Part shown: positions 1 through 64,000 of the stretch, in pieces | Layout: every line of letters begins with the position of its first letter | Position numbering within the stretch: position 1 is the stretch's first letter | DNA from: Yuukianura sp. NJ FZ-2021 | Taxonomy: Eukaryota | Direction of reading: 5' to 3' | Length of the DNA: 64,000 nt | Assembly: GCA_046563655.1 (NCBI GenBank) | Contig: CM102289.1 | Coordinates: 4,898,001 to 4,962,000, forward strand | Program-made: the position numbers and the translations under genes | The notes under the pieces: generated by a model | Seen by the model: the letters and a program-made list of their open reading frames with translations, nothing else | Databases searched by the model: none | What the model was told of the DNA's origin: nothing

Positions 1-681
1 TGTCGACGAAGACAGGGAGGCATTCGAGGAATTGAACCGGAACTTGGATATTATTCAGTTTCAAAATGATCTTCCGGATGAAGTGCTTGACACTCATGGA
101 CTAACTAAATCAACCATGCATGTCCTCACTCCTTCTCAAATAATTGACATGTACACTTCTACCAACTCACCGGACTTGGTCAGTTTCTGGAAAGCAGCCT
201 CGCTGGCTAAATACATGCCACCGGACATTCAAGATGAGAAGAGGCAAGTTTCGGTTTGCCCTTATTTTTTTTATTCCGTTTTAATTTTTTAATGTGTTAT
301 TTTATTTTAAGGTTTTATTAAGGTTTATTTGTTCATTTAATTTTCCAGACTCCTGATTGTTGCTCGCGCAATTTTATGTGATCCTTGGGAGGAATGGGAC
401 ATGGACCACCCTCTGGATGTCATCGTTCCATCAATGCTGTACAGATTCTTGTCGCTGGCAATTTCGAACGGTAAAAAGTTAAAGCAGTCAGTTTAACTAT
501 AAAATAGAAAATGAATGCGATTTTTTAAAATTTATTTTCAGGAGAATGTCTGGATGATTACTTCAATTTACAAGAATTGAGTGAATTGGACATTCTTGAA
601 GATGTTTTCAGAGCTGGAAATGGCAAATATTTGCTAAAAGCTTGTGAAGAATCTCTTCGTGGAGATGAAATGGAAATGTAA
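1..681 (+). CDS. Nup133: 3' end of nucleoporin Nup133 (last exons ~1-243, 349-470, 542-681)
   Basis: Spliced translation LPDEVL..MHVLTPSQIIDMYT..FWKAASLAKYM..IVARAILCDPW..PLDVIVPSMLYRFL..KYLLKACEE aligns by eye to the Nup133 C-terminal region; first intron is GC-AG (244-348). Confidence 0.75.
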
Positions 682-1009
682 TTTTCATAAACTAGATTAA
701 GCGTAAGCTGCACAGTTTAAGATAAATTAATTTTTGGTATTAATTAAATTAATCTAATTTGGAAATACTTCTCGACAGTATGCATTTTAATTCTATTTTA
801 TTTAAAGTTGAGGTTTTTATTTCCTGAATTTTTGCGTCCCTTCGTGGTTTTTTATGGACAGCAAACCGAAAATAGGTCGACGGATGGATTGTTTTGGCTC
901 AAAAGTTTTGAGCCAAAACCAATTAAGTGAAAACTTAAGGAAATGAATTTAGTCATTTTTTGGAAGGGAGTTTGACATCGTATAAAAAATTGATTGTGCC
1001 AAATCAAAG

Positions 1010-1944
1010 ATGAAAATGGTGAAGCTGCAACTAGAGTGTTTAGTACTAGCAGCCTTCGCAATTTTGGAAATCACTGGAAATGTTGGGGCTAGTAATGGCG
1101 AAAGGTCACAAAGAGGTCATGTTATCAAAATCCTCAGTACAAATACACGTTCTGGATTTGTAGATGTAGACAGTTTTGGTAATTAAAAAATTCTGAATTC
1201 GAAATCGAAAATTGAGTTAAAGAATTAAGTGAATTTCATTTTTGTTTAAGCGAATAGTCCACACGGAAAGGCGGCGTTGGACAGGAGCGTTGTTCCAGAC
1301 AACATTTACCATGGAGCTCTTCAAGCCTACGGAAAAGTGTATGACTTCATCATCGACAAAGGAATTCTTATCTCTGACGAAGTAATCAACATTTAATTTA
1401 ACTAATTCCTAATTAAATTAAGTGATTAAATATAATATTTCTATTTGTAATTTTTAGGCTAAATACTACAACGAAACGGACCCGATTTGGATTGATGGTG
1501 AATTTCGGACGACCAAAACCGAAGCGGAGTTCCTAGCATGGCTTGCAAAACAACAGGAAAAGAATTTTACGTAAATTGAAATGAACTATGGAGTTTACGA
1601 TTAACTTTTAACATTACGAAGCTTTCAAATTGTTTAAGTACTATAAGTGTAATTTGGTATTTTGAACTTAGGGTCACGAGTTATCGGCTGGCGGATAACA
1701 ATTGTCTTACATTTGTGAACAAAGCTGTCAAGTTCCTCGGAGGAAAAGAGCCGAAGAAATTGTGGAAACTCAGACAATTTGCTTTGAACAAGTACTTTTT
1801 TTTAATTTAAAAAAAAAAACAATCTTATTAATTAGTTTTTAGAATTTAGAACATGTTAAACAATTGGATTTTTTCAGCCGAAGAAATATGGACGTTATGC
1901 AAGCCTTGTACCGAGCATGGGCACCTTCAGCTGAAAACGACTAA
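1010..1944 (+). CDS. PPPDE/DeSI-like permuted papain-fold peptidase with N-terminal signal peptide, 5 exons
   Basis: Spliced by eye: MKMVKLQLECLVLAAFAILEITGNVGA..., IYHGALQAYGKVYDF (catalytic His motif), SYRLADNNCLTFVNKAVKFLGG (catalytic Cys motif); stop at 1942-1944. Absent from the ORF track. Confidence 0.65.
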
Positions 1945-2208
1945 ATAAAACAACCAGTGCAAAATCGGAAATAAATTCTGTTTTCATCAACTGTATAAAC
2001 ATTTGCTAGTTTATCTAAGATTTTAAATTTATTTAAATCTAAGGTTTGGTTAGGCATTAACGGGCATTAACAAGATATTTTTGGATAAATCACTCAACAA
2101 ATAAAGAAGTGAATGCATTAAGATGAATTAAACATAATTTAGAAGAATTGGATTTATACGGACATTCTATGCGAAGTTCAGCAAATACCGTCACAGTAAG
2201 CGTCAAAT

Positions 2209-3756
2209 TCACTTTCGTTTTTTGAGCTCTTCGAACCGTTTCGAGAGGTCATCAAAATCGATTTCTTCGTCGGGGTTGTTAGATGTTCCAGGTTGTCCGC
2301 CGCCACCTCCGCCACGGTGGTTACTTCCGCCTCGTGACGGATTTGTAGAAGGCACGGTTGGTAAATCCGGTAAATCTGGAAACTTTAGCTCAGGCCCAGG
2401 GGATGGCTTTGACCTCGGTGCTGCAGTTGGCTTCGGCGGTTCCTGTCCACACCAGAATATTTAGCCATCTAATCTGACAACTCAGCCAGTGATTTTCAAG
2501 CAGTACAACTAAAAAGCGTGTAAGAAGCTGAAGTCGCAACAATGTAAGCAGTTGTTTACAAAACTGAAAAATAACCTGGCTCGAATTATTGGGCACTGAT
2601 GGCGGAACAGCAGCATATGGTGGAGGCAAAGAATAGCCGTGATAACTAGCATTGCCATAATCCATACCAGACGCATCCTACAATTGCAATTACATTCAAC
2701 TCATGCACATTTACGTTAACATCAATCGTTATATCAAACCAATAGTAACTCACCTGGAAATTAGTGTTGAGCACTTTTCCTCCGCCATTTGGAGGCGTAA
2801 ATCCAGGATCCACATAATGGTACCCCTGAGGCAATCCAGGTTGTGGCGGTATGTTAAAGTGACCTTGCGTGTTGCCGAAATTAGGCTCATTGTCATCTAA
2901 CGGCTTCTTAGGTTCAGCAGGTCCAGCTTGTGGATACTGGAACGGCTGATGATGTGGAAATTCACCGGGTGGGGGAGGCATGTACGGAAATCCAACGAAT
3001 CCAGGAGGCGATACTGCTGCAGCGGCGGTTGTTCCCTCGCCACCATTTCCCCCGCCTGTCCCGCCTTGACCTCCTCCGAGATTGTTCCTGGTATCATCTC
3101 CTAGTTCTATAAGATTCTCTGGATTCGCTTCGTCTAGAACTCTTTGATCTGGTTCATAATGCACATTGTAGTTCTTGGCAATTTCAATCAAGTACTTTTC
3201 AACAAGGACTTTCGGTGGTGCTTGAACACTCATCTTCTGAATCAACTTGGTAGAAATGGTGTTAACCGAGTTTTCACGGCATGCAAGTCCATATGGTTTA
3301 CCATACTTGGCAGTCAGCAAGTCGCCAATTACTTTTAACTCAGCAACATCTGTCATTAACCTTAGTGACACCCAGATTAAACTTGACACGGCCTCTGCCA
3401 AACCTTCGTCCAATTCACTAAAAAATTAGAAAGGCGTTACTGGAACCAACATCAAATTTTCATGAAGATAACTTTCGTTTAACTTACTTCATTTGCTGTA
3501 GAAGTCCAAATCTTGCCAGTAATAAGTCACAGTACATTTCCACAATTTCCATTGCTTCAACGATGTAATCTTCTCGGATGATATGTTCCACCCGAATTTT
3601 AGCTCGCTCCACTTTATTCTCTGCCAAGTAATCAGCGATTTCTTTTCTAGCCTTCAACGCTAACTCCGTCTTTTTCTTCTCCAGTAACTTAAGGCGACTC
3701 ACTGCCAGTCGAAGATTTGTCTTTAGTTTCTGATAATTTGGTCCCGACGAGAACAT
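2209..3756 (-). CDS. IST1: IST1 homolog (ESCRT-III associated), multi-exon
   Basis: MFSSGPNYQKLKTNLRLAVSRLKLLEKKK...RVEHIIREDY; Pro-rich middle; C-terminal DFDDLSKRFEELKKRK MIM1 motif. Confidence 0.95.
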
Positions 3757-4169
3757 GATGTTGATATTCTGGATAGATTAATTAACAGCCTATAATCAAA
3801 ACAAATATAACGATTAGTAAAACATAAATCCAACGAAGTTCTGTTCGTTGAAATTAACCTACAGAGTAAAACCAAGATTGACGTTTTGTAAACCGAATGA
3901 ATTTATATTCTTAAGGTTGTGCAGTGATGAATAACAAAGGGTGACACTGACAAGAACACGAACAGGATGTTGGAATATATTCTTTGGATTGGAGTTCTTA
4001 CGTTTCTTTCACAATTTAGATACAAGACTGAAACGGTAAAGATGAATCAGCACCAGCAGACCTAAATCTGTTTTGATAGTTTAATTTCGATGACTCATTC
4101 ATACAGGCGCAGGCGAGACGTCAACTTTGTATTCGTGTGTGCTTTGTGCAGCAGATCGCGGATCACAAT

Positions 4170-4962
4170 TAAACCGGTTGTAAACCGCACATAAAAAAGT
4201 AGCTTTAGCATTTAAGTGTTTTTTTAACAAACTGGAGTAATCTGTTGAGCCCTCAGGGGGAGTGGCGCGGTGCTCCCCCCACCTTCTCACCCCCCACCCC
4301 GGTGGAAATGGGGGTGAGGTCAAGCAAAGATGGATGTGAAGAGGTAGGATCCGGATAAAGCAACAACAGAAGGAATGGGCACTGCACAGTGCATGAGTGT
4401 GTTGGTCAACTGCTGCATAGTTGATTTTTTGCTAAGCAGAGAACCAACTCCCATGCCTTTTACCTTTCCAGTCCCACAAGCAGAGTTTTTTCTACCCAGA
4501 CTTTCTCCATCTGCAATTCACTTGACCTTTGAAATTGATTTTGACCCGGAAGGAGGTCACTGACCGGAATGATATTGCAAACTTGACCTCACCCGGGTCA
4601 TTAGCTGTTAAATGGTGAAAACCGCAACGAAATCGATCCAGTAGTTTCCGAGATAATTGTACGGATGTTTTCACCATTTTACAATGGTTTTCCCTATGTC
4701 ATGACAGGAAACGCGATGACGGACCGGCCTATCTTATGGACATGGCAGAGAACGTGATGACAGACCGGCCTATCTTATGGACCTGACATAGAACGTGATG
4801 ACGAACCGGCCTATCTTATGGACATGACAGAGAACGTGAAGACCAATGGAGTTCCCTATGCCATGACGGAAATCGCGATGACGGACCGGCTTTCCTTATG
4901 GGGATATGACGGAAAACGTGATGACGGACAAAATTACTTTTATAAAGTAGCTAAAGCTACTT
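4170..4962 (-). mobile_element. Non-autonomous Helentron/DINE-1-like (HINE) element
   Basis: 13-bp subterminal inverted repeats AAGTAGCTTTAGC (4197-4209) and GCTAAAGCTACTT (4950-4962); hairpin AAGTAGC-TAAA-GCTACTT at one end; small stem-loop CGGTT-GTA-AACCG beyond the other; internal ~39-bp tandem repeat. Left boundary approximate. Confidence 0.55.
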
Positions 4963-5319
4963 GCTACTTAATAACTGTTGTTTCTTTTTCTTCATTCTCC
5001 AAATTGTAACTAAAAATAACAATTTGTTTTTTCTTTTTCTGACAAAATGTTAGAAATCGGTAAAATTTAGTTTTCCAGAAACTAAACTTCTAAAAACGAT
5101 TTCCAATTTCACTCTGTCCACCTTTCAGACTTACCAATTATGTCACTGAAAATTCTTAAATAGAACAGCAAAGAATCTCAAGTTAATACGGTTTCTGACT
5201 GCTGTCGTCATCAGTACCGAGCAACACGGTAGACCGTAGTGCAATGGTCCCTTTGTGCATAACATACCAGATTTAAGTTTCTGGTATGTTGTGCAGGGTG
5301 TGGTCCCTCTAGCCTATAA

Positions 5320-6110
5320 AAAAAACCGAAAGTCACATTAAAAATACACGAAGACCCATACAACAAAAGATAAGTCAATTAAAAAAAACCGAAAGTCCCG
5401 TTAAATATACACAAGATCCATCCGTCCTCGCGCCCAATCTACTGCCGTATGTTCTAGCGTTTAGGAAAAAACGAAAGTCCCGTTAAATATACACGAAGAA
5501 CAACTCAACAAAAGATAAGTCAACTAGAAAAAACCGAAAGTCCCATTAATACACAAGATCCATACAACAATAGATAAGTCAATGACTACGCTCGAGATTC
5601 CGGCCTCATTCACTCGAACTGGCGCACACCGGTCTCACCAAGAGAGATTCGCACCCCTCTTTGCCCCGTGCCACCTGAACAGCTACTTGCAAGCCTCATC
5701 CGTCGTCGCGCCCAATCTACTGCCGTATGTTCTAGCGTTCAAGAAAAAAAACCGAAAGTCCCGTTATATATACACGAAGAACAATTCAACAAAAGATAAG
5801 TCAATTAAAAAAAACCGAAAGTCCTGTTAATACACAAGATCCATACAACAATAGATAAGTCAATGACTACGCTCGGGATTCCGGCCTCATTCACTCGAAC
5901 TGGCGCACACCGGTCTCACCAAGAGAGATTCGCACCCCTCTTTGCCCCGTGCCACCTGAACAGCTACTTGCAAGCCTCATCCGTCGTCGCGCCCAATCTA
6001 CTGCCGTATGTTCTAGCGTTTAAGAAAAAAACCGAAAGTCCCGTTAAATATACACGAAGATCAATTCAACAAAAGAAAAGTCAATTAAAAAAAGCCGAAC
6101 GTCCCGTTAA
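5320..6110. repeat. Diverged precursor repeats, including a ~281-bp tandem duplication related to the downstream 588-bp unit
   Basis: ATGACTACGCTCG...GCCCAATCTACTGCCGTATGTT recurs at 5582 and 5863; AAAAAACCGAAAGTC motif is repeated. Confidence 0.85.
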
Positions 6111-6112
6111 CT

Positions 6113-9100
6113 ATAACACTTCTGCTGCGCATTCAAGCAAGAGACACAGGGACTAAGTTTTTTACCACATCCCCGAACCAATGCGGATTGAGACTTTGAA
6201 ACGATCTGTGCATGGACACATTCGCCAAGAAGTGATTCCGTAGGTTTCGGTTGTGGGATTTAGTATGTGTTCCTAAGTGATGGTACAGAGAAGGTTTAGT
6301 CAAAAATTTAAAGTTCATTTTACAATTTTTTGAACCAAAATTACGAAACAAACTCCAGATTTTTTTTATATACACAAAGATCCATACGACAGAGGATTAG
6401 TCAATGACTACGCTCGAGATTCCGGCCCCAGTTCACTCGGACTGGCACACTCCGGACTTACCGAGAGAGATTCACACCCCTCCCTGCCCTGTGTCACCTG
6501 AACAGCTACTCGCAAGCCTCGATCCGTCTTCGCGCCCAATCTACTGCAATGCCGTATGTTCCAGTGTATATGAAAAAAACCGAAAGTCACGTTAAATGTC
6601 AAGTCAAGTTTCGTTAACTCTAATAATAACACTTCTGCTGCGATATGAAAAAAACCGAAAGTCACGTTAAATGTCAAGTCAAGTCTCGTTAACTCAAATA
6701 ATAACACTTCTGCTGCGCATTCAAGCAAGAGACACAGGGACTAAGTTTTTTACCACATCCCCGAACCAATGCGGATTGAGACTTTGAAACGATCTGTGCA
6801 TGGACACATTCGCCAAGAAGTGATTCCGTAGGTTTCGGTTGTGGGATTTAGTATGTGTTCCTAAGTGATGGTACAGAGAAGGTTTAGTCAAAAATTTAAA
6901 GTTCATTTTACAATTTTTTGAACCAAAATTACGAAACAAACTCCAGATTTTTTTTATATACACAAAGATCCATACGACAGAGGATTAGTCAATGACTACG
7001 CTCGAGATTCCGGCCCCAGTTCACTCGGACTGGCACACTCCGGACTTACCGAGAGAGATTCACACCCCTCCCTGCCCTGTGTCACCTGAACAGCTACTCG
7101 CAAGCCTCGATCCGTCTTCGCGCCCAATCTACTGCAATGCCGTATGTTCCAGTGTATATGAAAAAAACCGAAAGTCACGTTAAATGTCAAGTCAAGTCTC
7201 GTTAACTCTAATAATAACACTTCTGCTGCGATATGAAAAAAACCGAAAGTCACGTTAAATGTCAAGTCAAGTCTCGTTAACTCAAATAATAACACTTCTG
7301 CTGCGCATTCAAGCAAGAGACACAGGGACTAAGTTTTTTACCACATCCCCGAACCAATGCGGATTGAGACTTTGAAACGATCTGTGCATGGACACATTCG
7401 CCAAGAAGTGATTCCGTAGGTTTCGGTTGTGGGATTTAGTATGTGTTCCTAAGTGATGGTACAGAGAAGGTTTAGTCAAAAATTTAAAGTTCATTTTACA
7501 ATTTTTTGAACCAAAATTACGAAACAAACTCCAGATTTTTTTTATATACACAAAGATCCATACGACAGAGGATTAGTCAATGACTACGCTCGAGATTCCG
7601 GCCCCAGTTCACTCGGACTGGCACACTCCGGACTTACCGAGAGAGATTCACACCCCTCCCTGCCCTGTGTCACCTGAACAGCTACTCGCAAGCCTCGATC
7701 CGTCTTCGCGCCCAATCTACTGCAATGCCGTATGTTCCAGTGTATATGAAAAAAACCGAAAGTCACGTTAAATGTCAAGTCAAGTCTCGTTAACTCTAAT
7801 AATAACACTTCTGCTGCGATATGAAAAAAACCGAAAGTCACGTTAAATGTCAAGTCAAGTCTCGTTAACTCAAATAATAACACTTCTGCTGCGCATTCAA
7901 GCAAGAGACACAGGGACTAAGTTTTTTACCACATCCCCGAACCAATGCGGATTGAGACTTTGAAACGATCTGTGCATGGACACATTCGCCAAGAAGTGAT
8001 TCCGTAGGTTTCGGTTGTGGGATTTAGTATGTGTTCCTAAGTGATGGTACAGAGAAGGTTTAGTCAAAAATTTAAAGTTCATTTTACAATTTTTTGAACC
8101 AAAATTACGAAACAAACTCCAGATTTTTTTTATATACACAAAGATCCATACGACAGAGGATTAGTCAATGACTACGCTCGAGATTCCGGCCCCAGTTCAC
8201 TCGGACTGGCACACTCCGGACTTACCGAGAGAGATTCACACCCCTCCCTGCCCTGTGTCACCTGAACAGCTACTCGCAAGCCTCGATCCGTCTTCGCGCC
8301 CAATCTACTGCAATGCCGTATGTTCCAGTGTATATGAAAAAAACCGAAAGTCACGTTAAATGTCAAGTCAAGTCTCGTTAACTCTAATAATAACACTTCT
8401 GCTGCGATATGAAAAAAACCGAAAGTCACGTTAAATGTCAAGTCAAGTCTCGTTAACTCAAATAATAACACTTCTGCTGCGCATTCAAGCAAGAGACACA
8501 GGGACTAAGTTTTTTACCACATCCCCGAACCAATGCGGATTGAGACTTTGAAACGATCTGTGCATGGACACATTCGCCAAGAAGTGATTCCGTAGGTTTC
8601 GGTTGTGGGATTTAGTATGTGTTCCTAAGTGATGGTACAGAGAAGGTTTAGTCAAAAATTTAAAGTTCATTTTACAATTTTTTGAACCAAAATTACGAAA
8701 CAAACTCCAGATTTTTTTTATATACACAAAGATCCATACGACAGAGGATTAGTCAATGACTACGCTCGAGATTCCGGCCCCAGTTCACTCGGACTGGCAC
8801 ACTCCGGACTTACCGAGAGAGATTCACACCCCTCCCTGCCCTGTGTCACCTGAACAGCTACTCGCAAGCCTCGATCCGTCTTCGCGCCCAATCTACTGCA
8901 ATGCCGTATGTTCCAGTGTATATGAAAAAAACCGAAAGTCACGTTAAATGTCAAGTCAAGTCTCGTTAACTCTAATAATAACACTTCTGCTGCGATATGA
9001 AAAAAACCGAAAGTCACGTTAAATGTCAAGTCAAGTCTCGTTAACTCAAATAATAACACTTCTGCTGCGCATTCAAGCAAGAGACACAGGGACTAAGTTT

Positions 9101-9893
9101 TTTACCACATCCCCGAACCAATGCGGATTGAGACTTTGAAACGATCTGTGCATGGACACATTCGCCAAGAAGTGATTCCGTAGGTTTCGGTTGTGGGATT
9201 TAGTATGTGTTCCTAAGTGATGGTACAGAGAAGGTTTAGTCAAAAATTTAAAGTTCATTTTACAATTTTTTGAACCAAAATTACGAAACAAACTCCAGAT
9301 TTTTTTTATATACACAAAGATCCATACGACAGAGGATTAGTCAATGACTACGCTCGAGATTCCGGCCCCAGTTCACTCGGACTGGCACACTCCGGACTTA
9401 CCGAGAGAGATTCACACCCCTCCCTGCCCTGTGTCACCTGAACAGCTACTCGCAAGCCTCGATCCGTCTTCGCGCCCAATCTACTGCAATGCCGTATGTT
9501 CCAGTGTATATGAAAAAAACCGAAAGTCACGTTAAATGTCAAGTCAAGTCTCGTTAACTCTAATAATAACACTTCTGCTGCGATATGAAAAAAACCGAAA
9601 GTCACGTTAAATGTTAAGTCAAGTCTCGTTAACTCAAATAATAACACTTCTGCTGCGCATTCAAGCAAGAGACACAGGGACTAAGTTTTTTACCACATCC
9701 CCGAACCAATGCGGATTGAGACTTTGAAACGATCTGTGCATGGACACATTCGCCAAGAAGTGATTCCGTAGGTTTCGGTTGTGGGATTTAGTATGTGTTC
9801 CTAAGTGATGGTACAGAGAAGGTTTAGTCAAAAATTTAAAGTTCAGTTTACTATTTTTAGAACCAAAATTACGAAACAAACTCCAGATTTTTT
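6113..9893. repeat. Tandem array of ~6.4 near-identical 588-bp units, each with an internal ~75-bp duplication
   Basis: Near-identical ORFs recur at exactly 588-bp spacing (6133, 6721, 7309, 7897, 8485, 9073, 9661). Confidence 0.97.
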
Positions 9894-9929
9894 CAGTATT
9901 GCATAATGAATCTGTATAATTTTGTCAAA

Positions 9930-10250
9930 GAAGTTTCAAAGAAGAAGCGTTCCGTCATGAAACATGAAGAGGAAGTGGGACTGTTGATGGCAGATATCGC
10001 TAAGGACTTTCCTCGCTTGCAGTAAATTCTAAGGTCACTTCAATTTTCAAAACTTAAGTTTTCAGCTTAGTTGACATGTTCGTGATAATGATTTGTAAAT
10101 TTTACTATTTCAGAGAGAATTTTAACATCGTCCTGTACGGATTCGGACCCAAAGATCCAATTCTAAAAAGTTTCAAGTCCTTTCTCAACGATGAGTTTAT
10201 GATTGTAGACATCAACAGACATTTTCCAAAGTTAAAACCTAAGAATGTAA
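9930..10250 (+). pseudogene. ORC2: ORC2 gene fragment
   Basis: HEEEVGLLMADIAKDFPRLQ*ILR|ENFNIVLYGFGPKDPILKSF...VDINRHFP matches the ORC2 GFNxxLYGxGSK region; in-frame stop, and no rest of the gene. Confidence 0.65.
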
Positions 10251-10339
10251 GTTTCTAAAATCACACTTCTAATACCAACCGGAAGTGAATGTATCAATTG
10301 TGCTTGATTGGAAATTTAGGTTCTGCTGAGTTTCTGGGA

Positions 10340-11700
10340 ACCGGCAATGTGACATTGGACACCAGAATCGATATAATTGGGAGCGGAATTGCCGGCTTAT
10401 CGACTGGACTTGCCCTGCACAACGCTGGATTTACTCAAGTAAGGATTTACGAACGGGACGATTGTTTTGACCGGAGACAAGGGTATGGACTCACAATGCT
10501 ACAAGGAAATACCGCCCTCAGAAGACTCGGAGTTTATGACAAGGTCAACCAGATTGACACGCCCTCCAGATCTCACTACATCTTCAACTGTCATGGCAGG
10601 CAACATTGTCGGATTCTTCGGAACCAAATTCTGGCCATCACCAACCTCTGACAAGAAGGCCAAGTACAACCTCCATGTCAGCAGACAGAATCTACGCAAA
10701 ATACTGTATGAACAACTGACACTAAAGGCACAAGGAATCGTTCAGTGGAACAAGATGTTGGATTCCATCTTCCAGTTCCAGAAGAGCCTAATAACGGTGA
10801 GGATTCGTGGGAACCTTCCTTTTCGGATGGACATTTTACTAAGGTGCAGTTGGTATTTGGTTGTGATGGGATTAACAGTTTCGTCCGTCGTCAAGCCTTT
10901 CCGGAAGATGACAATCCGCTCAAATATTTGGGAATCCTACTTGTTCTTGGTAATTCAAACATAATCAATTTAGTAAAATCACTATAACGGTAGTAATATA
11001 GAACAAAAGTACAAGCGTGTTTCTTTTTTAGGTATCACTAGGACTGATCACTACCTAAGTCAAGAACGAGTGTTTCAAACTGTGGATGGAAACACAAGAC
11101 TGTTTGCGATGCCATTCTACGGAGATGAAAGCAGACCGCATGAAAATATGATGTGGCAACTGTCATTCCCAGTGGAGGAACAAGAAGCGAAACAATTACC
11201 TACCAACTTAGATCAACTAAAAAGAAGAGTTTTAGAAATGTGTGGAAACTGGCACGATCCGATTCCATCCCTCATCCAGTCAACTAATTTGTCACTGCTC
11301 ATGGGTATCCCTACCTACGACAGAGACCCTCAACCGCCATGTCAAACTTCGAAGTCATTGGTGTTGCTTGGAGATGCTGCTCATCCAATGTCTCCCTTCA
11401 AAGGTCAAGGAGCAAATCAAGCCTTACTGGACGGAGTCTACTTTACAGATTTTTTAAGTCGTGGAGCGAGCATAGATTCCGCTATTCGTAGCTTTGAAAC
11501 TGAAATGTGGAACAGAGTTCGTGTTGGATTCCAGAGAAAGAGCAACAACTTTCCATCACCCGGGCGTCCTCGGAGGTGACTTTTTCCTTTACCGGGGAAT
11601 TGGACAATTCCTCCAAAAGTTAAAAGAAAAAGGAGTCAACAGCAGCAGTGGAGAAGCAATCGATGGCCTAATTATTTCAGAACTCAAAGGCCTCAATCTC
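10340..11700 (+). pseudogene. Class A FAD-dependent monooxygenase, frameshifted
   Basis: IIGSGIAGL (GxGxxG), GCDGINS (DG motif) and LLGDAAHPMSPFKGQGANQA (GD motif) lie in different frames; frameshifts near 10.6, 10.77 and 11.53 kb; one intron ~10950-11031. Confidence 0.8.
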
Positions 11701-12140
11701 AACGGTTACGGCAACTCAACTGCTCTTCCAAGTCTTCATCGTCACCTGTCACTAGCAGCATAGGAATCTCCTGGACAAACTCTACCGGAACTCCCATCCA
11801 CTTTCACAAATCCATTTTTCTACTTCAACTTTTTCCTCAACATGTTGGATAAAGCAAGTGATGTGTAGGAGAGAGAAAGCGATGTAAAATGTGAAATCGG
11901 AAGTCGATGGAGCTTGTAGCTGGAAGAGTGAAAGTGTGGTAGTTTTGTCTTTTATGTGAGATAGGAGGAATTAAGCGTAATTAAGATAACCACTCACTCA
12001 GGGTCCAGGGTGACAAGGACCAGAAATTCCTGCTCAATTGGACGCACTCAAGCGAAGGCTTCTGTTTTAGCACAAACCAAATTCATCACGCGCCTCTCAA
12101 CAACACCCATTCAACGCAACGTGAGAAAGTCAGATATGGT

Positions 12141-12503
12141 GATAGGAAAAGAAAAGCGGAATTTGGCAAAAACTTGCAGACGTCGGGTTTTGGCACATTC
12201 CTGGCAGATATCCACGTCAGTCGGGGAACTTTGTAGTTTGTCCACTGCGAGTACATCGGTCGTCCTTCCTTGTCCAATGAGAGACTCGTCAAGCAGAAAC
12301 TGACTTCGCAAAAAGTTGAAGTCAGAGATTGCGATAGGAAAGGAAAAGCGAAAAGTAGAAAGAAATTGGCAAAACTTACAGACGTCGGGTTTTGGCACAT
12401 TCCTGGCAGATATCCACGTCAGTCGGGGAACGTTGTAGTCTGTCCACTGCGAGTACATCGGTCGTCCTTCCTTGTCCAATGAGAGACTCGTCAAGCAGAA
12501 ACT
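12141..12503. repeat. ~200-bp tandem duplication
   Basis: GACGTCGGGTTTTGGCACATTCCTGGCAGATATCC...GTCAAGCAGAAAC occurs twice. Confidence 0.85.
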
Positions 12504-12561
12504 GCTTAAATATGGACATCACGGTGAGGGCACTTGAACTTTTCAGTTTTTGAACCAAATA

Positions 12562-12719
12562 CAGTGCGAATTTTATGTTTTTCGACCAAAAAACCTTCTC
12601 CAAAGCCAGTCTTCCTCTCCACCTCGATTTCAACCCTTGATCCCAGCGTCGAAATCGAAGTGGAAAGGAAAAGAGGTTTTGGAGATGGTTTTTTGGTCCA
12701 AAACATAAAATTCGCACTG
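12562..12719. mobile_element. Foldback Tc1/mariner-type MITE
   Basis: TA|CAGTGCGAATTTTATGTTTT...AAAACATAAAATTCGCACTG|TA; almost the whole element is an imperfect palindrome. Confidence 0.75.
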
Positions 12720-12929
12720 TAAGTATAACATCACGATGTTAGTTCTTGTTCACTGTAGCACTTTCACTCACAAATTGTTCAGCAAAAACGAAATTCGCAC
12801 ATTGTTGCACAAAAAAGTCAACTTTTGCAGTTTTTTTTAAGAGAAAGAGAAACGTAGGTCTTCACTGGTCAAAGTTCTCACGATCACTGAAGGGCTCCAA
12901 GATGGCGGCCGACGACAGCAGAACGCACC

Positions 12930-12959
12930 CTTCTAGAACATTCTAGAACGTTCTAGAAA
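12930..12959. promoter_or_regulatory. Perfect six-unit heat shock element
   Basis: cTTCt aGAAc aTTCt aGAAc gTTCt aGAAa. Confidence 0.6.
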
Positions 12960-12974
12960 GACAGTGAACCTATA

Positions 12975-13207
12975 CAGTAGACTTTCCCACTTATTCCATT
13001 TGCCAAATACAAAACAATTTCAATTGACAAATACAAAACCCGCACCAGTACACTGGCGGTAAAATGGCAAAATGAAACATGCAATGGCAAATGGGGGATT
13101 TGCCAATGACAATTTGACCACACACTCATGTAATTTTCTAACCCCAGTGTAGTTCAATTGTATTTTGTTTTGTATTTCGCAAATGGAATAAGTGGGAAAG
13201 TCTACTG
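12975..13207. mobile_element. pogo/Tc1-type MITE
   Basis: TA|CAGTAGACTTTCCCACTTATTCCATTTG...CAAATGGAATAAGTGGGAAAGTCTACTG|TA. Confidence 0.85.
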
Positions 13208-13819
13208 TACTTCTAAGCAGTGTCCCTATATGAAAAAGTTAATGGCTATAATCGGTTTTGGACAAAAACAGTAAAGTAGGGAGGGGGGGAGGGAGGGGTG
13301 GGGGTTAGGTAACCTGTCTCTGGACACCATAGCAATGCTGATCCATTGTTGTCCAAGTATTAGGTAGTTCTTTTGTATGAAGTAAACAGTTAGTTCCATT
13401 CATTTGTTCTAAAAATAGCGAAAAAAAGGGAATTACAACATTCCTGATTCACACCCAATCTACACACAACAAAAACGCAAAAATTTTGAAATTTGACAAA
13501 GCAGCATGCCATTGGCAAAATTTCGGTTGACATTTCGACTTAACAGTACACTCTCTGAAGTGAGTCCTTTGACACCACGACATGACAAATTATCGTGTTC
13601 AGTTTGGCCTTACTTGATATCCTAACCTGACATATTGCCTAATAAATTCTGACTCTAGTTTCAGATTCTTCTGCTCCTGCCACGACGAATTGAATGTCCA
13701 GTTCCATTTTCTGGGGTCTGAAGATTGGTAGCGGAAATCTCAAGGGAACAAGATTTCAGTGTCAACTTTACAGTTTACAATACTCGAATCTGAGAACTTA
13801 GATACAAGGCATCGGTAGC

Positions 13820-15051
13820 ATGGAGAACAAAGTGATCGTAGCCATTCTCGGGAGGTAAGTTTCACTGAGTCACTGATGATGCTTTTTAGCGATATTAACT
13901 TATTGCATTTTGTATTGTTTGATCTTATTATAGCGGTCTTATTGGAAAGTCTTGGGCAATGCTCTTTGCCTCTGGAGGTCATCAGGTCAGACTTTATGAC
14001 ACGGATCCCGTTGTAGTAAAGGCATTGACAGACATCCGGAACAAACTGGAAAAACTGGAGGAAGATGGGACACTGAAGAACTCGAAGGTGCTTTCATCAA
14101 AGATGCAATCCGAGCTCATTTCAAGTAGGATTTCAAGTGAATGAGCGCCTCCAAAAATTTTGAGAAGAAAAATCGTTTTAACCGCAGAATATTTTTTTAC
14201 CATCTTGTCTAAGGTTATTCTACTCTTGAGACGACACCCTCCGGGACGCCACGTATATCAACAATGTACTCCGGAACGCCTGGACGTCAAGTGTTCAGTC
14301 TTCGTTAACATTGACAAAGTCTTGAACAAAATTGGCAACACCCAGGCTATTATTGGCAGCTCCAGCTCAGCCATTCCTTCATCGAAATTTGTAAATTACC
14401 TGGGAATTTAAACGCGGAGTCTGATTGTTCACCCAGTAAGCAAATAATGCCTTAATTAACTATTCATTTGAGTAGGAAACTAAAGTTATTGTTATTTATA
14501 GTACAGATTAATCCGCCGTACTTTATTCGACTTGTCGAGTTGGTTACCTCTAAAGTTCGGCAACTTCTGACTGGCCTTGGGCCAGCCCCGGTCGTACTCG
14601 ACAAAGAAATTGCTGGTTTTGCTCAACCTCGAGTTCAGTAAGTTCCTTCCATTACAATTTAGAACGCAAAATATGAGTAATTTAACTTTAGTGAATTTCT
14701 TTAGATATGCAATTCTCAACGCAACTTGGAACCTCGTCAAAGATAGAGTTCTAAGTCTAGCCGACGCTGACACTGTAACTCGTGAAGGGCTGGCTCCATG
14801 TTATGTCTTTATGGGGCCATTAGAGACGGCGCAATTGAACGTTGATGTTTTTGTAGATTACTGTCCACGTTATGGCCAAACAATTTACGACGTATCAATG
14901 GATTCTCAAGGCATTCCAAACACTCAGTCGAAGCTGCTGCAGATATAGATGCAGGACTCCAAGATCTTGTTCCCAATACGGAACTTACGAGTCGCAGGCA
15001 ATGGAGAGATGCTGTAACTTGTCAAAGTTGGATCAATCTGGGTGAAACTAA
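13820..15051 (+). pseudogene. CRYL1: Lambda-crystallin / L-gulonate 3-dehydrogenase pseudogene, introns retained
   Basis: VAILG|SGLIGKSWAMLFASGGHQVRLYD; QQCTPERLDVK; GSSSSAIPSS; FMGPLETAQLN; frameshifts and an in-frame TAA at ~14409. Confidence 0.85.
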
Positions 15052-15119
15052 ACTTGACAATTTTCAGTTCCATTTCATTAGCAATTTCAATTGATCTTGT
15101 TCTATTTTCAGGTTTGGAT

Positions 15120-15247
15120 GACAGCAAAGCAAAGTTAAATTCATCTTGGAGTCCCAGCGACTCCAATAATGGCCCAGAGATGGCAGAATCCTGTGATCTG
15201 CTTTTCAGCCAATCCGTGCATGCCAAAAGCCGGCGAAAAAAGGAGAA
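15120..15247 (-). pseudogene. Possible fragment of an ER-bound oxygenase mpaB/DUF2236-like gene
   Basis: ITGFCHLWAIIG followed, after a frameshift, by SLGLQDEFNFA resembles the FxHxWxxIGxxLGIxDEYN motif. Confidence 0.35.
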
Positions 15248-15741
15248 CAGTCCCACAAGCAGAGTTTTTTCTACCCAGACTTCCTCCATCTGCAATTCAC
15301 TTGACCTTTGAAATTGATTTTGACCCGGACGGAGGTCACTGACCGGAATGATAATGCAAACTTGACCTCACCCGGGTCATTAGCTGTTAAATGGTGAAAA
15401 CCGGAACGAAATCGATCCAGTAGTTTCCGAGATAATTGTGCGGATGTTTTCACCATTTTACAATGGTTTTCCCTATGTCATGACGGAAAACGCGATGACG
15501 GACCGGCCTATCTTATGGACATGACAGAGAACGTGATGACAGACCGGCCTATCTTATGGACATGACAGAGAACGTGATGACGAACCGGCCTATCTTATGG
15601 ACATGACAGAGAACGTGAAGACCAATGGAGTTCCCTATGCCATGACGGAAAACGCGATGACGGACCGGCTTTCTTTATGGGGATATGACGGAAAACGTGG
15701 TGACGGACAAAAATACTTTTATAAAGTAGCTAAAGCTACTT
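15248..15741 (-). mobile_element. Second, partial copy (494 bp) of the element at 4469-4962
   Basis: Near-identical sequence from CAGTCCCACAAGCAG to the AAGTAGCTAAAGCTACTT hairpin. Confidence 0.9.
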
Positions 15742-16040
15742 AATAATGACTAACAACTAAAAAGGATTTTGTATTTTAGCACCCTCCTGACCCTAAGCAC
15801 AATACCACGAATATAAATACAACTTACAAAATATAAAACTAATTTGCGGCGTCTGTAAAACTGTAAACTAACAAGACAGTCTCGTAAATATTACGATTAT
15901 GAGTCGTATTACGACTCGTAATATAATATAAATAACATCAAGTCGAAATTCCGTGATGGTAAGCTTGAAAGCCTACGAAGGACCCCCTAAATTAAAATTA
16001 GCATTAGGGGCCCTAATGCTCCAATGATACCACAGAAGCA

Positions 16041-16533
16041 TTAGAAAACTGCACATGGGCCTGCGCAGTACCAATTCTGACAACAATGGCTGTCGACCTC
16101 GCAGGAAACATACTTGTAGTTCTGAGACCTCCATTTGTCTTCTGTCGTGTAGCACCACTCTCGAAACACTGCGCCAACCAAGTATCCAGGAATCCAGGCC
16201 GCCTGAAATCATCAATCGGTCAACTTCAAATAAACTAAAAACGTAATTATTACTGAAATTCATACTCCCGAGACACCAGAGCATCTTGACCAGCAGCGAC
16301 CCTTGTAACAACCGTAGTCTCCAACAAGATGGCGATTCCAAACTACGTTCAGGAACCAGTTGGATCCTGGACACCCTCGTCTTCTCACACCTTTACCTTC
16401 GATCGTCGTTCCAACGACACTTAACACTTCCAAAGAAGTATAGTAAAAATTATCAATACATCAGCAAAATCAGTTCTTTTGGTTTCGAAACAATGTTAAA
16501 CTTACCCAGCACCACCAACGTTAATTTTTCCAT
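16041..16533 (-). CDS. Secreted 10-Cys peptide, Tha p 2-like; exons 16533-16506, 16426-16266, 16202-16041
   Basis: MEKLTLVVLVLSVVGTTIEG-KGVRRR-GCPG...YGCYKGRCWSRC...EWCYTTEDKWRSQNYKYVSCEVDSHCCQNWYCAGPCAVF*; splice phases are compatible. Absent from the ORF track. Confidence 0.7.
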
Positions 16534-16905
16534 TATGTATGTACACATAAAATATTATTGAGAACAATAATTTAAGTTATAATTAACTCAAGCCGATGCG
16601 ATGGTCCAACTTCGATTCTGATCAAAACACCATTGTTTCAAGTTTCCTATTGTTTTAAATAAGCTTCCTGGATTCGGTCATTCAATTGCATTCAATAGTA
16701 AGAAGATAGCGAATATTTAATAACATTCATAGTAAAGGCCAGAAAAATAAGGTCATAAAGCATAACTTACGTCCAGAAACTTTCAAGAACGACCTAAAAA
16801 CCTTATTCAGTCCATAATTCCAAAAACATAACAGGAAAACAAACTACACATGATATTACCAAGTTGGAAGTCAGCATAATCATCAAAAATCATGTGGAAA
16901 ATTGT

Positions 16906-19900
16906 TTAGTAAGGCGGATGACCCCGTCCGCGCACTCCGTGCGGCCTTGACCTTCGAGCACTTTGACTTCCGCGTGCCCGAAATGGATTTCCTCGCAGTG
17001 GTGCTGGGGGTTCGGGCGTTGGAGCTGGAATGGTACGCAAAAGCGGAACTGGACGGCCCCGATGACCTCCACGCCCAGTATGTCCATGACCTAAACTTCC
17101 GAGTGCCCCTGATGCTGAAGAAGAAGATGTTGGTTGATCCCAAACAATCGGGGTTGGTCTGGTGCGTTGCTGCTGTTGAGTAGTCAGCTGTTGGTCCCCT
17201 GACACTGGGCGAGATGTCGATTGCCCTTGACTTCCAGACAATGCTCCACTGGAACTTCCTGGTCCCGACTCCAACTTGTCCTCATCTGAAGATGTTACGG
17301 AAGCTTCAGTCCTTGGGAGTTCACTTCCAGCTTCTTCTGCTCTCTCCGATTCTATGACCAAAAATAGAAACATTATATAATGTCTTAACCGAAATTAGGG
17401 CAACATTGTTTAAAACAGAATCACCAGTCGGAATTTGATTTCGTCCAGCAGTCGTCGTGCCCTCACTTCGCGCCTCTTCAGTTGAACTTCGATCCGAAGG
17501 TGTTGAGATGCTCATGGATGGAACTGTTGCAAAAGATTCTTGATGACTGGCCCTTGGCTCAATATTGGAACTCGAAGGTTGGCCATCTCCTCGTTCTAGC
17601 TCACCTTCAACCAACTCCCCATCTTCTCCTTGGTCTCCTACTTCGGCTGCTGTCAAATACATATTCGTAATCAACGTCATTTCACAACGTGAAACTCCAA
17701 ATAGAATTTACCTGGTGGTGACACTTGGACGGGAGTCGAAGGAACACTTCTCCCTGATCCTTCATCGTACTGCGGAAAATCACGGTTTTCATCTGGTCCT
17801 AGGGAAATGGTATGATAAAAAATTAGCTCAAATTACAAGCACAACGTGTGACTCCAGAAATTGTAACAAAAGTGGAGTAAGTACCTCCAAAAACAAATTG
17901 ACGGCCAAGACTTGAAACGTGAGGCGAACTCACAGCTTCAGCAAATCCATCAGTTCGGCGTGGAACGAAAAGTGTTGGCGTACTGGGAACGATGCTGTCA
18001 TCCGGCTCATCTCCTCCATACTATCCAGTATAATTTGATAATTCACAAATTCAAACTTCTGACAGTAATTTTGTTTCTCACCATATGATAAGATGGTGTC
18101 ATTGGAAGTTGTTGTGGTTGCGGCTGCTGTCTCTCAGCTCGAACCGGCTGTTGCCGTCCAGGCCCAGCAGCTCTAGGAACTTGTGGACGTGGAACGTTCT
18201 GTCCACCAGTAAGATCATCACTGCCATTGGGGTTAACAGGACTTGCCTCTCCTGCTTCTTGGTTCATGTCAACTTCGTAGTCATCGTCTTCCAGCATTAC
18301 CACATCCTGCTGACTCGAATCTCCAAGTTGACTGTTATCCACTGCCAAAATTAAACGGAGATTTTTTAAACACATTTCCAACTTACTGTGTGCTATGTAT
18401 TATACCTTCTTCCAGCATTCCATGTCCACTTTGTGCTTCGTCTTCTTCCTCGCCTTCTTCCATACTCTCTTCTCCGACTTCTTCAATGCTCTCAGCCTCC
18501 TGGAAAGTTAGATATACGTAAAGTCTAAACTAAGGCAATTAATCAAACAATTACTCAGAACATACCCGTCCTTCTTCAGCATCTTCCTGATGGATAATTT
18601 CAATATCGTCATCCCCTTGATCCTCATCCTCTTCACCGACATCTTCGTATTCTTCCAATGCTTCTTCGGCTTCTACATCTTCATCTTCACCTTCTTCTGC
18701 TCCCTCTTCTTCATCGTCTTCCTCGACACCTTCCTCCTCATCCTCATCTTCTACACCGTCTCGAGCGTCGTTCTCTTCCTCATCCGATGATTCAATAACA
18801 ACCACATCTGAATCCTTATCATCTTCATCCTCAGCACGATGACGAGTTGGGAGTGTCCGAGTTCTCCCCGAATGCGGTACTTGTGGCTCATCATCTTCTT
18901 CAACAACTTCGCCAACTTCAGATGGATGTCCTTGGCCTCTAGCTTCTGCTTCTCTGTCAATGCTAATTTCTGAAGATTGTGGAGCAAGGCGAGTACGTTT
19001 CGTAACAGGTTCTTCACTTGGTGGTGCATCTTCTGTCGTTTCCACTTCGTCTTCGCGAGATCGTTTGGAAGATTGAGCCGGGCGAGAAGATGAAGTCGAA
19101 GGGCTTGGTTCTTCTTGTCCTGCTGCTACTCCACCTTCTGCTTCTTGGGATGATACAGGTTGAACGGAAGATGATTCTTCAACTACTTGAGCAGTACGAT
19201 TTGGAGTAACGAGAATTACTGGTTGATGTGAAGAAGGTTCAGAGGAGGAGACTTGTTCTGAAGAATCGCCCATCTCAGAGTCCAACTACAGAAAATTAAA
19301 AAAAAAACATTGACAAATTGATAAAAATCAGCTGATTCAAAGATAGAATGCTATTTAAACGTAAAACTTCAACTTACATGTGAAGTCGTTGATGTTGCTG
19401 GTGGCTCTTGCTGTGTATGTGACCCACTAGGCGTTGATTCAGCCGGTGGGGCCTGTGGACCACTACTGGCAGCAGGTTCTGCTGGTCCAGGAGTTGGACC
19501 AGAGCCAGAAGGTGTCACCAAAACTTGTGGAAGAGCCTGAGTTGGTTGGACAGTGGCTTGACGAACATTTGTTGAATTCGTTACAGTTCCAGTTGAAGCA
19601 CTTGAAGTCACTGGCGGTTGATGATGTCCAGCCTCTGCCGACTGATCTGGTGTGGACGTCGATACTTGTGCTTGACTTACTGGTGCTGCAGAGGGTGACA
19701 CAGCAATAGTCATACTTGAGCTCGTTCCTTGACCTTGGCCTTGCTGAGGAGGAAGAACGTGAAGTGGTGGAGGGGGAGTCAGAGCTGTGGTAGGCATCAC
19801 CGTAGCCTTTCGAAGCATTGACATTGGTCGGATGCTTGCTGTTGGTTGTGGCCTAGATGTGCTTGGAGGAACAACTTGTGTCGTTGTTCCTTTCGGTCCC

Positions 19901-22900
19901 GGAGAAGCGTTTCCAATTGGTTTGATATTAGCTTTTGGTGGATCCGTGGAATGAGTCTTATCACCCGGAGCTGAAGTGGATTTGGCTGCAATTGTTCCAC
20001 TTGGTCCAGGAACTGAGCCACTCTTGAGCACGAGTTGCTTTTCCAGAACAAGAATCCGTTGCTTCTGCATTTCAATTTCCTTCTTCAGTCCTTCATTCTC
20101 GGTAGCCATTTCTGATGTTCCAGCGACAGCAGGTCCAGGCTGACCACCAGCAGTTCGTAAATCCTTATTCTCAGACTCAATACGACTCAATCGTGCTTCG
20201 TATTGAGATTTGAGAGCTGCTTGACGTACATTGGCTTCTTCCGTGCTGGCTTCCATAGTCGATAGTTTAGTTTTCGTATTCATAAGTTCTTGTTCCTGTT
20301 CCGTTTTTTGTTGTGTGATTGCGGCCACTTTATCTCTCATTGTTTTCAATGCGACTTTGGCTCGCTCGTCTCTCTGTGCAGTGTCCTGCTTGAGAGCTTC
20401 CAAGTCTTTCTGCAGTGCTTCGTTCTGTGAAGAAAGTTCGGCGACTCGACCCTCAAGTTCAGCGATTTGTACTGGAGGAGCAACAGGTTGCTCTGTGCCT
20501 GCAGGAGTGGATGCAGAACCGGGGGCAGTTTCACTGCCAGACGCTGATGTCTCGTTAGCCTTGACGGCATCTTCGAAAGATTTTTTGTACTTTCGCGCCA
20601 AAAGTTTTATCTGCAGTAAAAAGAAAAAAGGAGTTAAAAAAAGTTATTAATTAAACTACACGTACATGTTAAGCTGCATGTAAGTGTTTACTCGTGTTGT
20701 TAAAGTCAAACCTGTTTAACGTATGCCTTTTGCTCTTCGACTTCTTCAGTCAACTGTTTCACAGACTTTTCGCTCCCTTCAAGTTCCGTCACTTTTCCTT
20801 CGAATTGTTTCTTGAGTTCCACCAGTTCCTTTTGAAGTTTCTCTAATTCAGTTGCAAGACCAGTCTTGTAGTCATTGACTCGCTTCAAATCTTCACTCAT
20901 CTTCCGGTTTTGGTCTGTCGAAGACTGAAGAGATACTTGAAGTTGAGTCACCTGACTTTGTGATGCTTTGAGTGCGGAATCCATCCGGACATTTTCAGTG
21001 TACAATTTCTTGCGAATCTCCTCCGTTCCATTCAGTTGTTTCTGCAGGTAGTCCTTCTCAGCTGTCACCTTTTTCATTTCTTCTGGATTGAATTTGTTAT
21101 TTTTCTCAATCAAAGCGTTTGCTCTGGCTCTCCATCGCGCAATGTCCTGTTTCAATCCTGTGTTCTCAGATGTAAGACTTTCCAAATCGCCTTCAAGAGC
21201 TTGGAGGCGGGAGTTGAGTGGTTCGATCGTGGACTCCGTTTCAGCCGTTTTTACTTTCATAGCCTCTAGCTGCTGAACGAGATTCTCTCGCTCTTCCCGC
21301 AGAAGCCTAATCGATAATAAATAATAAGAATTAGTCGTAATGTTAGTAATAACCAGCAATACAACGTATAACGATCGAAGATTTGCAGGCATCATACCTG
21401 TTGCTGTCTGTGAGAGCACTAAGAGTTTCTATTTTTCGCAGTAACTCCGCTGTTTTTGAAGAAGTAATCAACGACGTTTGAGACTGAGACTGTAGCTGGT
21501 TGAATTTCTCTTCCAATTCTTTGTACTGCCTCTCAGCATACTCCATTTGACTCTTGAGTCTTGCTACCGTAGATTCAGAAGCTTCTACTTTGCTATACGA
21601 AATTTCTTTCTGGCGACGCATGTAACGAAGTAGCTGTAACCCGTTAAATCAGACACAATGCTCAACCAACACAAAAATTAAAAAAAAAATATAGTCAAAA
21701 CGTTATTTTTACGTACCTGAACCCAATGCTCAGTTGACCGCGTCTTCTCTTCATCTTCGGCAAATGAAGCATCGGCTACAGAACTGAAAGAAACATCCAT
21801 ATCTGCTCCAGTAGCGCTTAAATCCAAGTTCCTCTTTCCTTCCAATTGGGCAGTAAGTGCCAAGAGTTGATCCTAACGAAGATAATTAAGTACAATTACA
21901 TTTACTTTACATTACTTTACGATTATTCATGAAATGAATGTTAACAGCTGATGATTGATTACCTGTAGAGAGGTATTGAGTGTATCCAATTCTGCCACCG
22001 ACAGAGATAGACGCTGGATTTCTTCCAATAAGCCTTTATCTCTTCCTTCACTTCCAGCTTTCAACTCCTTCAACTCTTCTTCCAGCAAAATCTTATCTCG
22101 AGATACAGTTGCCAACTCATTTCGAACGGAATCCAACTCATTCCTGATTTCATTCCGATTCTCAACAACTGAAGAATGAAAGCCCAACTCGTTTTCAAAT
22201 TTTGTTTGAAATTCTCTTGTTAGTGCTTGCTGCTTCTCAAGATCTGACTTCAGTTTTGAATTTTCTTCCTGTGCTGTCTGAAGCTTGGACGTTATTACTT
22301 GAGCCTCCCGCTCAATACGTTTCAGTTCTGCTGAGCCGGTTTCTGCCTTTTGGTTAATTTCTGCCGTCAGTGCATCTTTGTCTAACTTCAGCTGAGTTGC
22401 TTCTCGTTCAATTGTGTCTAAACGACACTGGAGATCACGAATCATGTCATCCTTGCACCGGAGTTTCTCTTCAGCCATGTTGTCAGTTGAAGCTCCAATC
22501 TGTTCCTCCAGATTCTTCGAAAGAACTTTGTATTCTTCAACACTGGATTTTAACAAAGCAATTTGTTGTTTGGATGTAATCGCTTCACGTTCCAAAGTCG
22601 CAATTTTAGTGTTGAGTTCACGTGTCTGTTGATCCTTTTCCGCTTGTAGCGTCTGAAGGGTTTGCAGCGTAGCAGCAGCATTGCCGTGCCCCGTGAGCAC
22701 CTAAAAGTAAACAAAACAAGATTAAGACAAAATTCCATTCATCTTGTGCATTAGAAGCTTAAGTTTCATAAGTTAGTTTACCTGCACTTGACCCAAAAGC
22801 TTCTCAATTTCAATTCGTTGAGCACGAATCGTTCCAGCAGCAGTTGCCAACTCAGCCTTGACCTTTTCATGACCTTCCACGGCTTCTTTAGCTTTGGCTT

Positions 22901-25843
22901 CCAATTCAGTAGTAACTTTAGTCCAAGAAGTAAAATTAGCCTTGAGCTGTTCTCCTTCTGCCTCTGTCTTTCTTCTCAATAGAACATTTTCGGCCTTGAG
23001 TGACTCCAGTTCAGCTTCCAGTTTAAGCTTGGCAGAACTGGATGCCAATTCCAAATTGTTCCTAATTTCAGCCAAATTAACTTCCAGCATCTTGCACGTT
23101 CTCTCTTCTCGCTTGTACAGTTCCAATTCGGCTTGGAGTCGACTCTTTCCGTCCCTCAGCGAATTTCGTTCAGTTGTGATAGAAGCGAGTGCTACTTCGG
23201 CTCGAGCCAATTTGTCTTGATTGGCCATAACTTCATTTCGGAGTAGCTGCGAAGTCTGTTCATGTTTGGCAACAGTAAGAGATAACTGTTTGTTCTTTTC
23301 CTCCAAAGAAGTAATCGTCTTCTTATAAGTGTCCATATTGGCAGAATAAATCTTGCTACGTTCGTTGTTGTAATCCACTTGCGATGATAGTTTTGCATTG
23401 TCAGAACGAAGTCGACTCAGATCGTCACGCAGTTTCTCCATTTGCTCTGATGCAATTTTTTCATTGGCTCGCATCTCAAATCGATACGTTTCAAAATCCT
23501 GCTTCATTTCGTTGTAACTTGCTTCAAGCTGACTGTACTTGGCTTCGGCTTCAGCTGATGAAACTGAAATCACTTCTCCCGATACTCCAAGCTTCGGTGA
23601 CTGGAGTTGCTTACCAGGACTGGCCAACAGTTGTTGTTGTCTCACTGTTGTTAGAATTGACTCTTGACGAAGCCGCATTTCTTTGAGGTCTTCCAATTCC
23701 TTAAGAACTTCCTCATAAGCAGCCTTGATTTCTTCAACTTGTCGTCCATCAGCTGATTCTGCTGCTTTCTCACGTTCTTCCGACAACTCACGAACAAGCG
23801 ACAAGAGATAAGCATTTTGAGACTGGAGTTCGTCAATGTTTCGGTATGTAACAAGATTTGAAGTGATTAGCGTTGAAGAGTCCAAAACCCCAGACAACTC
23901 CATTGCTTCTCGTTCACGATCTTCATCTTCAGCTGCGTAGGCATAAGTCCCTCGAAGATTTTCAACTTCACGTAGAAGTACTTTAATTTGATTACAATTG
24001 TCAGTCATCTGAGACTTGAGCCGACTGTTTTCTCGTTCTATAGAAGAAAGGCTTTTACGAGTAAATGCATATTCGTCGCGAATTTTAGCTTCACTGTCCA
24101 TTGATATTTCGAGTTGATTTGTAAGAGCATCAATAGTTTCTAAGCAGCGGACATAGTCTTCTTTCTGTGCCTTTATCAATGGACCTCTGATGGCAATGTC
24201 ATTCACAATGTTCGCAAGTTCGTCACGCAATCCAGCATTTTCAGCCTGAAGTGTAAGAAGGTCTTCTTGAGCCGTAGTCAGTTTGGAGTAAATTTCAGTT
24301 AGACTGTGAGTTCCACGTAAGAGATTACTCACAGCAGCGGCCGCTGGACTTAAACTTTCAATCATTTCATCCGTGAGGCCTTTTTCTTTGAGATGTTTCA
24401 GGAGTTCGTTGGCTTGTTTTAATTCTGTTTCCAAAGTGGCAATCTTTGCATCTCGAGAAGCAACTTCTTCTTGATAGGATTTCCCAGAATTGGCAAAGTT
24501 TGTTTCCAATTCGCCGTAACGGTCAGTAGCTATAGATAGAAGGCTCTGTAAGTTAGAAACAGCTGATTCCAACTCTTTGATTTTCTTAAGTGAGTCATCG
24601 ATATCTTCTTTGTACAAATTGGCAAGCTTAGCCTGAGTTTGAAGTTCAACTCGGTAGTTCTCTTCTATTTTGAGTTCCATTTCCTGGGATTCCCGAAGTT
24701 TTTGAAGGAGACGTTCGATCTGGCTCTCTTGATTAGCATTTAGAGCCCTTGCATTGACTAAAGACAACTCCGCTTGACGCAACTAAACGATAGGTTCAAA
24801 GAAATCATGAAAACATCACGCTGAGCAGTAAAAACCGCACTGATAGTTGGTAAATGTGTTTCACCTCTTCACTTTTTTGAGCCAGTTCTGCCTGGGTAGA
24901 TAAAAGGTTGGTAGTGTGATCACGTTGCATTTCAACGATTTGCGAGTTCTTTCGATCTAACTCAGTGTTCAACAGTTGCACTTGCTTGTTTACCCACTCC
25001 CGCTCCTTTTCCAATTCCTTTTCCCTGATATTTTTGTTATGTTATTCTCATTGAGTGTAATGCTTGTAATATTATGAGTTACCTGTAGTCCAGATCAATT
25101 TTCTGTGAAGTCATTTCATCGACTTTGAACAAAGCTGTAACTTTTGCTCCAGTAGCTGAGTGGAGTTGGTCTGAAAGCGATTTCTTCTCGTCAGTTAGGT
25201 CTTCAACTTCCTTAATCCTTCGTTCCAAAATATTTACCAAGCCTTCCTTCTCAGCTGCTAGAGTCTGAAGTTTGAGAGAAGCTTCGTTGAAGCTGGCTTG
25301 AATACTATATAAGAAACAGCGGTTATAACAATAGTTTCAGGAAAGGTTAGCAGCAAAAACCAAGCTAAGAACTCTCAAAATGTATTACTACTTCTACTTA
25401 CTTTTGAAGGTTTGCCTCCAGTTGATTAATTGTGGTAAGAGAGCATCGGTACTTTTCAACGTACTCCTCAGAAGTTTTCCTTTCCTTATTGAGTTGATCA
25501 TTGGCTGTATTGGATGCATCTCGAACTTCCTTCAATTGTGTTTCTAGAGTTCGAACTTGTGCTTCTGCAAAAGGATAAGAATTAAAATGCAACTGAGATA
25601 GGTGAGGTAGTGAGGTAGGTTACCGACTCTTAACACAGTGTACTCACCGTGTGCAATTCTGTCCTTCTGTTTCTGATTTATGTAACCATGTACCTTCCTG
25701 GTCAGTTCTTCAAAATTTACAGCAACTTTTGTCCTGATAGCGTCCGGAATTTCATTCCGTTCATCAGCCGTCAGAAATGAAAGCACATGGACGTGTAGTG
25801 GATCTACCACATCTTGATCCATCTCCCCACCTTGTCCTAGCAT
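16906..25843 (-). CDS. Tpr: Nucleoprotein TPR / Megator, multi-exon
   Basis: Long coiled coil with [31 protein letters not shown] and [10 protein letters not shown]; acidic region; [27 protein letters not shown]; Arg/Gly-rich tail. Confidence 0.95.
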
Positions 25844-26724
25844 CTCAAGTTTACTAAAAATCTGAAAAGTTACACAAAACTCACCGACCAAACTTTACTT
25901 CATAATCATAATTATTGTTACTGAAAACTCAAAACAATCAAAACTTACCCCGGTTCTACTTATATGGTGTCCTCCTTCTTCCACCAACGAAGTTAACCAC
26001 TAACTACAGAATAATTAATTACCAAATCGAATCAAATCAATCAAACCGACTTTTTAAAATCAGTTTTTATTATCTCTCTCTCGCGTCTCTGTTTGTATGT
26101 TTGTTTTGTCTGTGTACTATTTTAGTAAAGTAACTTCCCCTTCGGTTTTGCAATCACATTTCCTAACTTGCTAACTCAATGCCAATTTAGTTTTGCAATT
26201 GTAGATTCGTAGCTGCTTTGTAAATTAAATTGCGTAAGCAAATACCTTGCTCCACAAAATCCATTCCCGTCACAAATTGTGCTCGTAATCAATGTAAAAT
26301 TAATAACCTAAAAACCTGACCTAACGCTTTACGTGACGCATTATTCAAAAACTTTAAAGAAAAAAATCAAAATATGCAAATATTATTTTTTCAATTCTAT
26401 AAAACTACAATTTGTTTTGAGGAAATCCAAAACATTTTCGGATTTTTCAATTGCCAAATCTGCTCCAAATTCCAATTGTCCAATTTGACTTTGAATGAAA
26501 TTTAAGCTCGCCGCCATTCACTTCGAAGGTTTGACAAAAGGCGTCACTTGTTCTTTATTCGCATGAAATTGTTAGAAATAATTCACCACAGTCGACACAA
26601 TGGTCGGTCACTCACAATTGTGTCAATAAATTTTGAATTTATTTTGGAATATTTTGTTTTTAATTTATGATTGTTCATAAGTAACCCAATTCTTTGCTGA
26701 AAGTCAATCGGAAGTTGTACAAGC

Positions 26725-27028
26725 CTACATATTCCAACAACCAGCTTGGCCACTGAAGCAAGCCCCATCAGTGTAACCATTTCGGCGACAGCAAGAAACT
26801 GCTGCTGGTGGAGAAGAATTTCCGGATTGTCTTGGGCAGTAACGATGACACGCAGCAATTCCCTCAGCGCCTAGAGTTCAAATTTCAACATTTCAATTTT
26901 TTTAATAGGAAGTTAATTAAGTTGTTACTTATAAATAATAAAAGTTATTGAGAACCTGGAGACATGGCGAGGAGGACAGTCAGTGTCATTGCGACAAAGA
27001 ACAAAACCTTAACCTTTGATCCCATCAT
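26725..27028 (-). CDS. Diapausin-like antimicrobial peptide; exons 27028-26956, 26870-26725
   Basis: MMGSKVKVLFFVAMTLTVLLAMSPGAEG-IAACHRYCPRQSGNSSPPAAVSCCRRNGYTDGACFSGQAGCWNM*; six-Cys CxxxCPR...CCRxxG...C...C pattern of diapausin. Absent from the ORF track. Confidence 0.75.
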
Positions 27029-27511
27029 TATCGATTTTTTAAAGTTTCGGTTTTCAAAATTAAAATGTGAGAGACGTGCTGGCTGGAGTGATTTACGAGA
27101 AACATTTTATAGCAAAAGTCATTTCCGTTTTCAAAAGCTAAAAGACCCGCATCCTGTTATTTTTCCTTACAAGAATTTTTTTTCCCAGAATATATATTTT
27201 GGTCAATGAAATGTTATTTTATCTTTTCGTTTTTTTCTTTGGTGAAAGGTGACAATTTGTATTTCAACTCCTGTTTTTTTTTAAGTTTAACGCTCATTGG
27301 TAAACCACAATTGTCCTTCCGTCTAAGATAGTTTGCAAAGAATCTTGTGGTTAGAACAGCATTTTATTTATGTTCTTTTCAAATGCCAATGTGGAATTTG
27401 AGAAAAATTAAACTTGAATTGGCATTGAAACAAGATTAAGTCCCCTTTAAACATACTAAGGTACTTAATTGTATTAATTCTTAAGTATTCGAAGAACTAA
27501 TATACAGTAAT

Positions 27512-27730
27512 TTAGCAACTGCTGCCCATGATGCATTGGGTTTTCGTTGCACAAACGTCCTGTCCGTTGTCATCTTCGCAGCCATACTTTGTGTAACAGA
27601 AACGTCCACTTTCTCCTGCGCAATACCGGATGCAATGTGTCCTGGCGCAACTGGCTGTTCCGCTTGGATTTACACTCCAAACAGCTGAGATCAGCGTCAA
27701 CACGATACAAATGAGTAGAAAGATCTTCAT
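27512..27730 (-). CDS. Small secreted Cys-rich peptide (8 Cys in mature part), unknown family
   Basis: Single-exon 72-aa ORF with a clear hydrophobic signal peptide. Confidence 0.7.
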   Translation of the reverse strand: MKIFLLICIVLTLISAVWSVNPSGTASCARTHCIRYCAGESGRFCYTKYGCEDDNGQDVCATKTQCIMGSSC

Positions 27731-28459
27731 GGTATTTCAGCAGTGAGGGGTCAGCAAAGGTCGCTTTGTGATCTGAGCAGTCAAGAACACTGAACAAGTC
27801 CCTGTTCCTTGCTTTGACTTTTCTTTTCTTTTAACTTCTTCTAATTTCGTGTTAAGTCTAAAACCAGTTGTGAGATGTGATTCATTAAGCTAATTAAGAT
27901 CATTTAACTCCTAGTTAAATCATAGTTCGTGGAATTCTGCCCTGTTGAAACAAAAAGTTAAAAGCAATCTAGCGCCATATAGGAAGCACAAATTACAAAT
28001 CAATTCTTTCGAAAGAAACTAGTTTAGCAACTATTTTATAACTAGGTTAATGAATGAATTCCCGCCTTTTTGTATTTAAGTCAAAAATCAAATTTAAATG
28101 TTAAGGTCAACTGACTGACGTTCAATTAGCTTAGACTATAATTCAATTAACTGGAAAAAGTAGAGATCATAATTATTAACAAAAGTTTATCCCGGGCTGA
28201 CCCTTGACCCACTGAATTATGTTTACGTCATAAAGAATGAGCATTTCAATTTTCTCAGATGAGTAAAATAGTGGCGGGAGTTCAAAATTTTGAAACCGAT
28301 GGAGAAATCTCCGAAGTGCAGAACTTCTTTGTTTGCTTTTTGTTTTTCACTTTTTTTCACATTAGAAGTTTTCAAAAACTTCTAAACTTCATCGGTGGTG
28401 ATGACACAGCAAATAGCGGTTTGGGATCCTGAGATCGATTTTTGGTTATTGATTTCACA

Positions 28460-29808
28460 ATGATGGTGTCACTGCTTGTTGTGCTCGGTTTCATCTACAT
28501 ATCCAGTCATCAGTGTTTGGCTCGCAATGGAACAACATTTCCAGAATGGATGCAGTAAGTCAATTCAGAATGAAATTGAAAGGTGCCGAAACCAATGTTT
28601 TCTGTTGTCTAGACATGGGATTTCGGAGAGCGACTATCAGCAGATTAAGGCGAATACCACTGCAGAGATTCTGGACAAGTACATCTTCATGAACCAGTCA
28701 TGCGTAAGGGAGACGAGCATGAGTATAGAAGTGCGCAATCGAACTGTTCCTTCGCGGATTCACTACCGATGGCCATGGTTGACACAGAAGAACAGTTTCC
28801 GTACTACTTCCGTCTGGCAGGATCATATGAACAGAACATCGGTGTATCCACATCACCAAGTCGTCAAGAGCCAACTCAGTCCATTCAAGGTGTTTATCAC
28901 GTACGTGTTTTGTCAACACATTTTGAAAATTATGAGACATTTGAAAGCGAAAATGTCATTTTCGCTTTCAAATGTCTCATAATTTCATCCAAAAGTTTAA
29001 GTTCCATGTTTTTTCATTCGCCTTTTGAATCGAAATACTTTGCAGATTCCTTGGGATGTGCCTCTGCCTTCTGCTGTTCGTAATACTCTTGTTCATTCCG
29101 CTCGCAGGCCTGCTCTTCCTCCTTATAGTGTTTCTCTACTTTCTGATCACTAATCGTCCAATGCGAAATATGATGCGATCTTTCTTAATTAAAAGACAAA
29201 AGAACAAGCGGCGATTGGAAATTGCTCGTACGCCAGACAAATGTCCACTGGAACCTCCCTATGCACTTCCACTGTTTTTCAGAAAACACGAAGATGACTA
29301 CTACCCTCAAGAACTGGAAGAGTACGACATGGAGCTTAAACGAAAACACGGTCGTCTGCCTTCAGAAGTTAACATTAATGATCGATTTGGAAACTACATG
29401 TTGCAGCGTGACCTGGACTATGACCCCCTCCTTCATCGGTTCCGCCATCGGGGTGAAGCGATGCCAGAAGATGCAAAGGAATCTGCGGAACTGCGACGCC
29501 GCCTCAAGGCTCAGCGTATCCAGCAGGCTCGTGAAATGCTGGCTCAAGAGGAGCAGTACATTACAAACATCCCATCCTACCGAATCAAGGCCATTGAACT
29601 TGGGATTCCCTATGCTGAAGATGAAGAACGCCACGTAGTTTTGACGACACTTCAAAAAACTTTACCAAAAAAGAAGTCCAAACCGTCTGCTCTCGATGTT
29701 ACAACAAAAGTTATAAAGAAACGTACCGCAGCAAAAGTTAGGCCGGCCAAAAGAAATCCGGAAGATGTTGAAGCTGGACCAGATTCCGAACCTGGCGCCA
29801 ATAATTAA
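28460..29808 (+). CDS. Uncharacterised type I membrane protein, 3 exons
   Basis: Signal-like MMVSLLVVLGFIYISSHQCLA; luminal exon with N-glycosylation sites; long hydrophobic segment followed by a basic, charged tail. Confidence 0.6.
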
Positions 29809-30163
29809 ACTCAAGCAAGTTTGATCAAAAGAGTTTTCAAATACACTTATTCTCACAATGAGAACGTTATCTCTTAAATATATAAATGAAATGAGGTTGT
29901 AACAAAAATTGAAAATAATTACAACGCATGCGCAGGGCCAATTTTTTTTTGTTTGAAAGTCGGAAATACACGTGAAAAAAAAATGAAATTACATCAAATA
30001 TTTAAAACAAACATTTACTGTGTACAAAGCAAGGCCAAAATTATTCAAGTTTTTGAAATTCGGTGGTGGCGTACATCGCCACCAGTAAAGTGTGTTGAAC
30101 CCTAACTGAAACCTACAGCCTAATTGATATTATGTTTAAAAAAAATATGTATCATGTGTAAAA

Positions 30164-31645
30164 TTATGTCTTTTGTCTTTTGGTTCCTCCGAATCGGTAC
30201 GGAATGACGTCCAGACTGGCGAACTGCGATATATCTTTTGCGTATTCTTTTCTATCAGTACCTATTGTTTTGAAGGCATCTCGCGTCGACGCAGTCATCA
30301 ACGGTCGCATTAAGTTAAATACAGGATCAAATATTTGTGGAGCTAAAACAAGTAATTGATGAGTAAATATATTTAAAAGTGTTAATTATTATGTAATTAC
30401 ATTTAAGTACAATTTACGTATGTATTGAATTAATTTCTTACTGTTTATGCAGAGAACCCTGTAGAAGTTATAGGGGTAATGCACCTCGTGATGAACCACC
30501 CAGTTCAAATAGAACGGAATACCTAAAAAGTGGGGAAATTGAATTATTTCAAAATTCGAACCGTATAGTTTTGTAAATTACTTGAACGTTTATGGTATTG
30601 AAAGACTGTTTTAAATGCTTACATCCTACACAAGCGTGCTTTCTAATTGAAAATCCTTGCATGTCCACAATGAGTAAGGTCGTAGGGTCACCCGTTGTAT
30701 TATATGCCAATTGTGCTGCTTTCTCCTCCATGTAGTCAAGACGTAACCCCAATTCACTCACGACTTTTCCCTGCAGAGCCTTACGACGCAAGTCCCAGTC
30801 TCCAAACGGAATCATACAAACTACACATAAAAATATTATTACAAATAGAAGTAAAAAATTATTCAAAAAATTACAACTTAAATGTCGAAAATTTTAAAGT
30901 GTGTATTACCTGGGTTTCCTGCTTTGTCTTTAGCACTGTTGTAGTCCATAACGTATTTTTTGTCCACTTCGGTTCCAAAATCGTAGCCTGGCAAATTGTC
31001 AGCGTCTACGGTCTTACGCCATTCCAATGTCTGAAAAGCAAGGTATTGCACGTACGGAGTTATTAATTAAGAATTCATGGTACGCAATTAATTAAGGGTG
31101 TTTATTAATAAAAATCGATTTCAAAGTTGAAAAATTTTACCTTTTCCAAAGCTTCTTTTGCTTTTTCATGATCGAATTCCTTCGCTAAAATAAAAATTGT
31201 TTATTCAAGACAATTTTAGCGTAAGAAAAATTTAAGCTGTTTTTTCACAGTTACCTTTGAGCCATTTGATCAAATAGACATCTGATTTCATATAACTTGC
31301 GGTCAATTTCCCAATAACAGAAGACCTCAACTGTGAACAAATTTAGAAAAATAAATAGATGTGTTAAAAATTAAGAAAATAACAATAAGAATTAACAAAA
31401 ATCATAAATCATGGTACTCTCGATATGAAAAAATAGTTACACGTTAGGGAAAACGACAAAAAAAGTTAAAAATGAAAAAATAAAATTTCATAAAAAAAAT
31501 CGGAGCGGCCAGTGGACCAACGCACGTACATTACCTTATCAATGGCTATTTTCTCTTTTTCCGTAAACTCGGGAGGTTTACATTCAGAATAAGAGAAAAA
31601 GGACAAAAGCAATCCCAAAATTATTCCGAATTTGGCGGTTTCCAT
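30164..31645 (-). CDS. SEC14/CRAL-TRIO protein with signal peptide (paralogue 1)
   Basis: SDVYLIKWLKAKEFD..AKEAL; IVDMQGFS; HHEVHYP; IPYRFGGT. Confidence 0.85.
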
Positions 31646-32535
31646 TTTTTTGCAAATTCGGTTCGGTGAAGGAATGTCGTAGAAGATTTTTTGCTGCAGA
31701 CAACTTGTTGCCAAATGCAGTTTGTAACGTTCAAGGCCTTCTTCTGCCTTAAATATGGCCAACCCAAGGACAGAAGTTGTCAGGACTTTGGTGGATGCTA
31801 ATCAAGTAGTTGTTTGCTACTTCGTGTCACCAATCGTTTTGTTGATTTGAGAAAAACAACCAATGAAAGCAGATATAAACAAAACCTACACCAACCTGTT
31901 TTCGTTCGGTTTAATGCTATTATTCAAGAACGCCACTTGAATTTTATGTTCTCGTTCCTCAAATGTATAAATGTGGTGAACAAGTTTCGGTCGTTTTTCT
32001 TTTATATAGTTAAAAATACTAAAAGATTTTTTGTACGCTTACTAAATTTTTTTAATTGTTGCTTGAAATTTAAACAGTTGATTACAACGCTCAATTAAAA
32101 TAGTTTTTCAACAATCTTTACTCACTCCATGGCTTTTTGGACCACAGAGAACACAGAAGCGAAAATCCAAAATTCCTTGATGAGGCACGTACTGGAATAT
32201 GTGGTTTTCCAAACTTGAGTTCAAATCTGCTTACAGTTGCGCAACTAAGCTTGTTGTTGAACAGTTTTGTTTAAAAAAAATCAAACCAGTTTTTATTGTT
32301 TCTTTCGTGACATGTAGTCAGGTAATTTATACATGCACTTATGAATATTTTTCAGGAGGAACTCCATGTGACAATGCACTTTTAGTAAGAAAGTAAAGGA
32401 CGTCCACTCATCGGGAGTGGCTGCCTTAAGTGATTTTGAATCGCATTTTTCATTTTTTGGCAAGAACAACATTTTTTTTAAACTAACAAGTGACTAAATT
32501 AACTACATAACAAAACTTGAATAAAATTAATTTAA

Positions 32536-33855
32536 CTACGTTTTTCTCTTTGTTCCGCCAAATCTGGGCGGAAGTGTTGTAAGGTCAACTGTTTCTGCAA
32601 TGAAGGCTGACCATTCTGCTCGGTTGTGACCCATCGTTCGAAACGCCGTGCGAGTCGAATCCGTCATCAACGGTCGCATCAAGCTCAGAATCGGATCAAA
32701 AATTGCTGGAGCTATATTGGATTTGGATTTGACACAAAAGAAAATACAAAATTTAATATAATTTATTTTATTATAATACTATTTATACAAATTATTATAA
32801 ATTGAATAGTAATATATGCTTACTGTTGATACAAAGGACTTTGTACAAGTTGTAGGGGTAGTGCAGCTCGTGGTGTCTCACCCAGTTCAGATAGAAAGGG
32901 ACGCCTGAGCAAAGTAAGCAATTCATAAATAAGCAAATAATAATTACTATTATTAAATATATTAAAATAATTAGTATTTACATCCAGCACATCCGTGCTT
33001 GCGTAGTGAGAATCCATTTAAATCTGAGATCAGCATTGCCGTGGGATCTCCGGTGAGGTTGAACGCCAGTTGAGCTCCTTTCTCCTCCATGAGGTCAAGG
33101 CGTCGTCCGAGGTCATTGACCTTTCCTTCAAGAGCTTTCCTCCGCACGTCCCAGTCACCAAAAGGAAGCAACATCACTAAGCAAACAAGCCATTTGCTTT
33201 AGATTGAAAAGTTTAATTTAGAGCTTGTTCTTAAACTGGAATGATACCTGGTAGACCCGAAATGTCTCTAGTAGTAGTGAAATCTACAACATATTGTTTT
33301 GCCGCAGCACCGACATCCTCTTCTGGCAAGTTGTCAATATTCTCAGCTTTTCGCCATTCTAAAGTCTAAAAAAATAATAAAGAAAATGTAAGTCTTTGAA
33401 TTTTTAAGAAAAGTTAAAACAAAATTTGATAAACTGTCAAAATTCTTTCTTGGGTTTCCTCACTTTTTCAAGAGCTTCTTTTGCTTGGGCATGATCAAAG
33501 TTCTTAGCTGTAAAAATGAATTTGATGAATTTAAAAAAATACAGTTTTAAATTCAAAGCTAATTTTTCATTAAGAATACCTTTGAGCCATTTATACAAAT
33601 ATGCATCTGACTTCATATATTTCGCAACCAACTTTGAACTAACGGCACTTCGCAACTACATCACCAAGAAAATTATGTTACATCAAATTAAAAAGTCAAA
33701 TTATGTTACTAAGCCTTAAATATTAAATTTATCAAACGATAAACTCTGCTCACTTTGTCAATTGCCGCCTTGTCCTTCCCAGTGTACACCGGAGCTTTCC
33801 CGGCAGAGAAAGTAATTAGGAAAGAAACTAGAAAGCCAAAATGTAATATTTGCAT
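32536..33855 (-). CDS. SEC14/CRAL-TRIO protein with signal peptide (paralogue 2)
   Basis: SDAYLYKWLKAKNFDHAQAKEAL; ISDLNGFS; LPPRFGGT; same exon structure as paralogue 1. Confidence 0.85.
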
Positions 33856-34620
33856 TTTTGAAGTTTCAAGTGCAAGGTTTGTTTCGCTTTTCAAGTGCTT
33901 TTGTTCAAGTGGACATGTATATTGAGGAACTGCTCATTTAAATAACAGTTTTCAAGGTCATATACGAGATCATTAGGCTTGTAATTTACAAGTTGTAAAT
34001 AGAAACAAGAGGGGTAGTAAAGAATTTTGAAGAAATTGAACGTGTCAATTATTTTTTGGTTTATAATAAATATAAAACTGCACGCCGGGAACCTGTTTTT
34101 ATTTGCGCAGAACGTGGTTTTCAATTTTCCACTTGGATTTACTTGCAGTAGATTAACCTAGGGAAGATTAATTTTTTAAAACAACTTTCGTTTGCATTTA
34201 AAGCGTCTTTTTCCTCATCTTCTCTACTATTTTTCCAAAACATTAGATATGGAAGATTTTCTGAACTGTGCAAATCGTAAATGAATTAGAATAATGAAAT
34301 AACTAAAAAAAATGTTGTTGCACAAAGAAAACAAATTGATACTATTAGTTTGCTAAAAATAATTAACATGTTCGCAACCTGGTCAAATTACAATGTCTAC
34401 AACTCCGGAAAAACAAATTAGAGTGTCCCTGTTGGAACTAATTGTTCGATAATATACTCAATTTCATTTCTCCAATAAATAAAGACTAGTTTGTTGAAAA
34501 AAACAGAGATTGAAAAAAATATCAGAAAACTGGCAAATCAAGTCACTAAAATATATATGTTGAGAAAGCTTCACAAATTACGTTTGTATTAAATTTTGCT
34601 ATTTTTAATTTTCATGCTGT

Positions 34621-36346
34621 TTAGTTAGTCTTGCCAGGTTCGCCAATTTTGTATTTGTCATATAATTCGACTATGTCGTTCACAAGCGACCTCATCATGA
34701 CCTCGGAATGAAATGGTGTTGGAGTGATTCTTAGTTTTTCTTGACCTCTGGGCACAGTTGGGAAGTTGATGCCAGGGACGTAGTGCCCCTTGACTTGGAT
34801 CAACTCCGCCGCAATTTTGAAACACAGAGCAGGATTTCCTACCTAAAATATTAACGAAAAAAATTTACTCTAAAACTATTTAGTGCCTAAAATTGGAGTA
34901 AAATACAGATAGTGTTTAAAAATAACGCATGTGCGCTCCTCACAATAACAGGAATGATGTGAGAATCGTTTTGTTCCAGCGGCAACCCAGCACTCGTCAA
35001 CAACTTTTTCAAAAATTTGACATTCCGGTGCAATTTTTGCCGCAACAGAACGCCTTCTTCGGATCTGATAACGCTGAGTGACATCAATGCACCAGCGAGT
35101 GCCATTGGTGAAATGGACGTCGTAAAAACAAATCCGGGCGCGTAACTTCGAATTGTATCGATCAGAGATTGGCTTCCAGCCAAGTACGCTCCAGCAGTCC
35201 CTAACGCCTTGGCTACAGACAAAATCATTTTAATTTTCTTTTAATTAGTTCCAAAAAATTCGCAATTTTTTAAGCCTTACCTAAACTACCAGCTATGAGA
35301 TCCATATTTTGAGTAGCGTCAACCAGTTGGCCAATTCCCGCTCCACTTTTCCCGTAAAGTCCAACTGCGTGCACTTCGTCGACAAATGTAAGAGCACCAT
35401 GCTGCTTTGCAACTGCGCACAACTCTGCGACATCCGCCTTCTCTCCAGTCATTGAGCAGAGGCTTTCGAAAACAACAATTTTGGGCCGACTGAGGTCGGA
35501 TTGACTGAGAAGTTGAGCTAAGTGTGAGGCGTCGCCATTTTTAAAAACATGTTTTGGCGCTCGACTGCTGATTATTCCTTGTAAAATAGATGCGTGGTTT
35601 TCAGAAGCCGAATAAATTTCCACGCCTGAAAGCAAATTAAAGTTTCAAAAGTCATTTTTAAAAATAGTTTTCATTTTTCAAAAACGAACCTGGAATTATT
35701 TTGCCAAGGAGGGAAATTGCCGAAGAATTTGACAAAAATCCAGAAGACGAGATGAAGGATGCTTCTTTCCCGTGAAAATCCGCTAATTCACGCTCCAGCG
35801 TCAAGTGCAGCTCTGATGTGCCACAAATTCCACGAGCTCCAGCCGACCCTACGCCATAGAGGTCAATGGCCTTACTAGAATAAATAAAAATTTTGTTCCT
35901 TTTTTTCTCCTGAGTGTTCAAAAAAAAAATTAACCTTACTGCACTGCCTGTGTCACTTTCGGGTGTCGGCTCATTCCCAGCACATCATTGGCACACCATA
36001 CAGTGATGCGCTTTTTCTTTGCCAATCCTCCGTTTTCAATGATTTCGTCGGCTTCAGGGAATGCCGACGCATCGCGATTCACGACGTTGAAAACTCGGTA
36101 AATATTCGCATCTTTCCGTTCTTGAATTTTCCTTCGCATGAATTCTTCATAGTCAAATCCCTCGTTTCCTTTCTTCGTACGGCAAAACCTGACACCTAAG
36201 ACGACAACAAAAAACGTTCAATAATTTCGGTATTTCTTTCTTTTGATTGTGTTTTGTTTATTTTGAATTATATTGGAAAGTAGGTAGGTTTAGACTAAAT
36301 TACTTGTTTCCGTACCTGCTCCTTTCAGACGCCGAAGCAATTTCAT
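34621..36346 (-). CDS. Divergent ALAS-type PLP-dependent alpha-oxoamine synthase (candidate BioF-like activity), 6 exons
   Basis: [67 protein letters not shown] (PLP Lys)..[23 protein letters not shown]. Confidence 0.9.
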
Positions 36347-36573
36347 AGTAAGGGCAGTTGCAGAGCGTGGTAAATCACTGAAGGTTGGAAACCTTTGCTG
36401 CAAGGTCAAAGGTCAAAAACCTCGTACGACACTCATCACCTTTAGTAAAAACATTGGCTGTGTGCTGGTGATCTTTGTCTGCTAGTAAAAAAAATCATTC
36501 AACTTCACTCAATTGTCATCTCCCCTCAACTTTTTATCTTAAGCGATTGCGAGAGGGAGACTCTTCGTTCCAT

Positions 36574-36618
36574 CTATTCACTTCGTGTTGCGTACATCGA
36601 GATACACGAAGTGAATAG
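36574..36618. promoter_or_regulatory. 15-bp perfect inverted repeat in the divergent promoter between the ALAS-like gene and bioD
   Basis: CTATTCACTTCGTGT-N15-ACACGAAGTGAATAG. Confidence 0.45.
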
Positions 36619-36720
36619 TTTTTAAGATTATACAATTTTAAACAAACCATAAATTATTTTTTCGAAATTATTCTTAAAGTTTCTCAAAAACTCTGGACTG
36701 TTTAGACAACCATTAAAAAC

Positions 36721-37410
36721 ATGGTTTTGATTTTTCAGAGACTTCTCACCCAAAAAATTTTAAATGTACCAAAAACACAAAATCCAGTAACAAAAATTTT
36801 TGTAACAGGAACAGATACTGACATTGGGAAAACTGTTGTTTCGAGTTGGCTCTGCCTCCATTCTCGCTTTGACTACTGGAAACCAATCTCCAGTGGATCC
36901 GATGACCTTTCGACCTCAGATTCAATGTTAGTCAAAAGTCTTGCAAAGGTCAAAGTTCATCCCGAAGTTTATACTTTTCGTCAGCCACTGTCACCACACT
37001 TGGCAGCACAAAGAGACAACGCTATAATCAGTTTAGAACAAATCAGCCTGCCGCAGAGTGAGCAACTGATTGTAGAGGGTGCTGGTGGCGTTTTGGTTCC
37101 CTTGAATAAGGATGACCTTGTGATTGACCTCATCAAGAAACTTGACCTTCCAGTGCTCCTAGTCGCCAGTTCGAAACTCGGAACCATCAATCACACACTT
37201 CTTAGCATCGAGGCGCTGAGTTCCCGTGGCATTCCAGTGCTTGGGGTCATTGTCAAGGGGAGTCCAAATCAAGACAACTGTGATGCCATTGCACATTACG
37301 GTCAAACTCAAGTTTTGGCGCAAGTGCCACATTTTGAAAACGTGACTACGGAACATCTTCAAAATTTACGCTTGACCCCAATTCTAAAAGAACTGCTTTG
37401 TTTAATTTAA
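36721..37410 (+). CDS. bioD: Dethiobiotin synthetase, intronless, bacterial type
   Basis: KIFVTGTDTDIGKT P-loop, KPISSG, LSPHLAA, VEGAGG, LGTINHTLL. Confidence 0.96.
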   Translation: MVLIFQRLLTQKILNVPKTQNPVTKIFVTGTDTDIGKTVVSSWLCLHSRFDYWKPISSGSDDLSTSDSMLVKSLAKVKVHPEVYTFRQPLSPHLAAQRDNAIISLEQISLPQSEQLIVEGAGGVLVPLNKDDLVIDLIKKLDLPVLLVASSKLGTINHTLLSIEALSSRGIPVLGVIVKGSPNQDNCDAIAHYGQTQVLAQVPHFENVTTEHLQNLRLTPILKELLCLI

Positions 37411-37473
37411 AAAACAAAGTTTTTTATTTTCTGAATTCAAAAATTTCCGAAATTCAAAATCAAAAAGTCACTA

Positions 37474-37487
37474 TTTATTGAAATAAA
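37474..37487. terminator. Back-to-back poly(A) signals for convergent bioD and bioB
   Basis: TTTATT (AATAAA on minus, 37474-37479) next to AATAAA (plus, 37482-37487) in the 195-bp gap between the stops. Confidence 0.5.
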
Positions 37488-37605
37488 AATGGCAGTGGTG
37501 ACAAGTAATCGCAGAATTGGGTTTTAGTTGGTTTAGAATTAATTTTGTAATTCTTTTGTAAAGTTGTAATTCTTTTAACTATAATAATTTTTGTACTTGT
37601 GTTTG

Positions 37606-38577
37606 TTATTGGTTCATCGCTACTTGTACTTCAGTTGTTCGGAGAGGTTCTTTTTCAAATCCCAATTTGGTGAATAAAATGTCATCTTTTTCCGGACTTG
37701 GATTCGGCGCAGTGAGTAACTTTTCTCCATAAAAGATTGAATTCGCTCCAACTAGAAAACAGAGTAGCTGCATTTCCTGACTCATACTTTCCCGCCCTGC
37801 TGACAACCGAACGTACGACGTCGGCATCATAATCCTCGCTAAAGCAATTGTTCTAACAAAGTCCATTGAATCCACTTCCGGGGAATTCTCCAATGGCGTT
37901 CCAGGGATGCGCATCAACTTGTTGATCGGAATTGATTCGGGTGGAGTCGGAAGACTAGCCAAAGTCAGCAGCATTTTGATTCTATCGTCATTCGTTTCTC
38001 CCATTCCCAGAATTCCGCCACAACAAACCTTGAGGTCAGCTGACCTCACATGCTCCAGCGTGCGAATGCGGTCTTCAAAAGTGCGTGTGGTGATGACCTC
38101 CTTGTAGTAATCCGGGGACGTGTCAATGTTGTGGTTGTAAAAATCTAGACCAGCGTCCTTGAGCGCCTTGGCTTGAGCTTCATTTCGAAGTAGTCCCAGA
38201 GTAGCACAAGTTTCGAGTCCAAGGGCCTTGACCTCTCTGACCATTTCTGAAATGGTGTTGATTTGTCTGTCGGTGGGTCCACGCCATGCTGCTCCCATGC
38301 AAAACCGAGTACTTCCTGCAGCTTTGGCTGCTTTAGCGGCCTTTATGACATCCTCTAGAGCCATGACTGGTTGTTTCTGAAGTCCCGTTTTGTAACGAGC
38401 AGACTGCGGGCAGTAAGAACAGTTTTCTGGACAACTGCCCGTTTTGACGCTGAGTAGCGTACTGACTTGGATCAGTGTCGGACTGAAGTGCTGCCGATGA
38501 GCCACTTGTGCTTCGTAAACCAATTCGGCCATTGGCAAATTAAAAATTTGCTTTGCACGGTTCAGTGTCCAGGCCAT
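37606..38577 (-). CDS. bioB: Biotin synthase (radical SAM), intronless CDS, bacterial type
   Basis: [15 protein letters not shown] (CxxxCxxC), [38 protein letters not shown]. Confidence 0.98.
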
Positions 38578-39945
38578 GGCTCCAATCTTAGATTTGAAAG
38601 TCCTAAAGGCATAAAAAGGTTGCAGTAGTATAGTAGTCTTTAAAACGCCTGAAAATCAGGTAACCCACCTACGTTCGTTCTGTAAAGATGATGAAAAGTT
38701 TTGAAAAAAAAATTCTCAAACCAAGAATGATTTAAAAGTAATAATTTCATAATTTATAAGTTCTTAAACCTAAAAAAAGCTGCAGAACCACAGAATTTAA
38801 AGCGTCTCCAACATGCTTGAAAATCAGGCACTAGTGTACTTCCAAACACGTTATAAAATTTTGAGAAAAAAACATTTTAAACAAAAGCAAATAACTCACC
38901 TTTATAGGAATTTGGAGCTAACTAAAATCAGCTGCCGAAATTGCTGTGCTCTCGTGTTATTTGATGCTCGTGTAGCAACAAAGTGGTTTGGATGATAAAG
39001 GCAAAGTGGGTTAATCATATAGAGTTTGCATGGTTCTGACATGATCGTCTGATGCCCCTAAATACTACAATCCATTTGAACTTATCGCTTCAAAAACAAT
39101 TAACGCTATCAATAAAATAAAATTTAATAAAAAGAAATGAGAAAGTATATTAAGACGAAACTCTCACCCATTCGACTGTTTAGCTTTACGGAAAATGACA
39201 TCGACGTAAAAAGTAGATTATATAATTGATGTTATATATTAAATATATATTAAAAATATTAAATTATATAATTAATACTATACAGTAAGGTACATATGTA
39301 AATGTTATACACGAGAAAAGGCTTCTTGAATAGCGACTCACAGTTTTGTCGGCGCAATTTTTGAGATTTTTTCGAATAATTCTGTTGACCAAGACCACTG
39401 AGCCTGTTAGGGGTCTCATGAGGTTACATCATCAATAGATTCACCAGGCCCTTTGGTCCAAGGTTGCTATAGCGCCCATTTATACGAATGCTCTAACAGG
39501 TTACGCCATAATTCCGATTTTTTTGAAAAAAAAAACTTTCAGACCAATTTTGCGCCAACTTTGTTCATTTTCACAAGAAAGGACAGTTTCGATTATTAGG
39601 GTGAACTGGGCCCAAAAAATAGGGTGAAGGACTACTTACAACATAACAAAATTTTCACAATTCATCAATAGATCAATCATAGGCTTAGCAAGTAAGGACC
39701 AAAATTTCGCGATGTTGTAAGTAGTCCTTGCATTTGAAATTGCTTGAAATGGACATTCACTTTTGGCACTTTTTTTCTAAACAAAGTTCGACTTTCTCTA
39801 AAAATCCTGAAGAAATGCCTTAGCAACAGTTGTCGCTTGACAGCTTGTTTACAGTTTTTTGGTTTTGTAACTTGAAAAATCAAAATTTTTGTTTTTGGAG
39901 AAGTGTAGAACCCAGAATGCTTTGCATTCTTCCCTTCCCAGGGTG

Positions 39946-40377
39946 CACAGTGGGGCAGAATCAAAAATAACAGGCCACGGTTGCTAGGGGAAACGTTAAG
40001 GGAAATTTAAGAATTACATTATAAATGAATGCCAAAATCGGGATTCACAACGATCGAAATCTTAAAAAATCTTCATAACCCACACGTGACCTGGATGTTG
40101 GAATAAAAACTAGACACCGTCACGTACCAAATTCCGGCGCTATTTCTTGCTACTTTTTCGATTTTGTATTTTTAATTGATTTTTGAATTTGGGGTAAAAT
40201 TGTGTCTATGAGGGGTCACCTAGGTCACCATGCATAAAAATTGAAAGTGCGCAATGTTTACAGTTGCTATGACGATAATTTTGCGACGGTTTTGCCTCCA
40301 TAATTGTGTATTTTTCAACAATTAATTTGTTTCCCCCGAAACGCTTGGCCTTGTTTGTAGGAATCGACCCCACTGTG
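39946..40377. mobile_element. Non-autonomous Transib-type element
   Basis: TIRs begin CACAGTGGGG and are flanked by a 5-bp target-site duplication GGGTG (39941-39945 and 40378-40382). Confidence 0.8.
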
Positions 40378-42292
40378 GGGTGTTGCCCAGTTCCAGCTAG
40401 TGGCAAAAACGCCCTAGCTACCAAAACCGATTTTTAAAATGTAAACAAACACTCTCGCCGCAGTCACGTCACTCCGAGAAAGTACAGGTTTATCAAAGTT
40501 TTTAAGCTGTTTTTGAGATAACAGCGAAAGTTTCGAGGCTAATATGATGAAAATGTTGAACAACACTGTAAATGAGGTATTTGTGATGAAAAAACTCCCA
40601 TAGTAGCTAGATTTTCAAAAAAAAAATCCTAAAGGACCTTAGCTCTAGTATTCTATTTACCTTGGCTCAGTTCGTTCTTTATATAGCAAAAATGCATGCT
40701 TTCTTTCGCTTCTCAGACGAAATCTACCACGAATGTTCGATAAAGAATAAATCCTATACCAGTTGTATTCTATTTACCTTGATCCTATACCAGGTTTATA
40801 ACTGGCAGGTGTAAGTTGTGAAAAAATACTTAGATGAATAAAATTTCAAGATTGGTCAACAAAAAAAAACTATATCATATTATTAATATATATTAACTTA
40901 TTATTTCCTCCAGTTTTACCTGAAACTGAGAAGAGGAAACAAACTTTTGGTTTGGGTATTCGTACACCTCACTGTCACCGTATAACACCTCAAACACTTA
41001 AAATTAATTTTTCTTCTTTTTTATTAAAAACAAATTAAAAATAATGCACAAACACTTGCCTAAATGAATTGTATCAAAACAATTATTTTTGCAAACCGGC
41101 AAATTTTTCTCAAACCTTTTCCGCAGTATTGATGGATGGGTAAAACATTTCTTCCATCTCAGCCGTAATTGGTAGAAATATCAGGATTTAATCGGATATA
41201 TTCAATTTATCAAGCGTTTTCGTCTGCATAAAACCGCACGAAACCTGCATCCATTGGATATCCACTTGGATGAAATATCGAAAAAGTGAATATCCACAAA
41301 CACTGCTTATCGAAAAACTGAAATTCAGTGTTTGGAATGAATTTCAATTACTACGTAACATCATTGTTGGCATGCTGGAACGTGCAGTGGCGTAATTGCG
41401 ACTTCGCCTATTTCTAGATTAAAAGAGTCCCCAGCGGGTGCAACTTTTAGTTGCTCAAACAAATTAAAGATTTACCTCGCGATTTAAAAAACACAACCTT
41501 TAAAATTGTCAAATAATACCAAAACACTTTTCTCGCTCCGTTTTGTTGTTGCAACATATTGGTTGTAAACTGAATTGTCCAACTCCTTACACTTTCAAGT
41601 TATATGATTTTCTTTTTTTAGTTTTTTTATGTATTCAGAACTCTTTAATTTTCTTTTTACGTTTTTGAATCATAGTTCTGATTTTCAATTGCTAACGAAA
41701 AAGAGCCGCGTCAGATGTGTGGTTCAAAAAGCTTAAAAGTTTGAAAAAAAAGGAGTTAGAGTATAACCTTGCATTTGGTCATCATCACTGATGACTCTCA
41801 GTAATAATTACTGATATTTATTAATAATTTAAAATTTTATTAATTTATAATTTTATAATTAATAATTATAATTTATTAATAACACAGCCATAATTTATTA
41901 CTTAGATTTTATCTCACTGATTATAACTACAGCTACACGATTGAATTTCCAAATTGTAATAGTTGTCGCTTTTCGAGGGTGGCTTACCAAAAAAGCATTA
42001 ACCTAAGGACGAAAATGGATAAAACATTAAAGCATAGCTTCAAACCAAACAACGGTTATGCATGATACGTGTCAGTTCTAAATCTAACCAGTTTAACTGC
42101 GGTCCAGTTTTGTTTCGAATCACATAAGGAAGTTGTTCTTTACTTGTACTTCCTGGTTTAGTCTATTCATGCTCCGAAGCAGCCGATATTTTTTTTTGTA
42201 GTCGTAAAAGTTGTCCATCACACAGCTTCACTAACCTCGGACTTTCACAAATTAAACAATTGATTTGCGTTTAGTCTTTACAGGGTTGACGA

Positions 42293-43105
42293 GAACTACA
42301 GGACAGAATGTTTAGCCGACAGTTTGTAGCTATTGGAACTTGCATGTTATGGCTGACCACTACTGCCGGTTTGACGCGGAAATCAACACCGCATACAAAC
42401 TCACATACGGAGGTAATTTTCTGTGAAACCCCGTGCAACATTGACAATGAGGTTTCGTCTTTTTTAATGCCACATTGTTGCTTTTTAGAAAAACAAGTCA
42501 TACAACTTCTACTTTCCATTCCCCACGGAAAATTGCCCGGGTACGTACATACCTTTGTTCTCTCAGAAAAAAATGATTCGTGTATTTTGCAAAAAAAAAA
42601 GAATTTTAGGTTTGGGTATCCGAAAACTTGGAAGTAAAAATTCATTTCTTACCAATGCGATAGCTATGTTCTAAGAACTTCAAGACAAGATGACCCTTTT
42701 ACGCTTCCCTTGCCTCCCTCCCACTGCAGATAAACTGTAGCGTAAAATATATTTCCTTTTAACTTTGTTGCAGATGAGTGTATGTACATCCCTGAATGTG
42801 GCACCGGGCGGGTGGACCTGACCGACAAGGAAATTCTGGGGAGGGCAAACGTCTCTGAGAGCTACTTTGCACCTGGAAATGGAAACTGCGAACGCTTATA
42901 TGAACTCGACCGGAAATACTGCCCTATTGCCTCTTACGGAGAATGCCTCATGAAGTGCGCCGGACTTCGGTGTTCAACTCCAGAGCACAACGGGTACGAT
43001 ATATACTCGCCCATTCCGTCGGACCGTTACGAGAGGATGGTAGAGGCTTACCGTAAAGCAAATAATACTGCCTTCACTATGGCTAACTTCCGTCACATTC
43101 ACTGA
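42293..43105 (+). pseudogene. Cys-rich protein exons of unknown family, possibly disrupted
   Basis: Terminal exon ~42774-43105 is coding-like and followed by AATAAA; the upstream exon ~42293-42412 has an in-frame TAG. Confidence 0.35.
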
Positions 43106-43319
43106 CAAATATGTGGACAAACAGAAGGGCATGTGGAAATTGAAAATATGCTGAAATGAAATAAAAGAATGAAATAAAATGATATAATACGAACATAATA
43201 TAACAATATAATAATTTATGCGTGTGAATAGATCAATAGACATAAAAATTGACACATAATCAGCGCAGTTTTTTTTAAAATGCTAAAATAAAAAACATAA
43301 CACTATTTTTGCTGAGAAC

Positions 43320-43640
43320 AGGTTGTTGTGAATATGACTGAATTTATAATCTCTTCAGTAGTGGTTATATGGCATCATGCATAGCACGCTATAGCGGCGA
43401 CTGTAGTATGGCCTTGCCCAAAACATCAAATGCGTTTAGCCATGTCCAGATATCGGGCTTTATAATCAGTCAGAGAAAGCTGAGGTTGTTGTGAATATGA
43501 CTAAATTTATAAAATCTTCAGTAGTGGTTATATGGTACCATGCATATTACGGGGTAGCGGCGGCTGTAATTTGGCCATGCCTAACACATCAAATGTGTTT
43601 AGCCATGCCCAGACATCGGACTCTATAACCGGGACATGGC
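43320..43640. repeat. ~162-bp diverged tandem duplication
   Basis: GGTTGTTGTGAATATGACT...CAGTAGTGGTTATATGG occurs twice. Confidence 0.8.
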
Positions 43641-43777
43641 TGAAATATTTCATACACCACTAGAGTGGCTGGCCAGAATTATTCGATATAGGCGCTACTG
43701 AATATTGTATTTCAAACTGAGGCATAGTCAAGACAACCTGAGCATTCCCTTGTACATACATCCGATATCTTGGACAT

Positions 43778-44338
43778 TCGAGGCGAGTTGGCTCAGTGGT
43801 TAAGCCATCAATGCTTTTCCACTGGCCGACCTGGGTTCGCACCCAGTCAGCGGGAGAGAAAAAATAATTCGAGGCCGTGGGTCCTCCCTGTCCCGAAGCA
43901 GGGAGGCGAGTGCTGGACTTATATCTTTCCAGCGGCTGCTGTGTGGACACCCCTATATAAAGGAGTATTTTGTGGGGCACCGCATCTGCAAGCACTACCT
44001 GCTGAGATCACATAAGGAGCTGACCTTGAGTCAGAGGTGTCTGTTGCCGCTAGCATCAGCGGGTAAGAGCTTCGCAGATTGTGGTGGTTGCCGATTCCTA
44101 CTCCTTGAACAAGTCCATTAAGCAGAAATACTCATTCAATCTGATTTGTCTATCAATTACGGACGACCTCCGTAAAGGAATAGCACTAAAGATTACCATA
44201 ATGTGTATCTGCTCATAAAGGACAAAAAATAACGCTGTTTGTAAAGGGGCAGACTGAAATATACCATAAGCGCGTATGTTCAGCGTGAGTCAGTTACCTA
44301 ATTATAGGTGACTGCTCCCCCCAATAAACATATATATA
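43778..44338 (+). mobile_element. tRNA-derived SINE inserted into a ~140-bp tandem repeat
   Basis: A box TGGCTCAGTGG, B box GGTTCGCACCC, AATAAA plus (TA)n tail, TSD TTGGACAT (43770-43777 and 44339-44346). Confidence 0.75.
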
Positions 44339-44715
44339 TTGGACATGGCTGAAATATTTCATCCACCACTAGAGTGACTGGCCAGAATTATTCGATATAG
44401 GCGCTACTGGATATTCTTTCTAAAACTGAGGCATATTCAAGACAAGCTGAGCATTCCCTTGTACATACATACATGGTCTGGGCAACTTCCAAATTTATTG
44501 TAGGCACGAGAAGCCCCGTATCATCGAGCGAACAAATATTTCGTGAACAATCTTGACTGCAAGAGAGGTTTGACCTTAAAAATGTGTAAACCCGTCTTCT
44601 GCGCGAAATGTAAATTGTATGAATTATTAATTTTAGGTTACGTTTGAAAACAAAAAAAAAACTTTAAAAACTTCCTATGATCAAGGAATAGAACGATTTT
44701 TTTTTCAAATATAAC

Positions 44716-45645
44716 TATAGTTCATTTTTTTTAATGTGCAGTTGTTGATTGTAATTTTTCGGGTGTCGCTCTTAGAAACTGTTTAGGTTGAAGTGATTCA
44801 AAACCTAACCAAATGTATCCATAAATTCAACCATTCCGCGTATATTTATATTTCTATTCGTATTTCGTAATCGTATTTCTAATCGAAATTAGAGGGCATA
44901 ACTTTAGTCTACGTCTGAATCTGAAAAGCTAGCGCTGTCGCTATCCGACTCCGAACTGTCTTCCCCTAGAGGAATTATAATCGGATTGATAGGATTGTGA
45001 ACAAACGTTTCGGCTAATTTTTCAAGCTCAAAAATCTTTTCTTCAAGTTCTTGCACATGTCGGCAACATTGAGTCCACAGTTGATCAATCAAGACTATAT
45101 TGCACAGAAGATTGTCAAAAGTCAACTGTCTGGGTCAAAGGTCAAATGTCACACACTTCCAAATTATTGTGAAATGAACTCCCCTGGCACTCCCCTTTTA
45201 AACGATATACTACAAGACTATATTGCACTGAATATTGTCAAAGGTCAACTGTCTAGGTCAAAGGTCAACCCAGCTGTAGACACTATAAATATAAATGCTT
45301 ACCCTTTGAGCGCAGAAGCAGTTCTTTTAGCCACATTGGTATAATCTACAGGAATTGCGGATGGATCTAAATGCTCCGAGGCGACTTGTCGTTTAAACTG
45401 TCGCTTTTCATTTTCAAATGTCTCCTTAAGGTTGACAATCATTTGCTTTTCAGCTGAACTTTTAGGTTTCGGCATTTTGCAAATCAAATTACTCCGAAAA
45501 GAGAAGCGAATTTTAAGAAAGAAGGATTTTCTAAAGTTCAAAAACATTTTGATGATAAGTTTTCCTTAAGTCAACCTAACACGTTTCTAGGGGTGACGCT
45601 TCAAAATTACAATCAACAACTGCACATTAAAAAAAATGAACTATA
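44716..45645 (-). mobile_element. Internally deleted IS630-Tc1-mariner element
   Basis: ~75-bp imperfect TIRs (TATAGTTCATTTTTTTTAATGTGCAGTTGTTGATTGTAATTTT...); remnants of a transposase N-terminus (SSAEKQMIVNL..AKRTASALK) and acidic C-terminus (WTQCCRHV..PIIIPLGEDSSESD). Confidence 0.75.
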
Positions 45646-47270
45646 AGTATATGAAGTCATAATATTGATAAAAATCGGAAGCTTTGAACTAGTAAATAAA
45701 TATGAAAATACAATGTATTTCTTTCCTTCATTTATTGTTGCAAACCTTATGATAGGTAGAATCCGAAAAAAATCACTCCGATTTAAAACAGCTTTGTTCT
45801 ATATGTATCAACGGCCTCTTCATCTGAATACATTTTAACGCGTACTTTATAGTACTCAAGAAGGATGTACTTGAAGCGTCTGGTACTATGTTAAATTGTA
45901 TAGTATTTCAGAGGGAAATATGAGAGTTGATTTTTCGTCAATTGTCGAAAATTCCTTGCCTTATGCATGAAATTCATGTTGCATAAAATTAATGAAATAC
46001 CTAAAGCCCTACATGACGCCTAGACTGCATTTGGGGTGACAATTCAACGGAGTCACTTACAAACAAGGTAGGGCGATGCTCAAGGGTTGAGCATAGGTCT
46101 TCTGGAGGGAGTTGGCAATTGATACGGTTTTTACACCTGCTGTCCGCAAACGCAAGAAAAACGTTGAGAAACCGTTTTCACGAGATTTACGCAACGAAAC
46201 GTGGCTCATAACTTTCAGTGCAGATGTGGGGCGTTTTGATGTGCACAATTGCACTAAAATGTGAGACACATTTTGCATAAAAAGGTAGGGCAATGCTCAA
46301 GGGGCATAGGTCTTCTGGAGGGAGTTGACAATTCATATGACATTGAGACCGGCCTACTGCAAAACTGTGGACGAACTGAGAAACCGTTTTCATGGAATTG
46401 ATGCTCTAAAACGTCGCTAAAAATTTTCAGTGCGAATGTGAGATCCTATTTTGTGCACGAGTTGCACTAAAAATGTCTTGGCAATTTCACAGTTTAATTG
46501 CACCAGAATCATGTTTCAGTTTTGAGGCCCAAAATATCTGCAGTGCATTGATGTTGTTAATTTGTTGAGCAAGATACAGACAATGTATTATGGATGTTGC
46601 CATGGTAATGTACCATTTACGAACAGCGTTTATTTAACTGCATAAAAATGTTGTTCAAGTTGGGCTCAGATTTCACACTGCTCAAAATCATTCTGATGCA
46701 CAATCGTTCTCAAGCGAGCACAAACTTTCAGTTGTGTGCATCATGCACAAAATTGAACGTTGGGGGGTCAAATGCCGTTTCCTAAAAATCAAAATTGGTT
46801 CATGTAAATGCACAATTCCACGTTTATGTATCCCTGTTAATCATAAGTGTGCAACATGCACAAGAATGAGCGCTGGGGTGAGGGGTCGAATAACGCTTGT
46901 TAAAATCGAGATTATAAAAATTTCACAGCAAATGCAAATTTCACCCCTGTTACGCACTATTCACATATTCAACATTTAAGCCAGATTTTCTACCCTCTGA
47001 TCAGTCTTAATTTAACGGTTTCATCCCCGGTAACATGGAAAATGAGTTCTACAAAAGTTGTTCCTCTCATGGAGACCAACAACATTTGTGTACATCACCT
47101 GACCCCAAGTGACCTGCATCGGGGTCAGAGGTAAACTTTTTCATTTTAACGTCCTGCTACTGGGAAGTGGTGGAATCCACTACCACTCCCCCGGGAAGTG
47201 GGGTGTGGTGGAAAAATGGGAGTACCAACCCCCACTCCCACGAGGGGGATGGTGGTGGAAAGTAAGGGGA

Positions 47271-47296
47271 ACACACACACACACACACACACACAC
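47271..47296. repeat. (CA)n microsatellite
   Basis: Direct reading. Confidence 0.95.
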
Positions 47297-47891
47297 CCGC
47301 GGGTGTGACAACAGCGGTTTACCATCCGTTTATTTAGTTTATACCTAACCGTTTATTTAGACATTATAGCAGCGTTGCTGAAATTAGAATTTCAGATTAG
47401 GGTTGTAAGCTGGGAAAAACATTTTGAGTGCGTTTCTGGGATTTTCTGGCCTAAGTACTTCAAAGTTATATCTCCACTTGAACATTATAACAGAGCAATG
47501 TAAATATAATGAAGACTTTTAAGTAAATATTGAGAGTAGTTTATTGCACAATTATGTTGAGAATTTCCAAGAACTGCTGCGCCGATCCTCATTTTTTCTT
47601 ACAGAGGTCATGATCTTTCTCTGCATAGCTAACAGCAGAGTCCAAATCAACAAGATTAGTCCTCTCATAATTTTCAGCTTAATTGAAACAAGCATTTCAG
47701 GTCAATTCGTTTTCATTTTTAAGTCAAGTGAATTTTCCTAAGTTCACAAGAAATACAGCTAAAGTCAACAAAAGATCAACTCTAAACAACTTTATAAGCA
47801 GGAACCTTTATAGGGATCTACGAATTCTAAACTAACAGTTTTACCATTTTAACAGTGTGTTTTTAACTGATTCTTAAGAATTTGTTCGAAA

Positions 47892-50800
47892 ATGAGGAGT
47901 GAGAAACATTGGATGAATGTAGTTGTCACTCTTGTGTTTGTATTGGCCAGTGAGGTCAACAGCGGCCAAGCCTTGGCAGGTTTTGATCCGCAGCGTCATC
48001 ACTTGTTGCTCTTGAGTACAGACGACCAGGAGCACTCCAGAGTCAAACGATCATTGGAAATTGAAGATGATGTTGACCTGGGAGAAATTGAAGACGAAGT
48101 TGTAAGAAATTTTTTTGGAACTGTGTATTTTTGAAAAAACGACGTTTTGTTTTCATTTCGAAAATTATTTTTAGGAACATGACTTTTACAATGAAACGGC
48201 CAAAATCTACTCATGTCATGTTTCTACAGACATTCGATACCGATATGCTAGAACACAAGTGACGTCGCGCGTCATCAACAAAAATCGCAGATTTCCTTCC
48301 GAAGTGATTTTTACCATGGTCCTACCAGAAGCAGCTTTCATTTCAAAGTTCCTAATGTAAGGTTTGAAAATCCGAGACCCAAATCTCTATGAAAATTAGT
48401 CAAAAAAGGAATTTTACTGGGAATTTTGAAAAATAGGGAAGTTGATGGAAAGGTATATAACGCCCATGTCAAAACAAAAGAAGAAGCGAAAGACGTTTAC
48501 GTCGACGCCCAGAATCGAGGTCAGGGTGCAGGATTGGTCGAAGTGAAGTGAGCAGGAAATAATAATTCAAAATTCCGTCAAGACGAATGCCTTCTAAGTT
48601 TGGTTTTATTTCAAATTTTAGCGCTCGACATGCAAACGTTTTCAATGTCAACTTGAATGTAAAACCAAATTCAAAAGTTACGTTTAATTTGACGTACGAA
48701 GAATTTCTCATTCGGAAACTCGGATTTTACGAACAAATAGTGCACATTCGTCCGGAACAGGTAACCACACTCTCAAAAAACAACAATTCAAACTTTATTC
48801 ATTTTTACTTTGTAGATTGCAGAAATTGAAGATTTTAAAATCTCAGTACGGATACTGGAATCACAAAATATCACAAGAATCCAAGTTCCAAATCTCGTCA
48901 CAAATGAAATCTTGGCATTTGAAGGTTATTCTTTTAAATGCTTTTTTAAGTTTACAACAAGTTTATACATTGCGTATTTTTTGGAAATTTTAAACAGAAG
49001 AAACTAATGTAAATGTCAACATTAGTCAACCTAGTGGAAACTACGCAATTGTCAACTGGAGACCGTCAAGAGCAGATCAGGAGTTGATGGTCAGAGATAC
49101 TGGAATCAAATTCGTTGTGCGTTATGACATTCATCATGATTCTGGCGCAGGAGAAATTTTGGTAAAATTTGAAACCTAAAAGTTCGAAAAAGAAAATTCT
49201 GCGAATTTCGATACCCGATTTTTTTTGCTTCAGTTAATGAACGGCTACTTTGTTCACTTCTTTGCCCCCTCTGATGTGCTACCAATGAGAAAACATGTGG
49301 TTTATGTCCTTGACGTGTCAGGGTCAATGTCTGGACGAAAAATCCAGCAAATGAAGCATGTCATGAGTACTGTCATGGATGACCTCAAACCAGACGACTA
49401 CTTCAACATCATTTTCTTTTCGTCAGAGTCAAAGGTAGTAAGAATTACACTCAAAGAAAACAATCCAAGGTCAAAGGTCAAATCAAACTAATTTGATTTA
49501 GGTGGTGATGCCAGCAAAATCCGCTGCTTTTGCTGAACCAATCATGGCTACTGAACTTGCTCTGCGTGAAGCTCATCAACTGCTGGCCTCACTTACTGCT
49601 CATGGTGGAACAAATATTGACGCAGCATTGAGAGATGCTTTGGCCATCACTTCTCGTGTTAAACCGACACCACAAAAAGAGGGTATTGGAACGCTTCCAG
49701 AAAATGTGGAGTCGTTGATCTTGTTTCTGACGGACGGTGATCCAACTGTCGGCGTCACGCGACCAGAAGCGATTATTTCAAACGCCAAACAAAGGAATTC
49801 TGCTAAAGTTCCGATTTATGCCATTTCGTTTGGGTTAGAACCCGATTTTGGTTTTCTCAAAAAACTTTCTCTTGAAAACTTCGGTTTTGCTCGAAAGATT
49901 TACGAAGGGGTAGACGCCGACGTGCAGATCCGTGGATTCTACAAAGAAATTTCCTCTCCACTGTTGTCAAACATCACGTTCAAGTACACAACAAATTCCA
50001 GTGTTGCAAGCGTTCGGAGGTTAACCAAACAGAATTTCCCAAGTATTTTTACGGGATCGGAAATTGTGGTTGCCGGGTACGTTCGTGACAGAAAACTGCC
50101 AAATAGTACTGCGCCTGCGCCGCTACCTCCAGCCTTCATGAGCGTCGATATTGATGCAAACGGGAGAAATGGCCGTGTGACCTTGACGGGCAATGACTTA
50201 ACGCGAAACGCGTATGACCTTATGCCTTTACGAAATAACAGTGTGACCTCTTCCCTGGCGGAAATGGAAGATGAATTTCTGGAACGATTATGGGCTTACA
50301 TCACCATCAAGCAATTGCTTGAAATTCATCCAAACCAAAATGGAACTGACGATGACGACTACATTTATGAAGATTTTGGAGAGGAGGGGCTAGAAGAATT
50401 AGAAGAAAATGAACCAATCAATGAGCTGGAGCCAAGACCGATTCCATTAGTGTCGGCTCCTCAGAACATTACAACGGCACGAGATCGTGCTCTGAATTTA
50501 GCTTTGAAGGTAAACAACACAATAAAATTAGATTCTCTCTAAATAAATATTTTGAACAAACTTTTTTATATTTTTAAGTTTTAAATTTGCCTTTTCTATG
50601 CAGTACGGTTTCGTCACTCCAATCACGTCCCTCGTTGTTGTAAAGCCAGAAGAACCGAAATTTGTCATGGACTCGAAAGGAGTCAGAGATCACAGGGCAG
50701 AGGTCACCGATGTCATCAATTTGAAAGAGGCGTCTGCGCAGATTCGTGGTCCACTGCCTCCTACTAGGGGCAACCGGATGATGCCAGCACCAAATTGGCC

Positions 50801-51862
50801 AACATATTCTTCAAGTTACGCCCTCCGGAGCTACCCTCCTGCCCCTCCTCCACGTATGATTTTGAAGCTCGAATTTGAAATTTGGAAAAAACAAAATCAA
50901 ACAACTAAGGAATTCAGATTCTTAAATTTTAAAAATTTAATTTTGTTTACAGCAAATACCGTTCAAAGAAGTACTACGTCGACAGGTTCTTTTACACATA
51001 GGGCTGCAGACCCACCGGGTTTAACAGATAAATCGAGAGCCGACTCGAGCAGCATGAGTGTAGCCGTTTCCGCTCGTTATGTTTCTCCAGCTCCTCAAGT
51101 TTTGAACAAAATGGTGGCAAATTTTGAAAATGTCCGATCCACGGCATCCCTAATGTCACACGTCCAAGCATTGAAATTGAATAATAATCAACGCCAAGGT
51201 TAACATATTAGACGCTTCACAACATTGTGCTGATGATTTTATATGCTTGAATTTATCGACTTTATCATAATTTTTCTTTAATTACGTAGTTGCAGCCATA
51301 AAGTTTTCTGGAGCAGAAAGACAAAGACAAACTGTAATGGCCAGGCACTATATGACGTTTGATGGCACAACAACCCCTGCGTCACTTACTATTCGACCGC
51401 AACAACCAATGACAAACAGACTTGCCGTTACTTGGCCATTTGGAACAGATCCTGCCGGGAAATCTTTTCTGATGATCTATGGATCCAAATATTTAGTTCG
51501 AAATGGCGATGAGGTAAAGCAGATGTAGAAAGTAAAATGTAAAAAAGTTTAAAGGCTTAAAACTTATTTTTCAACTTATTTTACAACCAGTTCAACTTTG
51601 GGCCATTGAGAGCTCCTCCATGTACTGGCGGAACAAGACACAACAGGTTCCAGGGAACATGCCAGCACTTGAGAGACTGCGTTCGACCAGAATTCCAAAC
51701 AAATTTTGAGATTTACGTCAATCAATACTTTTGTGGAATTTCGTAAGTGATGAATTTTTCAATTCCCGTTTGCATTGACCACAATTTTTTAATTTCCATT
51801 TGTTTTACATTTTGATTTGTAGACGAAACGGTGTTTCATATGCAGGCGTCTGTTGCAGTTAG
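47892..51862 (+). CDS. ITIH: Inter-alpha-trypsin inhibitor heavy chain-like (signal peptide, VIT, vWA, C-terminal clip-like 6-Cys domain)
   Basis: RYARTQVTS, LPEAAFISKF, GYFVHFFAP, DVSGSM/TNI/LTDG MIDAS, ERLWAYITIKQLL, YGFVTPITSLVVVKP; terminal C..GTC..C..FC..GVCC. Confidence 0.92.
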
Positions 51863-51997
51863 GTTAACACGGGAAAAAGTATTTTTCCAGCTATCTTTAT
51901 TTAAACCTTGAAGTTTTGTTTAAGCTATAATTATTATACAAATACACTTTTCAAAGAAAAAATTTTTCTGAACTTCTAAAACGTTGTTGATGAAATT

Positions 51998-54016
51998 TCA
52001 ATTTTGTTGTTCGCGTTCCTTCATGACGACATAGAAGTCTGGAGGCTCCAAACTGTCTAAGATTGGAACTGGCGTCGTGTTGGGCATTGGTCTTGATGGG
52101 TCAGCTCTTACGTCAAAATTTTGAAAAATTGTTGTCAAAAAAAGAAAAATTTGATCTCGTGCCATTGGTTCGCCAATGCACGAGCGCCTTCCAGTAGAAA
52201 ATGCAACAATCCGATCCTTTAGTTGTATCTGCCCTTCGGCATCAATGAAACGTTCCGGGCGAAAGTTTTCTGGATCGCCCCATACTTGTGGATCATGGTG
52301 TACAAAATACTGGTTGGCCACAATGGCTGTTCCTTTGGGAAGGTCATGACCTTCAAAAGTCGTATCTTCCGTAGCTTCATGGAATCCTCCAAGCGGACTA
52401 AACGATGACATGCGCAGAGTTTCACAAATAAAGGCTTCGGTGAAAACCATCCTTATAGAACAAAAAATTGGGTAAACTTTTTTTGGAATTTTTTTTTAAA
52501 TTTAGGTTTACTTTGGCTTGTCTGCGAGGGAAGGATGTCGACTTTTTCCCACGACTCGGTCAATTTCATCCTGCAGTTTTTGCTGCACATCCAAGTTGAG
52601 GATGAGGTAGAGTATGGCCCACACTAAACTCATTGACGTTGGAACAGATCCGGCCATAAACAAGTCAAATACAAGTACAGCCAAATTTTTGTCTGAAAAA
52701 GATTAATTAAAAATTTTGAAAAATTAAATTTTGAAGTGAAAGCTAGAGTATATGATTTTTTTTTAAATCAATAATAGTTTACATCCTACGTCGCCAAAAA
52801 ATGAAGAATTCGGATCTTTGGTATTTTTAATTTCGGCTAAATATCCGTCGATGAAATCGCGTGGATGAAGTTCTTTATCCGTGTTGAACTCTTTTTTATG
52901 TTGATCCACTTCTGGTTTAATGAAATTGAAACTGCCTTGAATTGCTCCTTGAAATCTGTTCCAACCACTCAGATTTGGAAACAATTTGGCAAGCTTTGGT
53001 GCAAAGAAAATCAATATTGGATTTGCTCCTCGAGTTGAGCTGAGAAAGTTTAAATTTCATTTTGAGTATACTCTTTTGGTTAAAAATGTTGACAAAATTA
53101 ATTTAAAAATCTTACACAAAAAGTTGTTCGTACAAAGCGTTTAGTTTAGGATCGTCTTGTTTAAAACGTTTTCCAGCAATCATTCGCCAGAGGGCGTTGA
53201 GTGTTGCTAAAATAAATTTACGATTGAGTGTAACTGGATTTCCGTTTTGCAGTTTTATCCAGTCCACAAATTCTGCCACTTCTTCACCAATCATTTCCTC
53301 CATCAAGTTTCTTCCAAATCCAAAATCCTTCAAGTGTCGAACAGTGAAACGACGCTGCTCTTGCCACTGTTGACCCGAGGTCAAGTTGATTCCTCAAAAA
53401 GTAGCAAATGATGCTATTGTAAATACACTCAGAGGTGAAAAAAAAATCCCGTATGTTTAATCACCATAAAAGCCGTCCTCAAACATCCACATCTCCACCA
53501 TTGGCCTTCCACTTAAATTTGGGTGGTTGAATGCCTTTTTGATCAAATCCAAATCTGACAGAACGATATGCCTAATAAAAAATTAATTCTTTTAACTTGG
53601 TAGAAACAAAAATTTTTCTTTGAAGAAGAAAAAGAAAAAAGAAAAAAAAATCAGGATTTCGAACAATTTGTGACTCGAGAACCGTAAATTTTTTTACCGT
53701 TTGTTGCAAATGTACATTTGGTACATTTTTCCATACTTCCTTGCCCATTTTCCAACTGTCAAGTGAGGAAACTGTCCCATGGACAAAATATTACCAAAAA
53801 TTGGCAAAGCAAACGGACCTGTACATAAGGAAAGTTTTGAAACATCAAAAAACAAATTTTTCTACACTTTGAATGCTTTCTTCAATGAAATAAAGAAACA
53901 TAAATCAAATTTTTTTCACCATCGATATGTCTTGATGCGGATTTTCTGTGAAAGAAACCAAGCCAGACGAAAGAAAAGAAACAAATCAAAAGTGCAACAA
54001 TGAGCAGGGAAATCAT
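51998..54016 (-). CDS. Cytochrome P450, CYP2 clan, multi-exon
   Basis: N-terminal TM, WQEQRRF, ETLR, PERF, FSTGRRSCIG. Confidence 0.95.
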
Positions 54017-55601
54017 TGCACTTTTTTTTTTGCAAAAAATTGAGAGTTCAAAAAAAGCAAAATGCAGTTGAAATTATTTAAACTGTTGAGCACTTTTAAA
54101 AAATGTGTATGTTGCACGACGACGGGAGTTTTGAAAACTAAACGCATAGGTTTTAGAAAGCTGCCTGTTTTATTTGTTTTCTTTGCAGAAGCCGTTTACG
54201 TCTTTTAGCATGTGCGATTAGGACATGAAGAAGCGTCAAACTTATATTTTTGTCAAGGTTCAACCCATATCTCAAGCGTCAGTGTAGTTTATCAGTTGAA
54301 AACTGTAATGAAAATTTAAAATAAGAATATAAACTACATGAGGTCAAGGGTGGCCTTCACGATCACTTGAGTGGTTCTACGAATGCTCAACCCTCAATTG
54401 GTTCCAGCTAACTTGAAGTCCTAATATAACAAATTTTTTAAAATGGCTTTTTTATAAACCACTTTCTTTCATTCAACTCTTCTTTCGAATTTATTTATTT
54501 ACTTATTCAAAACGTTATTTTTCAGTTTTATTTGGATAATTTATTGTCTGTAACGAGTTTCTTGGTAGCTATTGTTTTGTTTTTGTTTGTTAAAAAAACT
54601 AACCAAATAAAAAGGCAGATACATATTGCATATACTACTAATGATTTTTTTTTGCTAAGTTTATCAACAGTCTTTTTCTCCAAGATTTTTGTCGTGGAAT
54701 GCTTGGCCTGGTGACAGGAAGTGTCAAATCGTGAAGTTTGCGGACACTAAAGTAACTTATTGACACGTTCTAATTTTCAAACACGGACCTCAAAAAGAAC
54801 AAAATGAATTCACTTTGGACTTAATTTCAATTTAACGTTCTGGAAACATTTTTTAATTTCAAAACAATGGTAAACTATAAACTTACATTTTTGAAAAATA
54901 AAATAGAAAGAAACAATAGTTTTTTCTTCATGAAAATCTAGATTTTGAAAAATTGCATTTTGATTGCTATTAGGACTTGAAATGCTTCCTTCGGATTATG
55001 TTCTTCAAAAAACCTTAACTGAACAGTTTCTGTTTGATTCCAAATGCAATCAAAACACAGCGATTGCTATTCTGGACGCCATTATACCACCAAGTCCTGA
55101 CTCAGCAACATTTACACCCCGAGTGACAAACTGACTAAGCAGGACGCTGGAACTTGGGGCATTCACGACTCCATCACCCATTAGCAGTCAGTACAGGATT
55201 AGGTGTCACACATTGCCAAAATTTGAAGAAAAACGAATAAAATATTATTACTTTTTTCAGTATTGTAATTGGAATTTGGAAATAAAAAAAAATGGACAAT
55301 TAGTTATAAAAAATATTTAGTTCAATTTAAGGAGTTGTTTTAGTGTTTATTTGAGGCACAAATTTAACTACAAGCTAATTATAATTAAAGTAAGTTGATG
55401 ACATTTCCAGAAATAAGTTAGAGACGAAAGAAAGTATGTACTTCTTTCAATACTTTTCAAATGACAAGAACAACGTTTTCGTTTAAGGTACTTGCGTATA
55501 TGTACACAAAATCTCATAAGAGCGCCATTTTTTAAGCTTTTCAAACAATCTACATTTCACTTTGAATTTTACTGCCTACTGCGTGGACGTGAATAGTTCA
55601 T

Positions 55602-58082
55602 TTATTGTGCAACCTGAATTTTGATGATTCGTTCTCCCGGGCCAGCGGTTGTCAAATTTTCAAACGTTGGTTGGACAGAAGACGCGACGGAGTTTGGCTC
55701 CTCGCTTTTTCCGCGCGAAAAATCAAACGGCACCGAAGAGGCAGAACTCTCCGGACGACTTTCCGGGAACTCAATTCGTGGTCCAGGTGAAGTTGGATCT
55801 TGATCAATGGGAATCACGCGTTCACCAGGTTTCGTCTGCGCAGTCGCACTTGTCGTAGCCCGAGGCTGAGTAATCGAAACTTCGTGATTGGTTGATCCAT
55901 GCCCATTTGACGTCACTGGTTTCTTCTCAGTAAAAACTTGATGAACTGTGCTAACGTTTTGGTAGACTTTCGGCTCTGATTTTGGTTCTGCGATTTGATC
56001 TTCCAGAAACTTAACATTGTTCAGAGCTTCTTCGATTTTTCTGGCTCGAGTAGTTTCAAAACCATCCGAACTGGTCCGATTGGTTCCGGATTGATCGGAC
56101 GACGTGGCCCGAATTGTTCCGGACACTTCCGAAGCAGGCGAGTCCTTCTGTTGAATTGGGACGTGGTGTGGATTTTTGGCCAATTCGTCATGTTTTTGCC
56201 TGGGGGCGGTGACTACGAGAATGCCCTCTGATGACAAGTTGCATTGGACGTCAGTGGCTTTGACATCGCGCGGGAGAGTGTACTTGCGTTTAAAATGCCG
56301 AGTGATGAAGCCATGTGGATCTTGTTTAGCTTCATGCTTAGCTTCAATCTCTATGTAATAATCAAAAGTCCGCACGCTCAGTTCCTCTGGCTTAAATTCA
56401 TGAACGTCAAGAATCACCTGAAAATTCAAAACATTTTTATAAGTAAAATAAATGATAATTAATTTTAATCAAAATATTGCGATTAATTATTTGCTGAAAT
56501 TCGAACCTTGAAATTTTCCGAATCTTCCTGAATTTCCGGCGGAGTCGTCGGACTCTCCAGAAGCGAAGTTTTTCCTAATCTTCCTGAATTTGCAAACTCA
56601 TCAAACAGAGCCGACTTTCTATCGAATTCTTCCGCCAAAGTTGAAGTCTTTCCGCGCGTTTTCCAAAATGGCAGAGGATCAAATTCCGGAAAAGCAGTAA
56701 AGTGTGGTTCAAACATGCGCAGAAGGCGCGAGTGTCTGAAATCGTCACGGTCACGTGAAAATAGGCCAGAAGCAGACTTGTCAAACTCTTCCTGTGCTTT
56801 TCGAATCTCTTCGCGAAAAGCGTCTTGTCTCTCTGTTCGCCTTGCCAAAAGGTCAGACGCTGACTTGTCAAAGGCTTCACGCGCTGCTCTCATTTCTTGC
56901 AAAATTTCGTCTTTCCGATCAGCCCTCCTTTCGAAAATTTCGGCTTTTCTTTTTTCAAATTCATCCTTGGCCTGTTTCAATTCCTCGCGGAATTTATCAG
57001 TCGAGGTCACATGGGTATCCTTAACCGAAGATCCAAGTTTGTTGTCGTACGTCATTTTTTCAAATTCGGCGGCAGTTGATGTTCTCTGGCTTCCGTTTTG
57101 AGTGAGAGCGGGATGTCGTGGGGCGGTGACATGGAGGCGACCATCGGCTGTGAAGCTGCATTGCACTTCTTCTACTTTGACGTCCGCTGGGAGCGTGTAT
57201 TTGCGTTGAAAATGGCGGGAAACTACACCGTGCGAGTCTTCTTTTTCTTCATGCTTTCCCTCGATTACAATTGTGTTGTCCACTGTTTTGACGGTTAATT
57301 CCTCTGGAGAAAATTGTTGGACGTCAAGAGAAACCTTCAGAGCAAAAAAAAATGATTTCAATCAGCAAAAGTTTTTTTTTCAAAAATTGAAATTTTTTCT
57401 TTTACTGATTATGCGTGTATCTCATGTGATTATGCGTTTTATATCTGTGTAATTATCGGTAATAAAATTTGAAATTGAGTTTCAAAATGAACGCGGCGAG
57501 CTTAGTGTAATCAAGCTGACGAAAAAATTGATACTGACTGGACTAATGTTTGATCCAGATTAGCGCCTAGATTATAAATTTTATTCTACAATGGAATCGA
57601 TCGATTGAAACCAAGATCACAGAGTGACCTTGAAAGCTAAAACTTTCCCTTGGTGCGTGTTTATGAATGTTTAAAACCAATTTAAAAAGAAGGATGAAAT
57701 AAATCAAAGTGTTTACTACCTTGAAATTGTCCTTGTCATAATGAATTCCTAGTCCAGAGGAGTACTTCCTAGCGATGTGATCAGAGTCCATGATCATTAG
57801 CGACGCTGGATGATAGCGGTGGTTTTGGAAGCGCCTCGGAAGCAACTGAAATTCATCGTCTAGAGCTCCCTGTGTCCTGGAAGAATCCAGAAAAGTTGTT
57901 CCAAATTTAGTATTTTGTCCAGGAGTTCCGAAGGTGTTGGTGCTTTCGAGACTCTGAGCAGCACACTTCTGCTCAAACTCCTTTTTCTGCCTCTCCATGA
58001 CTTCCCAACAGTCCGAAAAAAATTCGTCACGGAAGAACGAGTCTCGAGCTCGGAGCGGAACCATTGTTTTTCTCAAGGTCAT
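55602..58082 (-). CDS. Large small-heat-shock protein with two alpha-crystallin domains, 3 exons
   Basis: FKVSLDVQQFSPEELTVK..RHFQRKYTLP..and FKVILDVHEFKPEELSVR..RHFKRKYTLP; helical linker; repeated IxI-type motifs in the tail. Confidence 0.9.
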
Positions 58083-58336
58083 TTTTGCAACAGTTGAAAA
58101 ACAAGTGGGCCAAAACACAATTTGTTCTACTCTTTGTCAAAATTTAGGTTGATATGGGGTCAGAGTAGGTTTGACCTTTCGTTCCTGTCAATCAAACGAG
58201 GTTTGCAAAAACACCTTTGTTGCAAAATTTTGTTCCTCTTTTGTTATTGTCTAATGGTCTGGAAAGGAAATTTCCAAAAAAGCGGAAGCTTACTCTTGCT
58301 ATCTTCTATTGATTTTTTTCTTCTATTTTGACCCAG

Positions 58337-58396
58337 TTTTATACAAAAATTTGCTGCAAAAAAGTGTGATAGAGGAGGTGTAGAACTTTCGCGAAC
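58337..58396 (-). promoter_or_regulatory. HSE plus TATA box upstream of the sHSP gene
   Basis: aGAAc tTTCg cGAAc at 58382-58396; TATAAAA on the minus strand at 58337-58343. Confidence 0.6.
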
Positions 58397-60344
58397 TTCT
58401 CGGATCTTTCTCACTTCGGATCTGTAGGAAGATATGCCATTTGCAAAAAAAAAATTTTTTTGAAGTGCCAATAATATTGGGTACGCAACCCACTTACTGA
58501 AAATCTTTTTATAGAGATTAACCTCACTCTGGAACACGGGAAGAAAAACTCAAAGAGGAAACAGTGAGTGAAGTGTGCCTTTGCCAAATTCAAACCAGGA
58601 ATTGCTAAGTAATGACAGCAGAATTCGTCGTGGTTTATTTAAAAAGTGAAATTAAGTATATGGGCGTAGGCGTGTTCTCGAAAAGTTAGAAAAATGATGA
58701 GGTCACGAAGATGAATTGAGTATTTTATAATTTTTTCAAGGTCGTGAAATAGGATACTTTAAGTTGATGGAAATGACAAATCGGATTTGCAAATTGTGAA
58801 AAAAAAAGTTCCGCCCGGACAGAATTGTTTCTTTAATCAAGGTGGCAAAAAATCCTTGCAAAAAGAGACTCCGTCTCTGTGCATAATAGAAGAGTTGATT
58901 AAATTTTTGCAAGCGATGAGTCACACCTTTGAGCTTTTCCTTCAGAGTTCGTTTTTCGTCATAAATTCTATAAACAGAGAAGAAGAATTTTCGAAACATA
59001 AAAATGGAAAGTTCCCCCAATTGGAAGACTTTGAAACGTGTATTTGCAATTTTAAAAATTCCTTGAATGACTTTTACCAAAATTGCCAGGAAAAAAATTG
59101 GTTTTGCACGATTTGAAACTGTGAAGGCAAGTTGAGTAACGGAGTGATAAAAAATGGCGATTACCTAGACTGTTGAATTTTACTTTCTCTGGCGAGAGAG
59201 TAGGTCACCCAAGGTCACGCAAGAGGTCACTTCAAAATAATAAATTGTGCAGAATCACTTATTAGTCCTTTTTGTAACTGATTTGGTTGAGAATGAACAA
59301 TACTCTAATTTGTAAGACTGAGATTCTGTGTACTGTCTGTCATTGTTTGCCAATGTGCAAAAAAAATGTATTTTTATTGTGTGTGTTTAAAACGTTAGCA
59401 TTTTCCTCATTGCAATTGCAAAGTGATCCGTTTATAACACCTCTTATCGAGTTGGATTTTTTAGTAGTAAAGTTTGTTTCTTTGTTTAGCTCAATGGGGA
59501 TTTAGTTTACCATTTTAGGAGATTAATTACAAAAACCAGTTTTGCACTGACACGTAATTTTTTTTCTGCAACCCCAAGGTAAATAGAATACTACTAGGTA
59601 GTGCGAATGGAAAGTTTGTTTGGTTGCCATGTGGAAAAAAAAATGACGTCACCCGCTGAAAATACCGGAATTCTGCCAATTATTGGTGGTGTCCTATAGA
59701 AACCCGTAAGACACATCTTGTTTACATAAATGCCAGCGGGTTCCAATTTCACGATTACGGTATTTTTCAGCTGGTGACGTCACAAACAAAAAATTGCGTT
59801 GGTTGCTATGGGCGCCATTTGCAGGGGGCTGCTGCAACCCTAGTTTTTTTAAGTTTTTAATAGTAATAATTTGCAAAAAGTGCAGCGGGTGGTTGGTGGT
59901 GATGGTGAATGATGTTGGGATGATTATGATTTTAAGGTAATGAACAGTACTATTGTGAAATAGCATCACAATTAGTTGGTAATTCGATTCGCTTATAATC
60001 ATACTTTTATAATCGATTATAACGTTTAACTTTGTATTAAGATATTAATTAATGAGCACCCATATGATATGATGGGAGTAATTAAAAATAGATATTGTGC
60101 AATTGTTTCAACACTGCGCTCCACGGGAACGACTATGCGACTTGCTAAAAACGAAACCCGCCAAAAGAAATTCGAATTTAACAAAAACAGAGAAAGTGAG
60201 AGTGAATGAAATGGAAAGTGAACGTGGACGGAGTCATATGGTGGCTTTGCCAATGTGTCGTCCTCGTCGTCAAGGTCAAGGTCAGTCAAACAGAAATCCT
60301 GGAATTCCGAATTTTGTCTGGAGTTGGAGGAGTTCTAACGATTC

Positions 60345-63016
60345 ATGATGGACCACGTTCACCCTCCGAAGGTAAATCCTCTTCTACAACATGGACTTAC
60401 ATGGTGTGAATCGCACGAAAATGTTCACCTTCACCAAAACCCAGTAGAAGTTCCATCGGTCGACTACAGTTTGAAGGTCTCCCTCCTCGCGGCCATTCGT
60501 CACTTGAGCTCAGTTCTTTTTGGATTTCTACCGGAACACATGCAAGGTACAATTCTGGATGTGAACGATGCCCTAATCTTCACAGGAATAATTGCGCTGA
60601 CACTCATTTCCATTTGTGTGCCCTACCTGTTCATTGAAGCATATTTCTCTGTTCGTCCATTCAAGAAGAAAGTGACAGACCTTAACAAGACACTCTGGAA
60701 GGTAACTGGATAACGTATGAACGGGTTTTCCTGAATGAACACTTTGGAGGTATTCATTGGGTAAAGTAAGGCTGATGGTGCCAATGCTGTTTTGCCATGT
60801 TAAATGCGGCAAGTTAGATAACAGTTTGGCGTACTTTTTAAACCTAACCTATCCTAAATAATGTAAATAACACTAATGGCATTGGCACCATCAACCTTAC
60901 TCCTACCGTATTCATTAATGAATTCAATTCACTTCATTTCTGTACAGGTGAGCACAGCATACGAAAATCAGCAAGAAGAGTTTGATACGCTCAAGCAAAA
61001 AGCTTTGGCATACGACGAGGACAAGAAGGAACAGGAACGACTGGAAACGGAACTTTTTTTGGTCAAGCAAATTGAAGCGAAACTGAAGAATGAAAATTTG
61101 ACCTTGAAAAAACGAATTAACAAAGATGTCAAAGTAGCTGAAGAGCTGGAGGGCTTAATTACGTCAACAATTAACGAACGTGATGCGGTAATTGATATGA
61201 AAAATTTTCAAAATCGATTTTTTTTTCGAAAATGACTTTTATAATTTTATGTTTTCTAGATTGTTGGAGAACGGGACAAGTTAAAAGCTGGACTGACTTC
61301 TCTTCAGTCCAAGTACCAAGAAGCGTCCGAGCAGATGGAAACGCTGCTAACGGATGACGCTCGAGTCCGGATGGACCTGGAACTGCTGACTCACACCAAT
61401 GAAACGCTGGAACTTCGGGGAGTAGCACTGGAGAAGGAAATTGGAGAGCTGAAACAGAAGTTGACCTTGGAGATTGAGTTAAGAAGGAGTCTTCAATCTC
61501 AGAACGAATCTCTCACTCTTGAGAAGAATTCGCATGAAGATCAACTGGTTGACTTGAAGTCAGTGTTACACAAGTATGAAGATACTGTCAACACTCTCAA
61601 TGACGAAATCAGCGCCAAGGAAAACGAGTTGATCGCTTTGAAAGACACTCTGGGTGAAGATTCTCCTCTGGTGGACATCGCTGAAGTCACTGGAAAACTC
61701 ATGATGGCTGAAAGACAAACTTCTTCGCTCCAAGCTCGCATTGAATCTATCACTTTACAGAATACTAGTCTTACACGTAAGAAATCATTTCAGTAGTTCA
61801 AGTACAACAAGCCCACTCTTTTCGCAACTCGCTCTGATTGGTCGGTTGGAGTAATCACAAATCGAGCGAGTTGGTCGGTTGGATTGGTTGCGAAAAGAGG
61901 GGTTTTTTCTGTAATTCGATAATTGGAAGTACTTCCAGCTGGTTCGGATTAATTCGAAATAATTTCAATTAGTTCGAAGTGATTCAAAATAGTTTGAAGT
62001 TTTTCAAAATAATTTGAAGTAATTCAAAATAGTTTGAAATAATTTGAAGTAGTTCGAAATAATTCAAGTACTTTACTTTGTGCTAATTTTTCTTTTTCAG
62101 GAGACTTGGAGAAGATGAAGCAGAAGTTGAGTAACTTAGAAGCTGACAAGGCTCAAGCGGAGACGAGATTGCAAGTACTGGAAGCATATTTCAAGGAAAA
62201 GGAGGAAGAGTTGCGTCGAGTGGTGGAGAAGCATGAGGCTGAGAAGAAAATGCGCGGGAAAGACAAGGATGAACTGGTCACCATGGTTGAAGAGAGAAAC
62301 GAAACTGTGCAGGATTTGAATGATAGAATTGAAAAACTGAAGAAGGAATTCGAAGAAACCAAAATTGCCCATCGCACTGAAATCCGGGCATTAGAGAGCA
62401 AAGGACATGAGACTTGGGTACGTCACAAAAAAATTCAACAGTTATAAAAAAAATTCGAAGTTTTTCTCAATTTTTTTTAAACATTGTTTTTAGCTCTCAC
62501 TGTGTCAGTCTGAACGGAAAGCACAAGAAGCGAGGAAAGAATCCGAACTTCTGCGACAGAAACTCACGGCTCTTGTAAAAGTAAACGAAGCTGATGCACG
62601 TAAGTCTAAAAAAAACGAAAGACGTTTAAAAACAAAACTTTTTTTTTTTAATTTTTTTTTCAAAATTTCCAGAGCATGGTGTGGACAGAAGGGAATCGAA
62701 TGGAGAAGTGCCTTATATTTTTTCAGAACTGGAGTTGGAGGACATTCCTCCTCCGTTGCCAGACGAACCTTCGCTTCCTTCGTACTTTGGTTTGGGTGAC
62801 TTTGAACCCCCGGCTCCTCTGGACGATGACGAAGATGAAGAAGAAGATGAGGTTAATGAAATTTACCGACTCCGTAGTCACCACCACATGAACGGAAACG
62901 CTCGTGAGCCAGAGCGTCCAGCCCCTCTTGGCCAAATGTCACCAAACGATTCGGATCGTGATCATGACGACGACGAGTTATCACCGATTCGAGGCCTGGA
63001 AGGTGTTTCTGATTGA
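60345..63016 (+). CDS. TANGO1/cTAGE5 (MIA2/MIA3) family ER exit-site protein, multi-exon
   Basis: Hydrophobic segments, then coiled coils with LQVLEAYFKEKEEEL and KGHETW..SERKAQEARKESELLRQKLT, then a Pro-rich tail. The 5' start is uncertain. Confidence 0.75.
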
Positions 63017-63579
63017 AATTCGATTGGTCCTATTAGGTGTTATGAAGTCCAATTGATTTTGGAGCTTTAATCACTGCGCATTATTTATTGTGAACTGAAA
63101 GTATTTATATTGATTATGGCAAAAATTGAATAAACTCGCGTCCATACTGCCACTTTGATCGATTTAAAACGTTTCTAAACTACGTATTTCATAATGTTGG
63201 ATTTCATGTGTTACATTCTCACGCCAAGTCTGCAAGTGCGGGAATTATTTTAGGTTTTTGGTAAACAAACCGGGAGGAGATATTCGTTTCATCTTAATCA
63301 TTTAATCTTAAGCGAGATTCCACGTTTAATTAAATACTACTAAAAAGTTTTTAGTATAAACGTGTACATTCATTTCTGGATGCGGTATAATGCAGCATAA
63401 GCAAAAGTAAGTTATTCATTCCTCCAATTTCTAATACCTACTTATAAAAACAACAATTAAATCCTGTACCCGTTCAATTGTGCTTGTTGTAATATTTTTA
63501 GGACACATTTCAATTCGAATGCTTCTCGTTAATCCGGAATTATTCGTTTAACGAACCTTGACCTCATGCGACTTTACCG

Positions 63580-64000
63580 ATGATGATGAATATCCTAAAC
63601 ACCACTTGCCGAAGTTCCTCAGTCAATGTACTAGTGAAATCACGTCTACTTTTTGCTGGCGTTGGTACTGCTGCTGCTCCTCCACAAATTCGGAGACGGA
63701 ATCGTTCAACAGCATCAGCGAAATCAAAAACGTTTTCGGCTGAGGAATATGCCAATCCCAGGATAGATGGCAAACCTGAACCAGGAAAACGAGACACTGG
63801 AAAAGTCAATCTGGAAGAAATCGCGCAGCTTGCAACTCGTCGACGACGTTCGAAGGAAGAATTCAATATTCCAGGCGCGGGTCCACCAGAACCAGAGAGT
63901 CAACGGGAGTACAGACTTAATTCCCACTTTTATCGACACTTGTATCCCTGGAAATCCAAGGAACAACTAGCAACGTACTTGTGCCATCAGATTGTTCATG
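63580..64000 (+). CDS. 5' part of a mitochondrial protein, probably an RPUSD-type pseudouridine synthase
   Basis: Open frame to the window end with an Arg/Ser-rich presequence; HFYRHLYPWKSKEQLATYLCHQIV resembles the region preceding the arthropod RPUSD catalytic domain. Confidence 0.45.
   Translation, partial: MMMNILNTTCRSSSVNVLVKSRLLFAGVGTAAAPPQIRRRNRSTASAKSKTFSAEEYANPRIDGKPEPGKRDTGKVNLEEIAQLATRRRRSKEEFNIPGAGPPEPESQREYRLNSHFYRHLYPWKSKEQLATYLCHQIVH

Follow-up and report, generated by a model that had tools for sequence, protein, structure and literature searches.

The 64-kb stretch of DNA analysed here (the window, meaning that whole stretch) carries an intron-bearing gene of the ALAS type beside bioD and bioB, and it raises the question of whether an enzyme of the ALAS lineage could supply the biotin step that precedes those covered by these two genes. 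Biotin synthesis proceeds in the order BioF, BioA, BioD and BioB. The pathway has a single oxoamine synthase step, BioF, whose product requires BioA before BioD acts, and bioD and bioB account for the last two steps, from diaminopelargonate to dethiobiotin and from dethiobiotin to biotin. ORF and profile matches found the three genes at the positions given in a preliminary description of this DNA, and its layout, with spacers of 374 and 195 bp, was confirmed by the ORFs and the exon model. The features of the locus are as follows.

34621 to 36346, minus strand: putative ALAS-derived alpha-oxoamine synthase gene, modelled with six exons and 435 amino acids, TIGR01821 being the best model for each exon
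36347 to 36720, no strand: divergent intergenic region of 374 bp between the ALAS-type gene and bioD, a putative bidirectional promoter
36574 to 36618, no strand: perfect 15-nt inverted repeat with a 15-nt spacer, within the shared intergenic region
36721 to 37410, plus strand: bioD (dethiobiotin synthase), uninterrupted intronless ORF of 229 amino acids
37411 to 37605, no strand: AT-rich convergent spacer of 195 bp between the stops of bioD and bioB
37606 to 38577, minus strand: bioB (biotin synthase), uninterrupted intronless ORF of 323 amino acids

The ALAS-type gene and bioD are head-to-head, 374 bases separating their start codons (36347-36720), and bioD and bioB are convergent, with 195 bases between their stops (37411-37605) and AATAAA-like words, putative poly(A) signals, on both strands of that spacer. 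The head-to-head arrangement across the divergent region recurs in L059, an independent metagenome contig from a second species; the 15-nt inverted repeat is absent from the matching intergenic region of L059. The cluster is flanked on both sides by animal genes, which encode Ist1, nucleoprotein TPR, a kynurenine-monooxygenase-like FAD protein, Shisa, VWA and P450 proteins and include two HSP20 genes, and the best named relatives of the Ist1 are those of springtails. The contig is animal, probably of a springtail, with host genes around the cluster. GC content is 0.43 in bioD, 0.48 in bioB and 0.47 in the ALAS-type coding sequence, and 0.42-0.46 in host ORFs. Since the independent contig L059 also pairs the start of bioD with an intron-bearing ALAS-type gene, a misassembly is less likely. 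No bioA was found by tblastn in the 64-kb window.

The bioD product scores 133.7 bits against TIGR00347 (cut-off 83.3), with residues 27-178 aligned to positions 1-165 of the profile and about 26 additional N-terminal residues ahead of the profile start; it scores 198.6 bits against PF13500, and its translation shows the P-loop GTDTDIGKT. The genomes closest to it are Ca. Jidaibacter/Midichloriaceae MAGs (55 and 54%). The bioB product scores 397.4 bits against TIGR00433 (cut-off 225), with residues 2-308 aligned to positions 2-307 and no N-terminal extension, and carries Radical_SAM (PF04055) and BATS (PF06968) domains and a radical-SAM CxxxCxxC motif, CPENCSYC. The nearest relative of BioB is the entry P0001 (80-81% identity), after which it groups with a clade of nine entries that includes the BioB of the scale insect Parthenolecanium corni; it is placed among bacterial and Wolbachia sequences (68-72%). 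Judged by these matches, bioD and bioB are true members of their families and nearest to Rickettsiales-type bacteria. The horizontal acquisition claimed for both in the preliminary description agrees with what is expected of transferred genes: bacterial nearest relatives, host genes on both sides and a host-like base composition.

The ALAS-type gene was modelled on the minus strand with the following exons, in which residue numbers are those of R. capsulatus ALAS, taken from alignments or ungapped offsets to the structure 2bwn.

36316 to 36346, minus strand: exon 1 (model only), start and 10 Lys/Arg-rich codons, followed by the donor GTACGG
35940 to 36195, minus strand: exon 2, N-terminal core; YRxF arginine kept, NDYLG tyrosine changed to Val
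35690 to 35874, minus strand: exon 3, glycine-rich loop (13 protein letters not shown); G81A, T83A, N85G and S87C
35281 to 35625, minus strand: exon 4, PLP-binding core; H142, S189, D214 and H217 kept; D138A, H163N and N164G
34944 to 35212, minus strand: exon 5, starting at the catalytic Lys248 (AKALG); T278 kept; G255A and P281S
34621 to 34842, minus strand: exon 6 and stop; Thr365 and Arg374 kept; Gln359 changed to Pro

The spliced model has 1308 nt, 435 codons plus the stop and no internal stops, and its five GT..AG introns measure 120, 65, 64, 68 and 101 nt. Exon 1 and the ATG at 36346 were modelled from sequence alone, the next in-frame Met lying at 36139; the modelled 30 N-terminal residues include eight K/R and four D/E. 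With nine named animal ALAS as tblastn queries, the only matches in the window lie at 34639-36181. The core begins at about residue 25 of the modelled protein and at residues 80-165 in these nine ALAS, and the exon ORFs show zero matches to PF09029, the animal-type presequence region.

Five minus-strand ORF pieces (34621-36139) all match TIGR01821 better than the bioF or other oxoamine synthase models. Their TIGR01821 scores are 58.1, 66.7, 148.4, 93.3 and 51.8 bits, a rough sum of 418 over separately scored exon ORFs (cut-off 338.55), and their TIGR00858 (BioF) scores are 15.2, 43.2, 87.5, 63.5 and 23.0 bits, each below the corresponding ALAS score. The ALAS-type protein is 53-63% identical to any ALAS, and 28-40% identical to three bacterial BioF or BioF-like proteins across the tblastn pieces; in the exon-4 region, canonical insect ALAS reach 74-85% identity among themselves. 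By profile scores and trees, which bear out the earlier family call, the enzyme is assigned to the ALAS lineage and not to the BioF lineage. Membership of the BioF family by sequence was rejected, as the rough exon sum for TIGR00858 is about 232 bits, below the cut-off of 426.45.

Conserved columns were defined as those at least 97% identical across 133 animal and bacterial ALAS, and 17 of the 96 such columns are changed in the window protein; at the same columns the 133 ALAS have a median of 0 deviations and a worst case of 12. By this count the window protein is too diverged to be classed as an ordinary ALAS. The position of ALAS residue 83 is occupied by Thr in every ALAS of the sample (133/133), by Val in 5/5 KBL, which also use glycine, by Ser in 7/7 BioF and 3/3 BioF-like proteins, and by Ala in the window protein. 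The surrounding ALAS loop, G81-G82-T83-R84-N85-I86, is altered by G81A, T83A and N85G (G81 is present in 133/133 and N85 in 132/133 of the ALAS sample), so that positions 83/85 are Ala/Gly in the window protein versus Ser/Leu in BioF. The NDYLG tyrosine (column 603), Y in 133/133 ALAS, is V. Positions K248, H142, S189, D214, H217, T278 and R374, which we take to have PLP-binding and catalytic roles, are retained, as is T365. According to the accessible part of PMC13674496, T365 contacts the carboxylate. In that of PMC9356726, Thr83 is described as conserved in all ALAS and as governing amino-acid selectivity, and the serine-using homologue AlmA has Ser at this position, where S82T abolishes serine use; the accessible text of PMC4525017 states the same selectivity role. 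The kept catalytic, PLP and T365 positions fit a substrate that would still end in a carboxylate. Six of the 12 changes shared with L059 (Y56V, F to S, D138A, H163N, N164G and T245S) fall where the sampled BioF and BioF-like proteins are conserved too, and because positions of the whole family are changed, the chemistry may have shifted past a mere change from ALAS to AONS; alternatively, the enzyme may bind PLP less well.

The L059 orthologue is identical to the window gene at 275 of 393 aligned codons (70%), with pN of 0.19 and a saturated pS of 0.83. The ALAS-type gene is under purifying selection. L059 deviates at 15 of the 17 altered columns, with the identical residue at 12; the glycine-rich loop is identical in both, Ala83 included, and the exon breaks match. 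The preliminary description had made its reading depend on linkage to bio genes in related species, and the outcome was favourable: the 5' end of bioD lies head-to-head upstream of the L059 gene (tblastn, 52% over 29 aa), in 57 codons at the contig end whose sole NCBIfam match is TIGR00347 (E 0.0011). Nowhere else do L059 and the window show similarity. As a general observation, adjacency can persist between genes without a functional tie.

The ALAS-type gene is most likely a host gene duplicate, as suggested by its introns. Two trees place it in the eukaryote-type ALAS clade (SH-aLRT 100), on a terminal branch of 2.54 compared with a median of 0.32 (about eight-fold). The phmmer scores reach a maximum of 466 and a median of 415 bits against 102 eukaryote-type ALAS, and a maximum of 394 and a median of 362 bits against 31 alphaproteobacterial ALAS; identity is likewise higher to animal ALAS. 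The window gene has a phase-1 intron immediately ahead of the catalytic Lys, as do L059 and four canonical arthropod-type ALAS genomic ORFs, and host origin is favoured because the gene has this intron in common with arthropod ALAS, in position and phase, and has five introns in all, whereas the coding sequences of bioD and bioB have no introns. The protein also has one single-residue insertion of animal type. An alternative origin from an alphaproteobacterial hemA that arrived with the bio genes and later acquired five introns would agree with its short protein, as bacterial ALAS are, and with the presence of ALAS in 44 of the 61 alphaproteobacterial genomes sampled and in both MAGs nearest to the window BioD. 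Among 10 columns that discriminate animals from bacteria it is animal-like at four and bacteria-like at four, and the AU test rejects neither a position within arthropods (p 0.20) nor one outside the eukaryote ALAS plus their nearest bacterial sister (p 0.36). Nevertheless, the two Midichloriaceae MAGs encode ALAS that rank, at 348 and 346 bits, near the bottom of the bacterial ones in similarity, and with the best trees, the scores and the introns also against it we regard this transfer as very improbable. The shared intron fits the host paralogue of the preliminary description, and the trees do not firmly place it inside the eukaryote ALAS clade. A decaying gene, or an artefact of assembly or contamination, would explain the numerous changes at conserved sites, but we find it hardly credible for a frame of 435 codons that stays open through five canonical introns, whose pN/pS to the L059 orthologue is far below 1, whose derived residues are conserved, and which has flanking animal genes on both sides, a uniform base composition and the identical pairing on an independent contig.

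A host-derived gene could still be a haem ALAS, perhaps the only one of the animal, which evolves fast and beside which the bio genes were inserted by chance. Its best family matches are indeed ALAS, it keeps all the PLP and catalytic residues along with Arg374, Thr365 and the arginine of YRxF, and the basic N-terminus is a candidate short mitochondrial signal. We consider this improbable, as the invariant or nearly invariant Thr83, Gly81 and Asn85 are replaced in both species, the identity to any ALAS lies below the range among canonical insect ALAS in the exon-4 region, and the model lacks the long N-terminal region, with PF09029 unmatched on the exon ORFs. Less easily set aside, although we think it unlikely, is an ALAS paralogue with a function other than biotin synthesis, such as the production of another aminoketone from other amino acid and acyl-CoA substrates, beside which bioD would persist as a historical accident, for example after a chance insertion of foreign DNA. 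The changes at positions conserved in all sampled oxoamine synthases point to a chemistry unlike that of known members, the altered residues of the loop do not resemble those of BioF, bioA is absent from the window, and ALAS homologues changed at residue 83 make other products (AlmA and the cyclising ALAS, in the accessible parts of PMC9356726 and PMC4525017). Against it, the pairing with bioD is kept in L059 despite saturated synonymous sites and the loss of other similarity, and the BioF step is exactly what neither transferred gene covers.

Transfers of bioA, bioD and bioB in mealybugs, scale insects and whiteflies, and of bioB in Heterodera, are described in the accessible parts of PMC10158165 and PMC5664097. 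The window resembles the hemipteran cases in that bacterial late-step genes with Rickettsiales-type relatives are set among the host genes of an arthropod, and differs in its host, which is springtail-like and not hemipteran; for the hemipteran cases, these sources attribute the earlier biotin steps to symbionts. In the accessible literature, no oxoamine synthase of host origin was found to be linked with transferred bio genes. Canonical ALAS (TIGR01821; 2bwn, 5qqq and 5txr) shares with the window protein its lineage, fold family, PLP lysine, one intron, and His142, Asp214, His217, Ser189, Thr365 and Arg374, while differing at the 17/96 columns, which include Thr83, Asn85, Gly81 and the NDYLG tyrosine, and in the long presequence region that is missing from the gene model. 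BioF (TIGR00858) is a member of the superfamily that includes the window protein, and the two presumably catalyse reactions of one type. At ALAS position 83, the residue of BioF is small and not beta-branched, namely Ser; in the window and L059 it is Ala, which is small as well but a different residue. Physical linkage to bio genes, as in bacterial operons, is a further likeness (bioD in the window and L059, bioB in the window); the failed family membership and the Ala/Gly versus Ser/Leu at 83/85 set the two apart.

AlmA and the cyclising ALAS of actinomycetes, as described in the accessible text of PMC9356726 and PMC4525017, offer a parallel in which the substrate or product changed when the threonine at residue 83 and a nearby residue of the loop were replaced. 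Those enzymes belong to bacterial secondary metabolism, have Ser and still use succinyl-CoA, whereas the window protein is encoded by an animal, has Ala, differs at many other positions and lies next to biotin genes. The biotin pathway of S. cerevisiae was rebuilt by transfer (BIO3 and BIO4), duplication with neofunctionalisation (BIO6 and BIO1) and clustering (Hall and Dietrich 2007, cited in the accessible part of PMC7187267), and is a precedent for the combination of these three processes, although in a fungus and with BIO3 and YJR154W, not ALAS, as the recruited parents (PMC7187267).

We give an even chance to the explanation that the locus is an animal biotin-synthesis cluster, in which Rickettsiales-like bioD and bioB were joined by an ALAS-derived enzyme that performs the BioF step. 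Under this explanation, bioD and bioB would have been acquired from Rickettsiales-like bacteria, and the host ALAS would have been duplicated, one copy evolving fast and then settling under purifying selection. The ALAS-derived enzyme would retain the PLP chemistry of alpha-oxoamine synthases, with the glycine-restricting Thr83 lost and the glycine-rich loop against the acyl-CoA rebuilt. It would accept a side-chain-bearing amino acid, L-alanine being the likeliest, and a dicarboxylic acyl-CoA, most likely pimeloyl-CoA, to give 8-amino-7-oxononanoate, that is, the BioF step. The ALAS-derived gene and bioD would be transcribed divergently from the common 374-bp region, and bioA and a normal ALAS would be located elsewhere in the genome. 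No paper describing such a cluster, nor one on bio genes in springtails, was found in the accessible literature. A fuller version, possible but on balance doubtful, is that this springtail lineage makes biotin independently of symbionts, with bioA or a substitute, likewise taken from Rickettsiales-like bacteria, elsewhere in the genome, the ALAS duplicate acting as KAPA synthase and a bidirectional promoter common to it and bioD. If true, an animal would here have put together a vitamin pathway from foreign and re-purposed host parts, without symbionts.

The gene cluster is made up of an ALAS-type gene in a head-to-head arrangement with bioD, which converges on bioB. Both bioD and bioB are uninterrupted ORFs whose scores exceed the curated NCBIfam cut-offs.

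34621-36346, minus strand, ALAS-type gene, five ORF pieces
36721-37410, plus strand, bioD, 133.7 bits against a cut-off of 83.3
37606-38577, minus strand, bioB, 397.4 bits against a cut-off of 225

The spacings given in the preliminary description are exact, with 374 bp between the start codons of the ALAS-type gene and bioD, and 195 bp between the stop codons of bioD and bioB. Each of the five ORF pieces matches the ALAS model above the bioF, KBL and serine palmitoyltransferase models. The exon model, which was read from the genomic sequence and in which exon 1 is a prediction, shows six exons encoding 435 residues without a stop, separated by five GT..AG introns of 120, 65, 64, 68 and 101 nt; the coding sequences of bioD and bioB have none. 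An exhaustive search of exon 4 against 1.84 billion representative proteins found no close family, with identities of at most 63% and a single real orthologue, P0135, which is a protein call on the metagenome contig L059. Among the best 120 longer proteins, identities to exon 4 range between 53 and 63%; the named entries are ALAS of animals, spread over many phyla and leaning to no one group. In this region, exons of canonical insect ALAS share 74-85% identity with named ALAS from insects, mites or molluscs. A tblastn search with nine animal ALAS gave no match upstream of 36181, although presequences are poorly conserved and so a weak probe; by this probe, a longer canonical ALAS gene with bioD and bioB nested in one of its introns is less likely.

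The window is an animal contig, and family matches of the following ORF pieces flank the gene cluster on both sides.

2649-3777, Ist1
10289-11576, kynurenine-monooxygenase-like FAD protein
21930-25041, nucleoprotein TPR
Shisa domain, and VWA at 49180-50539
52001-53393, cytochrome P450
55605-57361, two HSP20 genes

The best named relatives of Ist1 belong to springtails: Allacma fusca (54% over 86% of the query), Orchesella dallaii (52%) and O. cincta (76% over 38% of the query), and two further sequences are at 75%. On the basis of this single gene the host is probably a springtail, and a nematode, rotifer or hemipteran host, which had been considered from the intron style and the BioB matches, was dropped. 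The HSP20 genes lie in tandem on the minus strand, with ORFs of 275-292 residues and a long tail beyond the crystallin domain. Furthermore, the window shows a satellite-like array with a 588-bp period (6136-9924), in which a pair of minus-strand ORF-like frames is repeated six to seven times; every unit contains a 75-bp sub-repeat, and the array has no Pfam match. This array is preceded by 2.5 copies of a 281-bp repeat (5419-6110).

An alignment of 133 ALAS, which comprises 102 of the best 120 exon-4 relatives (at least 430 aa; 18 shorter ones were dropped) and 31 alphaproteobacterial ALAS, contains 96 columns conserved at 97% or more. The window protein deviates at 17 of these 96 columns, whereas the median ALAS has 0 deviations and the five most deviant have 3, 4, 7, 7 and 12. 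Residues were mapped onto the R. capsulatus ALAS structure (2bwn) by printed alignments or ungapped offsets. The window protein keeps K248, H142, S189, D214, H217, T278, T365, R374 and the arginine of the YRxF motif, which we take to be Arg21. The changed residues are the tyrosine of NDYLG, replaced by Val, together with G81A, T83A, N85G and D138A, and further changes include H163N, N164G, T245S, G255A and Q359P. Judged from its sequence, the gene is of ALAS lineage, yet probably not an ordinary ALAS.

According to the available text of PMC9356726, every ALAS has Thr at the position equivalent to Thr83, and this residue accounts for the amino-acid selectivity; the same text describes AlmA, a serine-using ALAS homologue with Ser at this position, whose S82T mutant falls to 0.3% of serine activity. 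According to the available text of PMC4525017, Thr83 places the succinyl-CoA carboxyl and steers amino-acid specificity. The alignment shows the following residues at position 83.

ALAS, substrate glycine, Thr in 133 of 133
KBL, substrate glycine, Val in 5 of 5
BioF, substrate alanine, Ser in 7 of 7, and in 3 of 3 BioF-like proteins
Window protein, Ala

Therefore, the glycine users are beta-branched at this position, the alanine user is small and the window protein is smaller still, which is predicted to make space for an amino-acid substrate that bears a side chain. In the bacterial structure, Thr365 is in contact with the carboxylate of succinyl-CoA (PMC13674496, available text); its retention in the window protein fits an acyl-CoA that would still end in a carboxylate, such as pimeloyl-CoA.

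The orthologue in the independent metagenome contig L059 (7029 bp) is represented by matches to exons 2-6, and P0135, a gene call on this genomic contig, reads through an in-frame intron exactly at the exon 4/5 junction. Identical codons account for 275 of the 393 aligned between window and L059 (70%). Nonsynonymous divergence is 0.19 per site and synonymous divergence, which is saturated, 0.83 per site, and this argues for a strong and long-lasting constraint on the ALAS-type gene. In 17 of the 96 columns the L059 protein likewise departs from the ALAS consensus; 15 of them coincide with those of the window protein, 12 with the identical residue. In addition, the glycine-rich loop (13 residues) is identical in both, and the exon breaks 3/4, 4/5 and 5/6 are in the same places. 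The first 57 codons of a bioD gene, cut by the contig end, lie on the other strand of L059, upstream of the ALAS-type gene. This fragment shows 52% identity to the window BioD over 29 residues that include the P-loop (tblastn), and TIGR00347 (BioD) is its sole match among 18,950 NCBIfam models (E 0.0011). Linkage to bio genes in related species, on which the preliminary description had made its reading depend, is thus kept for the bioD pairing within the short L059. No other similarity between L059 and the 64-kb window was found beyond the ALAS-type gene and bioD. The second intron of the orthologue is about 2.5 kb long, compared with 65 nt in the window. On the opposite strand within this intron lies a calcineurin-like or metallophosphoesterase-like ORF piece (L059 1417-1865, minus strand); the 64-kb window contains no calcineurin-like phosphoesterase gene anywhere.

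Among the best 120 of 8000 scored relatives, BioB shares 80-81% identity with P0001, a Logan-derived protein, 69% with a Parthenolecanium corni (scale insect) protein, and 68-72% with many bacterial BioB, including those of Wolbachia and Mesenet. A FastTree phylogeny of these 120 relatives and the window protein pairs BioB with P0001 (support 99), within a nine-row clade that includes the scale-insect protein (support 95). In the species-representative genome collection, no more than two relatives of BioD were found, one in a Candidatus Jidaibacter MAG (55%) and the other in a Midichloriaceae MAG (54%). The Candidatus Jidaibacter locus shows the gene order rodA-bioD-bioA (L001 1474-4450), with overlapping stop and start codons; this MAG also carries, on other contigs, a BioF-like gene (408 bits, slightly below the cut-off) and an ALAS. 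In an alphaproteobacterial genome (L039), one short locus carries both a BioB 57% identical to that of the window and a BioF above the family cut-off.

In GC content, both overall and at third positions, bioD and bioB are the same as the host ORFs. About 26 residues precede the start of the family profile in the window BioD, and about 29 in the L059 fragment, while BioB is without an N-terminal extension. Both animal BioD (window 36721-36798; L059 173-87, minus strand) begin with MVL and the extension is basic; possibly it is a targeting peptide that was acquired once the gene had been transferred. In the region upstream of bioB (38578-38950), a GTGAGT word is followed some 250 bp on by TTTACAG and TTTTCAG, and this region may hold a candidate intron in the bioB 5' untranslated region. 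The intergenic region between the ALAS-type gene and bioD contains a perfect 15-nt inverted repeat with a 15-nt spacer (36574-36588 / 36604-36618), not found in the matching L059 region, that could be a candidate regulator site or a transposon remnant.

A first tree of 58 rows (the window protein, 36 eukaryote-type and 18 alphaproteobacterial ALAS, and three other oxoamine synthases as outgroup) placed the window protein within the eukaryote-type clade with an SH-aLRT of 100; its terminal branch has a length of 2.54, where the median is 0.32. In a second tree, the window and L059 orthologues form a clade (100) with a stem of 1.72 inside the eukaryote-type ALAS clade (100), at whose base the tree gives them no fixed place. 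The AU test did not reject holding the pair with 14 named arthropod ALAS (p 0.20). Neither did it reject keeping the pair outside eukaryote ALAS and their nearest bacterial sister (p 0.36), a placement that would favor a bacterial origin of the gene. Against such an origin, profile scores are higher for eukaryote-type ALAS (maximum 466, median 415 bits) than for bacterial ALAS (394 and 362 bits), and the ALAS of the MAGs nearest to BioD reach 348 and 346 bits, with no affinity to the window protein. The gene also has five introns, one of them shared with arthropod ALAS: in the genomic ORF calls P0383, P0385, P0402 and P0363 of canonical arthropod-type ALAS, the ALAS sequence ends directly after GTLG and goes on with K or R, as from read-through of a G|GTAAG or G|GTAGG donor, which points to a phase-1 intron that splits the codon preceding the catalytic lysine, at exactly the position it has in the window and L059. 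Across 10 columns that distinguish animal from bacterial ALAS, the window protein is animal-like at four and bacteria-like at four, a split that favors neither origin. We consider the probability of a bacterial origin low, and a host origin likely.

Biotin synthesis has a single oxoamine synthase reaction, the BioF step, and BioA is required between BioF and BioD. The BioF step is supplied by neither bioD nor bioB, and the ALAS-type enzyme would have been recruited to it by removal of the glycine gate and rebuilding of the acyl-CoA loop, with the PLP machinery preserved. Such a recruitment fits the kept bioD pairing, the PLP machinery, the gate loss with the rebuilt loop and the long purifying selection, and we judge the chances that the protein serves the BioF step to be about even. 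No bioA was found within the 64-kb window. The window protein is not a BioF by sequence; its new residues differ from those of BioF, and six of the 12 shared changes fall on positions also conserved in the sampled BioF and BioF-like proteins, so the chemistry may have moved elsewhere. Another new function, to which these altered positions and unlike residues point, is about half as likely as the BioF step; a plain ALAS, a bacterial origin, decay or an artefact jointly take up the remaining probability.

Animals are textbook biotin auxotrophs, and to our knowledge the exceptions are sap-feeding hemipterans with transferred late-step genes, in which symbionts supply the rest. According to the available texts of PMC10158165 and PMC5664097, mealybugs, scale insects and whiteflies have acquired bioA, bioD and bioB by transfer, and Heterodera has acquired bioB. 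The transferred hemipteran genes are not known to have a host-derived partner, unlike those of the window with their probably host-derived ALAS-type neighbor. The literature searched gave no mention of bio genes in springtails, and none of an ALAS-derived enzyme that is linked to animal biotin genes; two supplementary files of the Folsomia paper gave 0 occurrences, and the searchable supplements of the Orchesella paper mention biotin only for carboxylases. A nearest known likeness is found in bacterial ALAS homologues re-specified at residue 83, and the yeast biotin pathway was rebuilt by transfer, duplication and clustering (Hall and Dietrich 2007, as given in the available text of PMC7187267).

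The locus extends bio-gene transfer to a free-living soil hexapod lineage and ties a conserved, selected ALAS-derived enzyme to transferred biotin genes. Should this enzyme prove to be a KAPA synthase, it would offer a clear natural example, in an animal, of one alpha-oxoamine synthase specificity arising from another, at a gate residue earlier pinpointed by mutagenesis in bacteria, as well as an animal counterpart of the yeast path of transfer plus duplication plus clustering to vitamin prototrophy. The BioF reading would then bear on the vitamin supply of soil arthropods and on the integration of transferred genes into the metabolism of their host.

Follow-up and report, generated by a model that had tools for sequence, protein, structure and literature searches.

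We predict that the ALAS paralogue encoded in this window, the whole 64,000-nucleotide stretch of Yuukianura DNA analysed here, probably acts as the missing BioF of a biotin pathway, converting L-alanine and pimeloyl-CoA to 8-amino-7-oxononanoate. Strong indirect support for this role comes from the adjacency of the gene to bioD and bioB, the presence of bioA in the same genome, the hole at bioF, and a pairing with bioD that is kept in a second species. Counting against it are a pocket that differs from that of BioF, searches that found no bioW, bioC or bioH, and a diverged second copy of bioA. To our knowledge, animals are regarded as biotin auxotrophs. The fuller reading, on which we are evenly divided, is that an arthropod carries the whole four-step biotin ring pathway in its own genome, likely mitochondrial and symbiont-free, with bioA, bioD and bioB coming from an intracellular bacterium and an ALAS turned into a BioF by a route of its own. 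If true, this would be a natural switch from glycine and succinyl to alanine and pimeloyl substrates, and an animal making its own vitamin B7.

The coding sequence of the paralogue is interrupted by five introns, all of them GT-AG and 64-120 bp long (Table 1). Its phase-1 intron after exon 1 is also present in the orthologue on metagenome contig L030 described below. The sequence-only reading had placed the gene at 35270..36346; it extends to 34621, and exons 5 and 6, which encode the PLP lysine and the LRI arginine, fall beyond that span. These two residues, DEVH, NHAS (as SENHAS) and the YR arginine are all present in the spliced protein, as had been claimed, with GSLAKALG as the PLP-lysine motif. 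The first 21 amino acids include eight Lys or Arg and no Asp or Glu, a composition from which a mitochondrial targeting presequence is predicted. The same reading had noted a presequence free of Cys-Pro motifs, and this holds for the entire protein, which has none compared to five in the normal ALAS of the host. A single-sequence fold of P0001 reached a pLDDT of 33, too low to use.

Table 1. Positions of the ALAS paralogue, its exons and the biotin genes, in window coordinates unless a locus is named
Feature	Position	Strand	Remarks
ALAS paralogue	34621..36346	-	Six exons, 435 aa, intact open frame
Exon 6	34621..34842	-	NFPTV (Asn362 and Thr365 kept), LRI arginine, stop codon
Exon 5	34944..35212	-	269 nt; PLP lysine at 35210-35208; Gly255>Ala
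Exon 4	35281..35625	-	345 nt; Asp138>Ala, His161>Asn; His142, Lys156 and DEVH kept
Exon 3	35690..35874	-	185 nt; Thr83>Ala, Asn85>Gly, Ser87>Cys; ISSSGFLSN
Exon 3 specificity motif	35855-35817	-	Ala 35837-35835; Gly 35831-35829
Exon 2	35940..36195	-	YR arginine (Arg21 of R. capsulatus); ANDVLG (Tyr56>Val)
Exon 1	36316..36346	-	Start codon; basic presequence without Cys-Pro motifs
Spacer between divergent start codons	36347..36720		374 bp
bioD, dethiobiotin synthase	36721..37410	+	TIGR00347, 133.7 bits (cut-off 83.3)
bioB, biotin synthase	37606..38577	-	TIGR00433, 397 bits (cut-off 225)
bioA1	L008:1489-2910 (contig C7, 7.31 Mb)		Intronless
bioA2	L009:1405-2778 (contig C2, 1.86 Mb)		Intronless

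Judged by gene structure, the paralogue is an animal-type ALAS duplicate of host origin, because its intron positions and phases are those of the host's normal ALAS: the two genes agree in alignment column and phase at all four core introns. Exons 3, 4 and 5 have identical lengths in the paralogue, the host ALAS and the L030 orthologue. The stop codon of the paralogue coincides with the site of the last intron in the host ALAS, and the C-terminal extension has been lost. The normal gene, on contig C8, encodes 543 aa with GAGAGGTRNISGN, five Cys-Pro motifs and that C-terminal extension; in a tree it clusters with insect ALAS (support 98/96), which marks the host as an arthropod, and it is 48% identical to the paralogue. 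TIGR01821 was the best profile match for every exon scanned (five exons), and full-length identities of the paralogue are 53% to animal ALAS, 47% to bacterial ALAS and 31-33% to BioF. It did not group with BioF, and TIGR00858 was not its best match.

Our trees, a quick first tree and a second built from 24 of 64 rows that omitted BioF, two long animal branches and others, placed the paralogue either inside animal ALAS or at its base; its stem is long (1.2-1.7 changes per site) and the tips beyond it are shorter. A long stem with shorter tips fits a change of function. In approximately unbiased (AU) tests, neither a position as sister to the host ALAS (p 0.144) nor a position next to bacterial ALAS (p 0.377) was rejected, and the trees give no date for the duplication. 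Residues resembling those of bacterial and yeast ALAS (FES, LRIT) led us to consider an origin from bacterial hemA; we rejected it in view of the four introns common to the paralogue and the host gene and the higher identity to animal ALAS.

The remodelled pocket was described by aligning the paralogue with 103 animal ALAS, 68 bacterial ALAS and 61 BioF, the last being E. coli BioF and 60 proteins encoded beside bioB. Residues are numbered as in R. capsulatus ALAS: residues 2-60 of the exon 3 query align to residues 72-130 of the 2bwn chain with a constant offset, so the Ala and Gly of the paralogue stand at positions 83 and 85. This confirms the replacement of Thr83 and Asn85 that had been read from the sequence. 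A search for the same substitutions in bona fide ALAS found Ala83 and Gly85 each in 0 of 171 sequences, and both are present in the paralogue and in L030; among 270 matches, Ala83 occurred only in two short unnamed fragments and the combination A-R-G in none. At position 83, BioF has Ser (56 of 61) or Ala (5 of 61), so the Ala of the paralogue is likewise a small residue; at position 85, BioF has Leu or His and the paralogue Gly. Asn85 of ALAS presumably lies at the active site. Gly255 is replaced in both orthologues by Ala, which is found in 58 of 61 BioF and in no ALAS of the 171. Position 362, by contrast, is Arg (of AIRPPTV) in all 61 BioF, and here the paralogue keeps the Asn of ALAS.

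Published work describes the gate position as 3.5 A from the substrate side chain, occupied by Thr in ALAS but by Ser in the AONS of E. coli; in ThAOS, the substitution Val79>Ala is reported to have increased efficiency 2.4- to 64.8-fold with four amino acids, including L-Ala (PMC11906848). In ALAS, Thr83 governs the choice of amino acid and places the succinyl carboxyl (PMC4525017), Lys156 contacts the CoA ribose and His142 is catalytic (PMC4615937). AlmA, an ALAS homologue, uses L-Ser or L-Ala, and residues 82 and 86 set the choice (PMC12006855). Because of these data on the gate residues of ALAS, AONS, ThAOS and AlmA, a wider amino-acid site in the paralogue is a well-founded prediction. 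We infer from the pocket changes that a C7 acyl chain would be accepted as well.

Arg21, Asn54, His142, Lys156, Ser189, Asp214, His217, Lys248, Asn362, Thr365 and Arg374 are all kept, as are 104 of the 127 columns that are at least 90% conserved in ALAS; 36 of 44 ALAS-specific columns, Arg21, Asn362 and Thr365 among them, are retained by the paralogue, by L030 or by both. This conservation, the best match to TIGR01821 at every exon tested and the loss of the Cys-Pro motifs would suit a second true ALAS that has shed haem feedback along with these motifs and its C-terminal extension, serving bursts of haem synthesis. We regard that interpretation as distinctly improbable: the residues at 83 and 85 have no counterpart in the ALAS sequences compared, a normal ALAS is already present in the genome, and the linkage to bioD and bioB would be left without explanation.

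Other changes follow neither family. Six columns common to ALAS and BioF are altered in both orthologues (Tyr56>Val, Leu110>Phe, Phe112>Ser, Asp138>Ala, His161>Asn and Thr245>Ser), and Val at Tyr56 was seen in 0 of 171 ALAS and 0 of 61 BioF. Alterations such as those at Tyr56, Asp138, His161 and Thr245 could be expected of a weak or inactive partner subunit, regulatory or scaffolding like SPT1, of ALAS or of the biotin enzymes. Such a role is highly improbable in our view, given that the equivalents of the PLP lysine, His142, the Asp and His of DEVH, Ser189, Asn54 and Arg374 are kept in both species.

Two motifs had earlier been singled out as departures from ALAS. SSSGFLSN is present, as reported, and its Gly occurs in all of the BioF sequences; the label "BioF-like" has no diagnostic value, as the same Gly is found in 88% of the bacterial ALAS sample and in the solved ALAS 7x98. 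Likewise, the change of SNDYLG to ANDVLG was observed, with an ordinary Ala (14 of 103 animal ALAS have it) and the Tyr>Val substitution as the unusual part. At columns conserved in animal ALAS, the paralogue and L030 share 39 changes. These match BioF more often than expected (7.1 vs 2.2, p 1e-4), and they match bacterial ALAS, in a sample chosen with exon-5 words, to the same degree (7.4 vs 2.0 expected). Overall convergence on BioF was rejected as evidence, since bacterial ALAS is matched equally.

The metagenome contig L030 carries an orthologue of the paralogue, 68% identical over 409 aa and with the same introns. Thr83Ala, Asn85Gly, Tyr56Val, Asp138Ala and His161Asn are all kept in it, and SA, NGD, GSLAKALG, FVFTTSISP and a 19-residue stretch, letter for letter, are common to both proteins. 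Of the fourfold-degenerate sites, 101 of 138 differ. The LWL85 method gives a dN of 0.25 and a dS of 2.46, and thus a dN/dS of about 0.10 or lower. Synonymous sites are saturated, and NG86 cannot compute dS. This comparison across orthologues, which had been proposed as a check, indicates constraint and not neutral evolution. The SD to SA and HND to NGD changes had been offered as possible signs of decay; they are present and shared with L030, which refutes that caveat.

We accordingly give almost no credence to a decaying duplicate, for which the long branch of the paralogue might be cited. Decay is excluded because the same odd residues are kept in L030 despite saturated silent sites, and the open frame and canonical GT-AG introns in two species argue likewise. 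Of 198 differences in related DNA runs, the 40 with the best support include eight silent and three replacement variants in the paralogue, and ten silent and one replacement in bioB. The corresponding counts for bioD, two silent and six replacement, are a small point against the biotin reading.

In L030, a frame with the P-loop of BioD (IFVTGTDTDVGKT) stands head-to-head with the ALAS gene, the start codons being 445 bp apart. The contig end breaks this bioD off, leaving the first 29 core residues visible; of these, 15 are identical to the window bioD, and the Pfam AAA_26 match has an E-value of 0.005. The paralogue and its pairing with bioD are known from two species only, a further point against the biotin reading. 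Other window ORFs of at least 40 aa outside the stretch of the paralogue had no match in L030 at E 1e-5. In the metagenome scan, which covered 30 of 64 parts, two of 591 pattern matches were confirmed, namely L030 and an unrelated bacterial gene (L031); because of this coverage, further orthologues may exist. Protein searches for more orthologues returned only P0001. Intron 2 of the L030 gene (L030:1011-3584) is 2574 bp long compared to 65 bp in the window, and contains a metallophosphoesterase gene (PF00149) on the opposite strand. The products of both bioD genes (window 36721-36800; L030:1-173) start with MVL, and their P-loop is preceded by a basic extension of about 25-28 residues, suggestive of the gain of a targeting peptide.

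The two biotin genes in the window are both intronless, of bacterial type and present as one copy in the genome, and bioD has a basic N-terminal extension. The paralogue and bioD are arranged head-to-head, with 375 bp from start to start, and the spacer between them is likely to be a shared bidirectional promoter. The window lies on contig C7 of an assembly of 98.7 Mb in 22 contigs, which contains six loci of the family; the chance of one of the six lying so close to the biotin genes is roughly estimated at 2e-4 (6 x 4 kb / 98.7 Mb). Named near matches of bioB include those of Wolbachia and the scale insect Parthenolecanium. Among 80 kept genome loci, from a scan of 2 of 64 parts, the closest bioB locus belongs to a Rickettsiales MAG in which bioB occurs together with bioF, bioH, bioC, bioD and bioA.

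Contamination and misassembly were ruled out by the host genes in the flanks and by recovery of the cluster in public DNA runs. The cluster stretch is contained in one contig of run X2, and positions 35609 to 38900 were also found in one contig of run X3 from another study, although X2 or X3 may itself be the source of the assembly. The BioB protein P0121 is 80% identical to the window BioB, with the next full-length matches at 72%, and likely comes from a further relative of the host. Upstream of the bioB ATG, the frame has no stop for 26 codons (window 38578-38655), behind a likely splice acceptor, and there may be an additional 5' exon that encodes a targeting peptide.

Two copies of bioA scored over cut-off in the host genome, on separate contigs and 59% identical to each other. 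The product of bioA1 starts with a basic N-terminal extension and has Arg391 (E. coli numbering) in place; that of bioA2 has an acidic N-terminus, Phe at Arg391, Leu at Tyr17 and Phe at Tyr144. We take Arg391, Tyr144 and Tyr17 to be functionally important in BioA. By analogy with what has been proposed for yeast BIO6, bioA2 may have a new function. Each bioA copy sits between exons of a 7TM-receptor-like gene, as judged with Pfam 7tm_1 for L008 only. Both bioA1 (L008) and the L033 bioA have Phe at the position of E. coli Tyr17, a feature of the lysine-using BioA of Bacillus, and by this analogy their amino donor may be other than SAM.

No bioF was found in the host genome. The bioF model gave 19 matches, none over cut-off, and all fall in six loci: ALAS, the ALAS paralogue, KBL, two SPT2 and SPT1. 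With the Rickettsiales BioF as query, only partial matches of at most 70 bits were obtained. The host genome gave no bioW, with a profile that matched in 2 of 14 controls. Of 51 bioC candidates, 17 were scored, and the best of these reached 50 bits, below the cut-off of 185; the one query used for bioH found nothing. The suggestion that the pocket had opened for alanine and a longer acyl chain thus gains from the biotin-gene context and the bioF hole, and is weakened by the several changes that depart from both ALAS and BioF.

The same departures are compatible with an active alpha-oxoamine synthase that uses a different new pair of substrates, such as succinyl-CoA with serine or alanine; its linkage to bioD would then be due only to bioD having landed on the promoter, and the BioF step would be supplied by bioA2, diet or microbes. 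Head-to-head gene pairs can endure without a common pathway, and the remodelling of the paralogue is its own and not that of BioF. Repurposing of this kind has a precedent in AlmA, an ALAS homologue that joins L-Ser or L-Ala to succinyl-CoA (PMC12006855), and the divergence of bioA2 at Arg391, Tyr17 and Tyr144 recalls yeast BIO6, for which an origin by duplication and neofunctionalisation of BIO3 has been proposed (PMC7187267). We consider this explanation unlikely. It demands a chance landing beside the one family member that has the reaction type missing from the pathway, and the pairing of the paralogue with bioD has outlived the saturation of silent sites while other neighbours are unmatched.

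For the paralogue as a BioF substitute, we propose the following course. A duplicated host ALAS would have been freed of haem control by losing its Cys-Pro motifs and C-terminal extension. Space for the methyl group of alanine would come from Ala83, and space for an acyl chain longer by three CH2 groups from Gly85 and the changes around it. The carboxylate would remain bound by Arg21 and Thr365, and CoA by Lys156. The resulting 8-amino-7-oxononanoate would pass to BioA1, BioD and BioB in turn. Basic N-terminal extensions, the only basis for judging location, make the mitochondria the likely site. Pimeloyl-CoA would be drawn from the host's breakdown of dicarboxylic fatty acids and not from BioC and BioH, and the shared promoter would serve bioD and the paralogue together.

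Compared to animal ALAS (TIGR01821; human ALAS2, 5qqq; R. capsulatus, 2bwn), the paralogue is of the same family and has the same PLP and CoA contacts; it differs in Thr83>Ala, Asn85>Gly and 37 other shared changes, and in its location in a biotin cluster. It resembles BioF (TIGR00858) in reaction class, the small residue at 83, Ala255 and the neighbouring bioD and bioB, and would fill the position of BioF in the pathway. It lacks Ser83, Leu or His at 85, Arg at 362 and the DDAH motif, and is not a BioF by descent.

In whiteflies, mealybugs and scale insects, bacterial bioA, bioD and bioB in the animal genome complete the pathway of a symbiont (PMC10158165). The bacterial-type genes described here are alike in kind, but the accessible main text of that paper contains no occurrence of bioF and no mention of a host-derived substitute. 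In the present case, the gap in the pathway would have been filled by remodelling an enzyme of the host. In yeast (BIO6/BIO1), as in our reading of this genome, transferred late biotin genes were completed via duplication, neofunctionalisation and clustering; BIO6, by which yeast is proposed to have filled the same gap, would be a duplicated and neofunctionalised BIO3 (PMC7187267). The yeast substitute would thus derive from a transferred gene, whereas here it would derive from a host haem enzyme, in an animal. AlmA (PMC12006855) and a cyclizing ALAS (PMC4525017) are likewise built on an ALAS scaffold in which a residue of the Thr83 loop has changed, and they too make a new product; both keep succinyl-CoA and belong to bacterial secondary metabolism, unlike our reading of the paralogue.

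Our searches of the open literature, from which subscription journals are largely missing, turned up neither an ALAS-derived BioF nor a crustacean or springtail genome described as having biotin genes. The open literature also yielded no paper on T148A, and the accessible text of one crustacean genome paper mentions biotin in its methods only. For enzymologists, the paralogue could provide a natural experiment on substrate choice in alpha-oxoamine synthases, as the 39 shared changes on an ALAS scaffold can be tested singly and in both directions against the normal ALAS of the same host.

The remainder of the window contains host genes, including TPR (about 16900-24800), IST1 (2646-3425), P450 and HSP20. 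A gene resembling FAD-dependent monooxygenases (PF01494) at 10443-11579 (+) is a possible further transfer. BioI, a P450, makes pimelate in Bacillus; the cytochrome P450 exon at 51998-52495 (-), 13 kb from bioB, is probably from an ordinary host P450. At about 28000-33950 there are three similar minus-strand genes, apparently in tandem, with motifs that we take to be SEC14/CRAL-TRIO-like; the one exon scanned had no Pfam match. Two exons resembling HSP20/alpha-crystallin belong to one or more genes at 55602-58136 (-).

Follow-up and report, generated by a model that had tools for sequence, protein, structure and literature searches.

Adjacent bacterial-type bioD and bioB genes for biotin synthesis in an animal genome

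A convergent bioD–bioB pair and its enzymes

Positions 36721..38577 of the window, by which we mean the whole 64,000-nucleotide stretch of DNA analysed here, hold two complete, intronless, bacterial-type genes in an animal genome. The first, bioD (36721..37410, + strand), encodes in a single uninterrupted reading frame a 229-aa ATP-dependent dethiobiotin synthase, assigned through TIGR00347 and PF13500 and aligned to the E. coli and Francisella BioD structures, and the second, bioB (37606..38577, − strand), likewise without an intron, encodes a 323-aa radical-SAM biotin synthase, assigned through TIGR00433, Radical_SAM, and BATS. The genes are convergent, tail to tail, with 195 bp between their stop codons. 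Functionally, they specify consecutive steps, with BioD closing the ureido ring of 7,8-diaminopelargonate (DAPA) at the expense of ATP and CO2 to give dethiobiotin, and BioB, a radical-SAM iron-sulfur enzyme, inserting sulfur to give biotin. Both proteins score well above the thresholds of their families: BioD reached 133.7 bits against TIGR00347 (curated cut-off 83.3), which places it in that family, and 198.6 bits against PF13500 (cut-off 27), while BioB reached 397.4 bits against TIGR00433 (curated cut-off 225), which places it in its family as well, and carries both the Radical_SAM (83 bits) and BATS (99 bits) domains.

The residues expected of active enzymes are in place. BioB matched the E. 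coli BioB structure 1R30 at 437 bits with every cluster ligand aligned, such that its C49/C53/C56, C93, C124, C185, and R257 correspond in the alignment to E. coli C53/C57/C60, C97, C128, C188, and R260; these residues are invariant in all 15 aligned sequences, and the YNHNIDT motif is also retained. Following the E. coli literature, we take the CxxxCxxC cysteines to be the [4Fe-4S] ligands and the remaining three cysteines and the arginine to be the [2Fe-2S] ligands. In BioD, the GTDTDIGKT P-loop, K54 of WKPISSG, EGAGG (E119-G123), and the aspartate of SDS are invariant across the 11 aligned sequences and match the E. coli enzyme (1DTS), from which we presume the roles of the GxxxxGKT P-loop, the substrate lysine, and EGAGG to carry over. 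The peptide KIFVTGTDTDIGKTVVSSWLCLH makes up BioD residues 25-47. An earlier note on this DNA had described both coding sequences as intact, intronless, and equipped with their catalytic motifs, and the reading frames, family scores, and alignments all agree with it. The same note had set the standalone bioD apart from the fused BioDA of fungi and plants, and this distinction holds: a profile search found BioD to be a single-domain protein with no aminotransferase domain, and its score against 4A0G, the DTBS/DAPA-aminotransferase fusion of plants, was just 33.3 bits, versus 74-81 bits against bacterial BioD structures, so that it is not a DTBS and DAPA aminotransferase fusion of the BIO3-BIO1 type.

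BioD differs from its bacterial relatives at its N-terminus, where 24 codons (36721..36792, + strand) encode the extension MVLIFQRLLTQKILNVPKTQNPVT, with three basic and no acidic residues. This extension is missing from all nine other aligned BioD proteins (eight bacterial, plus that of Planococcus citri), and among the best 150 representative BioD matches no best-matching stretch begins before query residue 21. A 231-aa BioD relative (P0121), by comparison, has an N-terminal extension too, likewise starting MVL. From its basic composition, the 24-residue extension may be a mitochondrial presequence, which would parallel the situation in plants, where both terminal biotin steps are mitochondrial. 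BioB has no N-terminal extension. Upstream of its ATG lie 26 open codons preceded by ttttcag, and an upstream coding exon that could supply a presequence was considered and rejected, as a search of 700 bp turned up no plausible first exon running from ATG to GT. If BioD is mitochondrial, BioD and BioB might sit in separate compartments.

Host genomic setting

To the left of the pair, on the − strand, lies a metazoan-type 5-aminolevulinate synthase (ALAS) gene (34621..36346) with six exons, traced by searching the window with six ALAS proteins (tblastn), and five GT-AG introns of ~52-120 bp. TIGR01821 was the top family for all five exon ORFs, the organism-named sequences among the best 120 matches were all animals, and the best solved structure was human ALAS2 (119.8 bits, versus 106.8 for Rhodobacter). 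We considered whether this gene could be an intron-bearing bioF in disguise and rejected the idea, since TIGR01821 wins and identity is ~28-43% to the BioF proteins of L001 and L002, the two named bacterial loci that come closest, versus 40-60% to animal ALAS. Evolutionarily, its placement shifts between trees and its branch is extremely long: in a FastTree of 121 rows its partner, at weak support, was a tardigrade, and a quick mixture-model tree put it outside insects, while a tree constrained to unite it with insects had a likelihood above that of the quick tree (p-AU 0.87), and the finished careful tree placed it within a 17-row insect group (92/99). On the ALAS tree, the host would likely be an insect.

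To the right lies a + strand gene with VIT and VWA domains, resembling inter-alpha-trypsin inhibitor (48175..51200), in several exons, of which profile matches identified two VIT (PF08487) ORFs (48175-48357 and 48393-48548, both + strand) and one VWA ORF (49180-49488, + strand). Given correct assembly, host genes therefore stand on both sides of the pair, ALAS 374 bp to the left and the VIT/VWA gene 9.6 kb to the right. Elsewhere the window contains TPR, IST1, P450, and HSP20 genes, and the VIT, P450, and TPR genes are split into exons; together with the five introns of ALAS, this is the intron-dense neighborhood that the earlier note had recognised. The nearest cluster to the P450 exon is labelled 'Arthropoda', a label known for only five members. 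All 84 ORFs of at least 45 codons between 38.8 and 48.3 kb were without a Pfam match, and tRNA and Rfam scans of the window returned no match.

The 195-bp spacer (37411..37605) is AT-rich (GC 0.236) and contains AATAAA hexamers, all of them consensus matches only, for bioD at 37482-37487 (+ strand) and for bioB at 37479-37474 and 37428-37423 (− strand). The 374-bp interval between the start codons of the divergent ALAS and bioD genes (36347..36720) is probably a shared promoter region, to judge from this arrangement, and it includes a perfect 15-bp inverted repeat (36574-36588 / 36604-36618). A search for transposon or repeat borders flanking the pair gave low-complexity matches and this one 15-bp hairpin only, and such borders were rejected. 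Compositionally, bioD and bioB have GC3 values of 0.39 and 0.47, inside the host-exon range of 0.32-0.49, and their relative synonymous codon usage correlates with that of host exons at 0.52 and 0.48, versus 0.30 and 0.00 with the bio genes of L001/L002. The spacers around them match the AT-richness of host non-coding DNA.

Origin among intracellular bacteria and relation to known transfers

Both proteins trace to bacteria of intracellular type. A careful IQ-TREE of BioB used 62 of 200 rows, including 17 free-living proteobacteria from the related loci listed as outgroup, and placed the window protein in a 45-row clade (100/99) with Wolbachia, Mesenet, and MAGs labelled Holosporaceae and Rickettsiales, outside of which all 17 free-living proteobacteria fall; a FastTree on all 200 rows was concordant. 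Within this clade, the window BioB pairs at 100/99 with P0001, a 323-aa BioB that is 80% identical to it, and the pair is sister (99/94) to a 7-row clade with Parthenolecanium corni. For BioD, the careful tree was built from 60 of 160 rows, and the window protein falls there in a clade of 52 rows, supported at 100/100 on a stem of length 2.5, that also includes Wolbachia, Rickettsia, Midichloriaceae, Lawsonia, and Holosporaceae, and in which it joins P0121 (63% identical by local BLASTP, 60% in alignment A2) at 67/77; a clade with P. citri BioD was not rejected (p-AU 0.41). Placement inside the BioD clade is weak, and the donor is therefore nameable only to group level. At that level, the trees bear out the earlier note, which had pointed to intracellular bacteria of the Wolbachia and Rickettsia type and had proposed trees as the check, in that both proteins nest with intracellular bacteria (BioB 100/99, BioD 100/100), and apart from free-living proteobacteria.

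Pairwise searches give a similar picture. By phmmer against the BioD ORFs of the fetched loci, window BioD scored 230 bits with a Holosporaceae MAG and 212 bits with a Rickettsiales-labelled MAG, then 177.5 bits with a Telmatospirillum-labelled locus (L009) and 54-94 bits with the other 39 matching loci. No fungal or plant name occurred in the 19 (BioB) and 20 (BioD) organism-named rows of the best 120 matches, and no Cardinium-labelled sequence was present among the BioB and BioD matches listed. The highest amino-acid identity to bacterial-looking matches was ~72% for BioB and ~60% for BioD, which means that no known living symbiont has genes of which these are a copy. A one-residue insertion and a C-terminal tail in BioB are common only to the window and P0001, and, as P0121 shares an extended BioD N-terminus, we infer from these shared extensions that P0001 and P0121 are probably eukaryotic orthologues.

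The natural bacterial comparison is BOOM, the biotin operon of intracellular bacteria (PMC7750005), within whose clade both window proteins nest. L001 and L002 carry bioA-bioD-bioC-(bioH)-bioF on the same strand and bioB in divergent orientation, whereas the window has only bioD and bioB, in convergent orientation, and four of the six genes are missing. A tblastn of all ORFs of at least 100 codons from four bacterial loci against the window recovered only bioB, bioD, and a bioF-ALAS similarity that is family-level (about 26-43%); within the window there is thus no remnant of bioA, bioC, bioH, or bioF, and no further bacterial gene. The original operon arrangement has been broken, as the earlier note had supposed, and the window genes differ also in having eukaryotic-type signals and codon usage. 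They are BOOM derivatives, not the BOOM operon itself.

Transfers of bio genes into insects are documented for a whitefly, mealybugs, scale insects, and an ortheziid, in the available text of four reports (PMC10158165, PMC13099577, PMC6167482, and PMC7750005). These sternorrhynchans (Bemisia tabaci, Planococcus citri, Maconellicoccus hirsutus, soft scales, and Insignorthezia insignis) hold transferred bioA, bioD, or bioB, and the window resembles them in that bacterial, Rickettsiales-like genes for terminal biotin steps sit between host genes in the nuclear genome of an animal. According to the available part of PMC10158165, the bioB genes of scale insects and whitefly form one cluster, which is not so for their bioD, a pattern that our trees repeat. 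The differences are that window BioB is 69% identical to that of P. corni and window BioD 52% to that of P. citri, that the window pair forms a separate lineage with P0001/P0121, that P. citri BioD does not have the 24-residue extension, and that the window genes are adjacent and convergent, with no bioA in the window. Among cyst nematodes and root-knot nematodes, HgBioB is likewise a bacterial bioB in an animal genome, said to be of rickettsia-like origin, and, as far as the available text of PMC12842512 goes, these animals have the final step only, with no bioD, whereas the window has both. Nematode bioB lies outside the hemipteran clade in the accessible portion of PMC10158165, and window BioB carries Q24 and V44 at polymorphic positions that are P/A24 and R/Q44 in HgBioB (excerpted text of PMC6909392), though numbering may differ. 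A further difference from the nematodes is the ALAS tree, in which the window sequence falls among insects. We know of no ALAS gene in nematodes, whereas the window has one. A nematode host, an idea raised by the short introns and by the bioB known from nematodes, is not supported, given the retention of bioB alone in those animals, the mismatch at the HgBioB positions, and the ALAS gene. The fused BIO3-BIO1 and mitochondrial BIO2 of plants and fungi catalyze the same two reactions as the window pair, from which they differ in that window BioD is unfused.

Probable retention as host genes and its meaning

We consider it very probable that bioD and bioB are bacterial genes that were horizontally transferred into the animal nuclear genome and retained there as working host genes. 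Each would form its own eukaryotic transcription unit, monocistronic and convergent, with its own AATAAA and host-like codon usage, and both would be transcribed and enzymatically active in vivo. BioD would have acquired its basic 24-residue N-terminus, which may direct the enzyme to mitochondria, and the bioF, bioA, and pimelate-arm steps outside the window, and with them the DAPA, would be supplied elsewhere in the genome, by a symbiont, or by food.

That an endosymbiont fragment was joined to a host contig by chimeric assembly or contamination could be suspected from the intronless, bacterial type of the genes and because symbionts are often sequenced along with their hosts; it is nonetheless extremely improbable, as four of the six operon genes are missing and the other two are arranged unlike those of L001 and L002, no other bacterial ORF neighbors them while host genes stand on both sides, the best bacterial-looking identities speak against a copy of known symbiont DNA, GC3 and codon usage resemble the host's, the spacers equal host non-coding DNA in AT-richness, and the BioD extension is absent in bacteria. 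We also give very little weight to a real nuclear insertion that is silent and decaying, like many Wolbachia-to-host insertions. The genes have gained no introns and BioB has no added targeting sequence, which would suit such an insertion, but the frames are open although the nucleotide sequences differ by 35-41% from those of the named bacterial genes nearest to them (identity 0.65 for bioB and 0.59 for bioD), and in neutral simulations of 5000 replicates the frame was still open in only 0.8% (bioB, and hence lost in >99%) and 6.5% (bioD) at 10% substitutions, and in 0% and 0.6%, respectively, at 20%. Also against decay, all catalytic residues checked are retained while the remaining operon is cleanly gone, and a relative at 80% (BioB) and 60-63% (BioD) identity keeps the same lengths and extensions.

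Slightly less remote, and still unlikely, is that the genes are expressed in the host while one or both have stopped making biotin and taken on a different function, as has been proposed for inactive BioB alleles of a cyst nematode. In the available text of PMC6909392, some HgBioB alleles of Heterodera glycines, the cyst nematode of soybean, are inactive and yet common, so intactness alone is no proof of activity, and the window has no bioA or bioF near the pair to feed the pathway. Set against this are the full catalytic sets of both enzymes and the keeping of two consecutive steps side by side, which a working two-step pathway fits better than moonlighting does. The whitefly paper of Ren et al. 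reportedly describes a fitness role. The hemipteran cases are reported as expressed in the accessible part of PMC13099577.

Beyond retention itself, we offer a more speculative scenario, which we regard as doubtful though less so than the rival readings above: the window and P0001/P0121 would represent a host lineage beyond the whitefly and scale-insect cases, bioD and bioB would have been linked since a single transfer, their tail-to-tail layout would be a BOOM junction fragment, and the BioD presequence would have evolved afterward. From a circular or tandemly repeated BOOM, a junction fragment would give bioB facing bioA and bioD, with bioA lost later, and such a segment would also explain why animals have repeatedly retained exactly bioA, bioD, and bioB. 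With the presequence, the penultimate biotin step would come to lie in the organelle, which is also its place in plants. As an alternative, an 11-row BioB clade (100/98) may reflect one ancient transfer common to several sternorrhynchan lineages.

To our knowledge, animals are unable to make biotin, which reaches sap-feeding insects via mixed host-symbiont pathways, and the transferred bioA, bioD, and bioB are among the best-studied bacterial genes turned useful in animals. Transfers of this kind have already been described in sap-feeding Hemiptera, and the locus is at most a further member of that kind. In the available text of the published accounts we find no match for two terminal genes that adjoin each other and have a native gene as neighbor, for an N-terminal peptide added to BioD, or for a diverged second lineage with these forms. 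Should the host be a pest, bioD and bioB could be specific markers or knock-down targets, because they have no animal counterpart. If it is neither a whitefly nor a scale insect, the transfer would have a wider range than is known so far; otherwise, the locus would be a well-resolved example of a known thing.

Identity and surroundings of bioD and bioB

The earlier note had placed two intact biotin-synthesis genes at 36721..38577, and both were found exactly there as uninterrupted ORFs: bioD (dethiobiotin synthase, 229 aa) at 36721-37410 on the forward strand, and bioB (biotin synthase, 323 aa) at 37606-38577 on the reverse strand, convergent and tail to tail with 195 bp between them. Functionally, BioD scored 133.7 bits against TIGR00347 (cut-off 83.3) and 198.6 bits against PF13500, and among solved structures it matched the Francisella (81 bits) and E. 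coli (74 bits) enzymes. BioB scored 397.4 bits against TIGR00433 (cut-off 225), contained Radical_SAM and BATS domains, and matched E. coli BioB (1R30) with 437 bits. In the 1R30 alignment, C49/C53/C56, C93, C124, C185, and R257 of the window BioB correspond to E. coli C53/C57/C60, C97, C128, C188, and R260, the iron-sulfur ligands, and these columns did not vary across a 15-sequence alignment. The BioD P-loop GTDTDIGKT, the lysine of WKPISSG, and EGAGG were likewise invariant (11 of 11 sequences), bearing out the prior statement that all catalytic motifs are kept.

The DNA around the two genes is animal. A Pfam scan of 116 of the 183 stop-to-stop ORFs of at least 75 codons (those omitted by hand were mostly overlapping antisense frames) revealed IST1 (2649-3777), nucleoprotein TPR (20709-25041), a class-I/II aminotransferase-fold gene (34890-35644), VWA (49180-49488), P450 (52001-53393), and two tandem HSP20 (small heat-shock protein) genes (55605-57361, reverse strand), each of these last two extended at the C-terminus by a long low-complexity stretch. 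To the right of bioB, none of the 84 ORFs of at least 45 codons between 38801 and 48259 had a Pfam match, and the next recognizable gene there encodes VIT and VWA domains, from 48175, and is split into exons. The aminotransferase-fold gene beside bioD is, judging by its homologies, 5-aminolevulinate synthase (ALAS): TIGR01821 was the top family for all five exon ORFs, all organism-named rows in the top 120 matches to exon 3 were animals (53-60% identity), and human ALAS2 (119.8 bits) outscored Rhodobacter ALAS (106.8 bits) among solved structures. Five exons were mapped between 36181 and 34627 by tblastn of six animal ALAS proteins against the window, and an additional first exon, starting at 36346 and followed by a 120-nt GT-AG intron, was read directly from the sequence; the remaining introns are ~52-89 nt. 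Start codon to start codon, ALAS and bioD are thus 374 bp apart, on opposite strands, and both biotin genes lie outside any ALAS intron. Between ALAS and bioD, ~100 bp ahead of the bioD start, also lies a perfect inverted repeat (36574-36618) whose 15-bp arms enclose a 15-nt loop.

Elsewhere in the window, a split gene at 10289-11576 (forward strand) encodes a group-A FAD-dependent monooxygenase (PF01494; PRK07538, 63.7 bits), with Pseudomonas flavin monooxygenase 2RGJ as its best solved structure (46.9 bits); because animals rarely carry this type, the gene may likewise have a foreign source. A tandem array at ~6100-9950 comprises at least six copies at 588-bp spacing, each with a 75-bp internal duplication (97-98% identity) and minus-strand ORFs without a Pfam match, and a related 281-bp repeat occupies 5419-6110. 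The array and the monooxygenase gene are flanked on either side by a 41-bp minisatellite (4700-4929 and 15479-15708, 5.6 copies each, ~10.8 kb apart).

Bacterial relatives and the broken operon

Among the best 120 BioB relatives, 19 were organism-named: 10 Wolbachia, one Mesenet, one Bartonella sp., six MAGs labelled Proteobacteria, Alphaproteobacteria, Gammaproteobacteria, or Acinetobacter, and a sole animal, the soft scale Parthenolecanium corni (69%). The 20 organism-named rows among the best 120 BioD relatives were nine Wolbachia, three Rickettsia, Jidaibacter, Midichloriaceae, Mesenet, Lawsonia intracellularis, three MAGs, and the mealybug Planococcus citri (52%). The top matches were P0001 for BioB (323 aa, 80%) and P0121 for BioD (231 aa, 63%), and neither set of named rows held a fungal or plant name. 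A further BioB match, P0002 (417 aa), carries an internal duplication of ~90 residues and was omitted from the trees. In a bacterial scan with one genome per species (80 loci listed of 599 confirmed matches), the top two among the loci listed were a Holosporaceae MAG (L001, 69%) and a MAG labelled Rickettsia typhi (L002, 68%), followed by free-living proteobacteria at 56-63%. The window BioD scored 230 bits to that of L001, 212 bits to that of L002, 177.5 bits to that of the Telmatospirillum-labelled locus L009, and 54-94 bits to those of 39 other loci with BioD inside the fetched flanks, a drop from L001 and L002 to the other loci that mirrors the gap in the BioD tree.

Evolutionarily, a careful BioB tree (IQ-TREE, site-heterogeneous model, 62 of 200 rows) set a 45-row intracellular-type clade (branch supports 100/99) apart from 17 free-living sequences. 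Inside this clade, the window BioB paired with P0001 (100/99), the pair was sister (99/94) to a 7-row clade (100/97) including P. corni, and an 11-row clade enclosed both (100/98); a FastTree of all 200 rows agreed. For BioD, the odd-length locus ORFs L009, L016, and L052 were left out, and FastTree was applied to 160 rows, 60 of which also went into a careful tree. The window BioD fell within a 52-row clade (100/100) whose stem measures 2.5 changes per site; inside that clade, its pairing with P0121 had only 67/77 support, and a clade joining it with P. citri BioD was not rejected (p-AU 0.41). With the BLASTP and maximum-likelihood check proposed in the earlier note thus run, the endosymbiont-type origin that it had suggested is upheld for both genes.

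An operon-remnant search of the window by tblastn, with all ORFs of at least 100 codons from four bacterial loci, returned only bioB, bioD, and family-level bioF similarity to the ALAS exons (~26-43%), with no remnants of bioA, bioC, or bioH. In L001 and L002, bioA, bioD, bioC, and bioF (named by NCBIfam) share one strand, a 215-221-aa ORF without an NCBIfam name sits at the expected bioH place, and bioB is divergent, whereas the window has bioD next to bioB in convergent orientation, so any original operon arrangement has indeed been broken, as first supposed. Loss of bioC-bioH-bioF alone would leave the two genes divergent, and more than deletion is therefore needed: joint integration of two fragments would fit, as would one fragment spanning the join of a circular or tandemly repeated copy, with bioA lost later. 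In L001 the bio operon is succeeded (6977-8958) by two ORFs, one Fic-like and one resembling an APH(6) phosphotransferase, each scoring far under the curated cut-offs, which fits the mobile, mosaic neighborhoods described for BOOM, the mobile biotin operon of obligate intracellular bacteria.

Signs of residence in the host genome and derived features

Compositionally, GC3 was 0.39 for bioD and 0.47 for bioB, and 0.32-0.49 for twelve host exons. Codon usage (RSCU) of bioD and bioB correlated with host exons at 0.52 and 0.48 and with the L001/L002 bio genes at 0.30 and 0.00, respectively; a single host exon against the remaining ones gave 0.47-0.78. Like non-coding host DNA, the spacers are rich in AT (GC 0.24-0.35), and consensus AATAAA matches lie 71 nt past the bioD stop, within the 195-bp spacer, and 126 and 177 nt past the bioB stop on the opposite strand of the spacer. 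The start-codon contexts are AAAAACATGG and GGAGCCATGG. Nucleotide identity to L001 is 0.65 for bioB and 0.59 for bioD, a divergence that is in part already bacterial in origin. In neutral simulations (5000 replicates), the frame stayed open in 0.8% (bioB) and 6.5% (bioD) of replicates at 10% substitutions, and in 0% and 0.6% at 20%. P0001 and P0121, differing from the window proteins at 20% (BioB) and 37-40% (BioD) of amino acids, are diverged yet full length, which argues for constraint after the two carriers split. We read composition, signals, and open frames as signs of long residence and use.

BioD begins 24 residues ahead of the bacterial start, with an extension (MVLIFQRLLTQKILNVPKTQNPVT) of three basic and no acidic residues. 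Its P0121 counterpart (29 residues, six basic, one acidic) also starts with MVL, and the extension is absent from all nine other aligned BioDs, P. citri included; among the best 150 matches from 1.84 billion representatives, none had a best stretch beginning before query residue 21. The extension looks like a mitochondrial presequence and is a putative one. BioB has no N-terminal addition, and an upstream coding exon was sought with no credible candidate; it shares with P0001 one inserted residue (LLRNE / LLKNE) and a C-terminal tail with AMNQ / ALDQ as its last residues.

Host lineage and documented transfers

Based on ALAS, the host animal is probably an insect. Placement shifted between analyses: FastTree grouped the window ALAS with a tardigrade, a quick mixture tree put it outside insects, a constrained insect clade reached a likelihood above that of the quick mixture tree (p-AU 0.87), and the finished careful tree put it inside a 17-row insect group (92/99). 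This ALAS (34621-36346, reverse strand) is extraordinarily divergent: its terminal branch measures 1.8-4.7 changes per site, and its identity to 120 animal ALAS proteins reaches 53-54% at best. It is also short ahead of its conserved core, and it might be a fast-evolving paralogue instead of the housekeeping copy. The BioB tree, with the window protein and P0001 sister to the P. corni clade, agrees with an insect host, as does the published pattern in which scale-insect and whitefly bioB cluster together and their bioD do not (PMC10158165). Named hemipteran proteins are not close to those of the window (P. corni BioB 69%, P. citri BioD 52%, Bemisia ALAS exon 3 53%).

Fitness in whiteflies was reportedly studied by Ren et al. 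Transferred bioA, bioD, and bioB are described from Bemisia tabaci and other whiteflies (PMC6167482) and from mealybugs and scale insects (PMC10158165, PMC7750005), transferred bio genes, with bioA and bioD expressed, from the ortheziid Insignorthezia insignis (PMC13099577), and bioB alone from plant-parasitic nematodes (PMC6909392, PMC12842512). Among the papers listed for springtails, tardigrades, rotifers, or oribatid mites, none was relevant to biotin synthesis together with horizontal transfer. Overall, the ORFs, animal flanks, match lists, and trees confirm the original observation and support its interpretation, with the sequence evidence favoring a domesticated transfer in which an animal genome, probably that of an insect, acquired the last two genes of biotin synthesis from a BOOM-type intracellular bacterium. 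The locus would belong to an already documented type of transfer, and the species itself is possibly already covered by that literature.
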